A DNA stretch of 64,000 nt from a virus. The stretch covers positions 56,466 through 120,465 of IMG/VR virus record IMGVR_UViG_3300043419_000731; one strand, 5' to 3'. The notes below the pieces were generated by a model. It was not told the origin of the DNA and made no database searches. It saw only the letters and a list, made by a program, of their open reading frames with translations. Every line of letters starts with the position of its first letter. Positions within the stretch are counted from its first letter, which is position 1. This document shows, one piece after another, positions 1-64,000 of the stretch. Both the position numbers and the translations under genes were made by a program.

Positions 1-142
1 CAATTGCTTGTGCTTCTGCCAACTCCTGCTCAGCAATGAGCATTAGATTCTTTAGTTCACCGTGCATGATGTCAAGGCCTGATACTCCTGCGTTGACCAT
101 GCGCTGTAGGTGTGGCGGTAGTCCGATGTCTTCTGAATTCAT
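1..142 (-). CDS. hypothetical protein, runs off window start (MNSEDIGLPPHLQRMVNAG...)
   Basis: Hand-translated; ATG overlaps the stop of the upstream ORF; open to position 1. Confidence 0.65.
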   Translation of the reverse strand, partial: MNSEDIGLPPHLQRMVNAGVSGLDIMHGELKNLMLIAEQELAEAQAI

Positions 143-273
143 TACATATCTCCTTCTGATAGAGTTAGCCAAGTAGTACAGTATTTGCAGTGGTCCATTT
201 TTAGCGGGGAAGTAACAGAATGAGTACTATCAATAATAGACTCAATCTTGTCTAGAACATCATCCAATGTCAT
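142..273 (-). CDS. 43-aa hypothetical protein (MTLDDVLDKIES...)
   Basis: Hand-translated; AACGAAAGG leader and TGTCAG-N10-TATAAT promoter (301-322) upstream. Confidence 0.65.
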   Translation of the reverse strand: MTLDDVLDKIESIIDSTHSVTSPLKMDHCKYCTTWLTLSEGDM

Positions 274-455
274 TATTCATACCTTTCGTTTGAAGAGTTC
301 ATTATATCAGTGGCCACTGACAAAAGGTGCTTGGTTGCATAAATCTGTCCTTCTATATCTACCACATGGATAGAACAAGGATTCTCCTCTAGGTCTTGTT
401 CTAAACTAATTAGATGCAACTTCATATATTCTAGGAAGTATGATGATCGTGTCAT
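273..455 (-). CDS. hypothetical protein
   Basis: ORF track; tightly packed with neighbours, but its 3' part overlaps a promoter motif. Confidence 0.5.
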   Translation of the reverse strand: MTRSSYFLEYMKLHLISLEQDLEENPCSIHVVDIEGQIYATKHLLSVATDIMNSSNERYE

Positions 456-456
456 C

Positions 457-729
457 CTATGCCTCCAGCTTCATTCTAATAATGTCATATGCGTCAATCG
501 CACCTGCTGAATAATCATTCATTTCGTTGTCGCCTTCTTCTTCATATTGCTTACGCAATTCAGTTAGTTCAGCAATTCGACCTTCTGCAAATTTGCGGAG
601 GGTATCAATAACATCTAAAGCAGCACATTCTCCGCAATAGGCATTGTAGTCTTCTTCTTCTGTATATGGAATAGATGTTCCACAATCATTACACCAAGAC
701 TCATCGCGCATTCCCATTATTCTCCCCAT
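457..729 (-). CDS. hypothetical protein with CxxC...CxxC zinc-ribbon motif
   Basis: WCNDCG...YCGECA; acidic; operon packing. Confidence 0.7.
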   Translation of the reverse strand: MGRIMGMRDESWCNDCGTSIPYTEEEDYNAYCGECAALDVIDTLRKFAEGRIAELTELRKQYEEEGDNEMNDYSAGAIDAYDIIRMKLEA

Positions 730-902
730 GGCCCTTCAATAAGTCCTTCTTGATATGCAGCAATAATATTCATGGTTTCATGAAGAATGCAATCGCAATC
801 TCCACCGTTCATGTTTTCCATAAATTCAAAATGAGAATAGTTATCCTCATAGATAGCAGTAACTAGTTCATGAATTGCATATGGTTTTGTATCACTCTTC
901 AT
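717..902 (-). CDS. hypothetical protein
   Basis: ORF track; overlaps flanking genes in operon fashion. Confidence 0.6.
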   Translation of the reverse strand: MKSDTKPYAIHELVTAIYEDNYSHFEFMENMNGGDCDCILHETMNIIAAYQEGLIEGPWGE

Positions 903-1620
903 TTGATTCTACCTTTCGATATTCAGGGACATTGGTTTCTAAGTATATAGCATGGGTCTGACATCCTGCGACAGACTCTAGGTCTGCCTCACCAAGCCAG
1001 TTACATTTAGAACAGATTTGATTGTCACAATCTTCACACCACTCTAGGGTATCAATAGCATCACAATCACGGCACTTAGTGTCATATTCTGATTCTGAGA
1101 TAACTACACCACGGAGAATCTCACATTCTCCACCCCAGCCTGTTTCTTCCTCATATGATAAAGTAAATAGTAATGTTGGGTATTGTGCAGATAGTTTTTG
1201 TAGGGCAGGCATAGGGCGTGACCATGCTGTATTAAAGTTATAATAAACTACTTTGTTATCGCCATTAGCGACAGGCCCTTCAATATATGTATCAGGAAAC
1301 TTTTCTAGTTCAGATACAGCCACATCCCATTTGGTACCCCATTCACGGTTATTGAAGTTGTACCAATCGTTGCCCTCAAATGCCAAACTAAACTTTTCGG
1401 GGAAGACAGGTTGCGAATGATATGCATCAAGGTCGGTAGGTGCAATAATGTTGCGGAAACTAAAGATAGGATTAGGATACTTGCGTTGTTCCACAGAATA
1501 AGCCAAATCACCATTAGGTTTAATAGAATCTACAAATGGTGTATTCATCTGTTCAACTAATTTATCTACTTGCTCAGGATTACCCTCAATAGTTAATCCA
1601 TTATATACCCAGTTTGGCAT
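892..1620 (-). CDS. YubB/DUF1281-like ferredoxin-fold protein with C-terminal zinc ribbon
   Basis: MPNWVYN start after AACGAAAGG; WGTKWD and FNTAWSRP motifs; CRDC/CEDC/CSKC tail. Start moved from 1704 to 1620. Confidence 0.7.
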   Translation of the reverse strand: MPNWVYNGLTIEGNPEQVDKLVEQMNTPFVDSIKPNGDLAYSVEQRKYPNPIFSFRNIIAPTDLDAYHSQPVFPEKFSLAFEGNDWYNFNNREWGTKWDVAVSELEKFPDTYIEGPVANGDNKVVYYNFNTAWSRPMPALQKLSAQYPTLLFTLSYEEETGWGGECEILRGVVISESEYDTKCRDCDAIDTLEWCEDCDNQICSKCNWLGEADLESVAGCQTHAIYLETNVPEYRKVESNEE

Positions 1621-1799
1621 ATTTATCCTTTCGTTTGATATATGAGAATTATACACTGGACCACTGACAAATGGAATACATATGCCCTGTGTTCTACACC
1701 ACATGGATCAGAGCTGATCCCATATTGTGAAATTTTCAGGGAATTTACTTGACACCCGTAAAAGAGATATGTTACCCTCAGTCTTTGCGGGCAAATAGA

Positions 1800-1825
1800 A
1801 ATCCCCCAGTCAAAGCTGGGGGATT
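1800..1825 (-). terminator. intrinsic terminator-like hairpin
   Basis: Perfect 10-bp stem AATCCCCCAG/CTGGGGGATT, 6-nt loop, weak T-tract on minus strand. Confidence 0.6.
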
Positions 1826-1926
1826 ATGAATATGGCTGCCTGGATTTCCAACGAAAGAAATAAACCCGCTTTACTTAGCACCTGGCCCGTAGACTAGTAG
1901 ATGCACCATTTCATTTCCTATTAAAA

Positions 1927-1945
1927 CCAGGACCCAAGGTCCTGG
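1927..1945 (-). terminator. hairpin, possible terminator of the 1961-2326 operon
   Basis: 8-bp stem CCAGGACC/GGTCCTGG followed by TTTT on minus strand. Confidence 0.5.
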
Positions 1946-1960
1946 ATTAATTATAGCATA

Positions 1961-2326
1961 TTACTCAACTGAAACTAGGGAGTACTTGTCTACAAAGGAT
2001 GAGAGACTAGTTGAAAATACTTCCGTAGTCAGGTCCTCTTCCATTAGTGTAAATGTCTTCTTATTCCAGTCAATGATTGGTACCCTGTGCTCATTATCTG
2101 CTAACTCATTAACGGTAATGCCCCAGCCAGTGGTTGACTGCCATTCTTCATTAATTAAATTAGAGATAGCAATGCGTGTTGCATATGATTCATCAGACCA
2201 CCTTGGCTCTGCTGCTCGTACAGCGCTAGCCAAATTCTGCAACATCATGTGCCCCGCCCAGTGTCCATACAAAAACACTGTATCGCCCTTGCGGTCTTTA
2301 AACCCAAAGTTTGCTCTGTCGCCCAT
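1961..2326 (-). CDS. conserved-looking phage hypothetical protein (LYGHW motif)
   Basis: ORF track; globular-looking 121 aa. Confidence 0.75.
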   Translation of the reverse strand: MGDRANFGFKDRKGDTVFLYGHWAGHMMLQNLASAVRAAEPRWSDESYATRIAISNLINEEWQSTTGWGITVNELADNEHRVPIIDWNKKTFTLMEEDLTTEVFSTSLSSFVDKYSLVSVE

Positions 2327-2327
2327 T

Positions 2328-2525
2328 TTATTCCGCCGTTTCTAGTTGTGGTGTTACTTCTACCTTGTTCAATTCTATCACTTCATAGGCCGCTCTGTCT
2401 AGGCCCCTTTTATTGCTGTTATAATGATGGCCACAGAAAGCAAGCTCTCCGCCAACTAGTTTAACTAGATACATAGAGTCTGCAGATCCGCAGGCATCGC
2501 ATGGAATATATTCTCTATCTCTCAT
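2328..2525 (-). CDS. small zinc-finger protein
   Basis: CDACG...FCGHH motif. Confidence 0.7.
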   Translation of the reverse strand: MRDREYIPCDACGSADSMYLVKLVGGELAFCGHHYNSNKRGLDRAAYEVIELNKVEVTPQLETAE

Positions 2526-2668
2526 AGAGAGCCACCCTCAATCATTTCTGCAAGGCGGTCAAGAATCCATGTATCGATATCAGCGATATCAATCTCTGCA
2601 AGCTTTTCCATAAGTTCCTCACGAGCAAACTTATATCCATCCTCAAAGCCATCTTTATAATCTGACAT
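2522..2668 (-). CDS. 48-aa acidic hypothetical protein (MSDYKDGFEDGYKFARE...)
   Basis: Hand-translated; AGGAG RBS; ATGA overlap with next gene. Confidence 0.7.
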   Translation of the reverse strand: MSDYKDGFEDGYKFAREELMEKLAEIDIADIDTWILDRLAEMIEGGSL

Positions 2669-2676
2669 CTTATCTC

Positions 2677-2880
2677 CTAATATCCTGTCGCTTCTTTATC
2701 TGACCAGTATGATTCTGTTAAACCATACTTATCACGAATGCGACTTACTTTCTCAATACTACCAGTTCCGATATTGAATGTCAATGGTCCGCATTGTTCT
2801 GGGTCCAAACCAATCAACTCCGCTTCCCAGGTAGCCCGTGCAAAGGCTACCTGAGATGGAGCAGTTAATTCAAAATACAT
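2677..2880 (-). CDS. hypothetical protein
   Basis: ORF track; start overlaps upstream stop. Confidence 0.7.
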   Translation of the reverse strand: MYFELTAPSQVAFARATWEAELIGLDPEQCGPLTFNIGTGSIEKVSRIRDKYGLTESYWSDKEATGY

Positions 2881-3494
2881 TAGTACGCACCTTCTTCTAC
2901 TCGGTCAATCTCAAAGTTATTCACAGACATTTCTGATGCATATGAATCAACAGTTAGATTAGAAGATACAAAGTCTTCGATACCGTCAAAGTCACCTGTC
3001 AAATCAACTTCAACAGTTGCATCAACACGAACCCAAACAGTAACTTCAATTTCCTTGGTTAGAGGAACATCGAACATCTCTGCAATCTCAGCCAATGATT
3101 CTTGGTCTGATGAATCTGCGTAGTTCTCTTCAAGGAATGTACGGAGTTGTGATTCCTTGCGGTACCACTGGTTCTGCTTCTCAGTAAGATTCTTAAGTTG
3201 CCAAACCATGTGACGAATATCTGATTCAGTATATGTTTTAGTAATTAGGTCATCACCCTCGACCCACTGCAACTGCATTGTTACTGGTGTTGTTGTTTCT
3301 TCCATTGTTTCCTCTTTCGTTGTTGTTGTAGAAGGAATTGTAGCATCGACCACTGACAAAAGGATGCAGGCGGTCCCGCATCTGCAAGTGAGGTCCATCA
3401 CACCATTAGGCCATCCATAGCCATCCTTAAATGTGTATTCAATTAATGCATCACAATCACCTGGGCATATCCAGGTATATTTCTGATAGTTCAT
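2880..3494 (-). CDS. hypothetical protein, Cys-containing N-terminus and acidic C-terminus
   Basis: Start MNYQKY after AACGAAAGAGGG; promoter at 3520-3541. Confidence 0.75.
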   Translation of the reverse strand: MNYQKYTWICPGDCDALIEYTFKDGYGWPNGVMDLTCRCGTACILLSVVDATIPSTTTTKEETMEETTTPVTMQLQWVEGDDLITKTYTESDIRHMVWQLKNLTEKQNQWYRKESQLRTFLEENYADSSDQESLAEIAEMFDVPLTKEIEVTVWVRVDATVEVDLTGDFDGIEDFVSSNLTVDSYASEMSVNNFEIDRVEEGAY

Positions 3495-3646
3495 TTTCCC
3501 TCTTTCGTTGTATAGGAGTATTATAGGGCATAGCACTGACAAATGGAATAGTTTTCAGGGATTTTCTTTGTGATCCGTAACACAAAAAACTGGCCTTCCC
3601 TATTGCGGGCGCATACTTATGCATTGATATGCATAAATATGTTTTG

Positions 3647-3720
3647 CGATCCATAACGGACTTGAACCGTCGACCTCTACCGTGACAGGGTAGCGCTCTA
3701 ACCAACTGAGCTAATGGACC
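3647..3720 (-). tRNA. tRNA-Asp (GTC)
   Basis: GGTCCAT/ATGGATC acceptor stem, AGTTGGTTAG D-loop, CT-GTC-AC anticodon loop, GGTTCAAGTCC T-arm. Confidence 0.92.
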
Positions 3721-3763
3721 AATAAGGTGAGCAGTTTTAAATCTTGCTCAGGATTATTTTTAT

Positions 3764-4768
3764 TTAGAAAGTTGCAACCATTCGATACAACTTATTTTTT
3801 TCTGCGGTAAGAACAGGGTCAAATCCTGATGCACCCGCCATAAGTGATTCAGAGTTGCCACGCCCTGAACGATAGTAATCTAGGCGCTCAGTTAGCGCAT
3901 TGAATGCGCCCCACTTTGTGCCCTTGATTGTGGCGTTAGTTGGTGAGTTATGATAAAGGTCATCGATTAGGACAACTTTATTTTCCCACTTCTTGATTGC
4001 GCCCTTAGCATCTTTCTCAGGCTTTGGATAGATTGTCTGAATCAACTTTGAGAATTCAGCATCGGTGATTGCTTGAGAATAAAGTGCTTGAGCATTCTTC
4101 TCAAATTCATCAAAGTATCCAAGCGCAAGCCCAAGAGTTTCACGAGCAACTTGAATGCGACCTTCAACAGATTGCGTGTGGCGAATCTTGAAAGATTGCT
4201 TAGCGCTCTTCATTGCAAGGTTGAGAGTGTTTTGGCATACAACACGAACAGGGGTAACCGCTGCTTGAACAGCAACAGAACCATCGTGTGATGTCCATAC
4301 GATTAGATATAACTTGGTTTCGTCATTGGCGCCTTGTGGGTCAAGAACCATTGTGCGAGGAATATCCACAGTGCCGAATACAACTTTGCCCTGCTTAAGA
4401 GAACCAGCAGATTCCCAACGGCAGTCAGCGTTAGCATCGTGAATTGCATCAGCGAATGCAAACAATTCTTCATTCTGCACAGGCTTGTAGCGCTTACCAA
4501 CAGTAGCAAGAACATCAGTTCCGCCATTGAATGGGTTATCACGCAACACGAGAGATGCAGTTGAAACATCATTCCAAGATTCTGGAATATGCTCAGCGAT
4601 TGGAGAAAGACGAACATTCCAATTTGCTAACTTTGCTTCTTCAAGCATTGTTGCAGTTGTAACTTCTTCATCTTGTGTAAAGATGCGGTTTGCAAGGTTG
4701 TGCCAAGCAGGAGCACCACGGAGAGCGAATGCAACTTCGCCATTTTCGACTTCGAGATTATGAGCCAT
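3764..4768 (-). CDS. DUF932 family phage/plasmid protein
   Basis: MAHNLE, PAWHNL, YKPVQNEELF, WESAGSL, SHDGS, VRVVCQNTL, RHT, TKWGAFNALTE motifs. Confidence 0.88.
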   Translation of the reverse strand: MAHNLEVENGEVAFALRGAPAWHNLANRIFTQDEEVTTATMLEEAKLANWNVRLSPIAEHIPESWNDVSTASLVLRDNPFNGGTDVLATVGKRYKPVQNEELFAFADAIHDANADCRWESAGSLKQGKVVFGTVDIPRTMVLDPQGANDETKLYLIVWTSHDGSVAVQAAVTPVRVVCQNTLNLAMKSAKQSFKIRHTQSVEGRIQVARETLGLALGYFDEFEKNAQALYSQAITDAEFSKLIQTIYPKPEKDAKGAIKKWENKVVLIDDLYHNSPTNATIKGTKWGAFNALTERLDYYRSGRGNSESLMAGASGFDPVLTAEKNKLYRMVATF

Positions 4769-4857
4769 TTTTTGCCTTTCGTTTGGTTGATTAAGCAATT
4801 ATAACAGGTGGGTCTGACATTTACAAGGTTAGTTAGTCATTTGTCCGAATTGTCTGA

Positions 4858-4935
4858 CGTGATCAATCTCACAAATTTTCAGGGTTTTCCACAGATCCCC
4901 GTAACGCTGTGGATAACCCCGCAAAAGCGGGGGCC
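4858..4935. repeat. composite intergenic element copy A (CRP-type site, AATTTTCAGGG, two DnaA-box-like 9-mers, CAAAAG-G-rich tail)
   Basis: CGTGA-N6-TCACA 4858-4873; TTTTCCACA 4885-4893; TGTGGATAA 4908-4916. Confidence 0.8.
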
Positions 4936-4945
4936 GAGCTGGGGA

Positions 4946-5206
4946 TTAACTCCCCAACTCTACCTTAGTCGCATTTCGAATTATGTTTTTATTAAATTCA
5001 ACTGTCTTCTCATCAAGAAACATTGCAGTTGTCTTTTTCTTTTTTACATTATCAAAAACGTAAGCATTTACTTTGCCGCTAAAGTTTCTGATGTTACTGA
5101 ATACTAATTCAGTTAAGTATTCTTTATCAACACCTTGATCCGAATAAATCGTGATGTCGTTCATTTTGTTTGCATCGTAGATTTCTACTCTGAAACGATT
5201 TGCCAT
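4946..5206 (-). CDS. hypothetical protein
   Basis: ORF track; AAAGG RBS. Confidence 0.75.
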   Translation of the reverse strand: MANRFRVEIYDANKMNDITIYSDQGVDKEYLTELVFSNIRNFSGKVNAYVFDNVKKKKTTAMFLDEKTVEFNKNIIRNATKVELGS

Positions 5207-5277
5207 TGTATTACCTTTGTTAGTAGTTGTCCCCGAAGGGAGAGCAGTTTGGCGACATACTCAGGTCGTTGGATTAG

Positions 5278-5694
5278 TTAGAGATAACGAGCAATTTGCT
5301 TCATTGTTGAAGCATTAACTGTTTCCTCATCTGTCATCTTTAGAATTGTGAGAGCATTTGTGATGTCCTCTACAATTTCGTTGTATGAGTGCTGGTGCAT
5401 AATTGTAAAATCACGCTGTGGCTCTGTTGGCAAATCTTTCTCTGCAACTGTCAAATCAAAGTCAATGTTGAGAGTGTTATTCCAAGAGCGATAAGAAGTG
5501 CGAAGGTTCTCTGACTTCTTGATGTTTGCGATTGCATAATCCTGAAGTTCCTTCTGCCAAATCTTACGAGCCTTTTCATACTTAGCCTCGTTTGCGCCTT
5601 GCTCAGCATACTCTTTCTTGATTGTTGCTAACTTTGTTTCCAAAGCCTTAATTACCTTTGGTGTTGCCACCTTTACTGTGATTGCTCTTGACAT
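5278..5694 (-). CDS. hypothetical coiled-coil protein
   Basis: ORF track; leader motif and promoter 5730-5751. Confidence 0.8.
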   Translation of the reverse strand: MSRAITVKVATPKVIKALETKLATIKKEYAEQGANEAKYEKARKIWQKELQDYAIANIKKSENLRTSYRSWNNTLNIDFDLTVAEKDLPTEPQRDFTIMHQHSYNEIVEDITNALTILKMTDEETVNASTMKQIARYL

Positions 5695-5833
5695 TTTTCC
5701 TCTTTCGTTGGTTGGTTGATGTTATGAGTATTATAGCAGGGGGGTCTGACATTTCCCCCGAAGGGGGGAGAGTTCTTACTTACGACATTGGGCTAGAACA
5801 CTCTCCTAAACTGCCCCTGTTTCGATTATTTAG

Positions 5834-6010
5834 TTATACTAGAGAACTTGCTGAAACTGTTGTCCAGCGTGTTTCCTTCGTTGGCATTTCTAGCAACACA
5901 CGCACCGAGCCAGATGCTTGTGGGTGGATTTCTTTAATCACACCTGTCTTCTTTGACTTGAGGGTGGTGAATAAATCTCCAACCTGATACAACTTGTCTT
6001 GTATTGTCAT
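5834..6010 (-). CDS. small SH3/KOW-like hypothetical protein
   Basis: YQVGDLF...KTGVIKEI...VRVLL pattern; start MTIQDK after promoter 6039-6060. Confidence 0.65.
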   Translation of the reverse strand: MTIQDKLYQVGDLFTTLKSKKTGVIKEIHPQASGSVRVLLEMPTKETRWTTVSASSLV

Positions 6011-6109
6011 TTGCTTCCTTCTTTCTGTGTAGGGTAGTATTGTAGCATTGGGGTCTGACATCTGTCTAGCCCTATCTCACTATTTGAGAGAATTATTGTG
6101 TGATTAGTA

Positions 6110-6250
6110 TCACAAGTAGTCGGTTAGGTCGCCATCCATTATTTCGCTGACATCCACGCCTTCAGACTCAGCAATTGCATCCCATAGATCGGATTCTGTA
6201 AAATCTCCTTCAGGGTGCCACTCAGCTAAAATCTCATAGACATTACTCAT
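6110..6250 (-). CDS. 46-aa acidic hypothetical protein (MSNVYEILAEWHPEG...)
   Basis: Hand-translated; overlaps upstream gene end. Confidence 0.65.
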   Translation of the reverse strand: MSNVYEILAEWHPEGDFTESDLWDAIAESEGVDVSEIMDGDLTDYL

Positions 6251-6518
6251 CGTAGTCCTCCTGTGGTAGCCAAGCATCTAGGTGGTGAGCATCTACGATA
6301 GCCGATGCAGGGCAAGTATCTTGACCTCGCCAAAATACGCCTTCAGGAAGGCTAATCTCACGGGAGTAGTCCTCCTCATAGTATGCGTCAATTGCTTCGA
6401 TGCAAGCATCTACCATAGCGACGGGGACGGGTGGATAATGATTAGCCTGAAGGTGATAAGCAAGTCCAGCCTCAAGTGATAAATCTTCTGCAAGTCCTAC
6501 TGCGGTTGTGTATCCCAT
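6243..6518 (-). CDS. hypothetical protein
   Basis: HLQANHYPPVP motif; promoter 6551-6572. Confidence 0.75.
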   Translation of the reverse strand: MGYTTAVGLAEDLSLEAGLAYHLQANHYPPVPVAMVDACIEAIDAYYEEDYSREISLPEGVFWRGQDTCPASAIVDAHHLDAWLPQEDYDE

Positions 6519-6592
6519 TTTATTTCCTTTGTTCGTTGGTTGATAAGAGTATTGTATCAGGGGGCACTGACATTATCAGTGCCCCCATTAGA

Positions 6593-6811
6593 TTATTTAG
6601 AGATAGATAGTTCTGCCCAAGAGTAGCCCGTGTTTGCAACTTCCAAAACCTTTGCTATTTCTAGTGCAGCGTGTGTTGCTTCTGAACACATCTTTGTAAG
6701 TTCATCCTCAGATAAAGATAATAGGGCAGGCAGTAATCGAGCCTCAATTTTATCTAGGTCAATAGTAGCCATAAAACTAACTGTGTGTGGTACTTTCATT
6801 ACATTAGCCAT
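6593..6811 (-). CDS. hypothetical protein
   Basis: Leader AACGAAAGG; promoter 6841-6862. Confidence 0.7.
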   Translation of the reverse strand: MANVMKVPHTVSFMATIDLDKIEARLLPALLSLSEDELTKMCSEATHAALEIAKVLEVANTGYSWAELSISK

Positions 6812-6895
6812 TTGTTGCCTTTCGTTGTTGGTATGAGAGTATTATAGCCGAAGCCACTGACATTTCATAATCCATTTACGGCGTGTCGCAGCTTT

Positions 6896-6975
6896 TGTGA
6901 GAATGATCACAAATTTTCAGGGTCTGTGGATAACTCCCGTAAGCCTGTGGAAAACCCCCCACAAAAGAGAGGGCC
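6896..6975. repeat. composite intergenic element copy B
   Basis: TGTGA-N6-TCACA 6896-6911; TGTGGATAA 6925-6933; TGTGGAAAA 6946-6954. Confidence 0.8.
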
Positions 6976-7089
6976 TGCATATTTATTCAGTCTTCTGAAT
7001 ATCTATGCTTGCGCTTTCGTGTATATTTTTTCTTATTGCGAACAGGGGTTGCGGCATTTGATCTCCGCAACTCCTGCACACGCTTAATT

Positions 7090-7194
7090 CTATTCAACAC
7101 ATTTGCATTTCTTAACACTTAACACATCTCCTTCAATATATACCGCACCAAAATCTTCACAACTATCACACACAAACATTTCTACCAGTTGCAT
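7090..7194 (-). CDS. 34-aa Cys-rich microprotein (MQLVEMFVCDSCEDFG...KCKC)
   Basis: Hand-translated; CxxC...CxC. Confidence 0.6.
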   Translation of the reverse strand: MQLVEMFVCDSCEDFGAVYIEGDVLSVKKCKCVE

Positions 7195-7380
7195 TTATTT
7201 AGCCGCCTTCATCTTGTAGTTACTTGCTTCGTGAAATCTTACGACATCAAATCGTGGATTATCTTTTGCAAACATCTCCGCAAAATCTGTAACGACCTTA
7301 GAAAATAAAGCGGGGTGAGTTTTGTTGCTCATATAGTTTAGAATTTCGGCAGTTGCCACATAATCTTTGCGAGTCATCAT
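7195..7380 (-). CDS. small hypothetical protein, paralog of 8262-8447
   Basis: MTRKDY...DNPRFD...F.EA. Confidence 0.75.
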   Translation of the reverse strand: MMTRKDYVATAEILNYMSNKTHPALFSKVVTDFAEMFAKDNPRFDVVRFHEASNYKMKAAK

Positions 7381-7583
7381 TTTGTTACGACCTTTCGTCC
7401 TTCACGATAAAATATGCGTGTATACATTTTGCCAGTTGGCATTTGGAGATTTACAGTTGCGTATTCATTAGCCCAACCCCAATCAACAAAATTGTTAAAT
7501 GCGGTGAAAGCCTCTAAAGCGTCGGCATAGTTCTTATTGAAGTGGATAGGCTTGCTATCATATGAAACAGATATCTGATACAT
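7377..7583 (-). CDS. hypothetical protein
   Basis: Promoter 7616-7637, GAAAGG RBS. Confidence 0.7.
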   Translation of the reverse strand: MYQISVSYDSKPIHFNKNYADALEAFTAFNNFVDWGWANEYATVNLQMPTGKMYTRIFYREGRKVVTK

Positions 7584-7639
7584 ATAGTTTTCCTTTCGTA
7601 GTTATTTATAGAGATATTATAGCGGAGAGGTCTGACAAA

Positions 7640-7804
7640 TTAGTCTTCGCACTCGCAAGGCTTGGAGTAATCAAACTCGCAGAAGTAACAGCCTTGATAT
7701 TCATCATGTGCCTTGCACACATATCGGAATTGCATTTCATCGCAACAGAAGTGCGATTCATCTAGAACCGAATAAAACTCGGTTTGGTCAATTACATCTA
7801 TCAT
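7640..7804 (-). CDS. 54-aa Cys/His-rich microprotein (..HFCCDE..VCKAH..GCYFCE..PCEC)
   Basis: Hand-translated; 7 Cys. Confidence 0.65.
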   Translation of the reverse strand: MIDVIDQTEFYSVLDESHFCCDEMQFRYVCKAHDEYQGCYFCEFDYSKPCECED

Positions 7805-8005
7805 TTATTCCCCCGTATTCACCGCTACATAGCGGTATGTATCTTTAATTGAATTGGTAGGGCGAACCTGAACCTTGTAGGTATCTGCATTTGCATACCA
7901 GACATCATCATTTTTTTCTGCGGAGATAATCTCACCCTTTACAGAATTAGAGTAATACATTTTTCCCACTAGTAGGGACTCGACTGAATAAGCATTGGCT
8001 GACAT
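7805..8005 (-). CDS. hypothetical protein
   Basis: Promoter 8038-8059 and leader motif. Confidence 0.7.
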   Translation of the reverse strand: MSANAYSVESLLVGKMYYSNSVKGEIISAEKNDDVWYANADTYKVQVRPTNSIKDTYRYVAVNTGE

Positions 8006-8261
8006 AGTGCCACCTCTTTCGTTGTTGTTATATGGATATTATAGCCTATGGGACTGACAAAGTGTTAATTTGGCAAGGTTTTATCTCAATATGTGGAGCG
8101 TGGGCTATGTGATTAGCATCACATCAAAATGTCCGAATTGTCTGTCAAATCGACACGCCGCAAATTTTCAGGGTTTCTGTAACAATCACGTAACGACACG
8201 CCCGACCCCGTGCTTTTGCGGGCGGATCAACTTTTGTCAAGTCGACACGCCGTGATCTTAG

Positions 8262-8447
8262 TCACCTTTCTGCATAAACGGCTTCTTTAAACTTAGCTCG
8301 ATCAAAACGGGGATTGTCTTCCTCGAATATGTCGCACATATTATTAACTAGAAACTTTCTAGCCTCATAACTAAACATCTCGGCGGGGAAACCATGATTC
8401 ATTGAATTAAATAAACCTGCAATACGCACATAATCTTTTCTAGTCAT
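8262..8447 (-). CDS. small hypothetical protein, paralog of 7195-7380
   Basis: MTRKDY...DNPRFDRAKFKEA. Confidence 0.75.
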   Translation of the reverse strand: MTRKDYVRIAGLFNSMNHGFPAEMFSYEARKFLVNNMCDIFEEDNPRFDRAKFKEAVYAER

Positions 8448-8569
8448 TAGAGAGCACCTTCCTGAAATAATCCGATTTCTAAATTAAGTAATTCTTCTGG
8501 TGTTGCATCTTCTAAATCAACCCAGCCAGCACCTTCGTCATCAAGACGGAAAAATTCAATGTGTCCCAT
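8447..8569 (-). CDS. 40-aa acidic microprotein (MGHIEFFRLDDEGAGW...)
   Basis: Hand-translated; TAATG coupling on both sides. Confidence 0.65.
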   Translation of the reverse strand: MGHIEFFRLDDEGAGWVDLEDATPEELLNLEIGLFQEGAL

Positions 8570-8697
8570 TAGTTAGCCTCCTCTGTTCCGAACAATGCAG
8601 ACATTGTAGCGTTAGCCTGTGACATTGTAGCGATAGCCTTCTGAAGGCTTGCCTTGCGTTGCGCTTCTATGTGCGCCTTGTATTCTTCTAGGTTCAT
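8569..8697 (-). CDS. 42-aa helical microprotein (MNLEEYKAHIEAQRK...)
   Basis: Hand-translated; promoter 8731-8752 and leader motif. Confidence 0.7.
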   Translation of the reverse strand: MNLEEYKAHIEAQRKASLQKAIATMSQANATMSALFGTEEAN

Positions 8698-8791
8698 TAC
8701 TGACCTTCTTTCGTTGTTGTTATAGTAGGAATTATAGCGGAAGGGTCTGACAAATACCAGACGACACGCCGTGTTTTAAGAAATTCTTTTT

Positions 8792-8870
8792 TGTGATTAA
8801 TCTCACAAAATTCCAGGGGTTGTGGATAAGTATCGTAACCTGTGGATAACCCCCCACAAAAGCGGGGGCG
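8792..8870. repeat. composite intergenic element copy C
   Basis: TGTGA-N6-TCACA 8792-8807; TGTGGATAA 8821-8829 and 8841-8849. Confidence 0.8.
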
Positions 8871-8893
8871 TGTCAAGTCGACACGCCGTTAGG

Positions 8894-9004
8894 CTAATGT
8901 GATTCGTGCCACATCTCACGCATATCACGCCACACAAGGCGGGCCATATATAGGGCGGGGATACCGATAGCCATCTGCACGATAGTAGTTATTAGTCTAT
9001 TCAT
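8894..9004 (-). CDS. 36-aa putative membrane microprotein
   Basis: Hand-translated MNRLITTIVQMAIGIPALYMARLVW... Confidence 0.55.
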   Translation of the reverse strand: MNRLITTIVQMAIGIPALYMARLVWRDMREMWHESH

Positions 9005-9005
9005 T

Positions 9006-9128
9006 TTATTCTTCCTCTTCTGGCGTTAACCCTAAAGCTTCAACACATTCAAAACATACTGGCGATTCAAAACGATAATCGAATAAATCATCCTCTAAAT
9101 TCATTACGCATTCTTCACAGTAGGTCAT
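9006..9128 (-). CDS. 40-aa zinc-ribbon microprotein
   Basis: MTYCEEC...VCFEC. Confidence 0.6.
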   Translation of the reverse strand: MTYCEECVMNLEDDLFDYRFESPVCFECVEALGLTPEEEE

Positions 9129-9265
9129 TGCTTATTCTTCTTTCTTTTGATCATCTTGTATGCAACTAGTACAACAGTGGCGGGAATAATTACCTGCCAT
9201 GAGAAAGCGATATAGCAAACATATGTATCGAATACGAATCCGTAGTCATTAATCTCTATAGTCAT
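9125..9265 (-). CDS. 46-aa single-pass membrane microprotein with basic tail
   Basis: ...WQVIIPATVVLVAYKMIKRKKNKQ; coupled overlaps. Confidence 0.6.
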   Translation of the reverse strand: MTIEINDYGFVFDTYVCYIAFSWQVIIPATVVLVAYKMIKRKKNKQ

Positions 9266-9363
9266 TAGTTATCCCAGCAATCTACGCAAGTTACTACATC
9301 ATCAACATCTAGCCACATACTAGAAACATCTTCATCGCAAGTGCGACATTGTAGAGTTATCAT
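9265..9363 (-). CDS. 32-aa zinc-ribbon microprotein
   Basis: CRTC...CVDC; TAATG coupling. Confidence 0.6.
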   Translation of the reverse strand: MITLQCRTCDEDVSSMWLDVDDVVTCVDCWDN

Positions 9364-9530
9364 TACTTACCCACCTTTACATCTTGAACATTAGCACGAA
9401 ACTTTTGAGCCTTAGCGACATCGCTATCATTTAATTCTTTTATAACGCTATCTACATCCTTGATGTTGTTAGCGATGTTGTTAATAGATAGTAGGCGGTT
9501 ACCTTGCCAAATTGAATAAGTGATAGTCAT
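9363..9530 (-). CDS. 55-aa hypothetical protein (MTITYSIWQG...)
   Basis: Hand-translated; TAATG coupling. Confidence 0.65.
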   Translation of the reverse strand: MTITYSIWQGNRLLSINNIANNIKDVDSVIKELNDSDVAKAQKFRANVQDVKVGK

Positions 9531-9742
9531 TAGTTATCTCCAAACATTGCTAGAACGGTATCGACCTCTTCATCGGTGAGGTGGTCAATCTCAATTGCCT
9601 TAGTGAAACCGAAGACATCATCGTCTTCATCTTCTTCTTGCTCTACCTCATCATTGAGGTAAGCGTATTGGTCTGCTACATCTTCTTGAATTGTGTCCCA
9701 CTTAGAGAGTGAGTTAGAGCGGGTATCATATGAGTAAGACAT
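9530..9742 (-). CDS. acidic hypothetical protein
   Basis: ORF track; promoter variant 9776-9797. Confidence 0.7.
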   Translation of the reverse strand: MSYSYDTRSNSLSKWDTIQEDVADQYAYLNDEVEQEEDEDDDVFGFTKAIEIDHLTDEEVDTVLAMFGDN

Positions 9743-9836
9743 TTAGTTCTTCTTTCTTTAGTTTCTTATAATGGTATTGTAGCCGATAGAGCCGACATAT
9801 TGGGGGATATAGAGGGGGTGTGTCGTGTGAGTTACC

Positions 9837-9992
9837 TCACAGGCAGTTGATACACTCGCAACCCTTAGAGCGAATGAGGTACTTGAGTACCTCTTTGCGT
9901 GTGTATGTGTCTAGCCCATAAGATGAAGACACACCGCCATTGTGATACTCATGCACGATAGTGCTAAAGAGTTGTTCTGTAAGTTGAGTCAT
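9837..9992 (-). CDS. 51-aa hypothetical protein ending CECINCL
   Basis: Hand-translated; GAAAGGGG RBS; first gene of the minus-strand block. Confidence 0.65.
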   Translation of the reverse strand: MTQLTEQLFSTIVHEYHNGGVSSSYGLDTYTRKEVLKYLIRSKGCECINCL

Positions 9993-10257
9993 GTTCGACC
10001 CCTTTCTTGTTGTTATACCTTAATTATTGCATGGGGGTACGACAAATTGCAACTCGCAAAACGGACATTAAAGACATCTTGCCAAAATACTTTGTGATGC
10101 TCGTCACATTGTTCCTATGCTCACGCTCAATATGTGCGGTCTATCCTAAATGTCCGATTTTACAGAATATGTGTATCATACAAATTAAAAATATATTAAC
10201 ATTTTTAGAAATATGAGATTACAGTCAACTGAATTCTACACAGTGTATAATTGATAC

Positions 10258-10770
10258 ATGATATTAGAAAACGTTAGATCATCAGGGCGGGTGGAAGTAT
10301 TAAAGAATGCTATTCCCAATACTCCAGATGTAGAATTCTTTAGAGAGCACAGAAAAGTTGCCATGTCTCACATAAGATCAAAGTGGATCACAGATACTTT
10401 GTCTATGGCGTGGGAAGAAGATGGTTGTCCAGAACTCACTAAGCATGAGGGCTTCAAAGCCTTTAGAAACGAGCTCCTAGCCTTTTTTGGAGATACTCTA
10501 TGGGATAGTCCAGCAGCAATACTTTCAGATGTGACTGGTGAACTAAGCGGTTTCAATTTTCATGTCGATAACGGAGAACAAGCTCATTGGCAATGTGCTG
10601 GTAAATCATCTTGGTACTTTAAATATCCAGACGGAACAGAAGAAAACTACGAATTAGAAGCTGGCGATGTAATTTACATACCTTGGGGAATTGGTCATTC
10701 AGTGACATCCCTGGAATCGCCTAGAGCTGGAATCGTATTTTCTGCATTTGATATGCGATTTAGTTCTTGA
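10258..10770 (+). CDS. JmjC/cupin 2OG-Fe(II) hydroxylase-like protein
   Basis: FHVD...WQCAGKSSW...LEAGDVIYIPWGIGHSV (HxD...H triad). Confidence 0.75.
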   Translation: MILENVRSSGRVEVLKNAIPNTPDVEFFREHRKVAMSHIRSKWITDTLSMAWEEDGCPELTKHEGFKAFRNELLAFFGDTLWDSPAAILSDVTGELSGFNFHVDNGEQAHWQCAGKSSWYFKYPDGTEENYELEAGDVIYIPWGIGHSVTSLESPRAGIVFSAFDMRFSS

Positions 10771-10794
10771 CATCGAAAATATAAATAGTATACT
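10767..10794 (+). promoter_or_regulatory. sigma70/SigA-type promoter
   Basis: TTGACA-N16-TATACT. Confidence 0.55.
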
Positions 10795-10879
10795 TTTTCT
10801 AGGGGGGTCGGGGGGTCAGTAAATCAATAAATAATAAATATTAAATATATATTATATATAGACTAAGACTAAGACTAAA

Positions 10880-11437
10880 ATGATACATCTAATTGGTGAT
10901 TCACATACTGATAAAATACGTTATTTCAACGAAGATCATAATTCTAACATAGAGTACTCTTTCCATCAAGGACATAGTGCTTATTCTTTCGACTACTCAA
11001 AAAATAATTTTAAAAAATTAGATCAAGGCGGACTGGTGATACCTTGGTTTGGATATATTGATTGCAAAGTGCATCTGCCATATAAGCTAGACACTATTTA
11101 TACTGTAAAGAGATATATGGGCAAGACGCTAGGACATTTTAAGAATCAGGTAAGATTCATGGAACCAATTCCACAGCTAATTAGAATTGACGAACCTGGT
11201 GTAGAAGATAGATCATATGAAGAGAGAGTAGCGCAGCATAATCTGTTTGTTAAATACTTGCATATCTACTCTAAAGAATTTGGGCTGGTAGAGCCAATTA
11301 GAACATCAGAGATTATAGGCGTGGATGTAAATACAGTTCAATATGAATATGAGAGTAGGCTGCAGCCACAAGCATATAAGAAAATTTTAGATCACCTTGT
11401 ATTGATAGATCAAGATAGAAATAAAGTAGTTGACTAG
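10880..11437 (+). CDS. SGNH/GDSL hydrolase-like protein
   Basis: N-terminal LIGDSH block; GYIDC in block III position. Confidence 0.6.
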   Translation: MIHLIGDSHTDKIRYFNEDHNSNIEYSFHQGHSAYSFDYSKNNFKKLDQGGLVIPWFGYIDCKVHLPYKLDTIYTVKRYMGKTLGHFKNQVRFMEPIPQLIRIDEPGVEDRSYEERVAQHNLFVKYLHIYSKEFGLVEPIRTSEIIGVDVNTVQYEYESRLQPQAYKKILDHLVLIDQDRNKVVD

Positions 11438-11457
11438 AATTATGGTATACTAATACT

Positions 11458-11577
11458 ATGAAATGTGACTTTTGCGAAAATCAAAAATATGTAGAAAGAC
11501 TTAACTCTAAAGGCGTACTTGAGAACTTCTGCAATGATTGCATTCAAAAATTTTTTAGAAAAAAAGGCGGGAAATGA
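11458..11577 (+). CDS. 39-aa zinc-ribbon microprotein, leaderless
   Basis: MKCDFC...FCNDC; TGGTATACT ends 6 nt before ATG. Confidence 0.65.
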   Translation: MKCDFCENQKYVERLNSKGVLENFCNDCIQKFFRKKGGK

Positions 11578-11653
11578 AGACAATACTCTGGATAGGCATT
11601 ACAGTTATCCTAGTTCATATATGCGGAATAATTCTGCAAGTAATAATGAACTA

Positions 11654-11728
11654 GGGGATATAGCTTAATCTGGTTAAAGCACTTGTCTTATATACAATAG
11701 ATTCTGAGTTCAAATCTCAGTATCCCTA
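11654..11728 (+). tRNA. tRNA-Ile (TAT)
   Basis: GGGGATA/TATCCCT acceptor; GCTT/AAGC D-stem; loop CT-TAT-AT; CTGAG-TTCAAAT-CTCAG T-arm; one mismatch at the top of the anticodon stem. Confidence 0.8.
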
Positions 11729-11757
11729 CAATATAAAAGCAGTTGACTAGGATATAT

Positions 11758-11901
11758 ATGAAGAAATTATATGCATTGATAACAATAATTGCGATAGCAA
11801 TCTTTTCAGGAGCTCTATTAGCTCAATTTTTAAATTGGGCGGGAGATGTAGAAATCTTTGATTTTGACCTAAGTGAAGATATAGATCATGAAACGTTCTA
11901 A
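11758..11901 (+). CDS. 47-aa membrane microprotein
   Basis: Hand-translated MKKLYALITIIAIAIFSGALLAQFL... Confidence 0.55.
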   Translation: MKKLYALITIIAIAIFSGALLAQFLNWAGDVEIFDFDLSEDIDHETF

Positions 11902-11964
11902 ACTATATAGGTCAATACTCTGGCTATCTTGGATTATGATGATATCGTACTATATCTGGATAAT

Positions 11965-12255
11965 ATGGTAAATTCGGACAAAAGGGACCAACTAGCTAAA
12001 TATCTGCAGAATCGTCGATATGAGGAATGCAACTATTATCAAGCTGACAGATTCATTGCAGAGTGTTCGCTAGAATGGGTCATAGAAGGCCTTAAGAGGC
12101 GATTAGAGACTTGTTTGAATGCAAGTTCAGGGGTATGTGACATATGGTACTTAGAAAGCCATTCAGAGTGTTTATTACTAATGGATCTAATATATGAATA
12201 TAGCTCAGATGATCGATATAAGCCAAGTATTGCTAAGAATGATCCATGGGATTAA
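11965..12255 (+). CDS. hypothetical protein
   Basis: ORF track 11929-12255; start uncertain. Confidence 0.55.
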   Translation: MVNSDKRDQLAKYLQNRRYEECNYYQADRFIAECSLEWVIEGLKRRLETCLNASSGVCDIWYLESHSECLLLMDLIYEYSSDDRYKPSIAKNDPWD

Positions 12256-12307
12256 AATGGGTTCTTCTACCGCCGCCGCACTTCAATTTTTTCACTTTTT
12301 CGCACTT

Positions 12308-12844
12308 TCACTTAATTGCGACTAATATCCCCATAGGGTATTTAACTAATTCAGCTTTACCTGCGAAGAACTCACGGACAGCCTTCTCAGGCCCTGTGGA
12401 TAACCCTTCATGGGTATTGCATATTACGTATCCACCTTCTACTACTCTTTCCCACATAAATTCTAGGGAGTCTTTTGTAGGCTGATACAGACTGCAGTCT
12501 AAATGCAGCAAAGATATATTTACATCTGCTATCTCAGAAAATCTTTCAGGGAACCAGCCCTTATAAAAAGCAACATTACTAAACTGTGATAAATTTATTT
12601 TTGCTATATCTAAATGCGTCTTCCAATTTAGGGTCTCATATAGATTGTTATCAAACTCACCAAGCTCTGATACACCTTCCCAGGAATCGAATAAGTGTAC
12701 TGTTGTTCTGCAGTTCTCTGCTAGCTTTCTTGCAGATGTTCCTAGGTATGTGCCGCATTCAACAAAGTCGCCTTTGATCAATGCCGCTCTCTTGGCTATC
12801 TCATCTATAGTGTCTAGCCATAAAGTAAAATCTGAATCCATCAT
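12308..12844 (-). CDS. TylF/MycF/NovP-family SAM-dependent O-methyltransferase
   Basis: GDFVECGTYLG, FDSWEG, YKGWF, LHLDCSLYQPT, GGYVI motifs. Confidence 0.85.
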   Translation of the reverse strand: MMDSDFTLWLDTIDEIAKRAALIKGDFVECGTYLGTSARKLAENCRTTVHLFDSWEGVSELGEFDNNLYETLNWKTHLDIAKINLSQFSNVAFYKGWFPERFSEIADVNISLLHLDCSLYQPTKDSLEFMWERVVEGGYVICNTHEGLSTGPEKAVREFFAGKAELVKYPMGILVAIK

Positions 12845-13719
12845 TATTGTTTTATCTTTGCTTTCATTGCATCAATAGCAGGAGTTGCGATATTTGTGTC
12901 TTTTCCTTCACGGTGAAGATTATCTCTTTCAATAGCTTCAGCAATTACGTTTGCAAACTGTGGATTTATCTCTAATGGATTCATCCATTTTCCAAGCGAT
13001 GCCATAGTCTTGTCACCAATTTGCTCATAGTATTCTGGGCTCTTGTAGTTATAGAATGTTCCAGGGTTGTCTTCTGCTAATAGAATAAAGTTAGAAAAAG
13101 CGTATCTTGTTCCTGTTAGTGTTGGCTTAGTGCCATGATCGTATGGATATGCAGCACCATGGAATATTACATCTCCAGGCTTTGTTTCTACTACCAAGCA
13201 AGGCTCTAGTAATCTTTCCTGCCAAAGAGGTTCATAAACCTCATTGGATGACTTATCTAAATCTGGTTTTACGATACCATCAGGATTAATGTTTGGATAG
13301 TAAAGCTCTCCACCAGTATAATCTCCAAGGTATGCAATCATTCCATACTCTAACTCGCAGCATGTTTGCCAGGTATCAATCTCAACCAATAGGTTACAAT
13401 TTCCTTTTCCAGGGCTATCTGTATGAATAAACATTCCTTCATCAGTATTGTCTGTAACCATCAAGCTCATTACTGGGTGCCCTACTAGTTCTGGATAGAT
13501 AAGTTCTTCCATGAACTCCCAAAGAGGAAATAGTTCTATCCAAGAAGGACTCATTCTGTTCTCATACCAGTTTCTCATGCTCCAAGAATTAAAATTTGTA
13601 CCTTTTGTAAAATCTTTTGTTTTATCAATGATAGGGTCGTATATGTCTTTTGGAATTATATTCTCAAACTTGAATATACGATCTGCAATTTTAATGCATC
13701 TGGGATCATCATAAAACAT
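12844..13719 (-). CDS. 2OG-Fe(II) oxygenase, prolyl-4-hydroxylase-like
   Basis: HTD...GGELYYP...GDVIFH...DHGT...GTRYAFS. Confidence 0.82.
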   Translation of the reverse strand: MFYDDPRCIKIADRIFKFENIIPKDIYDPIIDKTKDFTKGTNFNSWSMRNWYENRMSPSWIELFPLWEFMEELIYPELVGHPVMSLMVTDNTDEGMFIHTDSPGKGNCNLLVEIDTWQTCCELEYGMIAYLGDYTGGELYYPNINPDGIVKPDLDKSSNEVYEPLWQERLLEPCLVVETKPGDVIFHGAAYPYDHGTKPTLTGTRYAFSNFILLAEDNPGTFYNYKSPEYYEQIGDKTMASLGKWMNPLEINPQFANVIAEAIERDNLHREGKDTNIATPAIDAMKAKIKQ

Positions 13720-14549
13720 TACTTGTATTCCTCCCAGGCTTCCTTCATGATCTCATTTTTTTCCTCTATTACTTCAGCAAACTGAGGGTTTAGCTTAAGA
13801 GGTCTGTGCCAGTCATTCAGCTGGTCTAATGTTGGAGGGTTATACTTTCCAATTTGCTCATACCAGTCAGGGCTCTTGTAGCTATGGAAACTTCCTACGT
13901 TAGATGCTGACTCTAGTGCAAAGTTTGAGAAAGCATATCTTGTTCCAGATATTACCTTCTTTGTTCCGTGCTCATATGGCACACAGGCTCCGTGCATAAC
14001 TATATCTCCAGGTTCTGGTGATACTACTAAGCAAGGCTCTGCTAATATTTCTTCATTAATCTCGTATACAGAGAATTGTCCTTTATCGGTAGGAGGTTTA
14101 ACTGTTCCGTCTGGATTAATGTGTGGGTAATAAATTTCTCCACCTGTAAAGTCTCCAAAATAAGCAATCATTCCATATTCTAGAGAGCAGCAGACTGACC
14201 ATGTGTCAATTTCATATAGGTCTCCGCTACCTTCTGGTCCTGGGCTATCTGCATGTACAAACATTCCCTCATCGTGAGGCTGTGAAATCATTAGGTTTGT
14301 TAGCGGGTGAATTACGTGGTCTGGATATAGAATCTCAGACATAAACTTCCATGCTTCAAATGTACTTACAAATGGAGGGCAAAACTTATCCTTGTACCAG
14401 CCGTTAGAGCTCCAAATGTTTTCAGGTCCGCCTCTTTTCCAAGAAGCTACATCTGCATGCACTGCGTCCATAATTTCTTTAGGAATTACATTTTTAAATA
14501 TAAAAATTCTAGGTGCTAATTGTTCGCATTTAGGATGATTTGTAAACAC
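13719..14549 (-). CDS. 2OG-Fe(II) oxygenase, tandem paralog of 12844-13719
   Basis: HAD...GGEIYYP...EHGT...GTRYAFS; GTG start (MFTNHPKC) parallels MFYDDPRC. Confidence 0.82.
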   Translation of the reverse strand: MFTNHPKCEQLAPRIFIFKNVIPKEIMDAVHADVASWKRGGPENIWSSNGWYKDKFCPPFVSTFEAWKFMSEILYPDHVIHPLTNLMISQPHDEGMFVHADSPGPEGSGDLYEIDTWSVCCSLEYGMIAYFGDFTGGEIYYPHINPDGTVKPPTDKGQFSVYEINEEILAEPCLVVSPEPGDIVMHGACVPYEHGTKKVISGTRYAFSNFALESASNVGSFHSYKSPDWYEQIGKYNPPTLDQLNDWHRPLKLNPQFAEVIEEKNEIMKEAWEEYK

Positions 14550-14689
14550 TATTTGGATCTCCACTTCATTATTCTTTTAAAAAAATTTTCAATATTCTTT
14601 TCATATTTTCCACCGCTTGTTTCTTCTTGATAGTAAGCAGATTGGAAGTAAGGGCTTTGCATTATTTTTGAAAAATGGTCTCTACTCAT
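14549..14689 (-). CDS. 46-aa hypothetical protein
   Basis: Hand-translated; GGAGG RBS and TGGTATAAT promoter upstream. Confidence 0.6.
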   Translation of the reverse strand: MSRDHFSKIMQSPYFQSAYYQEETSGGKYEKNIENFFKRIMKWRSK

Positions 14690-14737
14690 TGTAAGCCTCC
14701 AATAATTCTATTAATTAATTATACCATCTAAAAATTA

Positions 14738-14818
14738 GAAAACCCCTAATCAGAGGCGGATCCGATTAGGGGTTTAAGGACTTTCGCCCTATACAGGGAG
14801 TACGAATACTCAACCTGA
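14738..14818 (-). ncRNA. candidate ~80-nt structured RNA ending in an intrinsic terminator
   Basis: TACAAT at 14825-14830; UUCG hairpin 14798-14811; GAAA hairpin 14778-14789; 11-bp terminator stem 14741-14774 plus U-tract. Confidence 0.4.
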
Positions 14819-14849
14819 ATACCAATTGTATTATTACTTTATGATAAAG

Positions 14850-15488
14850 TCAATGCTTATATACTATTGCTTGTCCAGTAGGAAGCTCTAGAATATTATC
14901 TTGTCCAAAGTATTCAATCATTGCTTTTCTTGCTCCAATAGTTTTATATGAGCCATAGTCATCACAAATTAAAACTCCACCATTATTAAGGAGTGGCCAA
15001 AGGTGATTTATAGAATCCCTGGTTGGTTCATAAAGATCTGTGTCTATATGTACATACGAATATTTTAGTTGATCTATATTGCTAAATACATTTGGGATCC
15101 ATCCCTTATATAGCTCAACCTTAAAATTCTCTCTATCTAGATGAGATACAATTTTTTGCGCTATTTCCATAGGCATTGCTAGCTTTAGAGTTTTGAAATA
15201 ATCAGTATCAAATTCTCCAGGTTCAGAAACTCCTTCAAAAGAATCTATTCCTAGAAAACGCTCTTTGCATAAATCAGCAACAAAAAATATTGACATTCCA
15301 GCATATGTTCCACATTCAATAAAGTTGCCAGGGACTTTTGATTGCTGCTTTGCCAATTGACGAAGGATATACAGTCTTGCATATAAAGCAATATCAATAG
15401 GATTATTCATCCCATTAATTTCATTAAATTTTTGATGAAGCTTTACAAACTCAACATCGTCTTCCCATCTAGATAAATACGAATCCAT
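14850..15488 (-). CDS. TylF/MycF/NovP-family SAM-dependent O-methyltransferase
   Basis: GNFIECGTYAG, IDSFEG, YKGWIP, VHIDTDLYEPT, GGVLICDDY. Confidence 0.87.
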   Translation of the reverse strand: MDSYLSRWEDDVEFVKLHQKFNEINGMNNPIDIALYARLYILRQLAKQQSKVPGNFIECGTYAGMSIFFVADLCKERFLGIDSFEGVSEPGEFDTDYFKTLKLAMPMEIAQKIVSHLDRENFKVELYKGWIPNVFSNIDQLKYSYVHIDTDLYEPTRDSINHLWPLLNNGGVLICDDYGSYKTIGARKAMIEYFGQDNILELPTGQAIVYKH

Positions 15489-15490
15489 TA

Positions 15491-15700
15491 TTAGTCTTCT
15501 GTACTAATTAATTCCCAGCTAGGGGAATGGGTGATCATGTTTCTAATTGAAATACACTCTTCATCATCTTCAGCAGTTACTACTAAAATTGCATTTAGTC
15601 CGTTTGGAACCGAAGGAATTGTTTCTACATCTTCTCCAGCATTCTGCTTGTATAGCTCAACGTGCTTTTCATAATTTGGCTTATATGTGTATCTAGGCAT
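15491..15700 (-). CDS. hypothetical protein
   Basis: ORF track; operon packing. Confidence 0.65.
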   Translation of the reverse strand: MPRYTYKPNYEKHVELYKQNAGEDVETIPSVPNGLNAILVVTAEDDEECISIRNMITHSPSWELISTED

Positions 15701-15884
15701 TGTTTAAGGCTCCTGCCTCTAAAAGTCTTTCATACATATTTATGCACAAAAGTTTAAATGATTCTGTACCCTGCTCAATATGCATTGCTGAATCTTCAGC
15801 AGACACACCAGCACTTGAATACATATTTTTCATGTCTTGAATAACTCCTTCAAGCATTAAATTTAATGCATCTTCTCTACTCAT
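15693..15884 (-). CDS. hypothetical protein
   Basis: Start MSREDAL after GGAG. Confidence 0.6.
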   Translation of the reverse strand: MSREDALNLMLEGVIQDMKNMYSSAGVSAEDSAMHIEQGTESFKLLCINMYERLLEAGALNNA

Positions 15885-16095
15885 TTGTTTCTCCTGGGGT
15901 ATATGAAGGCGATGGCCCAAGTAAGTAACCCGCCTGATGATATTCTACCATTTTAGCAGTATCTTCACTACCTGCTACTTTGTTAGATATCAAAGTTAGT
16001 ATGTCGTATATTCTGTGTAGCATTATGTAGGAAACCATAGGTAGGTTGTCTTCTAAATTTGTTACGTTGTCTTCGTTATTCTGGTCTTCCTGCAT
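15877..16095 (-). CDS. hypothetical protein
   Basis: YIMLHRIYD...H..G.LLGP.P motif. Confidence 0.7.
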   Translation of the reverse strand: MQEDQNNEDNVTNLEDNLPMVSYIMLHRIYDILTLISNKVAGSEDTAKMVEYHQAGYLLGPSPSYTPGETNE

Positions 16096-16190
16096 CTTCC
16101 CACCATTTTTCTCTTCCAGCGGCATCAGTAACCATCATAGGCTTTGATTCTTGCCCGCATTGACAATTATTTTTGTTGCATTTATTTGTA

Positions 16191-16400
16191 TTAGTCATTT
16201 TTATTAACAGCCTTAACTATTTCGTTGTATGTAGCAAGTCCAATATTTTTTTTATATTCACATTCAAGACAGTATAAATATATGTTATCTTCTAGATCTT
16301 GATTAGAAAAAAGAAGGGATTGGTCTACTGGGCATAAAAGCTTTTCAACCAATCCTTCTTCTGACATGGAGATGTAAGTTGATACGTATTGTATCCTCAT
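16191..16400 (-). CDS. small zinc-binding hypothetical protein
   Basis: CPVD...CLEC; AAGGAG RBS. Confidence 0.7.
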   Translation of the reverse strand: MRIQYVSTYISMSEEGLVEKLLCPVDQSLLFSNQDLEDNIYLYCLECEYKKNIGLATYNEIVKAVNKND

Positions 16401-16410
16401 CCCATCTCCT

Positions 16411-16953
16411 TTACTTTGTCGGAAATTTTAAATAAAATTCCTTAGCTCTTGGGGTCATACCCTTCCAAGCTGACCAATCACTGCCGCCATCGGTCATATA
16501 GTACGTTATCTCTGCGTTTGTTACTGGGTCGAATAACTCCTTGTTACTCTGTAGATCAAATTTCTCAAGTCTTTCTGGACCAAGATTTCCAATCATGTTT
16601 ATCTGAAACAGTCCGTAAGAACTATCTCCTGTATTCCTATTCCCGTTATATGCAAGCGGTCTTCCATTAGATTCACGCTTTGCTATTGACCAAGCTTTCT
16701 TAAGGCCTAATCCTTCGAATCCTACAGTCTCAAGTAGTAATACTAGCTCTTCGTCTGTAAGCATCTCAGATGGCTTGTAAATCTCTTTACTAAAACTATC
16801 TAAGACTTCTTGCTTTAATTGGGCTTCAGTTTTCACTAAAGGCTTTACAGTCAAAGCATTTGCTGGGTTACTAGAAAACAAGAACAGTGTTGTCACTGCT
16901 ATTATTGTCCAGTCACGAACCAAATCGCTAAACTGTTGTTTTATATTCTCCAT
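16411..16953 (-). CDS. secreted lysozyme-like/SLT transglycosylase
   Basis: Signal-peptide-like N-terminus; ES catalytic motif, SYGLFQIN, LFDPVTNA, WSAW. Confidence 0.8.
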   Translation of the reverse strand: MENIKQQFSDLVRDWTIIAVTTLFLFSSNPANALTVKPLVKTEAQLKQEVLDSFSKEIYKPSEMLTDEELVLLLETVGFEGLGLKKAWSIAKRESNGRPLAYNGNRNTGDSSYGLFQINMIGNLGPERLEKFDLQSNKELFDPVTNAEITYYMTDGGSDWSAWKGMTPRAKEFYLKFPTK

Positions 16954-17154
16954 TGGCATTTCCTCCTATAGAGATAACGAACTATAATAATAACATTAGT
17001 AAGTAAGTCATGTCAAGCTAGTTAACTAAAATGATTCTCACATATTGATACGCTCAAAAAATATTTTAGGCACTAGACCGCTAAAAGAAAGTTTGATACA
17101 CTTAGAACTTCACACACAAATTACACCGCAAGGCGGAGAAAAGGTCGTATATAA

Positions 17155-19089
17155 ATGTCTAGAACTATTGAAAACCCTTATGAAAACTTTATTGCTTTAT
17201 CCAGATATGCAAAATGGGTAGAAGCAGAAGGACGCAGAGAAACTTGGGGAGAAACAGTAGATAGATACTTTTCTTTTATGACTAATCATTTAAAAGAAAA
17301 TCATAATTATATTCCAAATGAAAAGCTAGTTGCGGAATTAAAAGAGTTTGTATTTCAGCGAAATGTCATGCCGTCCATGAGATCCGTAATGACATCTGGA
17401 GCAGCACTAGAAAGAGATAATGTTGCTGGATACAACTGTTCGTTTGTTCCAGTTGATTCTCCAAGATCATTTGATGAAACTATGTATATCCTTATGTGTG
17501 GAACTGGTGTTGGATTTTCTGTTGAGTACAAGTATGTTAATAAACTTCCTGCCGTCCCAGAAACACTAGAGAAATCAACTACTGTAATTATTGTAGAAGA
17601 CTCTAAGCAGGGTTGGGCAAAAGCATATCGTGAGTTACTCGCTTTGCTTTGGTCTGGACAAATTCCAGCAGTAGATGTTTCTAAGGTAAGACCAGCAGGA
17701 GCTAGATTAAAAACTATGGGCGGAAGATCATCTGGACCACAACCACTTGTAAATCTTTTTGATTTTACTATTGCAAAGTTTAAGAATGCAGCAGGTAGAA
17801 ACCTTAAGCCAATTGAAGCTCATGACATCATGTGTAAGATTGGAGAGGTTGTAGTTGTTGGTGGAGTTCGCAGATCAGCAATGATATCTCTATCAAACAT
17901 TAACGATATTGAGATGGCTCAAGCAAAAGCAGGCAACTGGTGGGAAAATAATCCACAACGTGCACTTTCAAATAACTCTGTGGCTTACTCTCGCAAGCCC
18001 GACATGGAGCAGTTTATAGCAGAATGGAAATCTTTATATGACTCAAAATCTGGGGAACGTGGAATCTATAACGTCGCAGCAGCGCAGGCGCAAGCAGCTA
18101 AATATGGTCGCAGAAGCCCTGAAATCCACTATGGCACTAATCCGTGTTCAGAAATTATTCTCCGTCCTTACCAGTTTTGTAATCTTTCAGAAGTCGTACT
18201 ACGTGAAACGGACACAGTTGAAGATGTTGCAAACAAAGTACGCCTTGCTACAATTCTTGGAACTTGGCAGTCGACACTAACAGACTTTAAGTATCTTCGT
18301 AAAATCTGGAAAGATAATACAGAAGAAGAAAGACTTCTAGGAGTTTCACTTACTGGACAATTTGGACACAAGTTCTTCTCTGGAAAAGATAATCTTGATG
18401 AGCTTGAAGTTGCTCTAAATAAATTACGTGAGCATGCAAGAGAAATAAATAAAGAAGAGGCAGGGAAAATTGGGATTCCTGAGTCTGCAGCTATTACATG
18501 CGTAAAGCCTTCTGGAACAGTGTCCCAATTGGTCGGGGTATCTTCAGGAATGCATCCATGGCATTCACAGTATTACATTCGTACAGTTCGTGGCTCAAAG
18601 GGAGATCCTATCTCAACATTTTTGAAGGAAGTTGGAATTCCAGTAGAAGATGACGTTATGAAGCCAAACGATACTTACGTATTCTCATTTCCAATTAAAG
18701 CTCCAGAGGGAGCAATCGTTAGAAATGATTTAACAGCGCTAGACCATCTAAACACTTGGTTAGTCTATCAACGTGCTTGGTGTGAGCACAAGCCTTCAAT
18801 TACAGTTTCTGTAAAAGAAGATGAGTGGATGGAAGTTGGATCATGGGTATACAAGCACTTCGATGAGGTATCTGGAATCTCATTTCTTCCGCATTCAGAT
18901 CATACATACAAGCAGGCTCCATATCAAGAGGCTACAAAAGAAGAATACGAAGAGCTTCTTTCAAGAATGCCTAGCAACATTCGCTGGGAAGACTTATCAT
19001 TTTATGAGACAGAGGATGGAACTTCAACAAATGCTACTTTAGCTTGCAGCTCAGACGGAAATTGTGAGCTTGTAGATATTTCAGCATAG
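17155..19089 (+). CDS. nrdJ: class II (adenosylcobalamin-dependent) ribonucleotide reductase
   Basis: YNCSF, GGVRRSA, TNPCSE, KPSGT, CEHKPSIT, C-terminal Cys pair. Confidence 0.92.
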   Translation: MSRTIENPYENFIALSRYAKWVEAEGRRETWGETVDRYFSFMTNHLKENHNYIPNEKLVAELKEFVFQRNVMPSMRSVMTSGAALERDNVAGYNCSFVPVDSPRSFDETMYILMCGTGVGFSVEYKYVNKLPAVPETLEKSTTVIIVEDSKQGWAKAYRELLALLWSGQIPAVDVSKVRPAGARLKTMGGRSSGPQPLVNLFDFTIAKFKNAAGRNLKPIEAHDIMCKIGEVVVVGGVRRSAMISLSNINDIEMAQAKAGNWWENNPQRALSNNSVAYSRKPDMEQFIAEWKSLYDSKSGERGIYNVAAAQAQAAKYGRRSPEIHYGTNPCSEIILRPYQFCNLSEVVLRETDTVEDVANKVRLATILGTWQSTLTDFKYLRKIWKDNTEEERLLGVSLTGQFGHKFFSGKDNLDELEVALNKLREHAREINKEEAGKIGIPESAAITCVKPSGTVSQLVGVSSGMHPWHSQYYIRTVRGSKGDPISTFLKEVGIPVEDDVMKPNDTYVFSFPIKAPEGAIVRNDLTALDHLNTWLVYQRAWCEHKPSITVSVKEDEWMEVGSWVYKHFDEVSGISFLPHSDHTYKQAPYQEATKEEYEELLSRMPSNIRWEDLSFYETEDGTSTNATLACSSDGNCELVDISA

Positions 19090-19155
19090 TGGTAGAATTA
19101 TAGTATTGGGTAAAACCAAAATTCCTGGGCACATTGCCCACAAGGAGATGACAAT

Positions 19156-19392
19156 ATGGCTAAATTTGCAAAGGCAGATTTAAACAAAGATGGAAAGGTA
19201 ACCATGCAGGAACAAATTCTTTCGGCATTATCGAGCTACGGCAGAGCATTCTTATCTGCAGTACTTGCACTTTACATGACAGGCAATACGAATCCAAAGG
19301 ACCTTCTATTGGGCGGAATCGCAGCTATTGCACCAGTAGTCCTCAAGGCACTCAATCCAAACGATAAGAGCTTTGGTTTCACTAATAAGTAG
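19156..19392 (+). CDS. putative holin (two hydrophobic segments)
   Basis: YGRAFLSAVLALY...LLGGIAAIAPVVLKALNP. Confidence 0.55.
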   Translation: MAKFAKADLNKDGKVTMQEQILSALSSYGRAFLSAVLALYMTGNTNPKDLLLGGIAAIAPVVLKALNPNDKSFGFTNK

Positions 19393-19408
19393 TTAGCAGT
19401 CAATTAGA

Positions 19409-19442
19409 AATACTCCTGTGCTAAAATTGGTACAGGAGTATT
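19409..19442 (+). terminator. 11-bp hairpin with an extended -10 (TGCTAAAAT) in its loop
   Basis: AATACTCCTGT/ACAGGAGTATT. Confidence 0.5.
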
Positions 19443-19464
19443 CCTATTTAGGAGACTATGGCAA

Positions 19465-19812
19465 ATGGCAGGACAAAAGAACTTTGAAGTAGATCAAAAC
19501 GCAACATTCACCTTTGTGATTGAATATAAAGATGATAATGGTGATGCGATTGATCTTACAGGTGCATCTGCAAAGATGCAGGTTCGTGATACAAAGGGTG
19601 GAGCAAAATTAGCTGTCACTCTAACATCACCTTCTGGTGGAATAGTAATTGATCAACCAAATGGTAAATTAACTATTAAAATGACACCAACACAAACTAA
19701 CAAACTCTTTTATCCTAAATCATCTTATGATGTAATGGTTGTCGATTCTAACGGGAACAAAATAAAACTCCTTGAGGGTTTTATGACGCTCAATAGATCG
19801 GTAACCATATAA
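19465..19812 (+). CDS. virion protein, BppU-N-like Ig fold
   Basis: VDQNATF...IDLTG.SAKMQVR...YDV...KLLEG pattern. Confidence 0.65.
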   Translation: MAGQKNFEVDQNATFTFVIEYKDDNGDAIDLTGASAKMQVRDTKGGAKLAVTLTSPSGGIVIDQPNGKLTIKMTPTQTNKLFYPKSSYDVMVVDSNGNKIKLLEGFMTLNRSVTI

Positions 19813-20252
19813 TGACAGAATCAATAGTCGTAACCGAAGTAATCAATGATGTAATCATTTCATCCCCAGGTCCGCAAGGTCCTAGGGGTAAAACTATTTT
19901 AAGTGGAAGTGGTGCACCTTCAAACAACTTAGGTCTAGAAGGAGACTTTTATTACGACTCAGTTCTTTCTAAATTTTATGGACCAAAGCCATCTGATACT
20001 ACTTGGCAAGATGCCAAGGTCATAACTCTTACAGCAAACACTCTAGCTTATTCATGGGAACTAGCTCAACTAACAGGACCAGTTTCAGGAATATATTCTT
20101 TAGCAATAAATCACAATTTGGGATACCATCCAAATGTAACAATTAAATCAAGCGCAGGGGATATACTTGAAACAGGTATAGACTATAACAACATAAACAC
20201 AATTACACTGACTATGGCACAACCATTTTCAGGGACAGCATATCTGTCATAA
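19812..20252 (+). CDS. fibre-associated protein with short collagen motif
   Basis: GPQGPRG, GLEGDFYYD, FYGPK, HNLGYHP. Confidence 0.6.
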   Translation: MTESIVVTEVINDVIISSPGPQGPRGKTILSGSGAPSNNLGLEGDFYYDSVLSKFYGPKPSDTTWQDAKVITLTANTLAYSWELAQLTGPVSGIYSLAINHNLGYHPNVTIKSSAGDILETGIDYNNINTITLTMAQPFSGTAYLS

Positions 20253-20264
20253 GGGGGAACAAAA

Positions 20265-21236
20265 ATGTCAAAAAAGTTTTTAGTTAGTATTGATCTCAAT
20301 AAGAATGAGTTACTCAATGCTAGAATTCAAAATTTAGGATCAGCACCAACAAATCCAGTATCTGGTCAGGTTTACTACAATACTGGCAATAATATTATGT
20401 ACTTCTGGAACGGTACAGAGTGGATTTCCACATCTGGTTCTCTAGAAGTAATTCAAGATGCAATTGGTCAGTATGTTGAAGGTGGAGTAGGTCTTACAAG
20501 ATCATACAATGACTCTACAGGAACAACAACAATTGATTTAGATGACACAGCGGTAAATCCAGGAACATACGGGTCAATTACAAAGGTTCCAACATTTACT
20601 GTTGATCAGCAAGGTCGTTTGACTGCCGCTAGCGAAGATAACCTAGTTATTCCGCTTGACACACAGACAACTGGAGACTATGTAGCAACAATTGTTGGTA
20701 CAGAAGGTGAAATTACCGTTTCTCCAAATAGTGGACATAATGCAGCAGTCACTATTGGATTGCCAGATGACGTCGAGATTACTGGAAACCTCCAGGTAGG
20801 CGGAAACTTAAATGTTATTGGAACTGTTAACTCTGTAAATACAACACAGATTAATATTGAAGATAATAAGGTAAATCTTAATACTAACTTTATAGGAATG
20901 CCAACAACAGATGCTGGAATCCGTGTAGAGCGTGGAGATGAAGCAGATGTTGAGCTTTTGTGGAATGAATCTACAAATACTTGGACATTAACAAATAATG
21001 GGTCCAACTATCATTCAATTGCAAGAAAGTATGCACAGATACTTTCAGAGACAAGTACATCTCACACAGTAACACATAACCTTGGAACAACAGATGTTAC
21101 AGTTCAGATATTTGAAGCTGCATCTCCTTATGCACAGGTTGAGGCAGATGTTAAGAGAACTTCTGAAGATGTGGTTACTATAGATTTTGCCGTTGCTCCA
21201 ACAGCAGGGCAATACAAGGTAGTTGTAGTAGGATAA
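20265..21236 (+). CDS. virion fibre/structural protein
   Basis: GQVYYNT, VDQQGRLT, INIEDN, HNLGT modules. Confidence 0.65.
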   Translation: MSKKFLVSIDLNKNELLNARIQNLGSAPTNPVSGQVYYNTGNNIMYFWNGTEWISTSGSLEVIQDAIGQYVEGGVGLTRSYNDSTGTTTIDLDDTAVNPGTYGSITKVPTFTVDQQGRLTAASEDNLVIPLDTQTTGDYVATIVGTEGEITVSPNSGHNAAVTIGLPDDVEITGNLQVGGNLNVIGTVNSVNTTQINIEDNKVNLNTNFIGMPTTDAGIRVERGDEADVELLWNESTNTWTLTNNGSNYHSIARKYAQILSETSTSHTVTHNLGTTDVTVQIFEAASPYAQVEADVKRTSEDVVTIDFAVAPTAGQYKVVVVG

Positions 21237-21240
21237 ACAA

Positions 21241-21702
21241 ATGTCTCGTCAAATGAAGGTGGCGCTCAACCTATTAACCATACAGGATGATCCAGCCAAT
21301 GCTCGTGAGGGTGATATTTATTATAACGTTATTACCAAAAACTTACGTATATTTAATGGAACAGTTTGGCTAGAACTTACTCCCCCAAGTGATGACCCAA
21401 CTCCATTTTATGAGCATACACACGCATTTGACGGAAGCCTACATACAATTAATGTTAGCAACCCAATTCGATTCCAAAATTATAATGAGAATGCTGGTCC
21501 AGAAGAAGCATTACCAATAATTGCGGGTATAATAGGAGGAGGGCCAGAAGATGATTTGATTAATCCAAATTATACTCAGCTCACACTATTTGATGGCGGA
21601 AGCCCAGACTCAATACCAGAACCAGAAGAAGACTATACATTGCTAGAAGGAGGAGCTTCAGCAGAAGGAGATAATACAATTATTGATTTCGGAGGAGCAT
21701 AA
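21241..21702 (+). CDS. virion structural protein
   Basis: EGDIYYN...WLEL; repeated DGG/EGG motifs. Confidence 0.55.
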   Translation: MSRQMKVALNLLTIQDDPANAREGDIYYNVITKNLRIFNGTVWLELTPPSDDPTPFYEHTHAFDGSLHTINVSNPIRFQNYNENAGPEEALPIIAGIIGGGPEDDLINPNYTQLTLFDGGSPDSIPEPEEDYTLLEGGASAEGDNTIIDFGGA

Positions 21703-21706
21703 ATAA

Positions 21707-23536
21707 ATGTCAACAAAAATTCTTTTTAGAAGAGACACATCAGCAAATTGGACAACAGTAAATCCAATCTTACTTGCTGGAGAAATTGGTATTGAAACAG
21801 ATACTTATAAGTTTAAAATAGGAAATGGCTCAAGATGGAATCAGCAGCCATTCTATGCATTTAAGGTCGGAGCTCCAAATGGAGTAGCTCAACTAGGAGC
21901 GACTGGTAAAATTCCTCTTGATCAGGTCCCAGACTACCAATCAGTAAATACTGAAGTTACACAGAAGGTTAATGAAAAGTTTGCAGCACAGACTACAAGC
22001 AACTTAGCAGAAGGACAAAATTTATATTTTACAGAAGCTAGAGCAATAGCAGCAAACGCAACAGCAATTTCCCATGCAGTATCCGATGAGGCTACAGCAA
22101 GAAATCAAGCAATTGCTACAGCTAAAAATGAAGCAATTGCAACAGCTGCATCAAATACAACATCAGCAATTGCCACAGCAAGAACTGGAATAATTTCTCA
22201 AGCTTACGGAGATGCAACAGATATAGCCTCAGCTCTTATACAGCAAGAATCTGCTGCAAGAGTATCTGAAATTGCAGCAGCAATAGAGCAAGAAGAATCT
22301 GATAGAAACTCTGCAATTAATACAGCAATATCAAATGAAATTATAAATAGAAATACTGCTATTAATTCAACTACAACTACTCAAATTGCAGAAGGAGATA
22401 ATTTATACTTTACTGAGGCAAGAGCCAAAAGCGCAGTTGCTTCAGACATAGCAACAGCAGTAGCTGGAGTATCTCTTACAGGCAAGACAACAAATAATTT
22501 AGCTGAAGGCTCAACAAATCTTTACTTTACAAATGCCAGAGCAATATCTGCAACAAATTCAAGATTTACACAAGCAACCATTTATACTAATCAAGTTGCA
22601 GATGACCTTAGAACAGAGATTAGTCAAAATTATGTCTCTAACAGTGGACTGCAAAACCAATTAGATTCTTATGTTCTTGAAGGAGATAGAAATGCTGCAG
22701 GTGGATTTGCTGGACTAGATTCATCTTCAAAAGTTTTAGACTCAGTACTTCCATCCACAATTGCAAGAGTTTCTGATATTGATGCAGCTATAGATGCAAT
22801 AATTGATTCTGCTCCAGGCGCTTTAGATACATTAAATGAATTAGCAGCTGAATTAGCAAACGGACAATCAGCGGTTGCTTCTTTAACAAATGTAATCAAT
22901 ACAAAACTAGATTCGTCTTTAGCCTCTACAACATATGCTCCAAAAGCAAACCCAACTTTTACTGGCACAGTTTCTGGAGTAACAAAGACACATGTCGGAC
23001 TAGGAAATGTAGACAACACTTCAGATCTTAATAAGCCAATTTCATTATTAACTGATGCAGCATTAGATTTAAAAGCTAATATAAATAACCCTACATTTAC
23101 TGGATCGATTGATTTTTCAAATGTCACAGTAACTGGGCTAACAGCTATTGCTGGGCTACCAGACCAGAGCAGCAACTCTGGAAAGTATTTGATGACAAAT
23201 GGAGTTAACCCTAGCTGGGAGACACTAGATGTTTCTGCTCTTGCTCCATTAGATAATCCAACATTTACTGGGACAGTATCATTTCAGAATGCTACTGTAA
23301 ACTTTGCAGATTCATCAATCACCAGCTCTTCATTAGCAGGAACTATACCAAATGCTAAACTAGAAAACTCATCTATTACATTAAATGGTAATTTGATTAA
23401 CTTGGGCTCAACAGTAACTCTTGGAGGATACTATAACCCAGCAGGTGAAAATGTAAGAAACAAGATAATATACGGAACTTCTGTTGATGCGCCTGCGGGA
23501 TCATATTCTGCAGGAGATATTTATATTCAATACTAA
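21707..23536 (+). CDS. fibre protein with Mtd-N-like N-terminus and coiled-coil stalk
   Basis: RRDTSANWTTVNPILLAGEIGIETDT; three NLAEG..LYFT..RA-type repeats; LDTLNELAA. Confidence 0.7.
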   Translation: MSTKILFRRDTSANWTTVNPILLAGEIGIETDTYKFKIGNGSRWNQQPFYAFKVGAPNGVAQLGATGKIPLDQVPDYQSVNTEVTQKVNEKFAAQTTSNLAEGQNLYFTEARAIAANATAISHAVSDEATARNQAIATAKNEAIATAASNTTSAIATARTGIISQAYGDATDIASALIQQESAARVSEIAAAIEQEESDRNSAINTAISNEIINRNTAINSTTTTQIAEGDNLYFTEARAKSAVASDIATAVAGVSLTGKTTNNLAEGSTNLYFTNARAISATNSRFTQATIYTNQVADDLRTEISQNYVSNSGLQNQLDSYVLEGDRNAAGGFAGLDSSSKVLDSVLPSTIARVSDIDAAIDAIIDSAPGALDTLNELAAELANGQSAVASLTNVINTKLDSSLASTTYAPKANPTFTGTVSGVTKTHVGLGNVDNTSDLNKPISLLTDAALDLKANINNPTFTGSIDFSNVTVTGLTAIAGLPDQSSNSGKYLMTNGVNPSWETLDVSALAPLDNPTFTGTVSFQNATVNFADSSITSSSLAGTIPNAKLENSSITLNGNLINLGSTVTLGGYYNPAGENVRNKIIYGTSVDAPAGSYSAGDIYIQY

Positions 23537-23550
23537 GAACGGAGATATAA

Positions 23551-26433
23551 GTGCCATTTAAAATTTTTGACGGTTCATCGTGGCTTCCATCTAAAAAAAT
23601 TAAAGTCAATACCGAACTTGGTATGCAAGACTATAAAAAGGCATTTATATTTGACGGCACAAACTGGGTTGAAGTTTTAGAAAAACCAAAAAATCTTACT
23701 GTTCCAGAGCTTTCCTTTTCTAGAGGACAAGAGCTTTATGGTGCAGATCAAACTGTAACAGCTACTAACGGAACCTGGGAAGGAACCGTATCATCTTACA
23801 AGTATCAGTGGCAAAAAGGAATATACGCTGGCTCTCAGATAGATTGGTCTGATATCACAGATGCAATAAACAATAGCTTTATTATACCAGGAGATTTAGT
23901 AGGGTATAAATTAAGATGTGCTGTAACTGCAGTAAATAATGCAGGAGATAGCGAAAAGGCATACGGAACAACAATTGGAATCATCCTTCCTGAATTTGTT
24001 CAAACAATAACAGCCTTTGTGCAACAAGATGCAGACGGATATGTAAATGGAAAGATAAGAGTGTTCTGGGATGTTTCAGAAGGTGCAGACGGATATTTAT
24101 TGATTTATCAAGGTCCTGGAATTGCTAGAACAGAAAAGAAAATTATTGGTAAAAGTAATAACCTGTTTGACTGGGATTTTGGTGCAACAAACGTTAATGA
24201 TCTAATAGGAATGACAAGCTTATCGATATACGTTGGCCCATACAATGATACAAGCTCTGCTGCAGCAGCATATAGAGCGGCTAACGGAATTGGTGATAGC
24301 CAAACACCAACATTCTATCAATCTGGAGGAATCAATGACCTTCTTCCAAAAAAACCAATTGTAACCTCTTTAGCAGTTGCAATTACACCGTATGTTTATG
24401 ACACAGCAATTCAAATGAGCTGGTCACTAAGTAATATAACTCAATCATCATTTTCAGCGGAGTATCAGTATTTTAACGATGAAACCCTAGAATATGGATG
24501 GGCACCTTACAGATCTGGAACAACAGAGCAAAGCGTTTACATGCCTATTGGACCAGGATTTAGTTTTGATGGATTAAGAGTTGTAGTTTCGGGAACTTCT
24601 AGAGGATTTGCAGGACCATTCATTGGCGTTTCTAATTCACCAACTTCTGCATATCTTGCACCAGCAATTTATACAAAACCATTCTTAACCCCAAGCACTA
24701 ATGTTCAAGTGGGAGAAGTTATATCTGCTACCCAAGGAGTATGGGATTATAACCCAACATCATATACTTTAGATATATTAAAAAATGGAGTTTCAGTAGC
24801 ATCTGGAACACAAAGCTGTTCATACACAACAGTATTATCAGATGCTAATGCTACATTTACTGTTAAAGCAAGTGCTACAAATCCAGGTGGCACAACAGAG
24901 TCTTACGGAGACTATTCAATACAATGCCTTAACACATCCACCGTCCCCGCAAACGGTGTTGCTCAAATTTATGGAACTGGTAGAGTTGGAACACAAATTA
25001 CAATGAGCACAAGCGGCTGGACAGGAAATCCAACTCCTTCAATAACTACAAGCTTGCAGCGCATGAACTACTCTGGAGGCTATGATGACATGGGAGTTAC
25101 ATCCTATACTGTACAAGAATCAGATCTTTCAGTTGGTTCAAAAGGCGGAACAATCGCTGCAATTTTTAGAGCACGAGCAACAGCTAGCAATATAGCGGGA
25201 TCAACTTCTGCCTATTCAGATTATCTTCAAGTTTCAAGTAATACATTTACAGTTCCAAGCTTCTTAGGTGGAGGAGTTCCACAAGGTGCAAGTAACTATA
25301 CTATTACAAATGGTGGAGCGCTATATAAAACAACAGCTCTAAGCCAAGCGGGTACAGTAGCAGCTCAGTATCCAACAGCAGGAACAACTGCAACTATTGG
25401 TGTAGATATCACAGTTTATACTTATTATTATGAGGCCGCTGCAGTACTTGCTTCTGGTGGGGTAGCTTCTATTTCTGGAAGTGGTCAGGTTGGTTCAACT
25501 ATTACTGCATCTGCTAGCGGATGGTCTGGAAGCCCAACTCCAACCGTAACAACTCAATTACAGCGCATGAATTATGCTGGAGGGTATGATGATATGGGTG
25601 TAACATCATACACCGTACAATCATCTGATCTAAGCGTTGGAACTAAGGGTGGTGCAATTCCACAATACTTCAGAGCAATTTCAAGAGCAACTAACTCAGC
25701 AGGAACTGCAGAAGTTTACTCTGATTATGTACAAGCAAGCGCAGCACCAGTAACTCCATCATTCCCATTCTTCCCTGACTTTGTGGCGCCACCGTCATTC
25801 CCTTACTTCCCAGCATTTAAGGCACCTTCATTCCCATTCTTCCCTGATTTTGTTGCACCGCCTTCATTCCCTTATTTCCCAGAATTTATGAAAGCACCAT
25901 CATTTGTAGCGCCACCTTCATTCCCATTCTTCCCTGACTTTGTTGCTGCGCCTTCATTCCCTTATTTCAAAGTTACAAAATGTATTGAGTCAAATACAAG
26001 ACTATTAACTTTTGATAGAGGATATGTTGCAGCTAGAGACATACAGCTAGGAGACAAGTTAGTTTCAATATCTGCAGAAGATTTCGGAAACGAATCAATG
26101 AAGTGGTTTAACATTAAAGATAATGTTAAGCTTGTAGAAGTTGAAGTTGTTAAATCTGAGATGTCAGTTAAAGATGTGTTGTCATTTAACGGAACAGAAA
26201 AGTACTTCTCTTATGGTCAACCAATATTCATTAAAAAAGACGGGCTTGCAACATGGATAGAGTCAGGCTCAGTTAACATTGGAGATGCATTACTAGAACT
26301 TGATCCCGCCACTGGTGAGATAAATGAAGTTATAGTTGACTCAATACAAGCAGATACAGACAAAGAAGTTTATGACATTAGAACATCAGGCAACCAATGG
26401 TTTATTGCAGAACAATTTATTGTTATAAGTTAA
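23551..26433 (+). CDS. Ig-like repeat virion protein with PASTA-like segment, Pro/Phe repeat and C-terminal Hint domain
   Basis: Duplicated GW.G.PTP...QRMNY.GGYDDMG modules; PSFPFFPDF repeats 25756-25968; Hint from Cys at 25981. Confidence 0.75.
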   Translation: MPFKIFDGSSWLPSKKIKVNTELGMQDYKKAFIFDGTNWVEVLEKPKNLTVPELSFSRGQELYGADQTVTATNGTWEGTVSSYKYQWQKGIYAGSQIDWSDITDAINNSFIIPGDLVGYKLRCAVTAVNNAGDSEKAYGTTIGIILPEFVQTITAFVQQDADGYVNGKIRVFWDVSEGADGYLLIYQGPGIARTEKKIIGKSNNLFDWDFGATNVNDLIGMTSLSIYVGPYNDTSSAAAAYRAANGIGDSQTPTFYQSGGINDLLPKKPIVTSLAVAITPYVYDTAIQMSWSLSNITQSSFSAEYQYFNDETLEYGWAPYRSGTTEQSVYMPIGPGFSFDGLRVVVSGTSRGFAGPFIGVSNSPTSAYLAPAIYTKPFLTPSTNVQVGEVISATQGVWDYNPTSYTLDILKNGVSVASGTQSCSYTTVLSDANATFTVKASATNPGGTTESYGDYSIQCLNTSTVPANGVAQIYGTGRVGTQITMSTSGWTGNPTPSITTSLQRMNYSGGYDDMGVTSYTVQESDLSVGSKGGTIAAIFRARATASNIAGSTSAYSDYLQVSSNTFTVPSFLGGGVPQGASNYTITNGGALYKTTALSQAGTVAAQYPTAGTTATIGVDITVYTYYYEAAAVLASGGVASISGSGQVGSTITASASGWSGSPTPTVTTQLQRMNYAGGYDDMGVTSYTVQSSDLSVGTKGGAIPQYFRAISRATNSAGTAEVYSDYVQASAAPVTPSFPFFPDFVAPPSFPYFPAFKAPSFPFFPDFVAPPSFPYFPEFMKAPSFVAPPSFPFFPDFVAAPSFPYFKVTKCIESNTRLLTFDRGYVAARDIQLGDKLVSISAEDFGNESMKWFNIKDNVKLVEVEVVKSEMSVKDVLSFNGTEKYFSYGQPIFIKKDGLATWIESGSVNIGDALLELDPATGEINEVIVDSIQADTDKEVYDIRTSGNQWFIAEQFIVIS

Positions 26434-26479
26434 TAAATAATCCTGTATAATATATGAATAGGCAGTAAGAGGAGGAAAA

Positions 26480-27031
26480 ATGGCTACCAGCTTTCCAACA
26501 GATATAGACAACCTCTCGAATCCATCTGCAAATGATGAGCTTACGGGACACGCAGCACAACATGCAAATGCCAACGATGCAATTGAAGCAATTCAATCAA
26601 AGCTTGGTGTGGACGGGTCAACTGATGAGAATTCAATTGACTATAAGGTAACAAACCTTGAAGCACTTGTAACAAATGTTACTAATAACTCAAACGCAAC
26701 TTCAGAACTATTGGGTCTTGAGGGAAATAATGACTTAACAGTTTATGGCATTGAAAACCCAACAAATATAGATTCATTTGCAAAAAACACATGGAGAACA
26801 GTTAGATACAATCTACAAGTAACCAAAAACAACGAAGTGTATACATCAGAGATACTAGCTTCACATGATGGAACTGACATAATGATCTCAGAAACAAACA
26901 TTATGTCTAATACAAATAACAATCTATTTACTTATACATTTGAAGAAAATTCAGGTATAATTAGTTTAAGAATCACCCCTACTTCTGGCGAAATTTCTGT
27001 AAGATTTATACGCACAGCAGTAAAGGCATAA
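26480..27031 (+). CDS. virion structural protein
   Basis: MATSFPTDIDNLSNP...H...HANANDAIEAIQ; C-terminal beta domain resembling that of the next gene. Confidence 0.6.
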   Translation: MATSFPTDIDNLSNPSANDELTGHAAQHANANDAIEAIQSKLGVDGSTDENSIDYKVTNLEALVTNVTNNSNATSELLGLEGNNDLTVYGIENPTNIDSFAKNTWRTVRYNLQVTKNNEVYTSEILASHDGTDIMISETNIMSNTNNNLFTYTFEENSGIISLRITPTSGEISVRFIRTAVKA

Positions 27032-27058
27032 AAAAAGCAACAAGAGGAGTCATAAAAT

Positions 27059-28723
27059 ATGGCAACAGTAGACAAAAACTTTAGAATTAAAAATGGCCTG
27101 GTCGTTGAAGGAGCTACAGCAACGGTCAATGGCAATGATATACTTACAAAAGATGCTGGTGATTCTTATATCATTAACCTTATTGGTGGAACAGCAACAT
27201 CTGCAAATACACCAAGCACAGTTGTAAAGCGTGATGCAAATGGTAATTTCGAGGCAGGCACACTAGCACTAACTGGAATTACAGTTCAAGATGCTGGTAG
27301 TATCTTTGAAGATTCTGGCCTTGTCATTCAGTCAAATAGCGGATATTCAATTGACATTCTTGGTAACCAGGATGTAACTATTTCATCTAGCAATGGAGAC
27401 ATTAACCTTAATCCAGATGGATCTGCTAAGGTCAATGGACAGGTAATTGCAACAAGAATTTATGCAGACGATGCCGCTTCAACAGCACAAGCAAATGCAG
27501 CTTCAGATGCTACAACAAAAGCTAACGCAGCACAGCTAGCAGCCGAAACAACAGCAGCACTAGATGCTACAAGCAAGGCTAATCAGGCTCTTTCAGATGC
27601 ACAGGCGTATGCACAAAATGCAGCAAATGCAGCACAGTCAAATGCAGAGTTCTTTGCAACATCTGCAGATTCAACACTATACGGAACAATTTCAGCTGAC
27701 ATCATAACTGCAATTGCTAATGAAGAAACAGCTCGTAATTCTGCTATTGATTCAGCAATAATGACAGAAGAGTCAGCTCGTAATTCTGCAATCAATACAG
27801 CAATTACAACAGAAGTTTCAGATAGAAACTCTGCAATTGCAACTGCAAAAAATCAAGCGATTGCAGATGCTAATTCTTACACAGATGGCAAGGTAGCAGA
27901 GCTTGTAGATTCAGCACCAGAACTTCTTGACACACTTAATGAGTTGGCTGCAGCTATTGCTGATAACCCAAATTATGCATCAGATGTTGCTAACCTAGTT
28001 GCAACAAAAGCTGACACAACATATGTAGACTCAGAAATTTCTGATCTAGATGCAGCAGCTCAGGGCTATGCCAATACAGCCCAGTCAAATGCTGAGGCAA
28101 CTGCATCAGCAGATGCAACAACTAAGGCTAACGCAGCTCAAGCAGCAGCTGAGGCAACTGCATCAGCAGATGCAACAACTAAGGCTAACGCAGCTCAAGC
28201 AGCAGCTGAGGCAACTGCATCAGCAGATGCAACAACTAAGGCTAACGCAGCATATGACAATGCTGTAGCCGCAGCAGCAACTGATGCTACAGATAAGGCT
28301 AATACAGCCCAGTCAAATGCTGAAGCAACTGCACAAACTGCGCTCAATTCAGTACTTGCGGGAGATACAAACTTCACAGAGGTTTCAATCGACTGGATGG
28401 TAAAGCATGTTGGATCATACGCATACCAGGCTGGAACTACCGAAACCGTAGCCTATAGCTGGAACCATAATGCAGGAGCTTCAGCTAAGTTCTTAGTTAG
28501 AATTAAGAATGGAATTCACTCACAGGTGTCTGAGGTTCTTTTGACTAGAGATGATGCAAATAATATTGCTATCACAGAATACGGCATGGTTACTACAAAC
28601 GGCATACTTGGAGACATTACAGCCGCTATGAATCAGAATAATATAGATCTTAAGGTAACCCCAGCACATAACACTGGAACAGAGATCTTTGTTTCTGGTA
28701 CACTTCTAAGATACGCAGATTAA
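27059..28723 (+). CDS. Ala-rich coiled-coil fibre protein
   Basis: MATVDKNF; DATTKANAAQ repeats; LDTLNELAA. Confidence 0.7.
   Translation: MATVDKNFRIKNGLVVEGATATVNGNDILTKDAGDSYIINLIGGTATSANTPSTVVKRDANGNFEAGTLALTGITVQDAGSIFEDSGLVIQSNSGYSIDILGNQDVTISSSNGDINLNPDGSAKVNGQVIATRIYADDAASTAQANAASDATTKANAAQLAAETTAALDATSKANQALSDAQAYAQNAANAAQSNAEFFATSADSTLYGTISADIITAIANEETARNSAIDSAIMTEESARNSAINTAITTEVSDRNSAIATAKNQAIADANSYTDGKVAELVDSAPELLDTLNELAAAIADNPNYASDVANLVATKADTTYVDSEISDLDAAAQGYANTAQSNAEATASADATTKANAAQAAAEATASADATTKANAAQAAAEATASADATTKANAAYDNAVAAAATDATDKANTAQSNAEATAQTALNSVLAGDTNFTEVSIDWMVKHVGSYAYQAGTTETVAYSWNHNAGASAKFLVRIKNGIHSQVSEVLLTRDDANNIAITEYGMVTTNGILGDITAAMNQNNIDLKVTPAHNTGTEIFVSGTLLRYAD
28091..28251 (+). 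repeat. perfect 57-bp tandem repeat x2.8 (19 aa)
   Basis: Units start at 28091, 28148, 28205. Confidence 0.9.
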
Positions 28724-28738
28724 TAATTAAATAAAAGG

Positions 28739-28766
28739 TTTGGGGTCCTTTCAAAACCCCACCAAA
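28739..28766 (+). terminator. imperfect hairpin after fibre gene
   Basis: TTTGGGGT...ACCCCACCAAA. Confidence 0.4.
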
Positions 28767-28791
28767 TAACATTAGGGGATAGTGAACTTAA

Positions 28792-29163
28792 ATGGCAACA
28801 GTAGATAAAAATTTTAGAGTAAAGAATGGTCTAAACGTAGCAGGTACTGCAAACTTTGATTCGGCAGTAAATGTAAATAACTTAGTCTTAAATTCGGCCC
28901 CCCTAGCTTATGACTCATCAACTGGTAGATTAAAAATCCAGATTGACGGGGCATGGAAAGAGGTTGCATTCTTAACAGATGCAGCTGAAGATCTAGGAGC
29001 ATTAACCTTCATGGATATCGGCTTGGCTATCGATTATGATGGGCAGCCAGTATATACAGTTTTTGCAAATGGAGTAAACACAACAGCTACAAAATTTGCA
29101 GATGGTGGAATTTACTCCACAGATGTTTACAGCATGACTTTTGACTCTGGAACAATTAATTAA
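28792..29163 (+). CDS. small virion protein sharing N-terminus with 27059-28723
   Basis: MATVDKNFRVKNGL vs MATVDKNFRIKNGL. Confidence 0.65.
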   Translation: MATVDKNFRVKNGLNVAGTANFDSAVNVNNLVLNSAPLAYDSSTGRLKIQIDGAWKEVAFLTDAAEDLGALTFMDIGLAIDYDGQPVYTVFANGVNTTATKFADGGIYSTDVYSMTFDSGTIN

Positions 29164-29224
29164 TTGTTTTAGAGCCTTTGTGATGCTATAATTACCAAAT
29201 AAGTCTAAATAAGGGGTGGCATAA

Positions 29225-31609
29225 ATGTCAACAGTAAGAATTCAAGTAAGAAGAGGCACAGCTTCACAGTGGACCTCAGTAAATCCAATTTTGGCAGCAG
29301 GAGAAATGGGTGTCGAGTCAGACACAAACCTATTTAAATTCGGTAACGGAACTTCTACATGGACTGCCCTTGCATATGCAAATAATTCAGACGTAGCAAT
29401 CGCTGAAATATCACAGGATGCAATTAATACCGCTCTCTCAATGGGCTCAGGTTTAACAAAGTCATACAATGATGGCACAAATACAATTCAGATCACAGTT
29501 GATTCAGATGTTGTTGCCCTAAAGTCATATGTAGACTCAGCAATTTCAAATGTCGAGGCATCAGTAACAGGCCTTGCAAATACAGTTGATTCAGACTATA
29601 TTCCAGTATCTGACCGTGGTGTCGCTGGTGGAGTTGCATCACTCGATAACAGTGGTTTAATTCCAAACTCACAGATCGATGACACAAATTGGGCAACAAA
29701 GCTACACGTAGCCTCAGTTTCTTCTGGGCTTCAGATTAAGGGTTCAGTACGTGTAACATCTACAGATAACTTTGCTGCAACACTAACAGATGGAACAACA
29801 GATGCATCAGGCGGAAATGGTGTAGGACAATACTTAACAGCATCAGCTAATGGAGCACTTGTAATTGATGGTGTAACACTAAATGCAGGAGACAGAGTTC
29901 TTCTTAAGGATCAGTCTGACGGCAAGCAAAATGGTATTTACACAGTAACAAATACAGGTGGATCTTCAGCAGCAGCAGTTTTAACTCGTGCTACAGATGC
30001 AGATAACAGCGTAGACGGAGAAGTCAGAGAAGGCCTCTTCGCATTTACTCAAGAAGGAACTGCAAATGCTCGTGACGGATACGTTCTTCTAGCAGCAGCA
30101 TCAAGATCAGGACAGATTTTCCAGCTTGGCACAGACTCACTAACATTTAGCCAATTTACTGGAGCAATCCCAGTAAATATTTCTACAGGCCTACAGAAGA
30201 CTGGCGATACAATTTCAGTAAATACATCTGAAATTGCAACAGTTAACTATGTAGACGGAATTAATAATGCTCTAACTCAAATAACAACATCACATGGAGA
30301 ACAAATTGATGCTGTTGAGATTAAGAATAATGAGCAGGATTCAGCAATAGCTATTAATACAGCAGATATTGCAACAAATACAGCAAGTATTAGCTCAATC
30401 GTAACTGTAAATAATACACAGAATACCAGACTAACATCACTAGAAGCAGCTGATGTAACTCTTGGAGGCTTGCTAGACGATGCTAATACAGCAATTGCAG
30501 ACCTAGAGACAGAGCTCAGAGGAGACCTTGCTCCAAAGAACAATGCTGAATTTACAGGTACTCTTGACTTGCCATCAACAACAACAATAGGCACAGTCCT
30601 TGGAACAGAGATTGCACATCTATCAGGTGTGACATCTGGAATCCAGACACAGATTGATTCAAAAGCATCAAATACAGATCTTTCAGATCACGCAGCCGAC
30701 ACATTATCGGTTCACGGTATTTCAGATACATCAGAACTTGAGACACAGACTGGCGCACAAGCAAAAGCAGATAACGGCAGAGATGCAGCAAAAGCTTATG
30801 CAGATAGCCTTGCATCAAACTATGACGCAGCTGGAGCAGCAACATCAGCAGTTGGCACACACAACAATGCCACAACATCTGTTCATGGAATTGCTGATAC
30901 ATCAAAGCTTGTAACAACAGATGCACAGTCCATAACATTAGATGGAGCATTAACAGTTGAGGGCAACCTTACTGTAAACGGTACAACATTTAACGCATCA
31001 GCAACATCTATTACAATTGAAGATAATCTAGTACAACTTGCACATCAAAATGCAGGTAATACAGTAGATCTTGGAATCGTAGTCGCTTACAATGATGGAT
31101 CTGCAAAGCATGCAGGTTTTGTAAGAGACGTATCTGATAATGAGTGGAAGCTCTTTAAGGGCGTAACAGATGAACCAGCAACAACTGTTAACTTCAGCCA
31201 GGGGTCACTAGATAATCTTGAGCTAAATAACTTAGTTGCAGCAGGCGTAGTCTTTACAGATGGAACACAGACAAAGCAGGGTGTACCTTCTATAACTCCT
31301 ATCGTAGAAAAAACAGCAGGCTTCAATATTTCAGATGCTGATTATAGAGATCAGATGCTTGAGGTCAGCCACACAGGTGGAAGCGCTGTAACAATAACAG
31401 TAACTGCAGATGGAACAAACGGTATCACATACCCAGTTGGAACATCTATCAGCATAACAAGAACTAATACAGGATCTGTAACAGTAGCAGGTTCTGGAAC
31501 AACAGTTAATGCTACACCAGGATTAACTTTAAGAGCACGATGGTCATCAGCGACATTATTCAAGAGAGCAGCTAACACCTGGATCTTGATGGGCGATTTG
31601 ACAGCGTAA
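29225..31609 (+). CDS. long fibre protein with Mtd-N-like N-terminus
   Basis: RRGTASQW...GEMGVESDT; GDRVLLKDQ...QNGIY domain; ITIEDN module. Confidence 0.7.
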   Translation: MSTVRIQVRRGTASQWTSVNPILAAGEMGVESDTNLFKFGNGTSTWTALAYANNSDVAIAEISQDAINTALSMGSGLTKSYNDGTNTIQITVDSDVVALKSYVDSAISNVEASVTGLANTVDSDYIPVSDRGVAGGVASLDNSGLIPNSQIDDTNWATKLHVASVSSGLQIKGSVRVTSTDNFAATLTDGTTDASGGNGVGQYLTASANGALVIDGVTLNAGDRVLLKDQSDGKQNGIYTVTNTGGSSAAAVLTRATDADNSVDGEVREGLFAFTQEGTANARDGYVLLAAASRSGQIFQLGTDSLTFSQFTGAIPVNISTGLQKTGDTISVNTSEIATVNYVDGINNALTQITTSHGEQIDAVEIKNNEQDSAIAINTADIATNTASISSIVTVNNTQNTRLTSLEAADVTLGGLLDDANTAIADLETELRGDLAPKNNAEFTGTLDLPSTTTIGTVLGTEIAHLSGVTSGIQTQIDSKASNTDLSDHAADTLSVHGISDTSELETQTGAQAKADNGRDAAKAYADSLASNYDAAGAATSAVGTHNNATTSVHGIADTSKLVTTDAQSITLDGALTVEGNLTVNGTTFNASATSITIEDNLVQLAHQNAGNTVDLGIVVAYNDGSAKHAGFVRDVSDNEWKLFKGVTDEPATTVNFSQGSLDNLELNNLVAAGVVFTDGTQTKQGVPSITPIVEKTAGFNISDADYRDQMLEVSHTGGSAVTITVTADGTNGITYPVGTSISITRTNTGSVTVAGSGTTVNATPGLTLRARWSSATLFKRAANTWILMGDLTA

Positions 31610-31638
31610 TAATTCAAAGAAAGAAATTGGAGATATAA

Positions 31639-32946
31639 ATGTCAAACAAAAAAGTAGGAATTAAATCTTCCGCCCAAGACAACTTCTTAGAGCCAAGTGC
31701 TGTAACGTCTTTATCAGCAACTGCTGTAAATGGCGGAAATAATGGAAATGGTACTGTTAACTTAACATGGTCACTTCCAGCCGCATCACCGCCAGCAACA
31801 CTTTACACAGTAACATCAAATCCAGCTACAACTACACAAACATCAGCTAGCACATCAATAACATTTAATGGGCTTACTGGAGGAACATCTTATACGTTTA
31901 CAGTAGTAGCTTCAAATGCAGCAGGAAATAGCTTGCCAACTAGCACCACATCTGGTGTTACACCAACTACACTTCCTAATGCGCCCTCAGCTCCAATAGC
32001 TTCTTCGCCAAATGCTAACCAGGACGTTATATCCTGGTCAGCACCATCTTCTAATGGTGGATCAACAATTACAGGATATAGATTAAAGTCCTCAGATGGT
32101 CCAACATATGATTATGATGCTAATACAACATCAGCAACAATTAGCGAATCAGCTGGAACAGCACAGACATATCAGGTTTTGGCAAAGAACTCGAATGGAG
32201 ATGGTCCGTACTCAGTATCAAGTAATACTATTACGACAACTGCTCCATTCTTCCCATTCTTCCCGCCATACTTCCCTTACTTCCCACCTTACTTCCCATA
32301 CTTCCCACCTTACTTCCCATTCTTCCCGTTCTTCCCACCGTTCTTCCCACCGTTCTTCCCGTTCTTCCCACCGTTCTTCCCACCGTTCTTCCCGTTCTTC
32401 CCACCGTTCTTCCCACCGTTCTTCCCATTCTTCCCACCGTTCTTCCCACCATACTTTGCAGCACCATCGTTCCCTTACTTTAAGGTAACAAAGTGTATTG
32501 CAGGAGATTCTGAAGTACTTACAACATCAGGATACAAGCCAGCAAAGGAATTAAATGTAGGAGATAAACTTCTTACAGTTGATCCAAAAGACTTCAATAA
32601 TGGTGAAATAACATCAGAGCTAAGTTTGCCAGACAAGGTATTCCTCTCTGAAACATCAATCGCCACTATCGAGTTGAGCCAAAAGGCACTGCTAAGCTTC
32701 AATGACTCACTGATTAAATTCTCAGACGCACAACCAATATTTGTGAAAGACGGAGAGTTTATTAAGTACAAGACAACTGGAGAAGTAGCTGTAGGAGATA
32801 TCCTTGCAGAAGTAAATCCAGAAACATGCCAGGTAACATACACAACAGTAGAAAAGATTACTGAGCATGAAGCAGGAGATGTCTACGATATCCGATGCTT
32901 ACCGAACCAGTGGTTCATCGTAGGAAATTATATAGTAATCTCCTAA
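31639..32946 (+). CDS. two fibronectin-III-like domains, 71-residue P/F/Y tract and C-terminal Hint domain
   Basis: LTGGTSYTFTVVASNAAG, WSAPSSNGGS; P/F/Y only at 32245-32457; Hint from Cys at 32494. Confidence 0.8.
   Translation: MSNKKVGIKSSAQDNFLEPSAVTSLSATAVNGGNNGNGTVNLTWSLPAASPPATLYTVTSNPATTTQTSASTSITFNGLTGGTSYTFTVVASNAAGNSLPTSTTSGVTPTTLPNAPSAPIASSPNANQDVISWSAPSSNGGSTITGYRLKSSDGPTYDYDANTTSATISESAGTAQTYQVLAKNSNGDGPYSVSSNTITTTAPFFPFFPPYFPYFPPYFPYFPPYFPFFPFFPPFFPPFFPFFPPFFPPFFPFFPPFFPPFFPFFPPFFPPYFAAPSFPYFKVTKCIAGDSEVLTTSGYKPAKELNVGDKLLTVDPKDFNNGEITSELSLPDKVFLSETSIATIELSQKALLSFNDSLIKFSDAQPIFVKDGEFIKYKTTGEVAVGDILAEVNPETCQVTYTTVEKITEHEAGDVYDIRCLPNQWFIVGNYIVIS
32329..32451 (+). repeat. 33-bp tandem repeat x3.7 encoding FFPPFFPPFFP
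   Basis: Units start at 32329, 32362, 32395, 32428. Confidence 0.85.
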
Positions 32947-32959
32947 AGTAATTAAACAT

Positions 32960-32992
32960 AATCAGGAGGGGTAGCACTTACCCCTCCTGATT
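32960..32992 (+). terminator. intrinsic terminator
   Basis: Perfect 14-bp stem followed by ATTTT. Confidence 0.75.
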
Positions 32993-33052
32993 ATTTTATA
33001 TAAAAAGCTTGTCTCCTGAATAATAAAATGCTATACTAAACAAGGAGGCAAA

Positions 33053-33805
33053 ATGAGTATTCAAGATACATGGTTTGATAAAGATAGATCTGAGACTTCT
33101 TCAAATAGAAGACCAGACAAAACATTTAATGGCATCACTGTTAAGAATGAGGCCCTAGGCTTAGATGTATACAAAAATGTATTTACATCTAGTCAGATTC
33201 AGAAATACATTAATGCGCTAGAAAATAATTTAAAGCCAGACACAGAGTTCTTCTGGAATGAAGCAAGAGTTACAAACTCTGAAACACCAATTAAAAAAGC
33301 AAGAGATTGCGTAGACTTTAAGATGAACTACGCCTCACTTGGCGGAGCACAGAATCAAAAGAATGCTGAGCTTTGGGAAACATATGATGAGATCTACAAA
33401 GCCCTAAAATCATGCGTGGACGACTATTGCAGGTACTGGGGAATCAATGTTACATACTATGAGGTTTTTAACTTTGTAAAGTATGAAGGCGAAGGCAAAG
33501 AGTTTAAGATTCATGCTGATGATGGACCAGCATACAAAGCAGCCGTATCTGCAGTTATTTATTTAAACAATGACTATGAAGGCGGAGAGATAGCTTTCCC
33601 AAGAATGGATAATTTGGTAATTAAGCCAGACCTTGGGGATATTGCAATATTCCCATCAAACTATATTTACGAGCATGCTTCACTTCCCATTAGATCTGGA
33701 ACAAAGTATTGCGTAGTTATTATGATGGACTTAAATGATTTAGCTCATCAAAATAATAGAATGCAAGGAAGCCCTTCTGCATTCGGAAAAGAATCAGGAT
33801 ATTAA
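33053..33805 (+). CDS. 2OG-Fe(II) oxygenase, P4H-like (1 of 7)
   Basis: HAD...YLNNDYEGGE...FPS...HAS...GTKY. Confidence 0.87.
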   Translation: MSIQDTWFDKDRSETSSNRRPDKTFNGITVKNEALGLDVYKNVFTSSQIQKYINALENNLKPDTEFFWNEARVTNSETPIKKARDCVDFKMNYASLGGAQNQKNAELWETYDEIYKALKSCVDDYCRYWGINVTYYEVFNFVKYEGEGKEFKIHADDGPAYKAAVSAVIYLNNDYEGGEIAFPRMDNLVIKPDLGDIAIFPSNYIYEHASLPIRSGTKYCVVIMMDLNDLAHQNNRMQGSPSAFGKESGY

Positions 33806-33806
33806 T

Positions 33807-34502
33807 ATGCAAGCAGAAACTAAAGAAATTGATTTTAAAGCTGAATGGGCAGAGCCAATCAAGCAGACCTGGACAGAAAAGATTGATCTAGGTTCTGGCA
33901 TTTGGCTATACAAGAATGTTATCCCAACAGATATCCCAGCTAGACTGGAAGAACTATTAGCAGACCCATCTAACCCGTATAACTGGATGGAAGCTTTTGT
34001 GGGGTACCAACAGAGTATGCCAGAGTATAGAGACTGTGTTGACTTTAAGTATAAGAAGACAGATATTAATGACCCAAGCGAAGCTGGACAAAAGCTAGTA
34101 AAGATTTGGGAGGAGTGCTATGAGCCACAAAGACAGGCTGTAAGAGATTACTCTAGAATGTATAATATTAATCAGCTTAGATACTGGGAAGCATTCAACT
34201 TTATTAGATATACACCAGGAAATCACTTTATGGAGCACCACGATCATGGATACTCATATAACTGCACAGTTTCACTTGTAGGATATTTTAATGATGACTA
34301 CGAAGGTGGAGAGCTATACTTTAGACTTCAGAACTTAAATCTAAAGCCAGAAGCTGGAGATCTTTTTATCTTCCCTTCAACATATATGTATCCACACCAA
34401 GCCAAAAAGGTGCACTCAGGAACAAAGTACTCAATTGTAACAATGCTTGATTACAGCGAGAAGTTCCATGATCCAAAGTTTTTCCAAGAGACTGGAAACT
34501 AA
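33807..34502 (+). CDS. 2OG-Fe(II) oxygenase, P4H-like (2 of 7)
   Basis: HHD...NDDYEGGE...FPS...HQA...GTKY. Confidence 0.87.
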   Translation: MQAETKEIDFKAEWAEPIKQTWTEKIDLGSGIWLYKNVIPTDIPARLEELLADPSNPYNWMEAFVGYQQSMPEYRDCVDFKYKKTDINDPSEAGQKLVKIWEECYEPQRQAVRDYSRMYNINQLRYWEAFNFIRYTPGNHFMEHHDHGYSYNCTVSLVGYFNDDYEGGELYFRLQNLNLKPEAGDLFIFPSTYMYPHQAKKVHSGTKYSIVTMLDYSEKFHDPKFFQETGN

Positions 34503-35218
34503 TGATTAACCTTACAGCCTATCAGATGGGCACAGAAACTGCATCGGTTGAGCCTTTGCAAGTAACTAGAGACTGGATGGATGCAACACCAGAAAAGCAT
34601 GCATACCATTGTTTTCCAGTAACTCAAGCCAATACTGTAGGCTGGACAATCTCTATGCCAGTAGATATTAAATTTATTTGGGATGGAGTAAATGATACAA
34701 GCGGGAATCATATAGAGATACTAGAGGGCAATAGCTTTGTTTATACAGGAAGAGGTCAGTCTTCTGTAAGCTTTAATACAAACCTATTGTTTAGATCAGA
34801 AAGCAATGTTAGCTTATTAACAATGACACCACCTAACTATTTTAATCCAGATTATCAAGTTATTGGTTCTGTTATATCTACATCATTTTTTAGAAACCCT
34901 CTACCGCTTGCAATTAAAGCATTGACTCCAAATAAAGAAATTTTAATACCTGCAGGAACACCAATTGCAACAATATTGCCAATATCTTTATCTGAACTCA
35001 AAGACTCTGTTGTAGAGGTTAAAAAGTTTCCTCAAGAAGATATGTATGAGTGGAATGAAAAGAATAGAGCCTATGGAGATGCAGCTCAAGTCTTATCCAC
35101 AAAGGGCGAGTGGACTGATTGGTATAGAGATGCTGTTGATCAAGACGGCAACAAGATTGGTGAACACGAAGCTAAATCACTTAAGCTTAAAACAGTATAC
35201 GTAGATACAGAGGTATAA
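34502..35218 (+). CDS. DUF6065-like protein
   Basis: HAYHCFPVTQANTVGW; GTPIATILP. Confidence 0.6.
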   Translation: MINLTAYQMGTETASVEPLQVTRDWMDATPEKHAYHCFPVTQANTVGWTISMPVDIKFIWDGVNDTSGNHIEILEGNSFVYTGRGQSSVSFNTNLLFRSESNVSLLTMTPPNYFNPDYQVIGSVISTSFFRNPLPLAIKALTPNKEILIPAGTPIATILPISLSELKDSVVEVKKFPQEDMYEWNEKNRAYGDAAQVLSTKGEWTDWYRDAVDQDGNKIGEHEAKSLKLKTVYVDTEV

Positions 35219-35950
35219 ATGTCTAACACCATTAAGTTTGTCAGTAATAGACCATGGCTAACAAAAGATAGCTCTTCAAAGCCAGAACCTATCATAAAGT
35301 CTATTCCAGATTGGTATAGAAAAGCTGACAGATTTGCTAAAAAACCAGATGGAGAATATTGGCAAGATCCTACAATTGGGGGAAAGATTCCTACATGGAA
35401 AGCTTGTCCAGCAATATTTGACATTATGGGAACAGGATATACGCTAAGAACTCCGTGTGATATTGAATTTATAAAGGGTGACTTCGGATCAATTGATTTT
35501 AAAATCTCTGATCCAAAGTATAAAGATTTTTGTACCAAAAGAGAACCTATGCCACAATTTCATCAGCCAGAGGGATACTATGCAATTCACTTTGCTTGGT
35601 TCCCAGATTGGGCTATAGAGACTCCAGAAGGATACAGTGTTCTTTACTCACAGCCTTTCAATAGATTTGAGTTGCCATTCCTAACTACATCTGGAATCAT
35701 TGATAATGATAAGGTAAACTTGCCAGGGTCAATGCCTTTCTTTTTGCAAAAAGGTTTTAGTGGAATTCTTCCAGCAGGAACTCCTTACGCACAGATGCTT
35801 CCATTTAAAAGAGAAGACTGGGAGCATGAGATTGTTATAGAAAAAGCTTCAAAGCTACAAAGTAAAAATATGGAAAACTCAGCAAAATATAGAAAGCCAG
35901 ACGGCGGAATATACAAAAACGAAGTATGGTCTAAGAGAACATACTCATGA
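35219..35950 (+). CDS. DUF6065-related protein (dUTPase-like beta fold suspected)
   Basis: PDWYRK, KACPAIFD...GY, SGIIDND, GTPYAQMLPFKRE. Confidence 0.55.
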   Translation: MSNTIKFVSNRPWLTKDSSSKPEPIIKSIPDWYRKADRFAKKPDGEYWQDPTIGGKIPTWKACPAIFDIMGTGYTLRTPCDIEFIKGDFGSIDFKISDPKYKDFCTKREPMPQFHQPEGYYAIHFAWFPDWAIETPEGYSVLYSQPFNRFELPFLTTSGIIDNDKVNLPGSMPFFLQKGFSGILPAGTPYAQMLPFKREDWEHEIVIEKASKLQSKNMENSAKYRKPDGGIYKNEVWSKRTYS

Positions 35951-35968
35951 GGATGGTATAATTAAATT

Positions 35969-36643
35969 ATGGAAGATAAAACATTAGCTAACGGTCCTGC
36001 AAACTGGGACAATCGTACTTCAATAACTCCTCCAGGATTCTTTGGTAATACTCCAGAGCATATCCAGGCAAGAGAAAATTTTATGACTGAAGAAGAAAGA
36101 ACCTTTTTATTAGAAGCAGCAAAGTCTATTACGGAGTGGGATAGAACAGAAACACACTACAATGATGATGGAGTAATTATCTATGACTCAACATATTGGG
36201 ATAACCGTGTTGCTTCAAGACCGATCCTGGACTCTATAAATCCAGAGATATCAAATGTTATCGAAAAGCTCGTAGCTAGACTTAAAGTTGAAGTTGATAA
36301 TCACTTTAAGGTAGACGCTATGCCAACAAGCCCAGCTATTGTTAGATGGATGGAAGGATATAGACAAGAGCCACATGCAGACAAGCAATTGCAGAATGGC
36401 GAGCCTAATGATTTCCCATGGTATGACCTAGCTGGTCTATTTTACTTAAATGATGATTATGAGGGTGGAGAGCTTTACTTCATGCATCACGATATTGAAT
36501 TTAAGCCAAAGCCAGGAGCAGCATACTTCTTCCCAGGAGATGTTGGGTATAGCCATGGTGTAAGAGAAATAAAGAGCGGTATTAGATATGTTATTCCGTT
36601 CTTCTGGACTATTATGAAGCATACAGGAGATAAGCAGCCTTGA
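35969..36643 (+). CDS. 2OG-Fe(II) oxygenase, P4H-like (3 of 7), leaderless
   Basis: HAD...YLNDDYEGGE...HGV...GIRY. Confidence 0.87.
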   Translation: MEDKTLANGPANWDNRTSITPPGFFGNTPEHIQARENFMTEEERTFLLEAAKSITEWDRTETHYNDDGVIIYDSTYWDNRVASRPILDSINPEISNVIEKLVARLKVEVDNHFKVDAMPTSPAIVRWMEGYRQEPHADKQLQNGEPNDFPWYDLAGLFYLNDDYEGGELYFMHHDIEFKPKPGAAYFFPGDVGYSHGVREIKSGIRYVIPFFWTIMKHTGDKQP

Positions 36644-37380
36644 GTAAACAATGCACATGTGGAAGATCTCAGTCTTATCCTTTTTGCGATAACACTCACG
36701 CTCAGCCATCACATCCAGTAATTCAAACAATCAATCCTCATGCATTTAGCTACTTTAATAAAAAGGATTCTGCGGAGAATGTTGTTGTTCAAGTTCCCAA
36801 GTTTATCTCTAAGGGTATGTCAAAAGACCTAATTGATGTTTTTGAAAAGGATGAGCTGTGGCAGGATGTTGGATTCCACAAGGCAAGTAATTTATTTCAT
36901 ATAGATTTTGCAGGCAATAAAGAACTTGCTGATCTGTGGGAAGAGCTTGTTTCAACTATTAAAAGGGCTACAGAAATAGTATTTAAAGACAAGGTTGTAA
37001 ACACTGGCTTATATATTCAAAAATGGCCAGAAGGATCGTATGGAATAAAACATAATGATATGTACAATTTTGATGGAAGCATCGGCAATTTAACATCCAG
37101 AATAGCAACAACCTTATTCTTGCACTCACCTTTTACTGGAGGGAATTTAGAGTTCCCAGATCATGAGCTAGCTATTGAGCCTAAGATGGGGTCACTGTAT
37201 TTGTTCAAAGGTGGACCAGACAACGAACATCAAATTGCAGAAATAACATCTGGATTAAGATATACAGTTATTGCATTTTGGGATTTTGAAAGCTCAACCT
37301 ATACCGATGAAGAATTACAGGGTATGGAAGATAGCAAGAAGAAGTGGGAAAATTATATGAAGACAGGTGAGGGGCTATGA
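36640..37380 (+). CDS. CDGSH iron-sulfur motif fused to 2OG-Fe(II) oxygenase (4 of 7)
   Basis: CTCGRSQSYPFCDNTH; HND...GGNLEF...HQI...GLRY; TTG start. Confidence 0.78.
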   Translation: MSKQCTCGRSQSYPFCDNTHAQPSHPVIQTINPHAFSYFNKKDSAENVVVQVPKFISKGMSKDLIDVFEKDELWQDVGFHKASNLFHIDFAGNKELADLWEELVSTIKRATEIVFKDKVVNTGLYIQKWPEGSYGIKHNDMYNFDGSIGNLTSRIATTLFLHSPFTGGNLEFPDHELAIEPKMGSLYLFKGGPDNEHQIAEITSGLRYTVIAFWDFESSTYTDEELQGMEDSKKKWENYMKTGEGL

Positions 37381-38174
37381 CAAAAGACTTAGAGTTTATT
37401 ACGATATATCCTAGAATAAATGTTTATAGAAATACATTTAAAGATGTAGAAAAATTTTTAGAGCAAGCAAAGTCAGAAGAGGGATGGATTCAGTGGTATA
37501 CCTTTGGACAAATGCTGCCTCTCCAAGAAGCGCCTCTTGATTTTGACCATTTCCCAACAAAAGAAGAGTATATTAAGCTAAGAGATTCACAGCCATCTTC
37601 TCAAAAGAATTTAACAGATGAGATAGGTGAAATATTCTACGACGTAACAAAGCATTGGTTAGACATGAATCCAGATATGGGATTAATTAATTACCATAAG
37701 GGATCAGCATCAATTAATATCTATAAGAATGAAGCTGGGTTATCAGAAAACTACTCTATGAATTATCATACAGATTTTGTTGTACCTCTTAGAGATGCAC
37801 CAGGAACCAAGTTTGGCATTACAACAACATTTTATTTGAATGACGATTATGAAGATGGAGAGATCTGTTTTAAGATTGGAGATCATTTTATATCTCACAA
37901 GCCTAAAGCAGGAGATGTTATTGTATTCCCATCAAGAGACCCATACTACCATGCAGTAAGAAAGTCTTCTGGTAACAATAGATATATGATCAGATCATTC
38001 TGGGAGTACAACTTCCCTGGTACCGATGAGTGGCTTGCTGGACAAGCAGAGCACGGTGAAGAAAAATGGGCTGAGATGGAAAAGATCAGGTTTAAAAAAG
38101 AGATAGAAGGCACACAGCAGCAAGCTGAAGATGTTCACGAATTCTTTGGGAGAGACAACGGTAAATACTTATGA
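37377..38174 (+). CDS. 2OG-Fe(II) oxygenase, P4H-like (5 of 7)
   Basis: HTD...YLNDDYEDGE...FPS...HAV...NRY. Confidence 0.85.
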   Translation: MTKDLEFITIYPRINVYRNTFKDVEKFLEQAKSEEGWIQWYTFGQMLPLQEAPLDFDHFPTKEEYIKLRDSQPSSQKNLTDEIGEIFYDVTKHWLDMNPDMGLINYHKGSASINIYKNEAGLSENYSMNYHTDFVVPLRDAPGTKFGITTTFYLNDDYEDGEICFKIGDHFISHKPKAGDVIVFPSRDPYYHAVRKSSGNNRYMIRSFWEYNFPGTDEWLAGQAEHGEEKWAEMEKIRFKKEIEGTQQQAEDVHEFFGRDNGKYL

Positions 38175-38935
38175 AAAATGGAATGATTGATGTAATAGAT
38201 CCTGATAAGTTTATTATTTTACAGGATGAGGTTGTACCAGAAGAAAAAGCTGGGGTGCTAGGCGTTTATACAAATAAGATAGTTGAGATCCCAAACTTTA
38301 TTGACCCAGAAGTTGTTCCAAAGATGATTAACTTTTTTGAAAATTGCGACGTAGACTGGGGAGATATTGCATTTTATGGATCTTCAGGCAAAGGTATTTT
38401 AACTGATGCCACCACAATGGAAAAGTTTGGATTGCCAGATGGATTCTTTGATAAACTAAAAGACAAGTATCAGGAAGCAGTTACAACTGTATTTGGCAGA
38501 GAGGTAAGAGCAAATACTTCTCATGCACAGAAATGGGATGTGGGAGGATTTGCATCACCACACTCAGACAATTCAAATAATGAAGGAAAACCAAATGCAT
38601 TTGAGATTAATAAATACGTAGGCATTTTATATCTAAATGATGATTATGAAGGTGGAAATCTTTATTTCTGTGACAAAGATAAAGAGATGGAGCCATATCT
38701 ATCATTTAAGCCAAATGCATACTCTTACTATGTTTTCCCAGGAGGATATGAAAATATTCATGGAGTTGCTGAGATCACAGCTGGAACGAGATATACAATG
38801 GTTTCATTCTGGGACTTTGCAGATTTAGAATATGACGAAGAGACTCTAGAGCGCTGGAAAGAAGAAGAGCGCCAGGTTAGAGTTGAGCAGGCCGCACAGA
38901 AAGAAGAGTGGGAAAAGGGTAACAAGTATGCCTAA
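38171..38935 (+). CDS. 2OG-Fe(II) oxygenase, P4H-like (6 of 7)
   Basis: HSD...YLNDDYEGG...HGV...GTRY. Confidence 0.87.
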   Translation: MKNGMIDVIDPDKFIILQDEVVPEEKAGVLGVYTNKIVEIPNFIDPEVVPKMINFFENCDVDWGDIAFYGSSGKGILTDATTMEKFGLPDGFFDKLKDKYQEAVTTVFGREVRANTSHAQKWDVGGFASPHSDNSNNEGKPNAFEINKYVGILYLNDDYEGGNLYFCDKDKEMEPYLSFKPNAYSYYVFPGGYENIHGVAEITAGTRYTMVSFWDFADLEYDEETLERWKEEERQVRVEQAAQKEEWEKGNKYA

Positions 38936-39524
38936 CCTTGAAAAGTTTGGCAAGATTCATTATTACAAAAATGTAATTGCTGATCCCGCATCTTTAATAG
39001 ATTTAATTGAAACATTAGACGAAGAGTTAACAGACGATACATCTATCCCAAAATGGCAAGAGTGGTCAGCAAGTGGAGATATCCCATATGTATTTGGATA
39101 TCAAAAAAGATTTAAGGATGGCGTAGATACTGACGATAATCCCAAAATACGTGAGATAAACAATATTTTAAAAGAAGCAATAATAGAATCATCAAATGAC
39201 TATGCCAACATTTATCAGGCAGAGCTAGGCATGCTTATGCCAATATCTGTTAGCAAATATTCTACAACAAAATCCATGGGGCCACATGTAGATGATTATG
39301 GAAATGAAGATAATCCAAACATTTCAGTTGTTCTTTATCTTAACGATGATTATGAAGGCGGAGAGCTTTACTTTAAAGATCAGGATGTAAAGATAAAGCC
39401 AGAGGCTGGGAGTATAGTAATTTTCCCATCTATTGAGCCTTATTATCACGAATCCCTACCAGTTGTTTCTGGCACAAAGTATATGTGTCCAGGATTCTGG
39501 CGTAAAACTAACAAGGTGGTATAA
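38928..39524 (+). CDS. 2OG-Fe(II) oxygenase, P4H-like (7 of 7)
   Basis: HVD...YLNDDYEGGE...HES...GTKY; start MPNLEK. Confidence 0.87.
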   Translation: MPNLEKFGKIHYYKNVIADPASLIDLIETLDEELTDDTSIPKWQEWSASGDIPYVFGYQKRFKDGVDTDDNPKIREINNILKEAIIESSNDYANIYQAELGMLMPISVSKYSTTKSMGPHVDDYGNEDNPNISVVLYLNDDYEGGELYFKDQDVKIKPEAGSIVIFPSIEPYYHESLPVVSGTKYMCPGFWRKTNKVV

Positions 39525-39531
39525 TTAAAAA

Positions 39532-40749
39532 ATGAGTACAACAGGTAAAGGCTTTCATTATCCAGTCTACACAGACACTCCAGACGTCCCTAGAGACCTA
39601 GAGCAGCTAGCAAGAGACGTAGACGCATATCTTGATGCCCATCCAGGCCCACAAGGTGAACAGGGTCCTGCAGCAACAGTAGCAGTTGGAACTGTTGAGG
39701 TTTTGCCACCAGGATCAACGCCAGAGGTTATTAATGTTGGAAACTCAAATGATGCAGTATTTAACTTTAAGATTCCCAGAGGAGTAGATGGGGTTCTTGG
39801 AGGACCTGGACCTGCGAATGAACTTTCTATAAATCCTACAATTACAGGAGAAGCTGGTACGCAGGCAAGCGTTGTTATATCGGGAACTGCTCCATCACAA
39901 ACTTTAACATTTACAATTCCAAAAGGCGACAAAGGTGAGACTGGCGCAAAAGGAGACAAAGGAGATACTGGAGAGCAAGGTCCAGCTGCCGCAACAATAT
40001 CTGTATCACCAACAACTGTAACAGGAGCCCCTGGAACAAATGCATCCGTTACAAATTCTGGCACATCAAGTGCTGTTGTTTTAAACTTTACAATTCCTAG
40101 AGGCGCAACAGGAGCAACAGGAGCAGCTGGCGCAGATGGCGCTCAAGGTCCTGCAGGAGCAGATGGTGTAACACCATCACTTGATCCTTTAACTCAAGTA
40201 ATAAGCTTAAACGTTCCAAATGGTGCAGGAGACGGAGTTAACTCACATTGGTACCCATTAGCATCTGGATCCTATTCTTTAGGAAAAGATGCTACAAGCG
40301 GTACAGCAAGATACTGGAGAGATGTTTTTGCAACAGGAACAGTTAGAGCCGCATCTGTCATCGCATCTGGAAATATGTATATCAATACATCAACTATTGT
40401 AACTTCAGATCAAAATTTAAAAAACAATATTAACACTTCTGACTTAGGTCTTGATTTTATTAATTCATTAAATCCAGTAAGCTATAAGTATAATGTTGGC
40501 GGGATAGACTATGTTCTTAACAATGATGGAACACATACAGAAGTTGAAGTCCCTGGAACTAGAACACACTACGGCTTAATTGCACAAGAAGTAAAGCAAG
40601 CACTAGATGAAGCTGGAGTAGAAGATTTTGGCGGATGGGTACAGCAAGAAGATAATACTCAGGCATTAAGATATGAAGAGTTTATATCTCCACTAATTAA
40701 AGCGGTACAAGAACTTACAGCGAGAGTTAAAGCACTAGAAGAGGCGTAA
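39532..40749 (+). CDS. collagen-like tail fibre with C-terminal peptidase S74 chaperone
   Basis: Gly-X-Y runs; SDQNLKNNI, GLIAQEV, YEEFISPLIKAVQEL. Confidence 0.82.
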   Translation: MSTTGKGFHYPVYTDTPDVPRDLEQLARDVDAYLDAHPGPQGEQGPAATVAVGTVEVLPPGSTPEVINVGNSNDAVFNFKIPRGVDGVLGGPGPANELSINPTITGEAGTQASVVISGTAPSQTLTFTIPKGDKGETGAKGDKGDTGEQGPAAATISVSPTTVTGAPGTNASVTNSGTSSAVVLNFTIPRGATGATGAAGADGAQGPAGADGVTPSLDPLTQVISLNVPNGAGDGVNSHWYPLASGSYSLGKDATSGTARYWRDVFATGTVRAASVIASGNMYINTSTIVTSDQNLKNNINTSDLGLDFINSLNPVSYKYNVGGIDYVLNNDGTHTEVEVPGTRTHYGLIAQEVKQALDEAGVEDFGGWVQQEDNTQALRYEEFISPLIKAVQELTARVKALEEA

Positions 40750-40752
40750 GAC

Positions 40753-42564
40753 ATGTCATATAAATACACAGTCTTACAAGATAAGCCAACATCGTTTTAC
40801 ATGCTTGATGAAATTAGATCAGGTACGATTGGAAATTACACAAACTTATTGTCTAGATTTGCCACATATCAGGATCTAAAAGACAATGGAGTTTCATACT
40901 CAGCAATAAGCGGTTTGCCAATATATGATTATTCAGGCAATGCAAATGATGGGTATGCAATTAATGCCTCTAACAAAGAATTGATGCCCATCGTGACTGG
41001 TACAGTGAGAGGAACTGAAATCCTTGCAGATACTGAAATAGCTTTTAAAGCCCCAGGTATTGCAACAAAGTATTACGCAGATAATTCTTTTGCTATCGAG
41101 ATGTGGGTAAAGCTCCCAGGCAAATCTAGCTCTTCACAGATGCTTCTAGGAGATATAGACCTTGGCTTCGGAATATTTTATGAGGGATCAAATGTTGTAT
41201 TCCGAATAGGAGATAATGAGTGCTTTTATAAGGTTTCAGATAGAGAAGCAATTTACATAGTAGCTCAATTCTCTTCAAATAAAATGTGGCTAACTATAAA
41301 TGGAATAGAGGTTGACTCCGTATCTCTAGATGGATATAAGTTTCAAAATAGTAGCATAAGCTTTAAGATTGGCCCAGCTATAAACAAATTCTTTGTTGAT
41401 GCTGTTGGTTTTTATAGATTTAATTTATCTGCTGGCCAGATCAACAAGCATTACCTAGAAGGAACTAAAGAGATTAATTACTCACAAATAGTTTCTGCAG
41501 ACAATGGTTATCTATTTAGCATTAACGCTTCAAGAATTAAGCCTACACTAAAGTACTCTTATCCAGAATCTAAGTCTTGGGATGAGCTAGCAGATGAAGG
41601 AATATCAGTTTCGCAAGACAAGAAGTATCTTTATTTTGAAAAAACAACAGAACCAGCAACTGCATCTTTTGAATTTATTGATGAGCTTTTTGTCCCAAGC
41701 CATCTTGGAATAACAACTTCTCAAATATATTGGGATGAGGATACGGCGGGGACAAGAGTTTATGTTAGCTCAGACAACTCATCTTGGCAAGAATGTATCA
41801 ATGGATCACCAATGCCTCTATTTAATAAAAATGACGACCTTATATCAGATGTTATATATATAAAGGTTGTGCTGTCATCTACAGATACATCAAAAGACTT
41901 TACAAGACTAAGCTCTTTAAGAATTAACTTATTTAAGAACAAAGATGTATATTCAGATAATTATGGATATACTATATCATCTGACTATGATTATGGAATT
42001 CCAGAATTCAATAACAGAATACTTTTGTGCAACAGATATAATGGAATTAAAATGTACGACGGGCATGGGTTTTCTATAAATGCTGGAATGTCGACAAAAA
42101 CTATTGAGCTTATTTATACCCCAGGATCTGGAGAAAATGTGCTTTTCTCAACACCATCCTCATCATACGAGTGGACTTCTGGTGGGGCAATAACAAAGTC
42201 GGGGATATCAGAGATATATGTAAACGGTATAGATCGATACAGCTCTACAAATATTAACGATTTCCTTGTTGAAGGACTCCCCCATCATATAGTGATAGTG
42301 TTAGATTCACCACAATCCTCTGGAGTAAAGATAAATCAAAATCAGGGTGACACCAAGTCTGGCCAAGACCAGCTGTATAGCAATATTGCAATATATGATT
42401 ATGAGCTTTTGTCTCATCAAATAGATAAACATTATAAGCTTTATACGGACAACATAGTGAATCTAGTAGACGACACTTCCTTTACTATATCCGAAGGCAC
42501 AACAGGTAACGATTCTACTGCGTTTGTAGTGTTTTCTGTACAGCCAGATGCTATAAGTGTCTAA
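40753..42564 (+). CDS. virion protein with LamG/concanavalin-like domain
   Basis: DYSGNANDG, FAIEMWVK, QINKHY pattern repeated at the C-terminus. Confidence 0.6.
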   Translation: MSYKYTVLQDKPTSFYMLDEIRSGTIGNYTNLLSRFATYQDLKDNGVSYSAISGLPIYDYSGNANDGYAINASNKELMPIVTGTVRGTEILADTEIAFKAPGIATKYYADNSFAIEMWVKLPGKSSSSQMLLGDIDLGFGIFYEGSNVVFRIGDNECFYKVSDREAIYIVAQFSSNKMWLTINGIEVDSVSLDGYKFQNSSISFKIGPAINKFFVDAVGFYRFNLSAGQINKHYLEGTKEINYSQIVSADNGYLFSINASRIKPTLKYSYPESKSWDELADEGISVSQDKKYLYFEKTTEPATASFEFIDELFVPSHLGITTSQIYWDEDTAGTRVYVSSDNSSWQECINGSPMPLFNKNDDLISDVIYIKVVLSSTDTSKDFTRLSSLRINLFKNKDVYSDNYGYTISSDYDYGIPEFNNRILLCNRYNGIKMYDGHGFSINAGMSTKTIELIYTPGSGENVLFSTPSSSYEWTSGGAITKSGISEIYVNGIDRYSSTNINDFLVEGLPHHIVIVLDSPQSSGVKINQNQGDTKSGQDQLYSNIAIYDYELLSHQIDKHYKLYTDNIVNLVDDTSFTISEGTTGNDSTAFVVFSVQPDAISV

Positions 42565-42627
42565 TATCTGACAACACTCTGACAAAAATCTGGACTTTAG
42601 CATCAACTAATGGTATGATTATGGTCT

Positions 42628-42966
42628 ATGGATATCTTAAACAAAAACACGAGAATCATTGAAGAGACCACACTAGGCATATATGTGTGGGAAATGCCTG
42701 ACGGCAGATGGATTGGAGACGACGATGGCAATTTTCTTTCGATCACGTCAAAAAAAGGCAATAGATCCAGAATCGATGCTTTGGCTAGAGAAGTTCGCTC
42801 ATACGGTATATATGAGGGCAATCCCAAGTTCCTTTCAGGGCGTAGAAAAATTGACGACGAAGAATTTGAACATCAGAATGAAAGACTCAAATGGGGATTA
42901 ACACCAGATCCTTTGGATATTGGAGTGTATAAGGACTCGATGTTGAGAAATGGGGCGGTACAGTGA
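42628..42966 (+). CDS. hypothetical protein upstream of portal
   Basis: ORF track; coupled to portal start. Confidence 0.7.
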   Translation: MDILNKNTRIIEETTLGIYVWEMPDGRWIGDDDGNFLSITSKKGNRSRIDALAREVRSYGIYEGNPKFLSGRRKIDDEEFEHQNERLKWGLTPDPLDIGVYKDSMLRNGAVQ

Positions 42967-44555
42967 CAAGAAGAGTTGAGTTTATGGAAGATGAAATCGA
43001 TAGCGTAAATACAATCGATATATCTAACACAGCAGATTGGTTTCACTTTCAAAAAGCAGAAGAGCACGATGACCCATTTAAGATAGGCATCGATGACATA
43101 AAGAAGCTAAGAGGTCTAGGAGCTAACTTTAAGAGAAAGATTAACCGTGATTTCTCAAAAGCCTTCGTAGGCACTGGCGGAACTGCAACTCAGCAAAACT
43201 TATTACAGCAAGCAATTAGCGGCTATGCTTTATTTGATTTAGTTGAACCTACTTATAACTTAGAATATCTTTCAAAGATTTATGAAATATCAACATACAA
43301 CTATGCAGCAATTAATGCAAAAGTTTCTAACATTGTTGGCTTAGGGTATACATTTACAGAAACTGATAAAGCTAAAGATGCAATGGATGCTATCACAGAT
43401 TCAAAGCAGTTAGATAGAGCTCGTGCAAAGATTGAAAGAATTAAAACTCAGCTAGATAGATGGCTTGATGACTGCAACGAAGAAGAGTCATTTACTGAGA
43501 CCCTAATAAAGGCCTACACAGACCTTGAGGCGACAGGAAACGGATACATTGAGATTGGTCGTACAACAGCGGGAGATATCGGCTATATCGGCCACATACC
43601 AGCTAAGACAATGCGTGTACGTCGCTACCGTGACGGATTTATTCAGTTGCTATACGGCAAGGCCGTATTCTTTAGAAACTTTGGCGATCTAGAAACACCA
43701 AGCCCAATTGCTGGGCAAGAAGAGCGACCAAATGAGATCATTCATTTGAAGAAGTACACTCCGATGAATAACTATTATGGAGTCCCAGACATTATTGCAG
43801 CTCAGCAAGCTTTGGCTGGAAATGAATTTGCTGGAAGATACAACCTTGATTACTTTGAAAACAAGGCGGTCCCAAGATATATCATTACAGTTAAGGGTGC
43901 AAAGCTTTCTCCAGAATCAGAAAGAAAGCTTCTTGAATTTTTCCAGGTCGGATTGAAGGGTAAGAACCACAGATCCCTTTACATTCCATTGCCAGCAGAT
44001 ACACCAGATTCAAAGACCGAATTTAAGATGGAGCCAATTGAGGCTGGAGAGCAAGAGTCTTCATTTAATATTTATCGTAAAACAAATAGAGATGAAATCC
44101 TTCTTGCTCACAGAGTTCCTATTAATAAAATTGGAACTCCAGAAGGTGTAAACCTTGCCGTTGCTCGTGATGCCGATAAGACATTTAAAGAGCAGGTTTG
44201 CCGACCAGCACAGGATAGACTTGAAAAGAAATTAAATTATATTATTGCAGAAAAGACAGATGTCCTACAGCTTAAATTTAATGAGCTTAGCCTGACTGAT
44301 GAATTAACTCAAAGCCAGATCGATGAGATTTATTTGAGAATGCAGGTTATTACCCCTAATGAAGTTCGTCTAAGAAAGAATATGACGACAATTGAGGGTG
44401 GGGATGAAGTAGTAGAATTAAAGCCTCAGCAGGCTGCCGATCAACAAGCCAAGTCTACTGGTAATAGAACCAGAGACCAAGAACGTGCCAAGAATGCTCC
44501 AGATAAAACTGGTGAGGGCAGAAATGCTAAGGGCGATGGTCCAAAAGTCAAATAA
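42963..44555 (+). CDS. portal protein
   Basis: DLEATGNGYIE, IIHLK.Y...YYGVP, YFEN.AVP, AHRVP...IG, ITPNEVR. Confidence 0.9.
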   Translation: MTRRVEFMEDEIDSVNTIDISNTADWFHFQKAEEHDDPFKIGIDDIKKLRGLGANFKRKINRDFSKAFVGTGGTATQQNLLQQAISGYALFDLVEPTYNLEYLSKIYEISTYNYAAINAKVSNIVGLGYTFTETDKAKDAMDAITDSKQLDRARAKIERIKTQLDRWLDDCNEEESFTETLIKAYTDLEATGNGYIEIGRTTAGDIGYIGHIPAKTMRVRRYRDGFIQLLYGKAVFFRNFGDLETPSPIAGQEERPNEIIHLKKYTPMNNYYGVPDIIAAQQALAGNEFAGRYNLDYFENKAVPRYIITVKGAKLSPESERKLLEFFQVGLKGKNHRSLYIPLPADTPDSKTEFKMEPIEAGEQESSFNIYRKTNRDEILLAHRVPINKIGTPEGVNLAVARDADKTFKEQVCRPAQDRLEKKLNYIIAEKTDVLQLKFNELSLTDELTQSQIDEIYLRMQVITPNEVRLRKNMTTIEGGDEVVELKPQQAADQQAKSTGNRTRDQERAKNAPDKTGEGRNAKGDGPKVK

Positions 44556-44572
44556 GTTTAATCAACTGCTAT

Positions 44573-44601
44573 TTGCGTTAGAGTAAATAAAGCATTAAAA
44601 T
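44573..44601 (+). promoter_or_regulatory. SigA-type promoter giving a leaderless transcript
   Basis: TTGCGT-N17-TAAAAT, ATG 7 nt downstream. Confidence 0.55.
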
Positions 44602-44608
44602 TAAGCAT

Positions 44609-45991
44609 ATGAACATCGAGAAGTCACACTGGTCTGCAGATGGAGAGAACCTCCATTTATCTGTACCATTCACAAAAGTAAATCGTGAGAACAGAACCGT
44701 ATCAGGTTTTGCTACTCTTGACAACATTGATCAAACAGGCGATGTTGTAACAGCAGAAGCAAGCATCAAGGCGTTTGAGAACTTTAGAGGAAATCTCCGT
44801 GAGATGCATCAGTCAATTGCAGTTGGTAAAGTTGTTTCATTCAAACCAGAAACATACTATGACCAGAAGTCTCAGAATTTTTACAATGGTGTTTATGTAA
44901 CATCATACATTTCAAAGGGTGCACAAGATACTTGGGAAAAAGTTCTTGACGGCACTCTTTCTGGTTTCTCAATCGGCGGAAAGATTAAAGAGTCAGACAA
45001 TGAAGTTAACAAAGCTACAGGACAGCAAGTTCGTTTTATTAAGGACTATGATCTAGTAGAACTTTCAATTGTTGATTCACCAGCAAATGAGCTATGCAAC
45101 ATTTTTTCAATTGAAAAAGTAAACGGCCAAATGGTATACAAGGGTATTGCTACAGAAGTAGTTACAGAAAATATTTTTTACTGCGAAGAAAGTGATTCTG
45201 TTTTTATGTCAACAGAAAAAACTTTTGAGTCACCAGTATCAGGAAAACCAGCCACACTTATTGGTTGGGTGGAGAGCTCAGATATGAACAAATCAAAAGA
45301 GATAAATAGAATTCTTGCTTCATTTAAGAAGTCAAGATTACCGTTGCCTGAAACACAATTAGCAAAACAGGCAAACGTAGAAGGAGGTAATGACATGGAA
45401 AAACTTAATGTAGGCAAAGAAGCTGAAGTAGTTGCAGAAGCAACCGTAGAAGCTCCAGCTGAAGTTACTCCAGAAGTTGAGACACCAGCTGAAGAGGCAC
45501 CAGTTGCCGAAGCAGCAGATGAATCAAACGTCAATCTTTTTGACAAATCATCAGATGTTGCAGAAGTTGCAGCAGAAGATACCTCTGCCGACAACGTTGA
45601 AAAAGCAGCCGAAGCAGTAGAAGTTATGGTTGATGAACCTGATTTTGCAAAAATGTTAGGCGACCTAAAAGGCTTTTTCTCTGAAACATTAACAAAGGCA
45701 ACCGAAGCAAATGCACTGCAGGTCACAGAAATTAAGACATCTGTAGAAGCATTCAGCAAGAACGTCGATGCTAGAATTTTAGAGTTGGCAGAAAAGCACA
45801 GCGCACTTAGTGATGCTGTTGCAGAAATCAAGGGCACCATCGATGGTGTTCAAAAGCGTGTAGATGCCGTAGAAGGCGATACAGCAATTAAGAAGTCCTC
45901 TGACCTTGGCGGGTCTGAGGTATTTACCAAATCAAAATCAAAATGGTCAGGAGCTTTCCTCGGTTCCGTAAATGAAATCTTTTCAAATTAA
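44609..45991 (+). CDS. prohead protease with acidic scaffold-like C-terminus
   Basis: VSGFA...DQTGD, REMH, GFSIGG, ELSIVDSPAN; E/A-rich tail. Confidence 0.85.
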   Translation: MNIEKSHWSADGENLHLSVPFTKVNRENRTVSGFATLDNIDQTGDVVTAEASIKAFENFRGNLREMHQSIAVGKVVSFKPETYYDQKSQNFYNGVYVTSYISKGAQDTWEKVLDGTLSGFSIGGKIKESDNEVNKATGQQVRFIKDYDLVELSIVDSPANELCNIFSIEKVNGQMVYKGIATEVVTENIFYCEESDSVFMSTEKTFESPVSGKPATLIGWVESSDMNKSKEINRILASFKKSRLPLPETQLAKQANVEGGNDMEKLNVGKEAEVVAEATVEAPAEVTPEVETPAEEAPVAEAADESNVNLFDKSSDVAEVAAEDTSADNVEKAAEAVEVMVDEPDFAKMLGDLKGFFSETLTKATEANALQVTEIKTSVEAFSKNVDARILELAEKHSALSDAVAEIKGTIDGVQKRVDAVEGDTAIKKSSDLGGSEVFTKSKSKWSGAFLGSVNEIFSN

Positions 45992-46009
45992 GGGTAGGTG
46001 AAATAAAAA

Positions 46010-47059
46010 ATGAGTAATGAATTATTAGAAAAGGCCGCAGCAGCTGGTACAACAGTATCAACTGGTTTTGGCTCATCAACTGGTGGTTCAGGCGTTCACG
46101 TTGCTTCAGAAAATGGCAATGGTGGTCTCCTTAACCCAGAACAATCAGCAAGATTCTTGGACTATATGTTCGATGCTACCGTAATTGGTAAGGTTGCACG
46201 TACTGTCCGAATGAAGGCTGACACAACAGAAATTGATCGTATGTCTATCGGAGAGAAGCTTGTAAAGCTTGCATCTGAAGGCGAGAACACAGCCACAAAC
46301 AGTGGTGTAACATTCTCCAAGATCTCTCTCACAACAAAGAAGCTTCGCATGGATTGGGAACTTTCAACAGAGTCTCTAGAAGACAACATTGAAGGTGCTG
46401 ATCTCGAAGATCACATTGCACGTATGATGGCAACACAGGCAGGAAATGACATCGAAGATGTTATCCTCAACGGTGATACATCACTATCAAGCGATGCACT
46501 ATACAAGTCATTTGATGGCGCAGTTAAGAAGGCTAAGGCTTCAGGCCATGTAGTCGATGCAGCAGGTGCGGGAATTTCTCGTGCTGTATTTAACTCAGCT
46601 CTTAAGGCTCTTCCACGTAAGTACAAGCAGCGTCGTACAGACCTTCGCTTCCTTTCTGGTTCAAACTTGATCCAGGATTACTTATACTCAACATCACAGA
46701 ACATTCAGAACGTTAACCCACAGGATATCGCTTCAGGTATCATCCGTGGAGATGTTCCAGTTCTTGGTGGTCCAGCAGGTTATGTAGCTCCATACGCATT
46801 TGGTATTCCAATCGTTGAAGTTCCATTGCTTCCTGAGACACAAGAAGGTTCATACGCAAATGCAGCGGGCTCACACGGTGATGTCCACTTGACATTCCCA
46901 AATAACGTTGTTATTGGTATTAAGCGTGATGTAACTGTCTATCGCTTCTTCTGGCCACGTAAGGACTCAATCGAGTACACAATGTATACTCGTGTTGGCG
47001 TTCAGATCGAGCAGGCAGACGCTTGGGTAGTTGTAAAGAACGTTAAGGTTGCTTCTTAA
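46010..47059 (+). CDS. major capsid protein (HK97 fold)
   Basis: Synteny; GGLLNPEQ, WELSTESLEDNIEG; strongly biased codon usage. Confidence 0.88.
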   Translation: MSNELLEKAAAAGTTVSTGFGSSTGGSGVHVASENGNGGLLNPEQSARFLDYMFDATVIGKVARTVRMKADTTEIDRMSIGEKLVKLASEGENTATNSGVTFSKISLTTKKLRMDWELSTESLEDNIEGADLEDHIARMMATQAGNDIEDVILNGDTSLSSDALYKSFDGAVKKAKASGHVVDAAGAGISRAVFNSALKALPRKYKQRRTDLRFLSGSNLIQDYLYSTSQNIQNVNPQDIASGIIRGDVPVLGGPAGYVAPYAFGIPIVEVPLLPETQEGSYANAAGSHGDVHLTFPNNVVIGIKRDVTVYRFFWPRKDSIEYTMYTRVGVQIEQADAWVVVKNVKVAS

Positions 47060-47080
47060 TTAATTAAGAATTAAACTACC

Positions 47081-47112
47081 GAAAGGCCCCCAATTAAATT
47101 TGGGGGCTTTTC
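47081..47112 (+). terminator. intrinsic terminator after capsid gene
   Basis: GCCCCCAA/TTGGGGGC stem plus T-tract. Confidence 0.75.
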
Positions 47113-47165
47113 ATTTTAATTTATCAATGCTATAATTAAAGGACCTAGAAAGAGGAGAACTAAAT

Positions 47166-47558
47166 ATGTCATTTGACACATTAACAGTAGCTGAATTAAA
47201 GGAAATCGCAACAGAGTTTGCAGTAGACACAGAAGGTCTAAAGAATAAGAAAGACGTAATTGCTGCCATGGCAGAAGAAGGCGTAACATATTCTGTATAT
47301 CAGAAGACGATGCAGGCAGTTGAAGAAGCAACAGAAGAAATTGAAATTTTGCCAAAGTTTGATCCAAAGGCGCAGGCAGAAGACACGATCTTGGTACGCA
47401 TGACAAGAGAGAACATGAGATACGACATCATGGGGCATACATTTACAAAGACTCATCCCTTTGTAGCAATGTCTGAAGAAGATGCTCAAAAAATCTTTGA
47501 TACAGAGGAGGGTTTTCGTTTAGCCACACCAAAGGAAGTCCAGGACTTCTATAACTAA
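47166..47558 (+). CDS. protein with Rho-N/HeH-like N-terminal motif
   Basis: LTVAELKEIA...KKDVIAA. Confidence 0.55.
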   Translation: MSFDTLTVAELKEIATEFAVDTEGLKNKKDVIAAMAEEGVTYSVYQKTMQAVEEATEEIEILPKFDPKAQAEDTILVRMTRENMRYDIMGHTFTKTHPFVAMSEEDAQKIFDTEEGFRLATPKEVQDFYN

Positions 47559-47574
47559 ACGTTAACATAAGTTA

Positions 47575-48552
47575 ATGGAAATATTAGTAGGAACAAACTC
47601 ACCAATAAAGCATAGAGTCTTTTGGAAAGGTGAATCTGTATATGCAGACGATCTTCCAGTTGTAAATCTATACGACATTACAGAAGAAGACCAGGTTAAT
47701 CCTGCAACAAATCCAGGCACACTAATCTATACAGCAACTGCAGAGCAGTCTGAAACAGATATAGGTGTTTATAACTTCTATCCAGATCTTACAGTTACAG
47801 AATCTATTAAGGATTTACGTGCAGAGTGGTCTTATATGGTTGAAGGTTCTCCCGTATTAAAAAGACATGATGTGTTTGTAGTTCAGCCATATGTCGATAT
47901 ATCTCAAGCTGTAGATGCTCTAGGACTTGGGTCTGATCATTCTGACCCAAATCATAGAACATATCAAGAGCTTATTGATGCAGAGAGATATGCTCGCAAA
48001 ATGATTGAGAATTACACTCAGCAAAAATTTTATTTGTATGATGACAACAATGTAACTTACGGCGCTGGAACAGATATACTTCCGCTTCCAAGCAAGATTC
48101 ATGATATTCATGAAATATATGTAAATGACTTATTGCTTATTGATAGCATTAATAATATTAATAACTGGGGTATTCCTGTTCAGCCAACCGAAAGCGGCTT
48201 TGGGGTTAGAGTAAACAGAGCTAACATGATAGACAATACTGTATACACAGCAAATGGAATGATACCTCCAAGCATAAATGACTATGCTGGTGTCTTTAAT
48301 AAAGATGCAAGATACAGCGTCTCTGGAAAGTATGGCTGGAATGAAGTTCCAGACGAAGTAGAGTTATCATGTATTGAATTAATGAAAGACTATTTTTCTA
48401 AAGACAAGGTGTGGAGAAATAAGTACATAAAGAGAATCTCAACATTTGACTGGCAGTTTGATTTTAACTCTGCCACATTCTCAGGTACTGGCAATAACTA
48501 TGTAGACCAATTACTTTTGCCATACGTAACAAATAAAATGGTGTTGATATAA
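47575..48552 (+). CDS. head-to-tail adaptor
   Basis: Synteny; GKYGWNEVPDEV motif. Confidence 0.7.
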   Translation: MEILVGTNSPIKHRVFWKGESVYADDLPVVNLYDITEEDQVNPATNPGTLIYTATAEQSETDIGVYNFYPDLTVTESIKDLRAEWSYMVEGSPVLKRHDVFVVQPYVDISQAVDALGLGSDHSDPNHRTYQELIDAERYARKMIENYTQQKFYLYDDNNVTYGAGTDILPLPSKIHDIHEIYVNDLLLIDSINNINNWGIPVQPTESGFGVRVNRANMIDNTVYTANGMIPPSINDYAGVFNKDARYSVSGKYGWNEVPDEVELSCIELMKDYFSKDKVWRNKYIKRISTFDWQFDFNSATFSGTGNNYVDQLLLPYVTNKMVLI

Positions 48553-48553
48553 G

Positions 48554-48979
48554 ATGAATAACCTTGTTGATTCCATCTTAAATATGAAGATGGATGTTTA
48601 TGCTCAACAGGACATTCAAGATCCAGACACTGGCGCTATAAAAAAGTCTTGGCTTTACACAAGAACTGTAGCCTGTTATGCAAAAGGTATTATTAGCAAC
48701 TCAACATCAAGAGGAGCTGATAAGCAGACTATGGGAAACTCGTATGTTAATCAGCAAATAATTGAAATAAGAACAGCCTCTAAATTAAACATAAGAGAAA
48801 AAATTACAAATATTAGAGATGCAAACGATGTTGTTATTTGGGCAGAACTTAACTACCCAACAGAAACACCAACTGTGTTTGAGCTAGTGGGCACAACACC
48901 AATTACCGACCCGTTTGGTGGAGTGCTTGGATATAGCTCTTCAGCAAAAAGATCGGAGAACCAGGTAATTGGACTCTAG
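48554..48979 (+). CDS. head closure/stopper protein
   Basis: Synteny; QDPDTGAI, beta-rich. Confidence 0.6.
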   Translation: MNNLVDSILNMKMDVYAQQDIQDPDTGAIKKSWLYTRTVACYAKGIISNSTSRGADKQTMGNSYVNQQIIEIRTASKLNIREKITNIRDANDVVIWAELNYPTETPTVFELVGTTPITDPFGGVLGYSSSAKRSENQVIGL

Positions 48980-49757
48980 CGTAGCATTACTGCAAACAGC
49001 AAGCGGGCTGGAAAGAACAATGGTCGGAACTCCTCCAGGAGTATTTAAAGATTCATCAGTCGCTCAGATCTCAGCATTCCTATATTATCAAGCAGCAGTG
49101 CTAGGAAAACTAACAACAAATAAATCATTTCAAAACTTATTTAAGAAGACTATATTTAACCAAATAGATAAAGATTTTGGAGACTACATAGATGCCTCTG
49201 CAAGAGTAAAGCCAGCATCATTGCATCATGTGTATGAATGGAACAGGGTTGGTCAAGATAGCGCTAGATTGTTTAAGCTTACACGAATGGATACAGATGG
49301 ACTTTCATTTAAAGTAACATATGACTTTAAACTATCTAAGTCTTCTGTTCCAAGCAAAAATAAAAAACAAAAGAAAAAGTATGTATTTGCAAACAAGGCA
49401 TCCATCATGGAAGCTGGAATGCCCGTCATAATCCGTCCAAGGTCCGCTGAGCGGTTAGTATTCGAATTAGATGGTATTACAGTGTTCATGCCTAAAGGGT
49501 CCTCAGTAACCGTTAAAAGCCCAGGAGGACGTGCTTCATCACAGCAATTTAGATTATCATTTGGAAGATATTTTGGAGGGCAGCTAGTAAATAGCTCAAT
49601 AAAAGCATCGGGCTTTCAGAATATATTTAGCTCAAAAATGAATAAGGCTCTAGACACACCAGCCAGCATTCGTAAAGTGCAATATAGCTTCACACCTGGT
49701 AAAATTAGACTGGAAGCAAATACAGAATTAGAAGCGGCATTTGGAGGATCATTATGA
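48969..49757 (+). CDS. neck/tail completion protein
   Basis: Synteny; basic; TTG start. Confidence 0.55.
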   Translation: MDSSVALLQTASGLERTMVGTPPGVFKDSSVAQISAFLYYQAAVLGKLTTNKSFQNLFKKTIFNQIDKDFGDYIDASARVKPASLHHVYEWNRVGQDSARLFKLTRMDTDGLSFKVTYDFKLSKSSVPSKNKKQKKKYVFANKASIMEAGMPVIIRPRSAERLVFELDGITVFMPKGSSVTVKSPGGRASSQQFRLSFGRYFGGQLVNSSIKASGFQNIFSSKMNKALDTPASIRKVQYSFTPGKIRLEANTELEAAFGGSL

Positions 49758-50263
49758 CAGTCGATTATAAAGTAGACGCAATATTTGAATTACGCAAGTT
49801 CCTCTGGAATGAATTAAAGAGCACTAATATCTTTGATCCAAATGAATATTACAGCGACAATATCAATATGGAGATTATTCCAATAATTCCAGTCCAGCAG
49901 CAGCCAGAACTTAATCAATTTTTGAGCGGGAAAAAGCATATAGTCTACGACAAGATAGGTCTATCCTATGAAGACATCTGGCTTATATGCTGCGAAAAGG
50001 TTTTATTTACCCTATACTCAACAGATGTCTCTGATATATATGAGATTAGGAACTTGATGACAGACCTATTTAGAAGAATGGATGAGTCTGCCAGAGACAT
50101 TAATAAATTTAAGGATGAGGATAGAATCAAATTCCATAGCATCCATATAGTAGAGACATCCCCTATAACCCCTTCAGAGGAGCTCCAGGGATTCTTATCG
50201 GCAGATGTAATTTTAGAGGTCAAATATTCAAGGATCACTGGCCCAGATGGACGTTTCCTTTAG
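49754..50263 (+). CDS. tail terminator-like protein
   Basis: Position before tail tube; ATGA overlap. Confidence 0.55.
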   Translation: MTVDYKVDAIFELRKFLWNELKSTNIFDPNEYYSDNINMEIIPIIPVQQQPELNQFLSGKKHIVYDKIGLSYEDIWLICCEKVLFTLYSTDVSDIYEIRNLMTDLFRRMDESARDINKFKDEDRIKFHSIHIVETSPITPSEELQGFLSADVILEVKYSRITGPDGRFL

Positions 50264-50264
50264 G

Positions 50265-50293
50265 TTGCTTTTGGGGCAATTATACACTAAAAT
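50265..50293 (+). promoter_or_regulatory. SigA-type promoter for the tail tube gene
   Basis: TTGCTT-N17-TAAAAT. Confidence 0.55.
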
Positions 50294-50385
50294 TAGCTAA
50301 GAGGAAAAAAGCCTAGCCAGCTTTTGATTTAGATTTACAGTAAGTTAATATATATATATATTTATTTAACAGGAGGTTTTACAAA

Positions 50386-51075
50386 ATGGCACAAAACACA
50401 GGTAATGCTAAAAATATTCTTGTTGGTGCGTCACCATTGTTCCTTTCGAACATCGACATCACAACATCAGGATATGTAGAAAATGCAGAGCCAGGAGCAG
50501 TAGGAGACTACGCTTTTGAGTCTGGAATTTCTTTCACAAAGACACTTAACGACATCGACCAGGTAGCTGGCGATTTCGGATACCGCAACGTAGGTTACAC
50601 AAATAACGGTCTTCAGGTTACATACAACCCATCATACGGTTCAGTAACAGTTGATCAGCTTCTTGATACAGCAAAGCTTTTCAAGGAGTCAATGGAAGTT
50701 ATGATCGCAACAGAAATGGCAGAAGGTACTCTTGAGAACGTTCTTACAGTATTCGGTCAGCGTTCAAACACACTTACATCAGCAGGAACAGGCGCAACAG
50801 CAACCGACAAGCTCGGTCTTGCAGGTGGTGCACTTGGTGAGGCTCCAACAGAGCGTCAGCTTATTGCAGTAGGACAGGCTCCAACATCTGAAGCAACAGC
50901 AACTGAGCGTGTATACTATGCACGTCGTGTTCTTTCTGTACAGCAGTCACAGTTCTCTCTGGCTCGTAACGCAGCATCAACATTCCCAGTAACATTCCGT
51001 TTGCTACCATCAGGTGATTCAGCAAACGCTGGTCAGGAATATGGTTTCATCGTAGACCGTGTTCTAACAGTATAA
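50386..51075 (+). CDS. major tail (tube) protein
   Basis: NILVGA, VGYTNNGLQVTY, VTVDQL; AGGAGG RBS; followed by terminator and chaperones. Confidence 0.82.
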   Translation: MAQNTGNAKNILVGASPLFLSNIDITTSGYVENAEPGAVGDYAFESGISFTKTLNDIDQVAGDFGYRNVGYTNNGLQVTYNPSYGSVTVDQLLDTAKLFKESMEVMIATEMAEGTLENVLTVFGQRSNTLTSAGTGATATDKLGLAGGALGEAPTERQLIAVGQAPTSEATATERVYYARRVLSVQQSQFSLARNAASTFPVTFRLLPSGDSANAGQEYGFIVDRVLTV

Positions 51076-51090
51076 TTAATTTATTAATTA

Positions 51091-51125
51091 ATAGAGACCC
51101 CCTAAGAAATTAGGGGGTTTTCTAT
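51091..51125 (+). terminator. intrinsic terminator
   Basis: ACCCCCTAA-GAAA-TTAGGGGGT plus T-tract. Confidence 0.75.
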
Positions 51126-51182
51126 TGCTCTAATATTTATGATATGATACAATAATTAAGACTAGATCCTAGGAGGATTAAA

Positions 51183-51515
51183 TTGGCAACTACAGTATAT
51201 GATGTTGAAGAGATTCAGCTACAGAATGGCGCAACAGTTAAGCTCAAGCCTTTAACAATTAAAGAGCTTCGTGAGTTTATGAAAGTCATTAATAAGACAC
51301 AAGAAGTAACAACAGAAGACGAAACACTAACTATTTTGATTGAGGCATGCGGAGTGGCTTTGCAAAAGCAGCTTCCAGATCTTGTCGCAGATCGAGACGC
51401 ATTTGAAGACACACTTGACGTTCCAACTATCAATCGCATTCTAGAAGTTTGCGGAGGAATTAAGATGGACGACCCAAACCAACTAGCGGCAATGGTTCTG
51501 GCTGGGCAGAACTAG
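51183..51515 (+). CDS. tail assembly chaperone (G-type)
   Basis: LKPLTIKELREF; between tail tube and tape measure. Confidence 0.8.
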   Translation: MATTVYDVEEIQLQNGATVKLKPLTIKELREFMKVINKTQEVTTEDETLTILIEACGVALQKQLPDLVADRDAFEDTLDVPTINRILEVCGGIKMDDPNQLAAMVLAGQN

Positions 51516-51847
51516 ACTTAGCCGCTTTAGAGGGGGAAGTTTTTCTTTTAGGTAATTGGGTAAATTACGAGCAGTTAGAAGAAAGCCTTTCAATGCCAGA
51601 ATTAGTCCAGACATTTAAATCAATGCAAAAAACTGAATCGGAGAAAAGAAAGTTCTTAGCTTCAATCCAGGGTGTAGATTTAAATGAAAGCAGTAATGAA
51701 AATGAAGGGAGTTCCTCCTTCGAAGATGTTAAAAGACGGGCACTTGGAATAACTGCATCATCTGATGATGTTGTTTCACTACAAGGGTCATTTGCAGCGG
51801 AAGCTGGTTTTGGCGTTGGAGCAGGATTAGGATACCGAATAGAGTAA
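51473..51847 (+). CDS. tail assembly chaperone frameshift extension (GT-type), -1 frame
   Basis: C CCA AAC slippery heptamer 51473-51479; -1 frame open without stop to 51847. Confidence 0.75.
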   Translation, partial: PKPTSGNGSGWAELDLAALEGEVFLLGNWVNYEQLEESLSMPELVQTFKSMQKTESEKRKFLASIQGVDLNESSNENEGSSSFEDVKRRALGITASSDDVVSLQGSFAAEAGFGVGAGLGYRIE

Positions 51848-51856
51848 CATAGATAC

Positions 51857-54800
51857 ATGGCCGATAATAACTTAACGACGTTTATTACAGCCAACGCAGA
51901 CTTTTCGAGTTTAAGAACTCAATTAGCTGCGGTCACTGCCCAACTCGTAAAACTTCAAGAAACCACTGCTGGAACAAACGCAAAGCTTGCAAATCAGATT
52001 GCAGTGATGAACAAATCCTTTGCGGACACAATGCGCTCCACTGGACAGTTCTCAACACACTTTGTATCTCTATCCTCAGACGTAGAAAAGTTTGGCAAAA
52101 ATTTAGATAGAGGTCGTTTAAAGCTAAGCGAATATTATAACGCCTGGAATAGCCACACAAGAAAAAGCGGAAACTTAATTAAAGATCTTGCTAAACAGCA
52201 AGTAATGCTTGAGAACGCTATCGTTCAGCCTGTTGGTAAAAATGCACAAGGCTTAATGCAGTACAACGTAATGGTTGCAAAAGGCTTAGATGAAGTAAAG
52301 CACAAGATGGCTCTTGCAAGACAAGAAGCTGCCATTATGAACAAGGTAATGCTTGATGGGTCTAACCAGCTAATTAACTGGGGTAAAAATACACAGTGGG
52401 CAGGTCGTCAGCTTACAGTTGGCCTAACTGTTCCACTTGTTGCATTTGGAGCAGCAGCACAAAAAGCATTTAGAGAAGCAGATCAAGAGCTTGTAAGACT
52501 AACAAAGGTTTACGGCGGACTAGCAGCAACATCATCTGCAGACCTAGCTCAAGTTAGAAAAGATGTTGCAAACACAGCAAAAGAAATTGCTGGAGCATAC
52601 GGCATTGCATATAAAGATACTATTGCTCTAGCTGCAGACTTGGCGGCTACAGGACAGCAGGGCAATCAGCTTTTAGAATCAACACAGCAAACAACAAGAC
52701 TTGCAGTACTAGGTGAAGTTGATAGACAAGAAGCAATGAAAGCAACTCTTTCTATTCAAAATGCATTTAAACAAAATACAGAAGAACTTGCTCAGTCAAT
52801 TGACTTCCTTAACGCAGTTGAAAACCAGACATCAACAAGCCTTGCAGATTTAGTTGAAGCAATTCCTAAAGCTGGCCCAGTTGTTAAATCTCTTGGCGGA
52901 GATGTAAAAGATTTAGCGCTCTACTTAACTGCAATGAAAGAAGGCGGAGTAAATGCAGCTGAAGGCGCAAATGCAATTAAGTCAGCAATGGCATCTCTTA
53001 TCAACCCAACAAAGGTTGCAACAGAGCAGTTTGCCAGTTTTGGAATAGATCTTCCAGGGATCGTAAGCAAAAATGCTGGTAACCTAACAGATACAATTAT
53101 GGCTCTTCAGTCAGCTTTAGACAACCTTGATCCATTAAGCAAGTCAAGAGCAATTGAGCAGTTGTTTGGTAAATTCCAGTTTGCAAGAATGTCAGCTCTA
53201 TTTGATAACCTAGGTAAGTCAGGATCACAAACTCTACAGGTTATGGATCTGATGAAAGCAAGTGCAACAGATCTTGCTAACATTTCATCACGAGAATTAA
53301 AGATGCTTACAGAGTCTGCATCTGGACAGTTTAAGAGAGCGTGGGCTTCTGTCCAGGCAGACCTAGCTCAAGTTGGAGAGCAGTTCTTAAAGATAAGCAC
53401 AAAGATTTTAAATGTAGTTAGCAAAATAATTGAATTTTTCCAGAATTTACCAAAGCCAATTAAAACATTCTTAAATGCAATCGGTGGTCTGACAGCTATT
53501 GCTGGTCCTCTCATCATGATGGCTGGTGTTATGGGTAACTTTATAGGCTATGTTGTTAAAGGTATATTCCACCTAAGACAGCTTGCAAAGGGCGGATCAG
53601 CATTTAAGCTTCTTACACCAGAGATAATTGCAGCTGAAGCTGCTGCTTCAGGGTTAGCTACAACATTTTATTCTGATTCAGAAGCAACAATAGTTTTATC
53701 TAATGCTGTAAATACATTAGCTCAGTCATTTGCAACACTTGAAACAAAAGCAAATGCAGCTAAGGTTGCAGCTGGCCCAGCCATTACAACTGTTGCTGGT
53801 AGTGTAATATCTGCAGGAAATCCAGGCGGAAGAATGGTGGACAAAGATAATCCACTTATAGGAAAGCCACACTCTAGAGATATGCAGCATTTAATTCCAT
53901 CTCAAACTCCACAGATGGGAACAATATTTGGAACTGTGCCAGGAGCTCGTCCAGTAAATGTTAGAGTTGGTAAAAATCCACAGGCCTATATGAATGAGGA
54001 TTTGCCGAAGATACCTGGAGTAACTTCTGTAAATAGCACATCAACTGGTATAGTTGCACAAGAAGCTGCTAAATGGCATGCAATGACAGCAGCAATTGCA
54101 ATGCAATCAGAAGCAGAAATTAAAGCTCTCAAAACAGAAGTGATGGCCACTGGAACAGTTACATCAAGCTTAACGGATTCATATCAGGCTTTGTTGCCAC
54201 AATTTTCACAAATTACAGATCTTGCAGCTGCTGAAGTAAAAGCAATTGTTGTAGAGGTTCAGCAAAATAAAATTAATGTTGACCAGGCTAGAGCTAAAAT
54301 AATTCAGCTTAATGCAACAGTAGAAGCTATGCTTGCAGAAACTACAGCAATGACAGCAGCTACAATGGGAAGAACTGCAAACCTTACAACAGTGCCTTTA
54401 ACATCACAGCCAGTAGTAGATCCAGTTACTGGTAAGTCAAATATGAAAGAGATGTTCCATAAGGGAACAACAAAAGAAATTGCAGACCGAATTGCAAGAG
54501 CTCTTGGAGGAGTTAGAACTTCAGGTGCAGGATATAATATTCAAACTACAAAGCCTAAGTTTGCTAAGGGAGGATATGTTCCAGGAACAGGAAACACAGA
54601 CACATATCACACAACCGCAGAAGCAGGCTCATTTGTTATTAATAAAAAGTCTACGCAAGAAAATAAACCATTTATTGATAGTCTATTAGGCGGATCATCA
54701 TATTATGCTGCAAAGGGAGGACAAGTACCAGTTGTACTTACTCCAGGAGAGGCTGTAATCCCAGCAAGTATTGCTCAAGATAATATGCCTTTAATGTACT

Positions 54801-57800
54801 CATTAAACGGAGGACCAGGAAACACTAGCGGAATGGGTAGAGTAAAGGGCGGTGGAGTTGGTGGCAGACCAATGACAAAAGCTCAGTATAAAAAAGCTCT
54901 AAGAGACTATTACAATTTTATATCAGACGCAAACTATGAAGCAAACATAAAGGCTAGATTTATTATGCTAGATGCGGCGGAGTTCATGGACCAGCAGCCA
55001 GGTCTTAAAACAAAAGACGCCATAACTCTTGCTACAAGTAACTGGAGGGAAGCATCAGTTTATCATCAAGATCCAGAGAAATGGCTAGCAACAAGAGCTA
55101 ATCAAATTCGTGCATTTGATGCTTCACAAGGACCTACTAAACCATTATCTTTAAACATAAACGCTGGGGATCAAAAAAATGCTGGCGCAGACACTGGAGT
55201 AAATAGGCACTTAAATAAAGTAAGAGCAGCGATGCTCAATATGAAAGAGTTTGAAGAAGCTCATGCAGATATTAAAAAAATTCCTAAGCTTTCAAGAAAA
55301 CTTGCAAGCAAAAAAGGATTTATGCTTGAAGGGCTAGTAAGAGGTCATGGTTTTAGAAGAGGTACTGTCCCACTGGCAACAAGAGGTTTTGCTGGATTTG
55401 CAGGAATAATGCCAGCAGGGTTTAATGATATTGCTGCAAAACTACAAGCTAAAAACCTACAACCAGACAGAATTCACTTCACACAAGCTGGAGCAATTGC
55501 AGACTTTGAAGGCATGATTAAAAATTCAGGACTCCATGGATTTGGAACAATAGATGATCTTGCTGCAGCACTTGAACACGACACTAGATTTAAGATGGCA
55601 GGAGCTACTCCATCTAAGCCAGCAACTCCACACCAAAAGGATTTCTTAAGTAAATTTTTAATGACTGTTGAGCAAGGTGTTAGATGGGTAGAAAAACCTA
55701 AAGGACACTGGGTTCCAGCAAAAGCAAAACTTGCAAATAAAGGTGGAATGATTCCAGGTGCACCAGCTCAAAGATTATTTGGCGGCGGTGGAGTAAAATT
55801 CTTGGGAATGCCTAGAGCTATTAAACAGGTAGAGCAACAAAGAGCATTAAAGAAAGCAATGGAAGATGCTAACGCTGCCGTAGGAAACTCTAGATTTGCT
55901 AAAAAGACAGTAACTAACTATGGAGAGCTACTAGAGCCTACATCTGGAAGAAGCTTCCCAGTACCTGGTATTGGCGGAGTATATTCAAAGAATGGTGATA
56001 GAGTTTTTGTTAAGCCAGTTCTTGATGAAAAAGCTGCGCTTGCAGAAGTAAGAGCAACCCAGATAGCTCGTGAAGTTCATGGATTAAAAGCTCCAGAACA
56101 AAAAATTGTTGTAATGAGAGACCCATCTGACCCAAAGGGTGCTAGAAAAATTCTTGCTCTTGAGTCAAAGTATGATCCTTCATTTGCAGAGCAAGATGGA
56201 AAATTTACAACAGATCAGTACTTTAAGCAGCTTGTTGCATCGGCACTTCGTGGAGACAAGGATTTAGCTAAGGGTAACTTGTCTGGCAACATACTTGCTG
56301 ACGTAGGCCCAGCAGGTGTATTTGGCGCAGCTTCTGGACTAAGAGATTATTCCAAGACAATGCCATCTATGAAAGATCAAGCTATGGTTAACCTGCTCGG
56401 AGTTAAAGGTGGTGGAGCCAAGAAGTTCTTTGCAGAATCAACGCTAGATATTCCAAAGGGAATGACATCTGAAGAATATCACTCAAGAATGATTAAAGAA
56501 ATTGAAGATGCCCTTCCAAAGCTTAAGACAACAGTTGCAAGCTTTGGCTTAAATGCTGAAGAAAAAATTATTTATAATGCTATGATTCAAAGACTTGCAG
56601 ATGCAAGAAGAGTTAACTGGGCAGAACTACACGGTGTTCATTCAAATGTACAGGTTAGCCAGAAGAGACCTATGACTCCTGCTGCTATAGCTAAGATGCT
56701 TGAGGCAGATGAATTAAAGCGTAGACAAAGAGGAGGCGCTGCAAGCCTTTCAGACAATGCATTTAAAAATGACGCTAATGGATTTGCAATTGGCGGATTA
56801 ATTGGAAATGTTCTTAAGGGTAAAGCAATGCACAGAATTGGTGCAGGCTTTGGACCAACAGGTGCACCAAAACCAAGTATGTATGAGTCAGCTCCATGGG
56901 GTGTAAATTCTCTTTCAATCGATATGGCAGATAAATTATTTGCTTCAAGCGGATTAAGAAAGCATACACAAAAACTTCTTTATGATAAGTTTGCTGCAGC
57001 ATTAGCACAAGAAAAGCCATATGGATATGTAAAGATGCCAGATGGCACATTAAAGAATGGCCTTGAGCCAGATTCACTTGATGCTGTAATTAGACTTGCT
57101 GCATCAAACATGATTAGCGATAGAGCCGTTGCAAAGCAGCTATCTCCAATTGACAAAGATATTCTTAGAAAGAAATTCATGAACTGGGAGTCAAAGAAAG
57201 ACACCCCAATGACAGAAGCATTAAAGAAATTGATATTTAGTATCGAACCAAGAGAAATGGGTGGACCAGTATCTTCTAACAAGCCTTACCTTGTAGGAGA
57301 AAAGGGTCCAGAGATATTTGTTCCTAGAAATGCTGGCGGTATTATTCCTAACAAAAGTACAATGGCACAAGGCTACAATGCTGGCGGAATGATCAAGATG
57401 ATGCTTATGAGTATGCTTGGCATGCAAGGTGGCATGACATTAGGCAAGATGAGCGGCATCCCTGGTGGAGAAATGATTGGATCGATGCTTGGCTCAATGC
57501 TAGGAATGGGCTCAATGGGCGGCGGAGCTGCAAAGCTTATGACTGAAAAGGGTAAGTATACAGCGCCAATTGGAGCAACAGCACCAGGAGCAAGAGTACC
57601 ATTTGCCGACGGATTTAAACAAACAAAGAATTTGACAGAGTATGGTACCAAGCTTGAAAAGCTTTCTTCAAGCACAAATATGTTTGCTAAGTTTGGTGGC
57701 TATGCACTTAAGTCGGTAACTAGATTAAATCTTGCAATAGGTGCTGGCGCACTTGCACTTGCAATTGCAAATAGAAGATGGAACGATCATAAGGAGCATT

Positions 57801-60064
57801 TAAGAGTAGGCATGCTTCAGTATGGTCTTACAGAAGAGGCTGCTAAAAAAGCAGGACTTAAGTTTACAGATTATTCTTCAAAGCTTGCAGATACAGCTGC
57901 AAGCATAACTGCACTAAGAGAAAAGAATCAGCTTTTATATGAGAGCATGCAAAAAGCAGGCACTCCAATTAAGATGACCATCGAAGAGTATAAGAAGCTT
58001 AGAAAAGAAGTTAAGACAGTATATGCTGACCAGATTAAGCTAATTAACCAGACCAAGGGTGAAGGCAATACAAAGAAGCTTGCCGAAGACTTAAAGGTTC
58101 AATTGATGGCTGCAGGTATGTCTGCAGAAGATGCAACTAAAAAAATCTGGGCAATGTTTAAGATGTCAAACAAAGCACTAACTGCATCAGCTTACACACT
58201 TCAGAATTCAAGATTCAATAGCATTGAAACAAAGCAAGACGCAGCAGCAAGAGCTGTTGGCGGATATGGAGCTGCTGCAAGAGAAGGCGGTAAAGAAGGC
58301 GCTAATCAGGTCAACACTGGCCTAACAGCAATTGATACTGGCATACAAGACTTAATTGATAAGAGCAAAGCAGCCAACAAGAAGGATAGCAGCAAGCCAA
58401 TATTGACAGAGTATGAAGCTCAAATGCAGATGATGGATAGACTTACAAAGCTTGATTCTTCAAGAGTTAAGTTAACTGCACAAACTAAGGCTGAAATGAT
58501 TAAGCAGAATCCAGCACTTAAGAGTGTTTTAAATAGTTCAGAGACAATGCTAAGCTTGTGGCAGAAGATGAATCTAGCTGCAAAGGGCTTTACTGGAAAT
58601 CTAGGTGATTTAGGCTCTGAAGCAGTTTCAACATTATCTAAGATTGCAGATGTTTCACTTGCAACAATTGCAAAAGAAAATGAAAATGGGCTCCTAAAAG
58701 ATCAGTATGCTGAGCTTGGAAGATTAGAAGGTCAGTATAAGAAGCTGCAGAAAGCAGCTAAGGGACAATCTGTTGCACAGCAAATCAGCACTAGAGATCA
58801 GCTGAAAGCTCTTCAAAAACAAATTGATGCAAATAACAAGCTTGCAGACTCAAGACTTAAAGCACTTGATGCAGCAAAGCAGGAATCAGATCTTGCAAAT
58901 CAAATTGCTAAAAAGAAGGCTGAGTACGAAGCAGCATTAGCAAGAGGAGATACTGCTACCGCACAACAGGCAGGTCTAGACGTCAAGCAGCTTGAGTCAA
59001 CAATGCAGTACAACTCACAGAGAAAATCAATTGAGGATTCAAGAGATAGAATTAATGCAAAGCTTCAGCTTAAGGTAGATGCAATAAATGATGCTAATAC
59101 AAAGATGCAAGACAATGCTGCATATGCAGCTGAAGGCCTAAGCAAGCTTGGTGATAGAATAGCCAAGCAGAAGCAAAAGATAGAAGATTTCAATAGAGCT
59201 ATGAATACGCTTGTTCTTAATGCAATTGCTGCAGGCAAAACTGTTGAAGAGTATATTAGAACTAGCAAAGCAGGAAAGGGAGATGCAGCAGATCTCGTAA
59301 ATACTGGAAAAGCAGCTGGAGTTCTTAAGGGTGACCTAAAGGGTGTTGATGTAGGAACTGAAGCTCTTAAACTAATGAATGGTCCTGTAGATGCAATCAC
59401 TTCAGCACTTTCATCAAAGGGCATAACAATGGGTAGCGGCGACATTATTATTAATGGTAAGAAGGTTGACCTTGGTGGAGACAAACCCATTGCTCCAAAA
59501 ACTGTAACTAAGGATGGACCAAAGGGGCCAATAAAGACAGTTGATCCTACAACAACAAAGCCTCCTGTTTTTGCTACATTAAAAGAAGCACAGGCAGCAG
59601 CATCAGATAAGACAAGGAATACTTTTACAAGTAGTGATGGCTCTAAATGGGTTCTAACCTCCACTCCAAAGTCTGGAGTTAAATGGTCTAGCGGAAACTG
59701 GAGTATTCCAGCTGTCAAGGCTGGATACGGAACAATGAAGCTTGATCCAATGGTTCCTACAATTGTTGGAGACCGTGGACCAGAGATGGCTTTTGGAGGA
59801 ATGATTATTCCTAATATGGCTAAGTTGCCATTTAGCTCTCCAAGATATGATGTTAATCAGGCAGCTAAGATATTTGAGCCGATGGCTACATCTTCAAGCG
59901 GAAGTGTAATCAATCTAACACAAAACATTTATCCATCAGACGGCATGAATACAGATGCATTTGTAAGACAAGTAGTGTCAATGACAAAGCAAGCAATTGG
60001 ACAAGATGCCAAGTTAAATGCTAAAATGGTTGGAACAACTAAGAATGTGAGCATCAAATCATGA
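51857..60064 (+). CDS. tape measure protein with inserted domains including a kinase-like domain
   Basis: 2735 aa; TP901-type core (GRQLTVGLTVPL...AF); GPEIFVP motif; kinase-like segment about 55930-56630. Confidence 0.9.
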   Translation: MADNNLTTFITANADFSSLRTQLAAVTAQLVKLQETTAGTNAKLANQIAVMNKSFADTMRSTGQFSTHFVSLSSDVEKFGKNLDRGRLKLSEYYNAWNSHTRKSGNLIKDLAKQQVMLENAIVQPVGKNAQGLMQYNVMVAKGLDEVKHKMALARQEAAIMNKVMLDGSNQLINWGKNTQWAGRQLTVGLTVPLVAFGAAAQKAFREADQELVRLTKVYGGLAATSSADLAQVRKDVANTAKEIAGAYGIAYKDTIALAADLAATGQQGNQLLESTQQTTRLAVLGEVDRQEAMKATLSIQNAFKQNTEELAQSIDFLNAVENQTSTSLADLVEAIPKAGPVVKSLGGDVKDLALYLTAMKEGGVNAAEGANAIKSAMASLINPTKVATEQFASFGIDLPGIVSKNAGNLTDTIMALQSALDNLDPLSKSRAIEQLFGKFQFARMSALFDNLGKSGSQTLQVMDLMKASATDLANISSRELKMLTESASGQFKRAWASVQADLAQVGEQFLKISTKILNVVSKIIEFFQNLPKPIKTFLNAIGGLTAIAGPLIMMAGVMGNFIGYVVKGIFHLRQLAKGGSAFKLLTPEIIAAEAAASGLATTFYSDSEATIVLSNAVNTLAQSFATLETKANAAKVAAGPAITTVAGSVISAGNPGGRMVDKDNPLIGKPHSRDMQHLIPSQTPQMGTIFGTVPGARPVNVRVGKNPQAYMNEDLPKIPGVTSVNSTSTGIVAQEAAKWHAMTAAIAMQSEAEIKALKTEVMATGTVTSSLTDSYQALLPQFSQITDLAAAEVKAIVVEVQQNKINVDQARAKIIQLNATVEAMLAETTAMTAATMGRTANLTTVPLTSQPVVDPVTGKSNMKEMFHKGTTKEIADRIARALGGVRTSGAGYNIQTTKPKFAKGGYVPGTGNTDTYHTTAEAGSFVINKKSTQENKPFIDSLLGGSSYYAAKGGQVPVVLTPGEAVIPASIAQDNMPLMYSLNGGPGNTSGMGRVKGGGVGGRPMTKAQYKKALRDYYNFISDANYEANIKARFIMLDAAEFMDQQPGLKTKDAITLATSNWREASVYHQDPEKWLATRANQIRAFDASQGPTKPLSLNINAGDQKNAGADTGVNRHLNKVRAAMLNMKEFEEAHADIKKIPKLSRKLASKKGFMLEGLVRGHGFRRGTVPLATRGFAGFAGIMPAGFNDIAAKLQAKNLQPDRIHFTQAGAIADFEGMIKNSGLHGFGTIDDLAAALEHDTRFKMAGATPSKPATPHQKDFLSKFLMTVEQGVRWVEKPKGHWVPAKAKLANKGGMIPGAPAQRLFGGGGVKFLGMPRAIKQVEQQRALKKAMEDANAAVGNSRFAKKTVTNYGELLEPTSGRSFPVPGIGGVYSKNGDRVFVKPVLDEKAALAEVRATQIAREVHGLKAPEQKIVVMRDPSDPKGARKILALESKYDPSFAEQDGKFTTDQYFKQLVASALRGDKDLAKGNLSGNILADVGPAGVFGAASGLRDYSKTMPSMKDQAMVNLLGVKGGGAKKFFAESTLDIPKGMTSEEYHSRMIKEIEDALPKLKTTVASFGLNAEEKIIYNAMIQRLADARRVNWAELHGVHSNVQVSQKRPMTPAAIAKMLEADELKRRQRGGAASLSDNAFKNDANGFAIGGLIGNVLKGKAMHRIGAGFGPTGAPKPSMYESAPWGVNSLSIDMADKLFASSGLRKHTQKLLYDKFAAALAQEKPYGYVKMPDGTLKNGLEPDSLDAVIRLAASNMISDRAVAKQLSPIDKDILRKKFMNWESKKDTPMTEALKKLIFSIEPREMGGPVSSNKPYLVGEKGPEIFVPRNAGGIIPNKSTMAQGYNAGGMIKMMLMSMLGMQGGMTLGKMSGIPGGEMIGSMLGSMLGMGSMGGGAAKLMTEKGKYTAPIGATAPGARVPFADGFKQTKNLTEYGTKLEKLSSSTNMFAKFGGYALKSVTRLNLAIGAGALALAIANRRWNDHKEHLRVGMLQYGLTEEAAKKAGLKFTDYSSKLADTAASITALREKNQLLYESMQKAGTPIKMTIEEYKKLRKEVKTVYADQIKLINQTKGEGNTKKLAEDLKVQLMAAGMSAEDATKKIWAMFKMSNKALTASAYTLQNSRFNSIETKQDAAARAVGGYGAAAREGGKEGANQVNTGLTAIDTGIQDLIDKSKAANKKDSSKPILTEYEAQMQMMDRLTKLDSSRVKLTAQTKAEMIKQNPALKSVLNSSETMLSLWQKMNLAAKGFTGNLGDLGSEAVSTLSKIADVSLATIAKENENGLLKDQYAELGRLEGQYKKLQKAAKGQSVAQQISTRDQLKALQKQIDANNKLADSRLKALDAAKQESDLANQIAKKKAEYEAALARGDTATAQQAGLDVKQLESTMQYNSQRKSIEDSRDRINAKLQLKVDAINDANTKMQDNAAYAAEGLSKLGDRIAKQKQKIEDFNRAMNTLVLNAIAAGKTVEEYIRTSKAGKGDAADLVNTGKAAGVLKGDLKGVDVGTEALKLMNGPVDAITSALSSKGITMGSGDIIINGKKVDLGGDKPIAPKTVTKDGPKGPIKTVDPTTTKPPVFATLKEAQAAASDKTRNTFTSSDGSKWVLTSTPKSGVKWSSGNWSIPAVKAGYGTMKLDPMVPTIVGDRGPEMAFGGMIIPNMAKLPFSSPRYDVNQAAKIFEPMATSSSGSVINLTQNIYPSDGMNTDAFVRQVVSMTKQAIGQDAKLNAKMVGTTKNVSIKS

Positions 60065-60522
60065 CATTGACTTTACCAGTAGGCTCTGCCCTTTATATAG
60101 ATACCTCTACAACAGATACTCCAACATGGGTAAAGTTGTCAGAGCATAATCGCTCACCTATATCAATTGATACAAATAGAATTGAAAAGACTCAAAGAAT
60201 GTCTGGCGGAACTTTAAGAAAAGTTTGGATTGCTGATAAGAAAACAATTAGCACAAGCTGGAGCATGTTGCCAACAAATGATGCTACTACTGTAGATGGC
60301 GGATATGGGGCGGCAGCCTTAAGATCATTCTATTATGGAGAAAAAGGCAAGAATACATTTAAGGTAAAGATTTCATATAACGGAGTTTCAGCAAGAGATG
60401 AGATACTGCTTATGTCATTTACCTCATGCTCATTTACTGTGGTTAAAAGAAATGTAAAAGAAAAAAACACAGATTCTCCACAAGAATTTTGGGATGTGTC
60501 AATCGGTCTGGAAGAAGTATAA
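60061..60522 (+). CDS. distal tail protein-like minor tail protein
   Basis: Directly after tape measure; ATGA overlap. Confidence 0.6.
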   Translation: MTLTLPVGSALYIDTSTTDTPTWVKLSEHNRSPISIDTNRIEKTQRMSGGTLRKVWIADKKTISTSWSMLPTNDATTVDGGYGAAALRSFYYGEKGKNTFKVKISYNGVSARDEILLMSFTSCSFTVVKRNVKEKNTDSPQEFWDVSIGLEEV

Positions 60523-63500
60523 TGTTAACAGCTTCAACCGCAACAGTTAATACATTAAATCAATCTCAATCTATTAATATTAAAAATGGATGCTGGATTG
60601 AATATAACATGAATGGCCTAATTGATAAAAAATCAATTGAAGCGGCAGATGGTGTTGTAACTGTTACTAAAACTGATGCTGCAGGAAATAAATATCAGCC
60701 ATTTGAAAAGCTATTTCCAATAACATCTATTATTGATCCAAGAAGACCAAAGATAGCAGGAATTAAATATATTATTTTGGGAGATCCAAGCTTATCAAAA
60801 GATAAGGGTTCTGGAGTCATAGATAAATACAAGACTGCAGCTAACTTCTCATCTAGATTGTATTTCTCAGGTATAAAGATGGCATATAAATATTGGGTCA
60901 CACCAGTGGCATCTGGAACATCATTATCTAATTGCGTATTAACTGCTAAATACCCTGCTGATAAAACTGCTGTTGTCAATAAGATAGTTATTAAGTTTGA
61001 AACATCTCACTCCAAGCCAGTTAACTGGACTTTGAAGCTAGCTGGATTAACAGGTACTGAAACAACTATTGCAACTAATGTGGTTGTGCCAGACAATGGA
61101 GTTGTAAACCTATATTATAATGGTAGCACATGGACAACAACAGAATTTACAACACCCCCATCTGGTGTTAATTTAAGTGCTTTAAAGCTTGAGATATCAT
61201 CACTAGATATAGCGGGCGGGTATGTAGGGGTAATAGAAATTTCACCTAGATACGTAATCGATGTTACAAATAGGCTTATCTCTATGACAATCAACAAGTC
61301 TTCTTCAGATGACATATCTGGAATTATTCCAGTAGGAAATGTTACAGCAAACTCAATCTATATTGATCTAAATGCTTATGATAAGAACTATGAGTATTAT
61401 GATAAGACCGTGCCGTTCAATAAAGATAAGCTCAACCTTTATAAGGATACAATTTTAAGGCCCTTTGTAACTATAGGGTCAGAAAAAATAAACCTTGGAA
61501 TATTCTATACTGAATCATTTTCTGTAAGTGAGTTTGGAGATGTAAGTGTAACTGGGCTAGATGGCGCTAAAGAGCTTCAGTATATAAAGCCACCAGATAT
61601 TGTCTGTGATAATATGACTTCAGTTGCTATCATTAGAAGACTGCTAGATTCAGTAGGGTTTACTAACTATAACTTTAACTTAACAACAACTGATACAACT
61701 GTAATATCTCCATACCACTGGTATACAGATCAGTCTAAAACTGTTTGGGAGCATATTCAAGATCTTTGCAAAGACACTCAGATGATAGCAACATTTGATG
61801 AGCTTGACATATTGCAATTTTATCCAAGAGACTACATATTTAAAAAAGATAAGCAGACTAACTTAAAGCTAAGAGATAGAAATATTGGCAGCAACCTTGC
61901 AAACATAGCTTCTCTATCAGTAGAGAATGTTCCATCTGTAAAAGCTGTTAAGATAATTTATACACCACAGCTTGTTAGTTCATATCGAGGAACAGGCGAG
62001 AACCTTTATGACGCTCCAGTAATTACTTTGGGCGCATCTGCAATTGTTAATGATATATTACCAATTCAGCCATCCTATACAAACAACTCAGGCGAGGTTG
62101 CAGAACTAGGAGTTGTTTCTTGTGAACCAGTCGTATTGTCTGGTCTTGGATCAACTCAATATTCATTTAAAGGATATTTAGTGGTTGAAAAAGAAATTAT
62201 TGAATATGATGCAATAGAGTACAGCTATTCAGAACTAAATACTGGAACAGTTAAGTATAAATGGATAACATCAGATTCAGATGTTGCAAAGTATCAGGGC
62301 CTTGCAAATCCTTCAACATTTAAACCAACCAACAATTATAGAATTAAATCTAGAAATGCATTCGGAGTCCTTGGCCCAGTTACCTCATCATATACTCAAG
62401 ATATGATGAATAAAGATATGACACATAAATTAGGAAATGCAGATGACGGCTGGACCCAGTTAGAGTGGGATTCTAAAACTGGATTGTTTACTTCAAGCCC
62501 AGGGTCAATGGTTACAACAAGTATTCCAAGTTATGATCCAAAAGGGCCAGACACACAAAAACTTTTGTACAATGGCGTATCAAGATCAATGGCTACACTT
62601 TTTGCTAATGACGTAACATATGTTCCAAGTTCTGATCCAGCAAAGCCAACAGACGATAAGTATATTCAGAATACATTATACAAGATTGCAACAACTACAG
62701 CTCAATATACAGGAAGTGCAGATAAAGCTTTTGCTATAGGAGCAAATATGTATTTTCCACTTACTGTTGATAAAAACACAAAGAACGTTACTGGCAATCA
62801 AATGACTATAGCGGGCCTTGCATTTTCATTAAGTGAAAACAATAAAAGCGGATACATGCTATCAATAGCTACAACTCAAAATAGCAATGGCGATAAGACA
62901 TATAGAGATGTTAATTTTTATAAAATTGTCGATGGTAAGCCAGAGCCAATGCTAACAAGCCAAAAAGATACAGATGGAACCATTATTACAAATATTAATG
63001 GCGGAGATTTATATAAGGTAGAAATTAAAGCTTTAGATATAATGAACGGGCCAAATGAGAATAGGGTGTTCAAGATTGCTTTAAATGGCAAGGTTATAGG
63101 TGTTACAGATTCTTCTCCTCTAACTCTTACAAATAAAATAGGAATAGCATCTCTTCAAGGAACAACCTCATTTGATTATGTTTATACTGCCAGCATTACT
63201 AAAGAAGAGTTTGGTATTGCTTCATCATTTGATGCCTATTCAGGATTTCTTTCTAGCAATTCTTCAATGGTTAAAACATTTAGCGATTTTGTTTTTAATA
63301 AAACCGATAAGCCAAAAACAGAAGTATGGCTAAGAGAATTTGGTCCAGTTGCTCGTGAGCTTAGAAGAATAACTGGTAGATACACAAACGCCCCAGGGTA
63401 TCCTTTATATCCACAAATTGTTCAAAACAACGATGTCACTTTAGTTGGATCAGCACTAGATCCATTTACCATGGATATATTTGTTATGAATAATACAGGA

Positions 63501-63929
63501 GCTTTTGCAGACCTTGCAAATGGTCAAGAAAAATCTTTTGTTGTTGTTGGAAATCAAATTACACCTTCAGATTCATTTGAATATATTGATCCAAAGTTAA
63601 CGGATGAAGACAAGGCGGAAGGAATAGCGTTTGACTCAGTTTGGATTCAAAAAGAATCAGAAGCGGAAAGCCTATCAAAATGGATTACTGGACAATGGTC
63701 TAAGCAGCAGAAGGTAGTAAGCGTAGAAACATTCATAAACCCATTAATTCAGATTGGCGATGTAGTTGAAATATCATATCCTTCAAGCCAGCTATATTCG
63801 TCTGAAGATATAAATCCACCATACGCTGTGGGTAAATATATAGTCTTAACTGTAGAGAATAACTATGACGATTCAAGTGCTCCAGTTACTAATTTAATGT
63901 GTAGATCAATCTACACTGAAATGGTATAA
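60522..63929 (+). CDS. large minor tail/hub protein
   Basis: 1135 aa; NPLIQIGDVVEI C-terminal hub-type motif; synteny. Confidence 0.7.
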   Translation: MLTASTATVNTLNQSQSINIKNGCWIEYNMNGLIDKKSIEAADGVVTVTKTDAAGNKYQPFEKLFPITSIIDPRRPKIAGIKYIILGDPSLSKDKGSGVIDKYKTAANFSSRLYFSGIKMAYKYWVTPVASGTSLSNCVLTAKYPADKTAVVNKIVIKFETSHSKPVNWTLKLAGLTGTETTIATNVVVPDNGVVNLYYNGSTWTTTEFTTPPSGVNLSALKLEISSLDIAGGYVGVIEISPRYVIDVTNRLISMTINKSSSDDISGIIPVGNVTANSIYIDLNAYDKNYEYYDKTVPFNKDKLNLYKDTILRPFVTIGSEKINLGIFYTESFSVSEFGDVSVTGLDGAKELQYIKPPDIVCDNMTSVAIIRRLLDSVGFTNYNFNLTTTDTTVISPYHWYTDQSKTVWEHIQDLCKDTQMIATFDELDILQFYPRDYIFKKDKQTNLKLRDRNIGSNLANIASLSVENVPSVKAVKIIYTPQLVSSYRGTGENLYDAPVITLGASAIVNDILPIQPSYTNNSGEVAELGVVSCEPVVLSGLGSTQYSFKGYLVVEKEIIEYDAIEYSYSELNTGTVKYKWITSDSDVAKYQGLANPSTFKPTNNYRIKSRNAFGVLGPVTSSYTQDMMNKDMTHKLGNADDGWTQLEWDSKTGLFTSSPGSMVTTSIPSYDPKGPDTQKLLYNGVSRSMATLFANDVTYVPSSDPAKPTDDKYIQNTLYKIATTTAQYTGSADKAFAIGANMYFPLTVDKNTKNVTGNQMTIAGLAFSLSENNKSGYMLSIATTQNSNGDKTYRDVNFYKIVDGKPEPMLTSQKDTDGTIITNINGGDLYKVEIKALDIMNGPNENRVFKIALNGKVIGVTDSSPLTLTNKIGIASLQGTTSFDYVYTASITKEEFGIASSFDAYSGFLSSNSSMVKTFSDFVFNKTDKPKTEVWLREFGPVARELRRITGRYTNAPGYPLYPQIVQNNDVTLVGSALDPFTMDIFVMNNTGAFADLANGQEKSFVVVGNQITPSDSFEYIDPKLTDEDKAEGIAFDSVWIQKESEAESLSKWITGQWSKQQKVVSVETFINPLIQIGDVVEISYPSSQLYSSEDINPPYAVGKYIVLTVENNYDDSSAPVTNLMCRSIYTEMV

Positions 63930-63936
63930 TGTTAAT

Positions 63937-64000
63937 ATGAGCAATCAAAAACAACAAGCATCCAAGCTACCTAAATCCAAAAAGCTATTGCTATTCCCAG
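63937..64000 (+). CDS. partial ORF running off window end, leaderless
   Basis: TGGTATAAT ends 6 nt before ATG. Confidence 0.5.
   Translation, partial: MSNQKQQASKLPKSKKLLLFP

What the first reader, a model, noticed from the sequence alone, without database searches (positions are those of the whole stretch)
23551..32946. Two different virion proteins end in the same cassette: PF-repeat, KVTK, 150-aa terminal Hint domain with no C-extein
Seen: 23551-26433 and 31639-32946 have unrelated N-terminal parts but share the junction APSFPYFKVTK/CI. In both, the Hint starts at that Cys (25981, 32494), is exactly 150 aa, keeps the block-F VYDI Asp, has Gln where block B normally has His (SYGQPIF, SDAQPIF), and ends IVIS-stop without His-Asn. 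Known: Hedgehog and bacterial intein-like Hints form a Cys1 thioester that is resolved by a nucleophile (cholesterol for Hedgehog). Inference: a portable C-terminal cleavage/ligation tag that could attach these proteins to a small molecule, lipid or other virion protein. The His-to-Gln change could mean atypical chemistry or a non-catalytic assembly domain.
Basis: partly seen in the sequence, partly recalled or inferred. Interest (0 to 1): 0.8.

Follow-up and report, generated by a model that had tools for sequence, protein, structure and literature searches.

The report
Self-cutting Hint caps on phage fibres
Two otherwise unrelated surface-type proteins of an uncultured actinobacterial phage both end in a proline/aromatic stalk capped by a genuine intein/Hedgehog-type (Hint) domain that has kept its cutting cysteine but lost everything needed for splicing. 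It most likely cuts itself off, and it belongs to a large phage family for which I found no description.

Summary
ORFs 23551-26433 (960 aa) and 31639-32946 (435 aa) share only their last 163 residues (42% identity, E 3e-37). Both have the junction AAPSFPYFKVTK|CI, a 150-aa domain starting at Cys, SxxQ in place of TxxH, VYDI, and an IVIS-stop.

The domain is a real Hint fold. The AF2 model has pLDDT 94 and aligns to mini-inteins at Z 18.3 and to Hedgehog at Z 17.4. A family profile hits a BIL domain at E 1e-10.

It belongs to a large family (176 clusters at 50% identity; more than 130 IMG/VR loci) found almost only on uncultured viral contigs. In every clade examined a Pro-aromatic repeat sits directly in front of the Hint. 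Position 1 is Cys or Ser in 85 of 86 representatives. Gln is the majority state at the block-B His position, so it is not special to this phage.

What is special here is the ending. Most relatives end in His-Asn-Lys-stop. This clade has no His-Asn and no C-extein, and instead carries Lys just before the Cys.

The best reading is N-terminal self-cleavage only, as in Hedgehog or BIL domains. No cleavage has been shown. Ligation to a partner, or a non-catalytic role, remain open.

This scan has already noted the same family on at least six other genomes.

The parts
23551..26433 (+). Long Hint-capped protein (960 aa, GTG start): Ig-like/PASTA-like repeat modules, Pro-aromatic stalk, terminal Hint
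   Evidence: ORF and translation. Orthologues of 932-976 aa at 84-97% identity in the cap. Three of them begin with the same N-terminal peptide, which supports the GTG start.
25759..25980 (+). Pro/Phe/Tyr-rich stalk of the long protein, ending in the junction AAPSFPYFKVTK
   Evidence: Translation. Tandem 33-69 nt repeats at 25759-25904.
25981..26430 (+). Terminal Hint domain 1 (150 aa): Cys811, Ser887..Gln890, Asp942, ends IVIS
   Evidence: Coordinates. AF2 pLDDT 94.3. Z 18.3 to the Mtu RecA mini-intein, with model Cys aligned to intein Cys1 and the last residue aligned to intein Asn440. Profile E 1.2e-10 to BIL structure 2lwy.
31639..32946 (+). Short Hint-capped protein (435 aa): two FN3 domains, 71-residue Pro/Phe/Tyr tract, terminal Hint
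   Evidence: Translation. Pfam fn3 E 3.6e-14. Orthologues P0007 and L005.
32245..32493 (+). Pro-aromatic stalk of the short protein plus the shared junction AAPSFPYFKVTK (32458-32493)
   Evidence: Translation. Tandem 12/21/33 nt repeats at 32248-32450.
32494..32943 (+). Terminal Hint domain 2 (150 aa): Cys286, Ser362..Gln365, Asp417, ends IVIS
   Evidence: Coordinates. 42% identical to domain 1. Sub-threshold Pfam Hint, Intein_splicing and PT-HINT hits.
33053..39524 (+). Neighbouring array, possibly functionally linked: seven 2OG-Fe(II) oxygenase paralogues (PF13640), one DUF6065 gene (34502-35218) and one gene with no Pfam hit (35219-35950)
   Evidence: Pfam results. An oxygenase homologue lies within 10 kb of the Hint gene in 103 of 136 related loci, but the whole block is syntenic.

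Best explanation
Each gene encodes a surface or appendage protein of the phage's fibre-gene block. It is built from a variable N-terminal adhesion part, a stiff hydrophobic proline/aromatic stalk, a conserved Lys-rich junction and a C-terminal Hint domain. The Hint domain carries out only the first step of protein splicing. Cys1 attacks the Lys-Cys peptide bond (K810|C811 and K285|C286), turning it into a thioester, and this is then resolved, by default through hydrolysis. The 150-residue cap comes off and the mature protein ends in ...PSFPYFKVTK. The cap would act as a removable folding or solubility aid for the sticky stalk. This parallels the self-cleaving Peptidase_S74 chaperone that ends the collagen-like fibre of the same phage. 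What is shown: the fold, the family, conservation of the nucleophile and the block-B Ser, selection on the junction, and the absence of any C-terminal splice apparatus. What is inferred: that cleavage happens, when it happens, and what it is for.
For: The fold is Hint. The AF2 model has pLDDT 94.3. Foldseek's top hits are BIL2, inteins, BIL 2lwy and Hedgehog. VIA-align gives Z 18.3 at rmsd 2.0 over 131 aa, with the model Cys on intein Cys1 and Hedgehog Cys258, and the last residue on the intein's terminal Asn. Sequence homology is supported by family-profile hits to BIL 2lwy at E 1.2e-10 and to mini-inteins at about 1e-8, and the exhaustive search also pulls in true mini-inteins. The catalytic positions are under selection. 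Position 1 is Cys 79 / Ser 6 among 86 covered 50%-identity representatives, block-B Ser/Thr is 132/134, and the His position is always a polar H-bonding residue (Q, H or E). The junction has 14 identical residues with 9 synonymous differences. Only N-cleavage is possible, because I-S aligns to H-N and the protein stops there. Natural inteins without the block-B His exist, and bulky -1 residues can compensate for its loss (PMC6333167); here -1 is Lys. The mature form is plausible on its own, since many sister phages encode the same FN3-FN3-stalk protein ending a few residues after the stalk with no cap (56 of 80 loci sampled). A functional parallel sits in the same phage: the collagen-like fibre at 39532-40749 ends in Peptidase_S74.
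Against: There is no biochemical or proteomic evidence of cleavage for any family member. The block-B His, the most conserved catalytic residue of Hint domains, is Gln. The block-F Asp is not conserved family-wide. In sister phages the position after the stalk can instead hold a small Cys-rich module, so the end module could be a functional tip rather than a disposable cap. Many relatives have Pro at -1; from general knowledge of engineered inteins, not checked in a paper here, Pro at -1 is unfavourable for the acyl shift. Hint domains are not known to act as folding chaperones.
Confidence: 0.55

Rival explanations
1. Ligation device. The Cys1 thioester is not hydrolysed but captured by an amine or another nucleophile. 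The stalk's C-terminus then becomes covalently joined to a Lys of a neighbouring chain or virion protein, to its own junction Lys (forming a macrolactam), or to a small molecule. This resembles Hedgehog cholesterol transfer or BIL2-mediated isopeptide formation.
For: BIL2 of the Tetrahymena BUBL locus, among the best structural matches, is reported to form a Lys epsilon-amine isopeptide bond (PMC8616854). Lys shows a complementary pattern in the family. It lies at +1 to +3 after His-Asn in 131 of 136 HN-ending domains. In the window's clade it lies within 8 residues before Cys1 in 24 of 24 junctions, against 4 of 87 in HN clades. The junction peptide is identical in both paralogues under purifying selection, as expected if one partner recognises both.
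Against: No acceptor has been identified. There is no extra adduct-binding region after the Hint fold. The Lys pattern rests on essentially one evolutionary event, since the clade has weak support (SH-like 0.39). Other HN-less clades, such as the one ending YNAYP, show no Lys near the junction. Capless homologues work without any ligation chemistry.
Confidence: 0.2
2. Non-catalytic end domain. The Hint fold has been kept as a stable distal knob that stays attached and serves binding or assembly.
For: Gln replaces the block-B His, there is no His-Asn, and the block-F position is variable. Sister phages put a different small module (a Cys-rich knot) at the same place, as is typical for exchangeable fibre tips.
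Against: The nucleophile at position 1 is Cys or Ser in 85 of 86 representatives at 21-46% overall identity to the window domain. The Cys-to-Ser swap is what a catalytic nucleophile tolerates, not a structural residue. The domain boundary coincides exactly with that Cys. The block-B Ser/Thr is kept in 132 of 134.
Confidence: 0.2
3. Decaying selfish intein or a remnant of a polymorphic-toxin PT-HINT module whose downstream part was lost.
For: Weak Pfam hits to Intein_splicing and PT-HINT. ESM Atlas neighbours include PT-HINT clusters at scores of 0.75-0.83.
Against: The domain is not inserted in a conserved host protein. It has no endonuclease and no C-extein or toxin. It is conserved as a terminal domain with the same stalk partner in 176 clusters and more than 130 viral loci. 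Two anciently diverged paralogues are maintained per genome in many phages.
Confidence: 0.03

Closest known systems
Type A bacterial intein-like (BIL) domains, e.g. Clostridium thermocellum BIL (PDB 2lwy); described by Amitai 2003 and Dassa 2004 as summarised in PMC7765530
   Same: This is the best sequence-profile match (E 1.2e-10), with Z 16.5. It has Cys1 and sits in variable, non-conserved surface proteins rather than housekeeping genes. It lacks a +1 Cys/Ser/Thr nucleophile and auto-cleaves rather than splicing obligatorily. The window's more distant relatives keep the type-A hallmark, a C-terminal His-Asn.
   Different: The window's clade has lost His-Asn and has no C-extein at all. Block-B His is Gln. 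The host proteins are phage fibre-block proteins, and the domain is always preceded by a Pro-aromatic repeat.
Hedgehog/Hog C-terminal autoprocessing domain (PDB 1at0, 6tyy)
   Same: The architecture matches: a cargo protein followed by a terminal Hint that can only form the Cys1 thioester and release the cargo. The fold match is Z 17.4, with Cys on Cys258.
   Different: There is no sterol-recognition region after the Hint module. TxxH is SxxQ. No evidence exists for a lipid or other adduct. The source is viral rather than eukaryotic.
BIL2 of the Tetrahymena BUBL1 locus (PDB 6y75, 6tmm)
   Same: It is Foldseek's top structural hit. It is reported to pass its thioester to a Lys epsilon-amine (PMC8616854), which echoes the conserved Lys next to the splice junctions of this family.
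   Different: BIL2 sits between two ubiquitin-like domains and keeps its His and terminal Asn. Only 16-18% identity.
Peptidase_S74 intramolecular chaperone domain of phage tailspikes and fibres (PF13884)
   Same: It is a C-terminal domain of phage fibres that helps assembly and then cuts itself off. One is present in this same phage at 39532-40749. It is the closest functional analogy.
   Different: The fold and chemistry are unrelated (the Ser-Lys dyad mechanism is from general knowledge). There is no sequence match to the Hint caps.
Mini-inteins (e.g. Mtu RecA, Ssp/Npu DnaB)
   Same: These give the highest structural Z (18.0-18.3, rmsd 2.0). The block F/G sequence is very similar (VYDIRT..NFIA.G.IVHN against VYDIRT..QWFIAEQFIVIS).
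   Different: Inteins interrupt conserved proteins, need His-Asn plus a +1 nucleophile, and ligate their flanks. None of this applies here.

Membership tests
Hint superfamily (fold level) | Horseshoe-like all-beta Hint fold | tested here: met
   AF2 pLDDT 94.3. Z 18.3 at rmsd 2.0 over 131 aa to the Mtu RecA intein, Z 17.4 to Hedgehog and Z 16.5 to BIL. 58 Foldseek hits at E<=1e-3; the rows listed are all inteins, BIL domains or Hedgehog.
Hint superfamily (fold level) | Nucleophile (Cys/Ser) as the first residue of the domain | tested here: met
   Cys811 and Cys286 align to intein Cys1 and Hedgehog Cys258. Family-wide counts are Cys 79 and Ser 6 of 86.
Hint superfamily (fold level) | Block B Thr-x-x-His | tested here: not met
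   The motif is Ser-x-x-Gln in both copies. The Ser/Thr is kept (132/134), but the His position is Q 92 / H 32 / E 11 across the family.
Intein | C-terminal His-Asn followed by a Cys/Ser/Thr +1 residue of a C-extein | tested here: not met
   Ile-Ser aligns to His-Asn and is followed by the stop codon.
Intein | In-frame insertion in a conserved host protein whose flanks are ligated | tested here: not met
   The domain is terminal, and its N-terminal partners are variable (FN3, PASTA, Ig-like).
Type A BIL domain | Conserved C-terminal His-Asn without a +1 nucleophile | tested here: not met
   Absent in the window's clade. Present in 136 of 233 unique relatives, where +1 is Lys in 101. A FastTree tree places the window's clade inside the HN-bearing groups, but with weak support.
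Type A BIL domain | Located in variable regions of non-conserved secreted or surface proteins | tested here: met
   The domain ends diverse fibre-block proteins.
Hedgehog/Hog domain | Sterol- or adduct-recognition region following the Hint module | tested here: not met
   The structural alignment runs to the last residue (162) of the model, and nothing follows.
Hedgehog/Hog domain | Autocatalytic release of the N-terminal cargo through a Cys1 thioester | not testable with these tools
   This needs expression with a Cys1Ala control, thiol or hydroxylamine cleavage assays, and mass spectrometry.
PT-HINT (polymorphic toxin pre-toxin Hint) | A toxin domain downstream of the Hint | tested here: not met
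   No residues follow the domain. The PT-HINT Pfam hit is below its cut-off (12.7-16.2 bits against 27.7).
Peptidase_S74 intramolecular chaperone | Match to PF13884 | tested here: not met
   Neither protein hits PF13884, whereas the neighbouring fibre at 39532-40749 does (E 2.1e-14). The relation is a functional analogy only.

The most novel reading that the evidence does not exclude
The family uses lysine as the acyl acceptor of a Hint thioester. In the His-Asn-Lys-stop clades the single C-extein Lys is spliced onto, or isopeptide-linked to, the stalk end. In the window's clade, where Lys has moved in front of Cys1 and His-Asn is lost, the thioester is captured by a junction Lys of the same chain or a neighbouring one. 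This would give a C-terminal macrolactam or covalent inter-subunit staples that lock the Pro-aromatic stalk or fix it to the virion. It would be an enzyme-free protein-ligation step in phage assembly, possibly acting on a stalk that the adjacent prolyl-hydroxylase-like enzymes have modified.
Probability: 0.12. Interest if true: 0.85.

Novelty: new variant of a known kind. Interest (0 to 1): 0.65.

Why it matters
Hint domains are known as inteins, as Hedgehog processing domains and as BIL or pre-toxin modules of bacteria. A large, unannotated family that ends phage surface proteins would add a Hedgehog-like 'cargo plus terminal Hint' layout to viruses of bacteria.

The family offers natural variants of interest to intein chemists. 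These include Gln or Glu in place of the block-B His, Pro at -1, a one-lysine C-extein, and a clade with no C-terminal junction at all.

It also gives phage biologists two testable leads. One is how very hydrophobic Pro-aromatic stalks are made and matured. The other is a candidate substrate for the many 2OG-Fe(II) oxygenases of aquatic phages, whose targets are unknown.

Compact N-cleaving Hint domains that tolerate Lys at -1 could also be useful as self-removing tags.

Tried and rejected
Pfam, PHROGs and NCBIfam give no above-threshold family for the cap. Single-sequence phmmer against PDB gave only E 0.045.

AF2 with a two-sequence alignment failed (pLDDT 43). A 113-sequence alignment was needed.

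No cultured phage holds the cassette. Megablast and tblastn with the window cap, and tblastn with an HNK-type cap, found nothing in 50,697 phage records.

The alignment of the whole family was too diverse for the search for related loci, so clade alignments were used instead.

The scan of prokaryote genomes gave one close hit on a 7.6-kb contig binned in a MAG. The other hits, at about 25% identity, were not examined. It therefore gave no host clue.

Recent gene conversion as the cause of the identical junction was rejected, because 9 of the 14 codons differ synonymously.

A link between the N-terminus of the long protein and the Mtd_N-type N-termini of neighbouring fibres was not found.

Monophyly of the IVIS clade has weak support and the backbone of the tree is unresolved. 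'Loss of His-Asn is derived' therefore rests mainly on the outgroup and the majority state.

The oxygenase association cannot be separated from conserved synteny.

Six literature searches found no paper on phage structural proteins ending in Hint domains. One further query was rejected for its syntax and not rerun.

Model coordinates are not retrievable, so active-site geometry (Cys1, Ser, Gln, the invariant Asn) could not be measured.


Full report
**The observation**

The window holds ORF 23551-26433 (960 aa, GTG start) and ORF 31639-32946 (435 aa). BLASTP between them gives one significant segment, the last 162-163 residues (42% identity, E 3e-37). Nothing else is significant. Both have the junction AAPSFPYFKVTK|CI, a domain of exactly 150 residues starting at Cys811 or Cys286, the motifs SYGQP or SDAQP, VYDI, and the ending IVIS-stop. 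The 14-residue junction is encoded with 9 synonymous differences and no replacement. It is therefore held by selection on the peptide, not by recent gene conversion. The Pro/Phe/Tyr tracts in front are real and are encoded by tandem DNA repeats.

**Genome and neighbourhood**

The window is the second half of a 120,465-bp IMG/VR virus record that CheckV rates complete. GC content is about 39%. The window carries a portal gene, a prohead protease, a major capsid protein 55-60% identical to those of large Streptomyces siphophages, a 2735-aa ORF where a tape-measure gene would be expected (by size and position only), and a minor tail protein. A WhiB gene lies elsewhere in the genome. Taken together this looks like an uncultured phage of low-GC, probably aquatic, actinobacteria; the host is inferred.

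The two genes sit in a block of fibre-like genes. The ORFs at 21707-23536 and 29225-31609 have Mtd_N-type N-termini and many tail-fibre PHROG hits. The block is followed by seven 2OG-Fe(II) oxygenase paralogues, one DUF6065 gene and one gene with no Pfam hit (33053-39524). After these comes a collagen-like fibre that ends in the self-cleaving Peptidase_S74 chaperone (39532-40749). 'Virion protein' is thus an inference from context and from the FN3, Ig-like and PASTA-like modules.

**The end domain is a Hint domain**

Curated libraries miss it. Pfam Hint, Intein_splicing and PT-HINT all score below their cut-offs, and PHROGs and NCBIfam give nothing.

An exhaustive profile search found 176 clusters at 50% identity (58 at E<=1e-10). 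Nearly all have the domain at the very C-terminus, and a few true mini-inteins appear at the tail of the list. A profile of 113 members hits the C. thermocellum BIL domain 2lwy at E 1.2e-10 and a series of mini-inteins at 1e-8 to 1e-5.

With that alignment AlphaFold gives pLDDT 94.3; with two sequences it had failed. Foldseek's top matches are BIL2 of Tetrahymena, inteins, 2lwy and Hedgehog.

VIA-align gives Z 18.3 at rmsd 2.0 over 131 residues to the Mtu RecA mini-intein and Z 17.4 to Hedgehog 1at0. The model Cys lies on intein Cys1 and Hedgehog Cys258, and the last residue lies on the intein's terminal Asn.

**The family**

Among 50%-identity representatives, position 1 is Cys in 79 and Ser in 6 of the 86 that cover it. 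The block-B Thr position is Ser or Thr in 132 of 134. The block-B His position is Gln 92, His 32, Glu 11. An Asn seven residues upstream (the SFN motif) is present in 131 of 134. The block-F Asp of VYDI is conserved only near the window. The Gln is therefore the family norm, not a quirk of this phage.

Endings differ by clade. Of 233 unique domains, 136 end in His-Asn followed by a very short C-extein, which is a single Lys in 87. Forty end like the window ([VI][IV][SA]-stop, aligned on His-Asn). The rest have other endings (YNAYP..., THDS... with Ser1). A FastTree tree rooted on mini-inteins shows the window's clade as one group inside the His-Asn-bearing groups, but support is weak. Because the outgroup and most clades have His-Asn, its loss here is most simply derived.

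**The stalk partner**

In every clade, and in more than 130 IMG/VR loci, the Hint is directly preceded by a Pro-aromatic repeat: FFPP, FGFTP, GFFAPP, HFPP or PFFPPVFC. The N-terminal parts vary, with fn3 in 26 and PASTA in 16 of 113 members.

Many phages carry two such genes, a long one of about 850-1000 aa and a short FN3 one of about 430 aa, as in the window. The family is virtually confined to uncultured viral contigs. No cultured phage matched and there was one close hit in prokaryote genome bins. ESM Atlas neighbours are viral clusters labelled only FN3 or hypothetical.

**Two further results**

First, lysine shows a complementary pattern. In His-Asn clades Lys lies at +1 to +3 in 131 of 136 domains, and the canonical Cys/Ser/Thr is almost never at +1. 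In the window's clade, which lacks any C-extein, all 24 distinct junctions have Lys within eight residues before Cys1, 22 of them as an [FY]K dipeptide. The figures for His-Asn clades are 4 of 87 and 0 of 87. This is essentially one evolutionary event, and other His-Asn-less clades lack it, so it is a lead rather than proof.

Second, following a lead from an earlier scan note, I searched for capless forms. The FN3-FN3-stalk protein is very common (more than 445 viral stretches). In a sample of 80 loci drawn with a capless query, 56 genes stop a few residues after the stalk or after a 25-40-residue Cys-rich tail. Eighteen carry the Hint, one has a frameshifted Hint and six run off the contig. 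The stalk is the constant part and the end module is exchangeable.

**Mechanism**

With Cys1 and the block-B Ser kept, and with no His-Asn and no C-extein, the only Hint reaction left is the N-S acyl shift at Lys|Cys, followed by resolution of the thioester. I consider self-cleavage with release of the cap the most likely outcome (0.55). The cap would serve as a removable aid for a very hydrophobic stalk, by analogy with the Peptidase_S74 cap of the neighbouring fibre.

The literature shows that a few natural inteins work without the block-B His, and that bulky -1 residues can compensate for it (PMC6333167). Here -1 is Lys. The existence of capless homologues shows that a stalk-ended protein is viable.

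Capture of the thioester by an amine (ligation or cross-linking) is a real alternative (0.2). BIL2, one of the best structural matches, makes Lys isopeptides (PMC8616854), and the Lys pattern would fit this.

A non-catalytic knob (0.2) is favoured by the missing His and by the exchangeable Cys-rich ends. It is hard to reconcile with a Cys/Ser-only first residue at 21-46% identity to the window domain. A decaying intein or toxin module is very unlikely.

**The oxygenase array**

A homologue of the window's 2OG-Fe(II) oxygenases lies within 10 kb in 103 of 136 related loci. The whole fibre block is syntenic in these phages, however, so the link to the Pro-rich stalk is suggestive only.

**Comparison with known systems and novelty**

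The domain works most like Hedgehog/Hog (cargo plus a terminal, N-cleaving Hint). It is closest in sequence to type A BIL domains.

It is not an intein, because there is no host-protein insertion, no His-Asn and no +1 nucleophile. It is not a Hog domain, because there is no adduct region and no TxxH motif. The window's clade fails the type A BIL hallmark (His-Asn) that its relatives keep.

I found no paper on Hint-ended phage structural proteins in six searches of the held library. I rate it a new variant of a known kind.

The same family has already been noted by this scan on at least six other genomes, with similar readings. Those notes are unchecked AI notes and were used only as leads.

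**Limits**

No cleavage has been shown for any member. Host and environment are inferred.

Noticed in passing
window 39532-40749 (+): A collagen-like fibre protein ends in the Peptidase_S74 'chaperone of endosialidase' self-cleaving domain (E 2.1e-14). The same phage would therefore use two unrelated kinds of C-terminal self-removing cap, if the Hint caps do cleave.
   Followed up: partly
window 33053-39524 (+): Nine tightly packed genes: seven 2OG-FeII_Oxy_3 paralogues (one with an N-terminal CDGSH-like iron-binding motif, 36640-37380), one DUF6065 gene (34502-35218) and one gene with no Pfam hit (35219-35950). Homologues lie within 10 kb of Hint-capped genes in 103 of 136 related loci, but the block is syntenic.
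   Followed up: partly
IMG/VR loci L006-L079 and proteins P0037-P0120: Most relatives end in His-Asn-Lys-stop, so the C-extein is a single lysine. Lys lies at +1 to +3 in 131 of 136 His-Asn domains. Many have Pro at -1 (junction IPWFGPP|CVEE).
   Followed up: partly
loci L150-L229 (e.g. L150 6001-6699; L163 645-1583): The same FN3-FN3-stalk protein occurs without a Hint. It ends either a few residues after the stalk (GGFGAYT, SGAMAFF) or in a 25-40-residue Cys-rich tail (e.g. ...CWQACPSCCGSCGC). L179 has a Hint in another reading frame just downstream, which may be a frameshift or an assembly error.
   Followed up: partly
proteins P0132, P0133, P0142, P0151, P0152, P0154: A sub-clade uses Ser instead of Cys at position 1, has S/T-x-T-H-Y/R in block B, and ends in His-Asp or Phe-Asp plus a few residues.
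   Followed up: no
window 21707-23536 and 29225-31609 (+): Two fibre proteins have Mtd_N (major tropism determinant N-terminal) domains. Homologues are present in a large share of the related loci.
   Followed up: no
window 28091-28251 (+), inside ORF 27059-28723: A perfect 57-nt tandem repeat (2.8 copies, 100% matches) lies inside a longer 114-nt-period array in a tail-fibre-like gene that encodes an Ala/Thr/Gln-rich segment.
   Followed up: no
own genome G000:C1:38415-38588 (outside the window): A WhiB-family gene scores above the Pfam cut-off. Together with the Streptomyces-phage-like capsid protein and the PASTA modules in the family, this points to an actinobacterial host.
   Followed up: partly
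both Hint domains: Asn880 (26188-26190) and Asn355 (32701-32703): An Asn in an F-N motif seven residues before the block-B Ser is present in 131 of 134 family representatives. In the one BIL alignment printed the corresponding position is not Asn. It could be the residue that compensates for the missing block-B His.
   Followed up: no

Follow-up and report, generated by a model that had tools for sequence, protein, structure and literature searches.

The locus analysed here lies in a window of 64,000 nucleotides from the genome of an uncultured, siphovirus-like lake phage of about 120 kb (Table 1). Its first gene of interest encodes a protein of 435 aa that consists, in this order, of two FN3 domains (PF00041, 53 bits in Pfam), a tract composed exclusively of Pro, Phe and Tyr residues, and a C-terminal Hint domain, an arrangement that had been proposed in an initial annotation of this DNA and that we could confirm in its coordinates and in all its parts. 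The FN3 portion is modelled by AlphaFold with pLDDT >90 and matches FN3 tandems with Z ~15. The tract spans residues 203-273 and comprises 31 Pro, 34 Phe and 6 Tyr without interruption, including 11 Pro-Pro motifs; it is encoded by tandem repeats of 12, 21 and 33 bp, and no regular structure is predicted for it (pLDDT 35-52). Just two Pro/aromatic-rich ORFs exist in the whole genome, and a C-terminal cassette of repeat plus Hint is common to both. In the second, PSFP[FY]F units span residues 733-806 and the junction between KVTK and Cys is the same as in the 435-aa protein, followed by a Hint domain of 150 aa.

Table 1. Features of the repeat-oxygenase locus and its surroundings (positions in the 64,000-nucleotide window).
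Feature	Coordinates	Strand	Basis
Second virion-type protein, 960 aa, degenerate Pro/Phe repeat and C-terminal Hint	23551..26433	+	translation, composition
Mtd_N-type fibre protein, 794 aa, conserved upstream neighbour of repeat gene	29225..31609	+	PF18454 48.7 bits
FN3-FN3-(Pro/Phe/Tyr)71-Hint protein, proposed substrate	31639..32946	+	ORF, Pfam, fold, composition
71-residue Pro/Phe/Tyr-only tract, PFF and PPFF units	32245..32457	+	repeats, composition, model
Terminal Hint domain, begins at Cys286	32494..32943	+	fold, alignment, Pfam
Terminator-like hairpin between candidate substrate gene and enzyme genes	32958..32994	+	17-bp stem, 7 G-C pairs, T-rich tail
Oxygenase 1, 250 aa, core	33053..33805	+	PF13640 44.6 bits; triad
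Oxygenase 2, 231 aa, core	33807..34502	+	PF13640 50.6 bits; profile search
DUF6065 paralogue a, 238 aa	34502..35218	+	PF19541 107.6 bits
DUF6065 paralogue b, 243 aa, dUTPase-like beta-barrel fold	35219..35950	+	phrog_7084 110 bits; model
Oxygenase 3, 224 aa, core	35969..36643	+	PF13640; triad; cassette comparison
Oxygenase 4, 246 aa, N-terminal CDGSH-like Cys/His motif	36640..37380	+	PF13640 29.2 bits
Oxygenase 5, 265 aa, variable distal	37377..38174	+	PF13640; triad; cassette comparison
Oxygenase 6, 254 aa, variable distal	38171..38935	+	PF13640; triad; cassette comparison
Oxygenase 7, 213 aa from TTG start	38883..39524	+	PF13640 54 bits; PDB matches
Collagen-like/S74-chaperone fibre, 405 aa	39532..40749	+	S74 domain 54 bits
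LamG/ConA-like protein, 603 aa, ends fibre block before portal gene	40753..42564	+	profile match

The Hint domain of the 435-aa protein (residues 286-435; Cys286 codon at 32494) is weak by sequence (18 bits in Pfam) and clear by fold: residues 283-435 match the NpuDnaB intein with Z 17.5 and an rmsd of 2.0 over 134 aligned residues, as well as the Hedgehog autoprocessing domain (1at0, Z 17.2) and a bacterial intein-like domain (2lwy, Z 16.0). The nucleophile is present as Cys286, directly after KVTK, and is Cys or Ser in the relatives. Alignment of the two window copies did not reveal the block-B Thr-x-x-His that drives the N-S acyl shift, both reading S-x-x-Q-P-I-F at this point, nor a terminal Asn, both ending in IVIS followed by the stop codon. 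Block B is retained as E-H-P in several relatives, and the Hint domains of some relatives end in HNK, those of several in His-Asn plus one or two residues. Inteins use the terminal Asn for C-terminal cleavage; Hedgehog-type N-terminal cleavage does not require it. Because Gln replaces the block-B His in both window copies, self-cleavage of this Hint copy is uncertain, and with the Asn-less IVIS end cleavage is not assured in either. The architecture resembles that of Hog proteins and BIL domains, in which a Hint domain with a nucleophilic Cys as its first residue follows the functional part; it differs from them in the block-B Gln, in the IVIS end and in that relatives carry Cys-rich tails or short ends interchangeably with Hint.

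Past the hairpin lie nine tightly packed genes, seven of them encoding PF13640 proteins and two encoding DUF6065/phrog_7084 proteins. Strong hairpins were likewise found in 10 of the 14 relatives with a short spacer. All seven oxygenases, confirmed on the genome, score above the PF13640 gathering cut-off of 27 (29.2-54 bits), and in all of them the iron triad H154, D156 and H208 (H-x-D...H) is invariant and the K/R of SGT[KR]Y, which binds the 2OG carboxylate, is kept; these columns do not vary among 40 ox2 orthologues either. The Pfam matches and the triad check thus bear out the earlier description of nine packed genes behind one terminator, seven with an intact HxD...H...R/K motif of the P4H type. 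Among solved structures the ox2 profile matches the B. anthracis P4H (E 4e-5) and then LH3, 6ax6 (a procollagen lysyl hydroxylase/glycosyltransferase entry) and the PKHD-type PiuC, all with modest scores; oxygenase 7 matches 3dkq, 4iw3 and 3itq, also modestly, the PBCV-1 enzyme 5c5t being among the weaker PDB matches. By these sequence comparisons the enzymes fall in the collagen-type group of putative protein hydroxylases. The CDGSH-like motif of oxygenase 4 stays below the Pfam cut-off (PF09360, 27.2 versus 29.5 bits). In the translation of oxygenase 7, an in-frame Met about 45 nt inside the gene would reduce its overlap with the oxygenase 6 gene. Profile searches revealed three more P4H-like genes elsewhere in this genome.

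DUF6065 paralogue b has no Pfam match, and its phrog_7084 profile is also matched by paralogue a. The model of paralogue b (pLDDT 90.8) aligns with dUTPase/dCTP deaminase structures at Z 9.3 (129 aligned residues of 143) to 5.3 in the top 22 rows, all of which belong to that superfamily or are viral proteins known to share the fold, and Foldseek supports the similarity at E 1e-3. As modelled, DUF6065 has a dUTPase-like fold, an observation new in this analysis.

The whole module sits in the fibre gene block and not in the nucleotide-metabolism block, and is away from the ribonucleotide reductase. Homologues of the Mtd_N fibre protein lie upstream in most related loci, and in some relatives a LamG/ConA-like homologue follows the cassette. 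The initial annotation had also placed a Gly-X-Y S74 fibre next to the array, and such a gene is present; in its product 19 Gly-X-Y triplets are spread over three short runs, and Pro occupies Y just once. Longer runs of this kind, with Pro in Y, were not found in it, and its Pfam Collagen score (22.6 bits) is below the cut-off of 27.2. Since this gene, with one Y-Pro in 19 triplets, follows the array in the closest relatives only, it is a poor, non-conserved substrate candidate. The proposal that Pro-rich substrates flank their own tailoring enzymes gains support for the Pro/Phe gene, whose linkage is conserved, but not for the collagen-like fibre.

Several hundred IMG/VR contigs show this architecture too, which argues against a chance arrangement. 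On the repeat side we counted distinct FN3 orthologues in IMG/VR whose contigs continue for at least 7 kb downstream: all 56 FN3-(PFF/PPFF)n and all 15 FN3-(FFxPPx)n genes are followed by 3-10 oxygenase genes (71/71), and exactly two DUF6065 genes are found downstream of 65 of these 71. The cassette is absent from all 13 FN3 orthologues with a Pro-poor (VFGFSPF)n repeat, which has one Pro in eight residues and no Pro-Pro, and no ox2 orthologue was found in five complete genomes of this type. On the enzyme side, 49 loci were picked by the ox2 profile alone, each with at least 3.5 kb of upstream DNA, and a P/F/Y run precedes the enzyme in 45 of them. Of the other four, three still fit the pattern, through a Pro-His-Phe variant of the repeat or a repeat gene that lies upstream at a distance of about 7 kb, and the fourth locus runs off its contig. 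The suggested co-occurrence and adjacency of P/F-repeat genes and P4H clusters is thereby upheld from both sides.

According to the FN3 tree, the repeat unit changed between PFF/PPFF and FFxPPx 4-6 times while the cassette was retained. Furthermore, the module is present in miniature in an unrelated 205-kb phage that has no homologue of the portal found here, with a Mtd_N fibre, a 135-aa (FFxPPx)7 protein with a Cys tail, and ox2-like, ox3-like and DUF6065-like genes in this order, as well as a second small repeat gene with another oxygenase nearby. Some lineages have additional genes for hydroxyl-directed enzymes, a TylF O-methyltransferase and a Sulfotransfer_2, placed after the repeat gene and ahead of ox1. 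The cassette has a universal core of ox1 (found in 47 of 47 complete cassettes), ox2, ox3 and two DUF6065 genes, whereas its distal part varies. The initial annotation had asked whether repeat length tracks the number of enzymes; it does not (Spearman rho 0.05, p 0.72, n=49), and the array is a fixed cassette. Taken together, these data, of which the linkage from both sides, the Pro-poor control and the 205-kb phage miniature are new in this analysis, support the Pro/Phe-repeat protein and the oxygenase array as a conserved unit.

Given that polymer and enzyme set travel together across hundreds of fragments, we infer that the Pro/Phe polymer is the likeliest substrate, and we lean towards a reading of these sequences in which the Pro/Phe tract of virion appendages is hydroxylated by a set of enzymes dedicated to it. 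The repeat gene would be an abundantly expressed structural gene whose product combines a folded FN3-FN3 body with an extremely hydrophobic, extended Pro/Phe tract, and the genes past a leaky terminator would supply collagen-type 2OG-Fe(II) hydroxylases, three universal and three to four lineage-variable, accompanied by the two dUTPase-fold DUF6065 proteins. In the infected cell the tract would be hydroxylated, chiefly on its prolines and possibly on aromatic side chains, and an otherwise insoluble polymer could become a hydroxylated, polyproline-II-like virion rod that recalls extensin or mussel foot protein. The same would apply to the 960-aa fibre protein, whose C-terminal cassette is shared, and Hint, or the Cys-rich knot in its place in relatives, may cap or process the tract end, the whole acting as a virion-appendage maturation module. 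A RiPP precursor with tailoring enzymes was considered and rejected: there is no short leader/core precursor, and the repeat stays on a folded FN3 body of about 200 residues within the 435-aa protein, which limits the previously noted RiPP likeness to the layout of gene, hairpin and enzymes. Nor did hydroxyproline as a handle for glycosylation gain support, no GT1- or GT2-family glycosyltransferase having been found in this genome.

We assign a low probability to the explanation that the cassette modifies other proteins, either phage proteins of the fibres or capsid or proteins of the host, for example translation factors, and stands beside the repeat gene by inherited gene order. The contrast between Pro-rich and Pro-poor repeats reflects only 1-2 independent evolutionary transitions and could hence be explained by shared ancestry. 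Relatives with Pro-poor repeats carry 3-6 dispersed P4H-like genes each, which, with the dispersed copies in this genome, indicates that the family is not tied to the repeat alone and has other targets too. These relatives also retain a DUF6065 pair and two oxygenases elsewhere in the genome, near a different Pro-rich, membrane-anchored protein, so that pair does not require the PF tract. Moreover, one of the best PDB matches is 4iw3, the PPHD entry; Pseudomonas PPHD modifies EF-Tu. Against mere inheritance stand the two-way linkage over several hundred contigs, its survival through the 4-6 changes of repeat unit, its recurrence in a phage with a different backbone, and the loss of the cassette orthologues exactly where the repeat lost its prolines.

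Considerably less probable is a module that targets nucleotides, DNA or a small metabolite, with the DUF6065 pair as divergent dUTPase/dCTP-deaminase-like enzymes and the oxygenases tailoring a base or sugar. The fold of paralogue b would suit such a role, DUF6065 adjoins thymidylate synthase and DNA polymerase genes in haloarchaeal viruses, and TylF-type methyltransferases, present in some lineages, are typical of sugar tailoring. PF00692, which represents the dUTPase motifs, has no match genome-wide at E up to 1, DUF6065 included, leaving this genome with no canonical dUTPase; however, canonical dUTPase is equally absent from the relatives that lack the cassette, from which we conclude that DUF6065 does not stand in for it. 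In addition, the oxygenases match protein hydroxylases rather than AlkB or TET/JBP, and the module is placed in the fibre block, away from the ribonucleotide reductase. Translation of poly-Pro requires EF-P, and ribosomal proteins and elongation factors are among the targets of some 2OG oxygenases. A last explanation has the enzymes modifying the ribosome or elongation factors of the host to permit translation of the many Pro-Pro motifs in the repeat. It would likewise explain their presence only where the repeat has Pro-Pro, but it is the least credible one, as six to seven distinct conserved enzymes and two DUF6065 proteins exceed such a task, no EF-P modification enzyme family is among the profile matches of the module, and in an unrelated phage the module accompanies small repeat genes.

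The preferred reading, hydroxylation of the Pro/Phe tract, has partial precedents. Plant extensins, collagen and mussel foot proteins contain repetitive Pro-rich tracts made functional by dedicated P4H-family enzymes, and in mussel proteins hydroxylated Pro occurs together with aromatic residues that are hydroxylated as well. The phage locus shares with them a repetitive Pro-rich tract and P4H-family enzymes, the modification here being only proposed; unlike extensin and collagen, its tract has no Ser-Pro4 or Gly-X-Y and is about half Phe, and the genome differs from all three systems in the lack of GT1-/GT2-family glycosyltransferases. Chlorovirus PBCV-1 has a Pro-rich repeat with the unit Pro-Ala-Pro-Lys. 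It reportedly encodes a prolyl 4-hydroxylase for which its own Pro-rich repeats are candidate substrates (Eriksson et al. 1999, J Biol Chem 274:22131, as listed in PMC7019647). According to the reference list of PMC7019647, hydroxyproline was not detected in the particles of this virus, so that this model case is itself not settled. Both viruses combine a 2OG-Fe(II) oxygenase of the P4H family with Pro-rich repeats as candidate substrates; whereas PBCV-1 is an algal virus with one enzyme, the present case is a bacteriophage with a fixed seven-enzyme cassette, two dUTPase-fold partners and a directly adjacent candidate substrate gene whose Pro/Phe tract is capped by Hint. Marine T4-like cyanophages carry multi-copy 2OG-Fe(II) oxygenases, for which DNA repair or 2OG balance has only been suggested as a role (Sullivan et al. 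2010, PMC3037559). These belong, like those described here, to phrog_61, with 30-36% identity in the catalytic core and several copies per genome, but they are not arranged as an ox1-ox2-DUF-DUF-ox3 cassette, DUF6065 has no match in any cultured cyanophage record, and no Pro-rich neighbour was found beside the cyanophage oxygenase in the one region examined.

A more far-reaching reading, which we put forward tentatively and consider unlikely as a whole, would join these elements into a phage pathway for protein tailoring, complete and hitherto unknown, in which hydroxylases, DUF6065 and finishing transferases together produce a virion appendage. Specialised hydroxylases would place different hydroxyls on the Pro and aromatic residues of the polymer, the DUF6065 pair would represent a new type of transferase, protein-modifying or nucleotide-dependent, for which those hydroxyls are the target, and lineage-specific O-methyl-, sulfo- or carbamoyl-transferases would finish an adhesive or rod-like product. 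If true, such a pathway would also give a purpose to the 2OG oxygenases that aquatic phages carry as multi-copy orphans, those of cyanophages included.

The source record is a complete 120,465-bp IMG/VR virus with a G+C content of about 40%, of which the window forms the right half. The window encodes a portal, a prohead protease, an HK97-type capsid and a 2,735-aa tape measure; the portal shares 57% identity with those of ~127-kb Streptomyces siphophages, and among cultured phage records nothing was retrieved by Megablast of the region or by tblastn of the repeat protein. The studied region lies within a block of fibre-like genes immediately 5' of the portal. In the repeat protein, the run of 71 consecutive Pro, Phe or Tyr residues after two FN3 domains, described in the initial annotation, was confirmed by residue count (Table). 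The two FN3 domains and the C-terminal domain were confidently modelled by AlphaFold (28 homologues), and the tract showed no regular structure (pLDDT 35-52).

Table. Coordinates of features in the window and elsewhere in the genome of the same phage
Feature	Location	Description
Repeat protein	31639-32946	Two FN3 domains, Pro/Phe/Tyr tract, C-terminal domain from Cys286
Tract	32245-32457	71 residues uninterrupted: 31 Pro, 34 Phe, 6 Tyr
Second repeat-bearing protein	23551-26433	Different body; degenerate Pro/Phe repeat, KVTK|C junction and Hint domain shared with repeat protein
ox4 N-terminus	36640-36710	Cys/His-rich CDGSH-like motif, 27.2 bits, slightly below Pfam cut-off
644-aa ORF	17155-19089	Ribonucleotide reductase class II signatures; immediately before fibre block
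tRNA-Asp	3646-3720	
tRNA-Ile	11654-11729	Anticodon TAT
ORF	10258-10770	Weakly JmjC/cupin-like
Two TylF-type O-methyltransferase genes	12308-12844 and 14850-15488 (minus strand)	Bracket 291-aa and 281-aa ORFs
Gene group outside window	G000:C1:26267-31515 (complete genome)	Two paralogous ORFs of ~310 aa, carbamoyltransferase, P4H-like oxygenase (30847-31515)
Two further oxygenases	46145-46789 and 49877-50590 (complete genome)	

The initial annotation had also placed a Hint domain at the C-terminus. Over 130-134 residues this domain aligns at Z 16-17.5 with inteins, a bacterial intein-like domain and the Hedgehog autoprocessing domain, and in view of these matches of the predicted fold the assignment is secure, despite weak evidence from Pfam alone. 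Both this domain and its second copy at 25981-26430 have glutamine in place of the block-B histidine and lack a terminal asparagine; the Hint domains of several relatives retain E-H-P and end in H-N-K. Judging from these residues, self-cleavage of the domain in the window is plausible, not assured. Relatives differ in a modular way in what follows the tract: a Hint domain, whose first residue is Cys or Ser; a Cys-rich tail (roughly 20-45 residues, 4-10 cysteines), in many cases after a (Val-Gly)n spacer; or just a few residues. Four related loci (L022, L026, L027 and L031) have an elastin-like (Val-Gly)6-9 spacer after the tract, followed by a short tail of the type C-x-x-x-Y-C-W-x-C-P-C with six to eight cysteines; such a tail may be a knot registering or cross-linking chains. 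Variant repeat units, all still Pro-rich, comprise a Pro-His-Phe repeat, (PPHF)n, in two loci and a Cys-containing PVFCPFFPP in another (L337:6197-7513, L373:8323-9135, L167:2934-4295), and both Pro-His-Phe loci have the cassette directly downstream. In the whole genome of the phage the only Pro/aromatic-rich ORFs are the two repeat-bearing proteins, and in cellular genomes the PF pattern matched only short lake MAG contigs and single, probably chance, sites, with no host or cellular version.

A hairpin with a 17-bp stem and a T-rich tail, the single terminator noted earlier, follows the stop codon of the repeat gene, and comparably strong hairpins were found in 10 of 14 relatives with a short spacer. 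Beyond it lie the nine tightly packed genes of the cassette, comprising seven PF13640 (P4H-type 2OG-Fe(II)) oxygenases, ox1 to ox7, and two DUF6065/phrog_7084 paralogues. As initially proposed, the catalytic motif is intact in all seven oxygenases (H-x-D...H invariant, K/R present), which are only 21-33% identical to one another. They belong to phrog_61, a family shared with multi-copy cyanophage oxygenases, and their closest solved structures are protein hydroxylases: the B. anthracis prolyl 4-hydroxylase, the lysyl hydroxylases LH3 and 6ax6, the PKHD-type 3dkq, PiuC and PPHD. The CDGSH-like motif of ox4 appears peculiar to the lineage of the window phage and may be an extra metal site. The likeness to RiPP systems suggested initially holds for the gene-hairpin-enzymes layout and not for the rest of the comparison. 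The gene 3' of the cassette does encode an S74-chaperone fibre, as annotated; its collagen-like part amounts to 19 Gly-X-Y triplets with almost no proline in the Y position, which speaks against it as a substrate, and its adjacency is limited to the nearest relatives, so it does not hold up as a flanking partner.

Some lineages have an additional gene between the repeat gene and ox1, for a TylF-type O-methyltransferase or a Sulfotransfer_2 enzyme. Enzymes of both types target hydroxyl groups, and these insertions, together with the modular tract end, are further hints of tailoring. Many PFF-type lineages have at this position a conserved protein of ~145 aa (e.g. L043:11055-11489), absent from the window, with no Pfam match and with the motifs W-[ND]-G-[ST]-S-F-S-G-G and W-D-G-[ST]. 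Elsewhere in the window, the region 10258-15488 may be a second tailoring island; the two ORFs between its TylF genes were not confirmed by Pfam as oxygenases. The oxygenase homologue of the Synechococcus phage S-BM1 (L317, 135733-136314 of the record) likewise has fibre and structural genes around it, a 'sericin-like' Ser-rich protein among them, with no Pro-rich ORF within 12 kb.

The co-occurrence of repeat genes and oxygenase clusters was examined in IMG/VR loci fetched with the repeat protein (75 loci), the DNA patterns for FFPPFFPFFP, VFGFSPF and (FFxPPx)3 (> 120 each) and an ox2 profile (80); an exact (FFAPP)2 DNA pattern gave no matches. Counting each distinct FN3 orthologue that is followed by 7 kb of DNA or more, we found 3-10 oxygenase genes (mode 6-7) downstream in 56/56 orthologues with PFF/PPFF repeats, 52 of which had exactly two DUF6065 genes, and 5-8 oxygenases with 2-3 DUF6065 genes in all 15 with FFxPPx repeats, in line with the adjacency anticipated by the initial annotation. 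All 13 orthologues with the Pro-poor VFGFSPF repeat had one distant oxygenase only, which in the one annotated locus (L007) adjoins ribonucleotide reductase. From the enzyme side, oxygenase clusters independent of P/F repeats, a possibility raised initially, were not seen among the ox2 loci: a same-strand P/F/Y run was present upstream (median 2.1 kb) in 45 of the 49 ox2 loci with enough upstream DNA, and the four exceptions were two Pro-His-Phe variants, one repeat gene ~7 kb upstream and one off the contig end. Cassette order is fixed, with ox1, ox2 and ox3 (at least 50% identity) in 47/47 complete cassettes and two DUF6065 genes interleaved, followed by three to four distal positions that vary with lineage. 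The expectation that repeat length would track enzyme count failed (17-173 residues, rho 0.05), the longest two tracts among complete cassettes (156 and 135 residues) having the fewest enzymes. Tyr content differed with particular oxygenase groups; these differences follow lineage and did not enter the evidence.

In a tree of 84 FN3 sequences, PFF/PPFF and FFxPPx units replaced one another four to six times, and the cassette was kept throughout. A miniature form of the module was found in a 205-kb phage (97% complete) with no homologue of the window portal. It comprises an Mtd_N fibre, a 135-aa protein that is hardly more than (FFxPPx)7 with a Cys-rich tail, a DUF6065-like gene and genes resembling ox2 and ox3. 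The same phage has another small repeat gene ~16 kb from the module, preceded by a further Mtd_N fibre and followed 2 kb downstream by one more oxygenase gene. Regardless of whether the miniature is an ancient inheritance or was transferred as one piece, it speaks for a joint function of fibre, repeat protein, oxygenases and DUF6065. On the orthologue counts, the ox2-side test, the fixed order, the unit switches and the 205-kb phage, we regard the linkage of repeat and cassette with confidence, and as much firmer than the reading of the tract as substrate.

The most economical explanation, which we hold to be somewhat probable, is that the adjacent battery of hydroxylases has as its substrate the Pro/Phe tract of these virion appendage proteins, the chemistry on the tract being inferred. 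The enzyme family, and the disappearance of the cassette along with the prolines, point to proline as the obvious target; six or seven conserved enzymes of such low mutual identity suggest action on several different positions or residues. It is distinctly less probable that the enzymes have other protein targets and that adjacency was inherited by descent. The association of repeat type with cassette is perfect yet phylogenetically clustered: the change from Pro-rich to Pro-poor, with cassette loss, occurred only once or twice, so no meaningful p-value can be given, and an independent-contrast test with 1-2 contrasts had no statistical power. No ox2 orthologue was found in five complete Pro-poor-type genomes (best match 33-43% identity, catalytic core only), which carry 3-6 dispersed PF13640 genes each, versus 7-13 in five Pro-rich-type genomes.

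Nucleotide or small-molecule chemistry, an improbable alternative for enzymes closest to protein hydroxylases, draws on the DUF6065 partners. DUF6065b is modelled as a beta-barrel (pLDDT 90.8); its best 22 hits in the structural comparison (Z 9.3-5.3) are without exception dUTPases, dCTP deaminases or viral proteins of that fold. The only cultured viruses with DUF6065 are haloarchaeal tailed viruses, in which thymidylate synthase and DNA polymerase are its neighbours; fold and context point to nucleotides. Replacement of a dUTPase by DUF6065 was considered and rejected: the dUTPase profile PF00692 has no match in the phage's own genome, and complete genomes with and without the cassette lack it equally. 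The strict pairing of DUF6065 with P4H-like genes in fibre modules, which persists in Pro-poor-type genomes, suggests a function alongside the oxygenases. For DUF6065b, ESM Atlas and cluster names returned 'hypothetical protein' only, a mixed DUF6065 alignment proved too diverse to seed locus searches, and in L007 neither of the two ORFs 3' of the Pro-poor repeat gene encodes DUF6065. Support of poly-proline translation, the last alternative, is very improbable.

Complete Pro-poor-type genomes (L523:5785-16926; also L521, L522 and L524) carry, away from the repeat gene, a reduced module of two DUF6065 genes, a 286-aa ORF, two oxygenases and a NodU-type carbamoyltransferase, whose L523 copy is 78% identical to that in the genome of the window phage. 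The 286-aa ORF is a borderline match (20.3 bits, cut-off 21) to PF11397, the Skp1-hydroxyproline GlcNAc-transferase family. At a distance of 3-4 kb from the module lies a PA14 protein that is rich in Pro (PT/PE/PPV repeat) and has a hydrophobic membrane anchor at its C-terminus. Hydroxyproline as a handle for glycosylation, as first envisaged, found no backing in the phage's own genome, where no GT1- or GT2-family glycosyltransferase (PF00534, PF00535) was detected.

The nearest precedent for the proposed modification of the tract by the cassette is the prolyl 4-hydroxylase of the chlorovirus PBCV-1, whose reported substrates are Pro-rich repeats encoded by the virus itself (Eriksson et al. 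1999, as relayed in PMC7019647). In the literature on DUF6065, phage hydroxyproline and Hint-capped phage fibres we found no account of the module. Each of three elements in it is unusual by itself: the Pro/Phe polymer, the dUTPase-fold partners and the interchangeable Hint/Cys-knot caps. The role of multi-copy phage 2OG-Fe(II) oxygenases has been a standing question since at least 2010, and within the searchable literature the function of those of phrog_61 has only been guessed as DNA repair or 2OG balance (PMC3037559).

The module offers these oxygenases of aquatic phages a concrete, adjacent and conserved candidate substrate, and thereby makes the question of their function testable by co-expression and mass spectrometry. 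Of the so-called auxiliary metabolic genes found in aquatic phages, multi-copy 2OG-Fe(II) oxygenases are among the commonest, and the abundance of the family is reflected in > 1,300 clusters of DUF6065b relatives in public metagenomes. If our reading of the tract as substrate is true, the oxygenase genes would decorate the virus particle and not reprogram host metabolism, and hydroxyproline-type structural chemistry, that of collagen, extensins and mussel glue, would reach bacteriophages.
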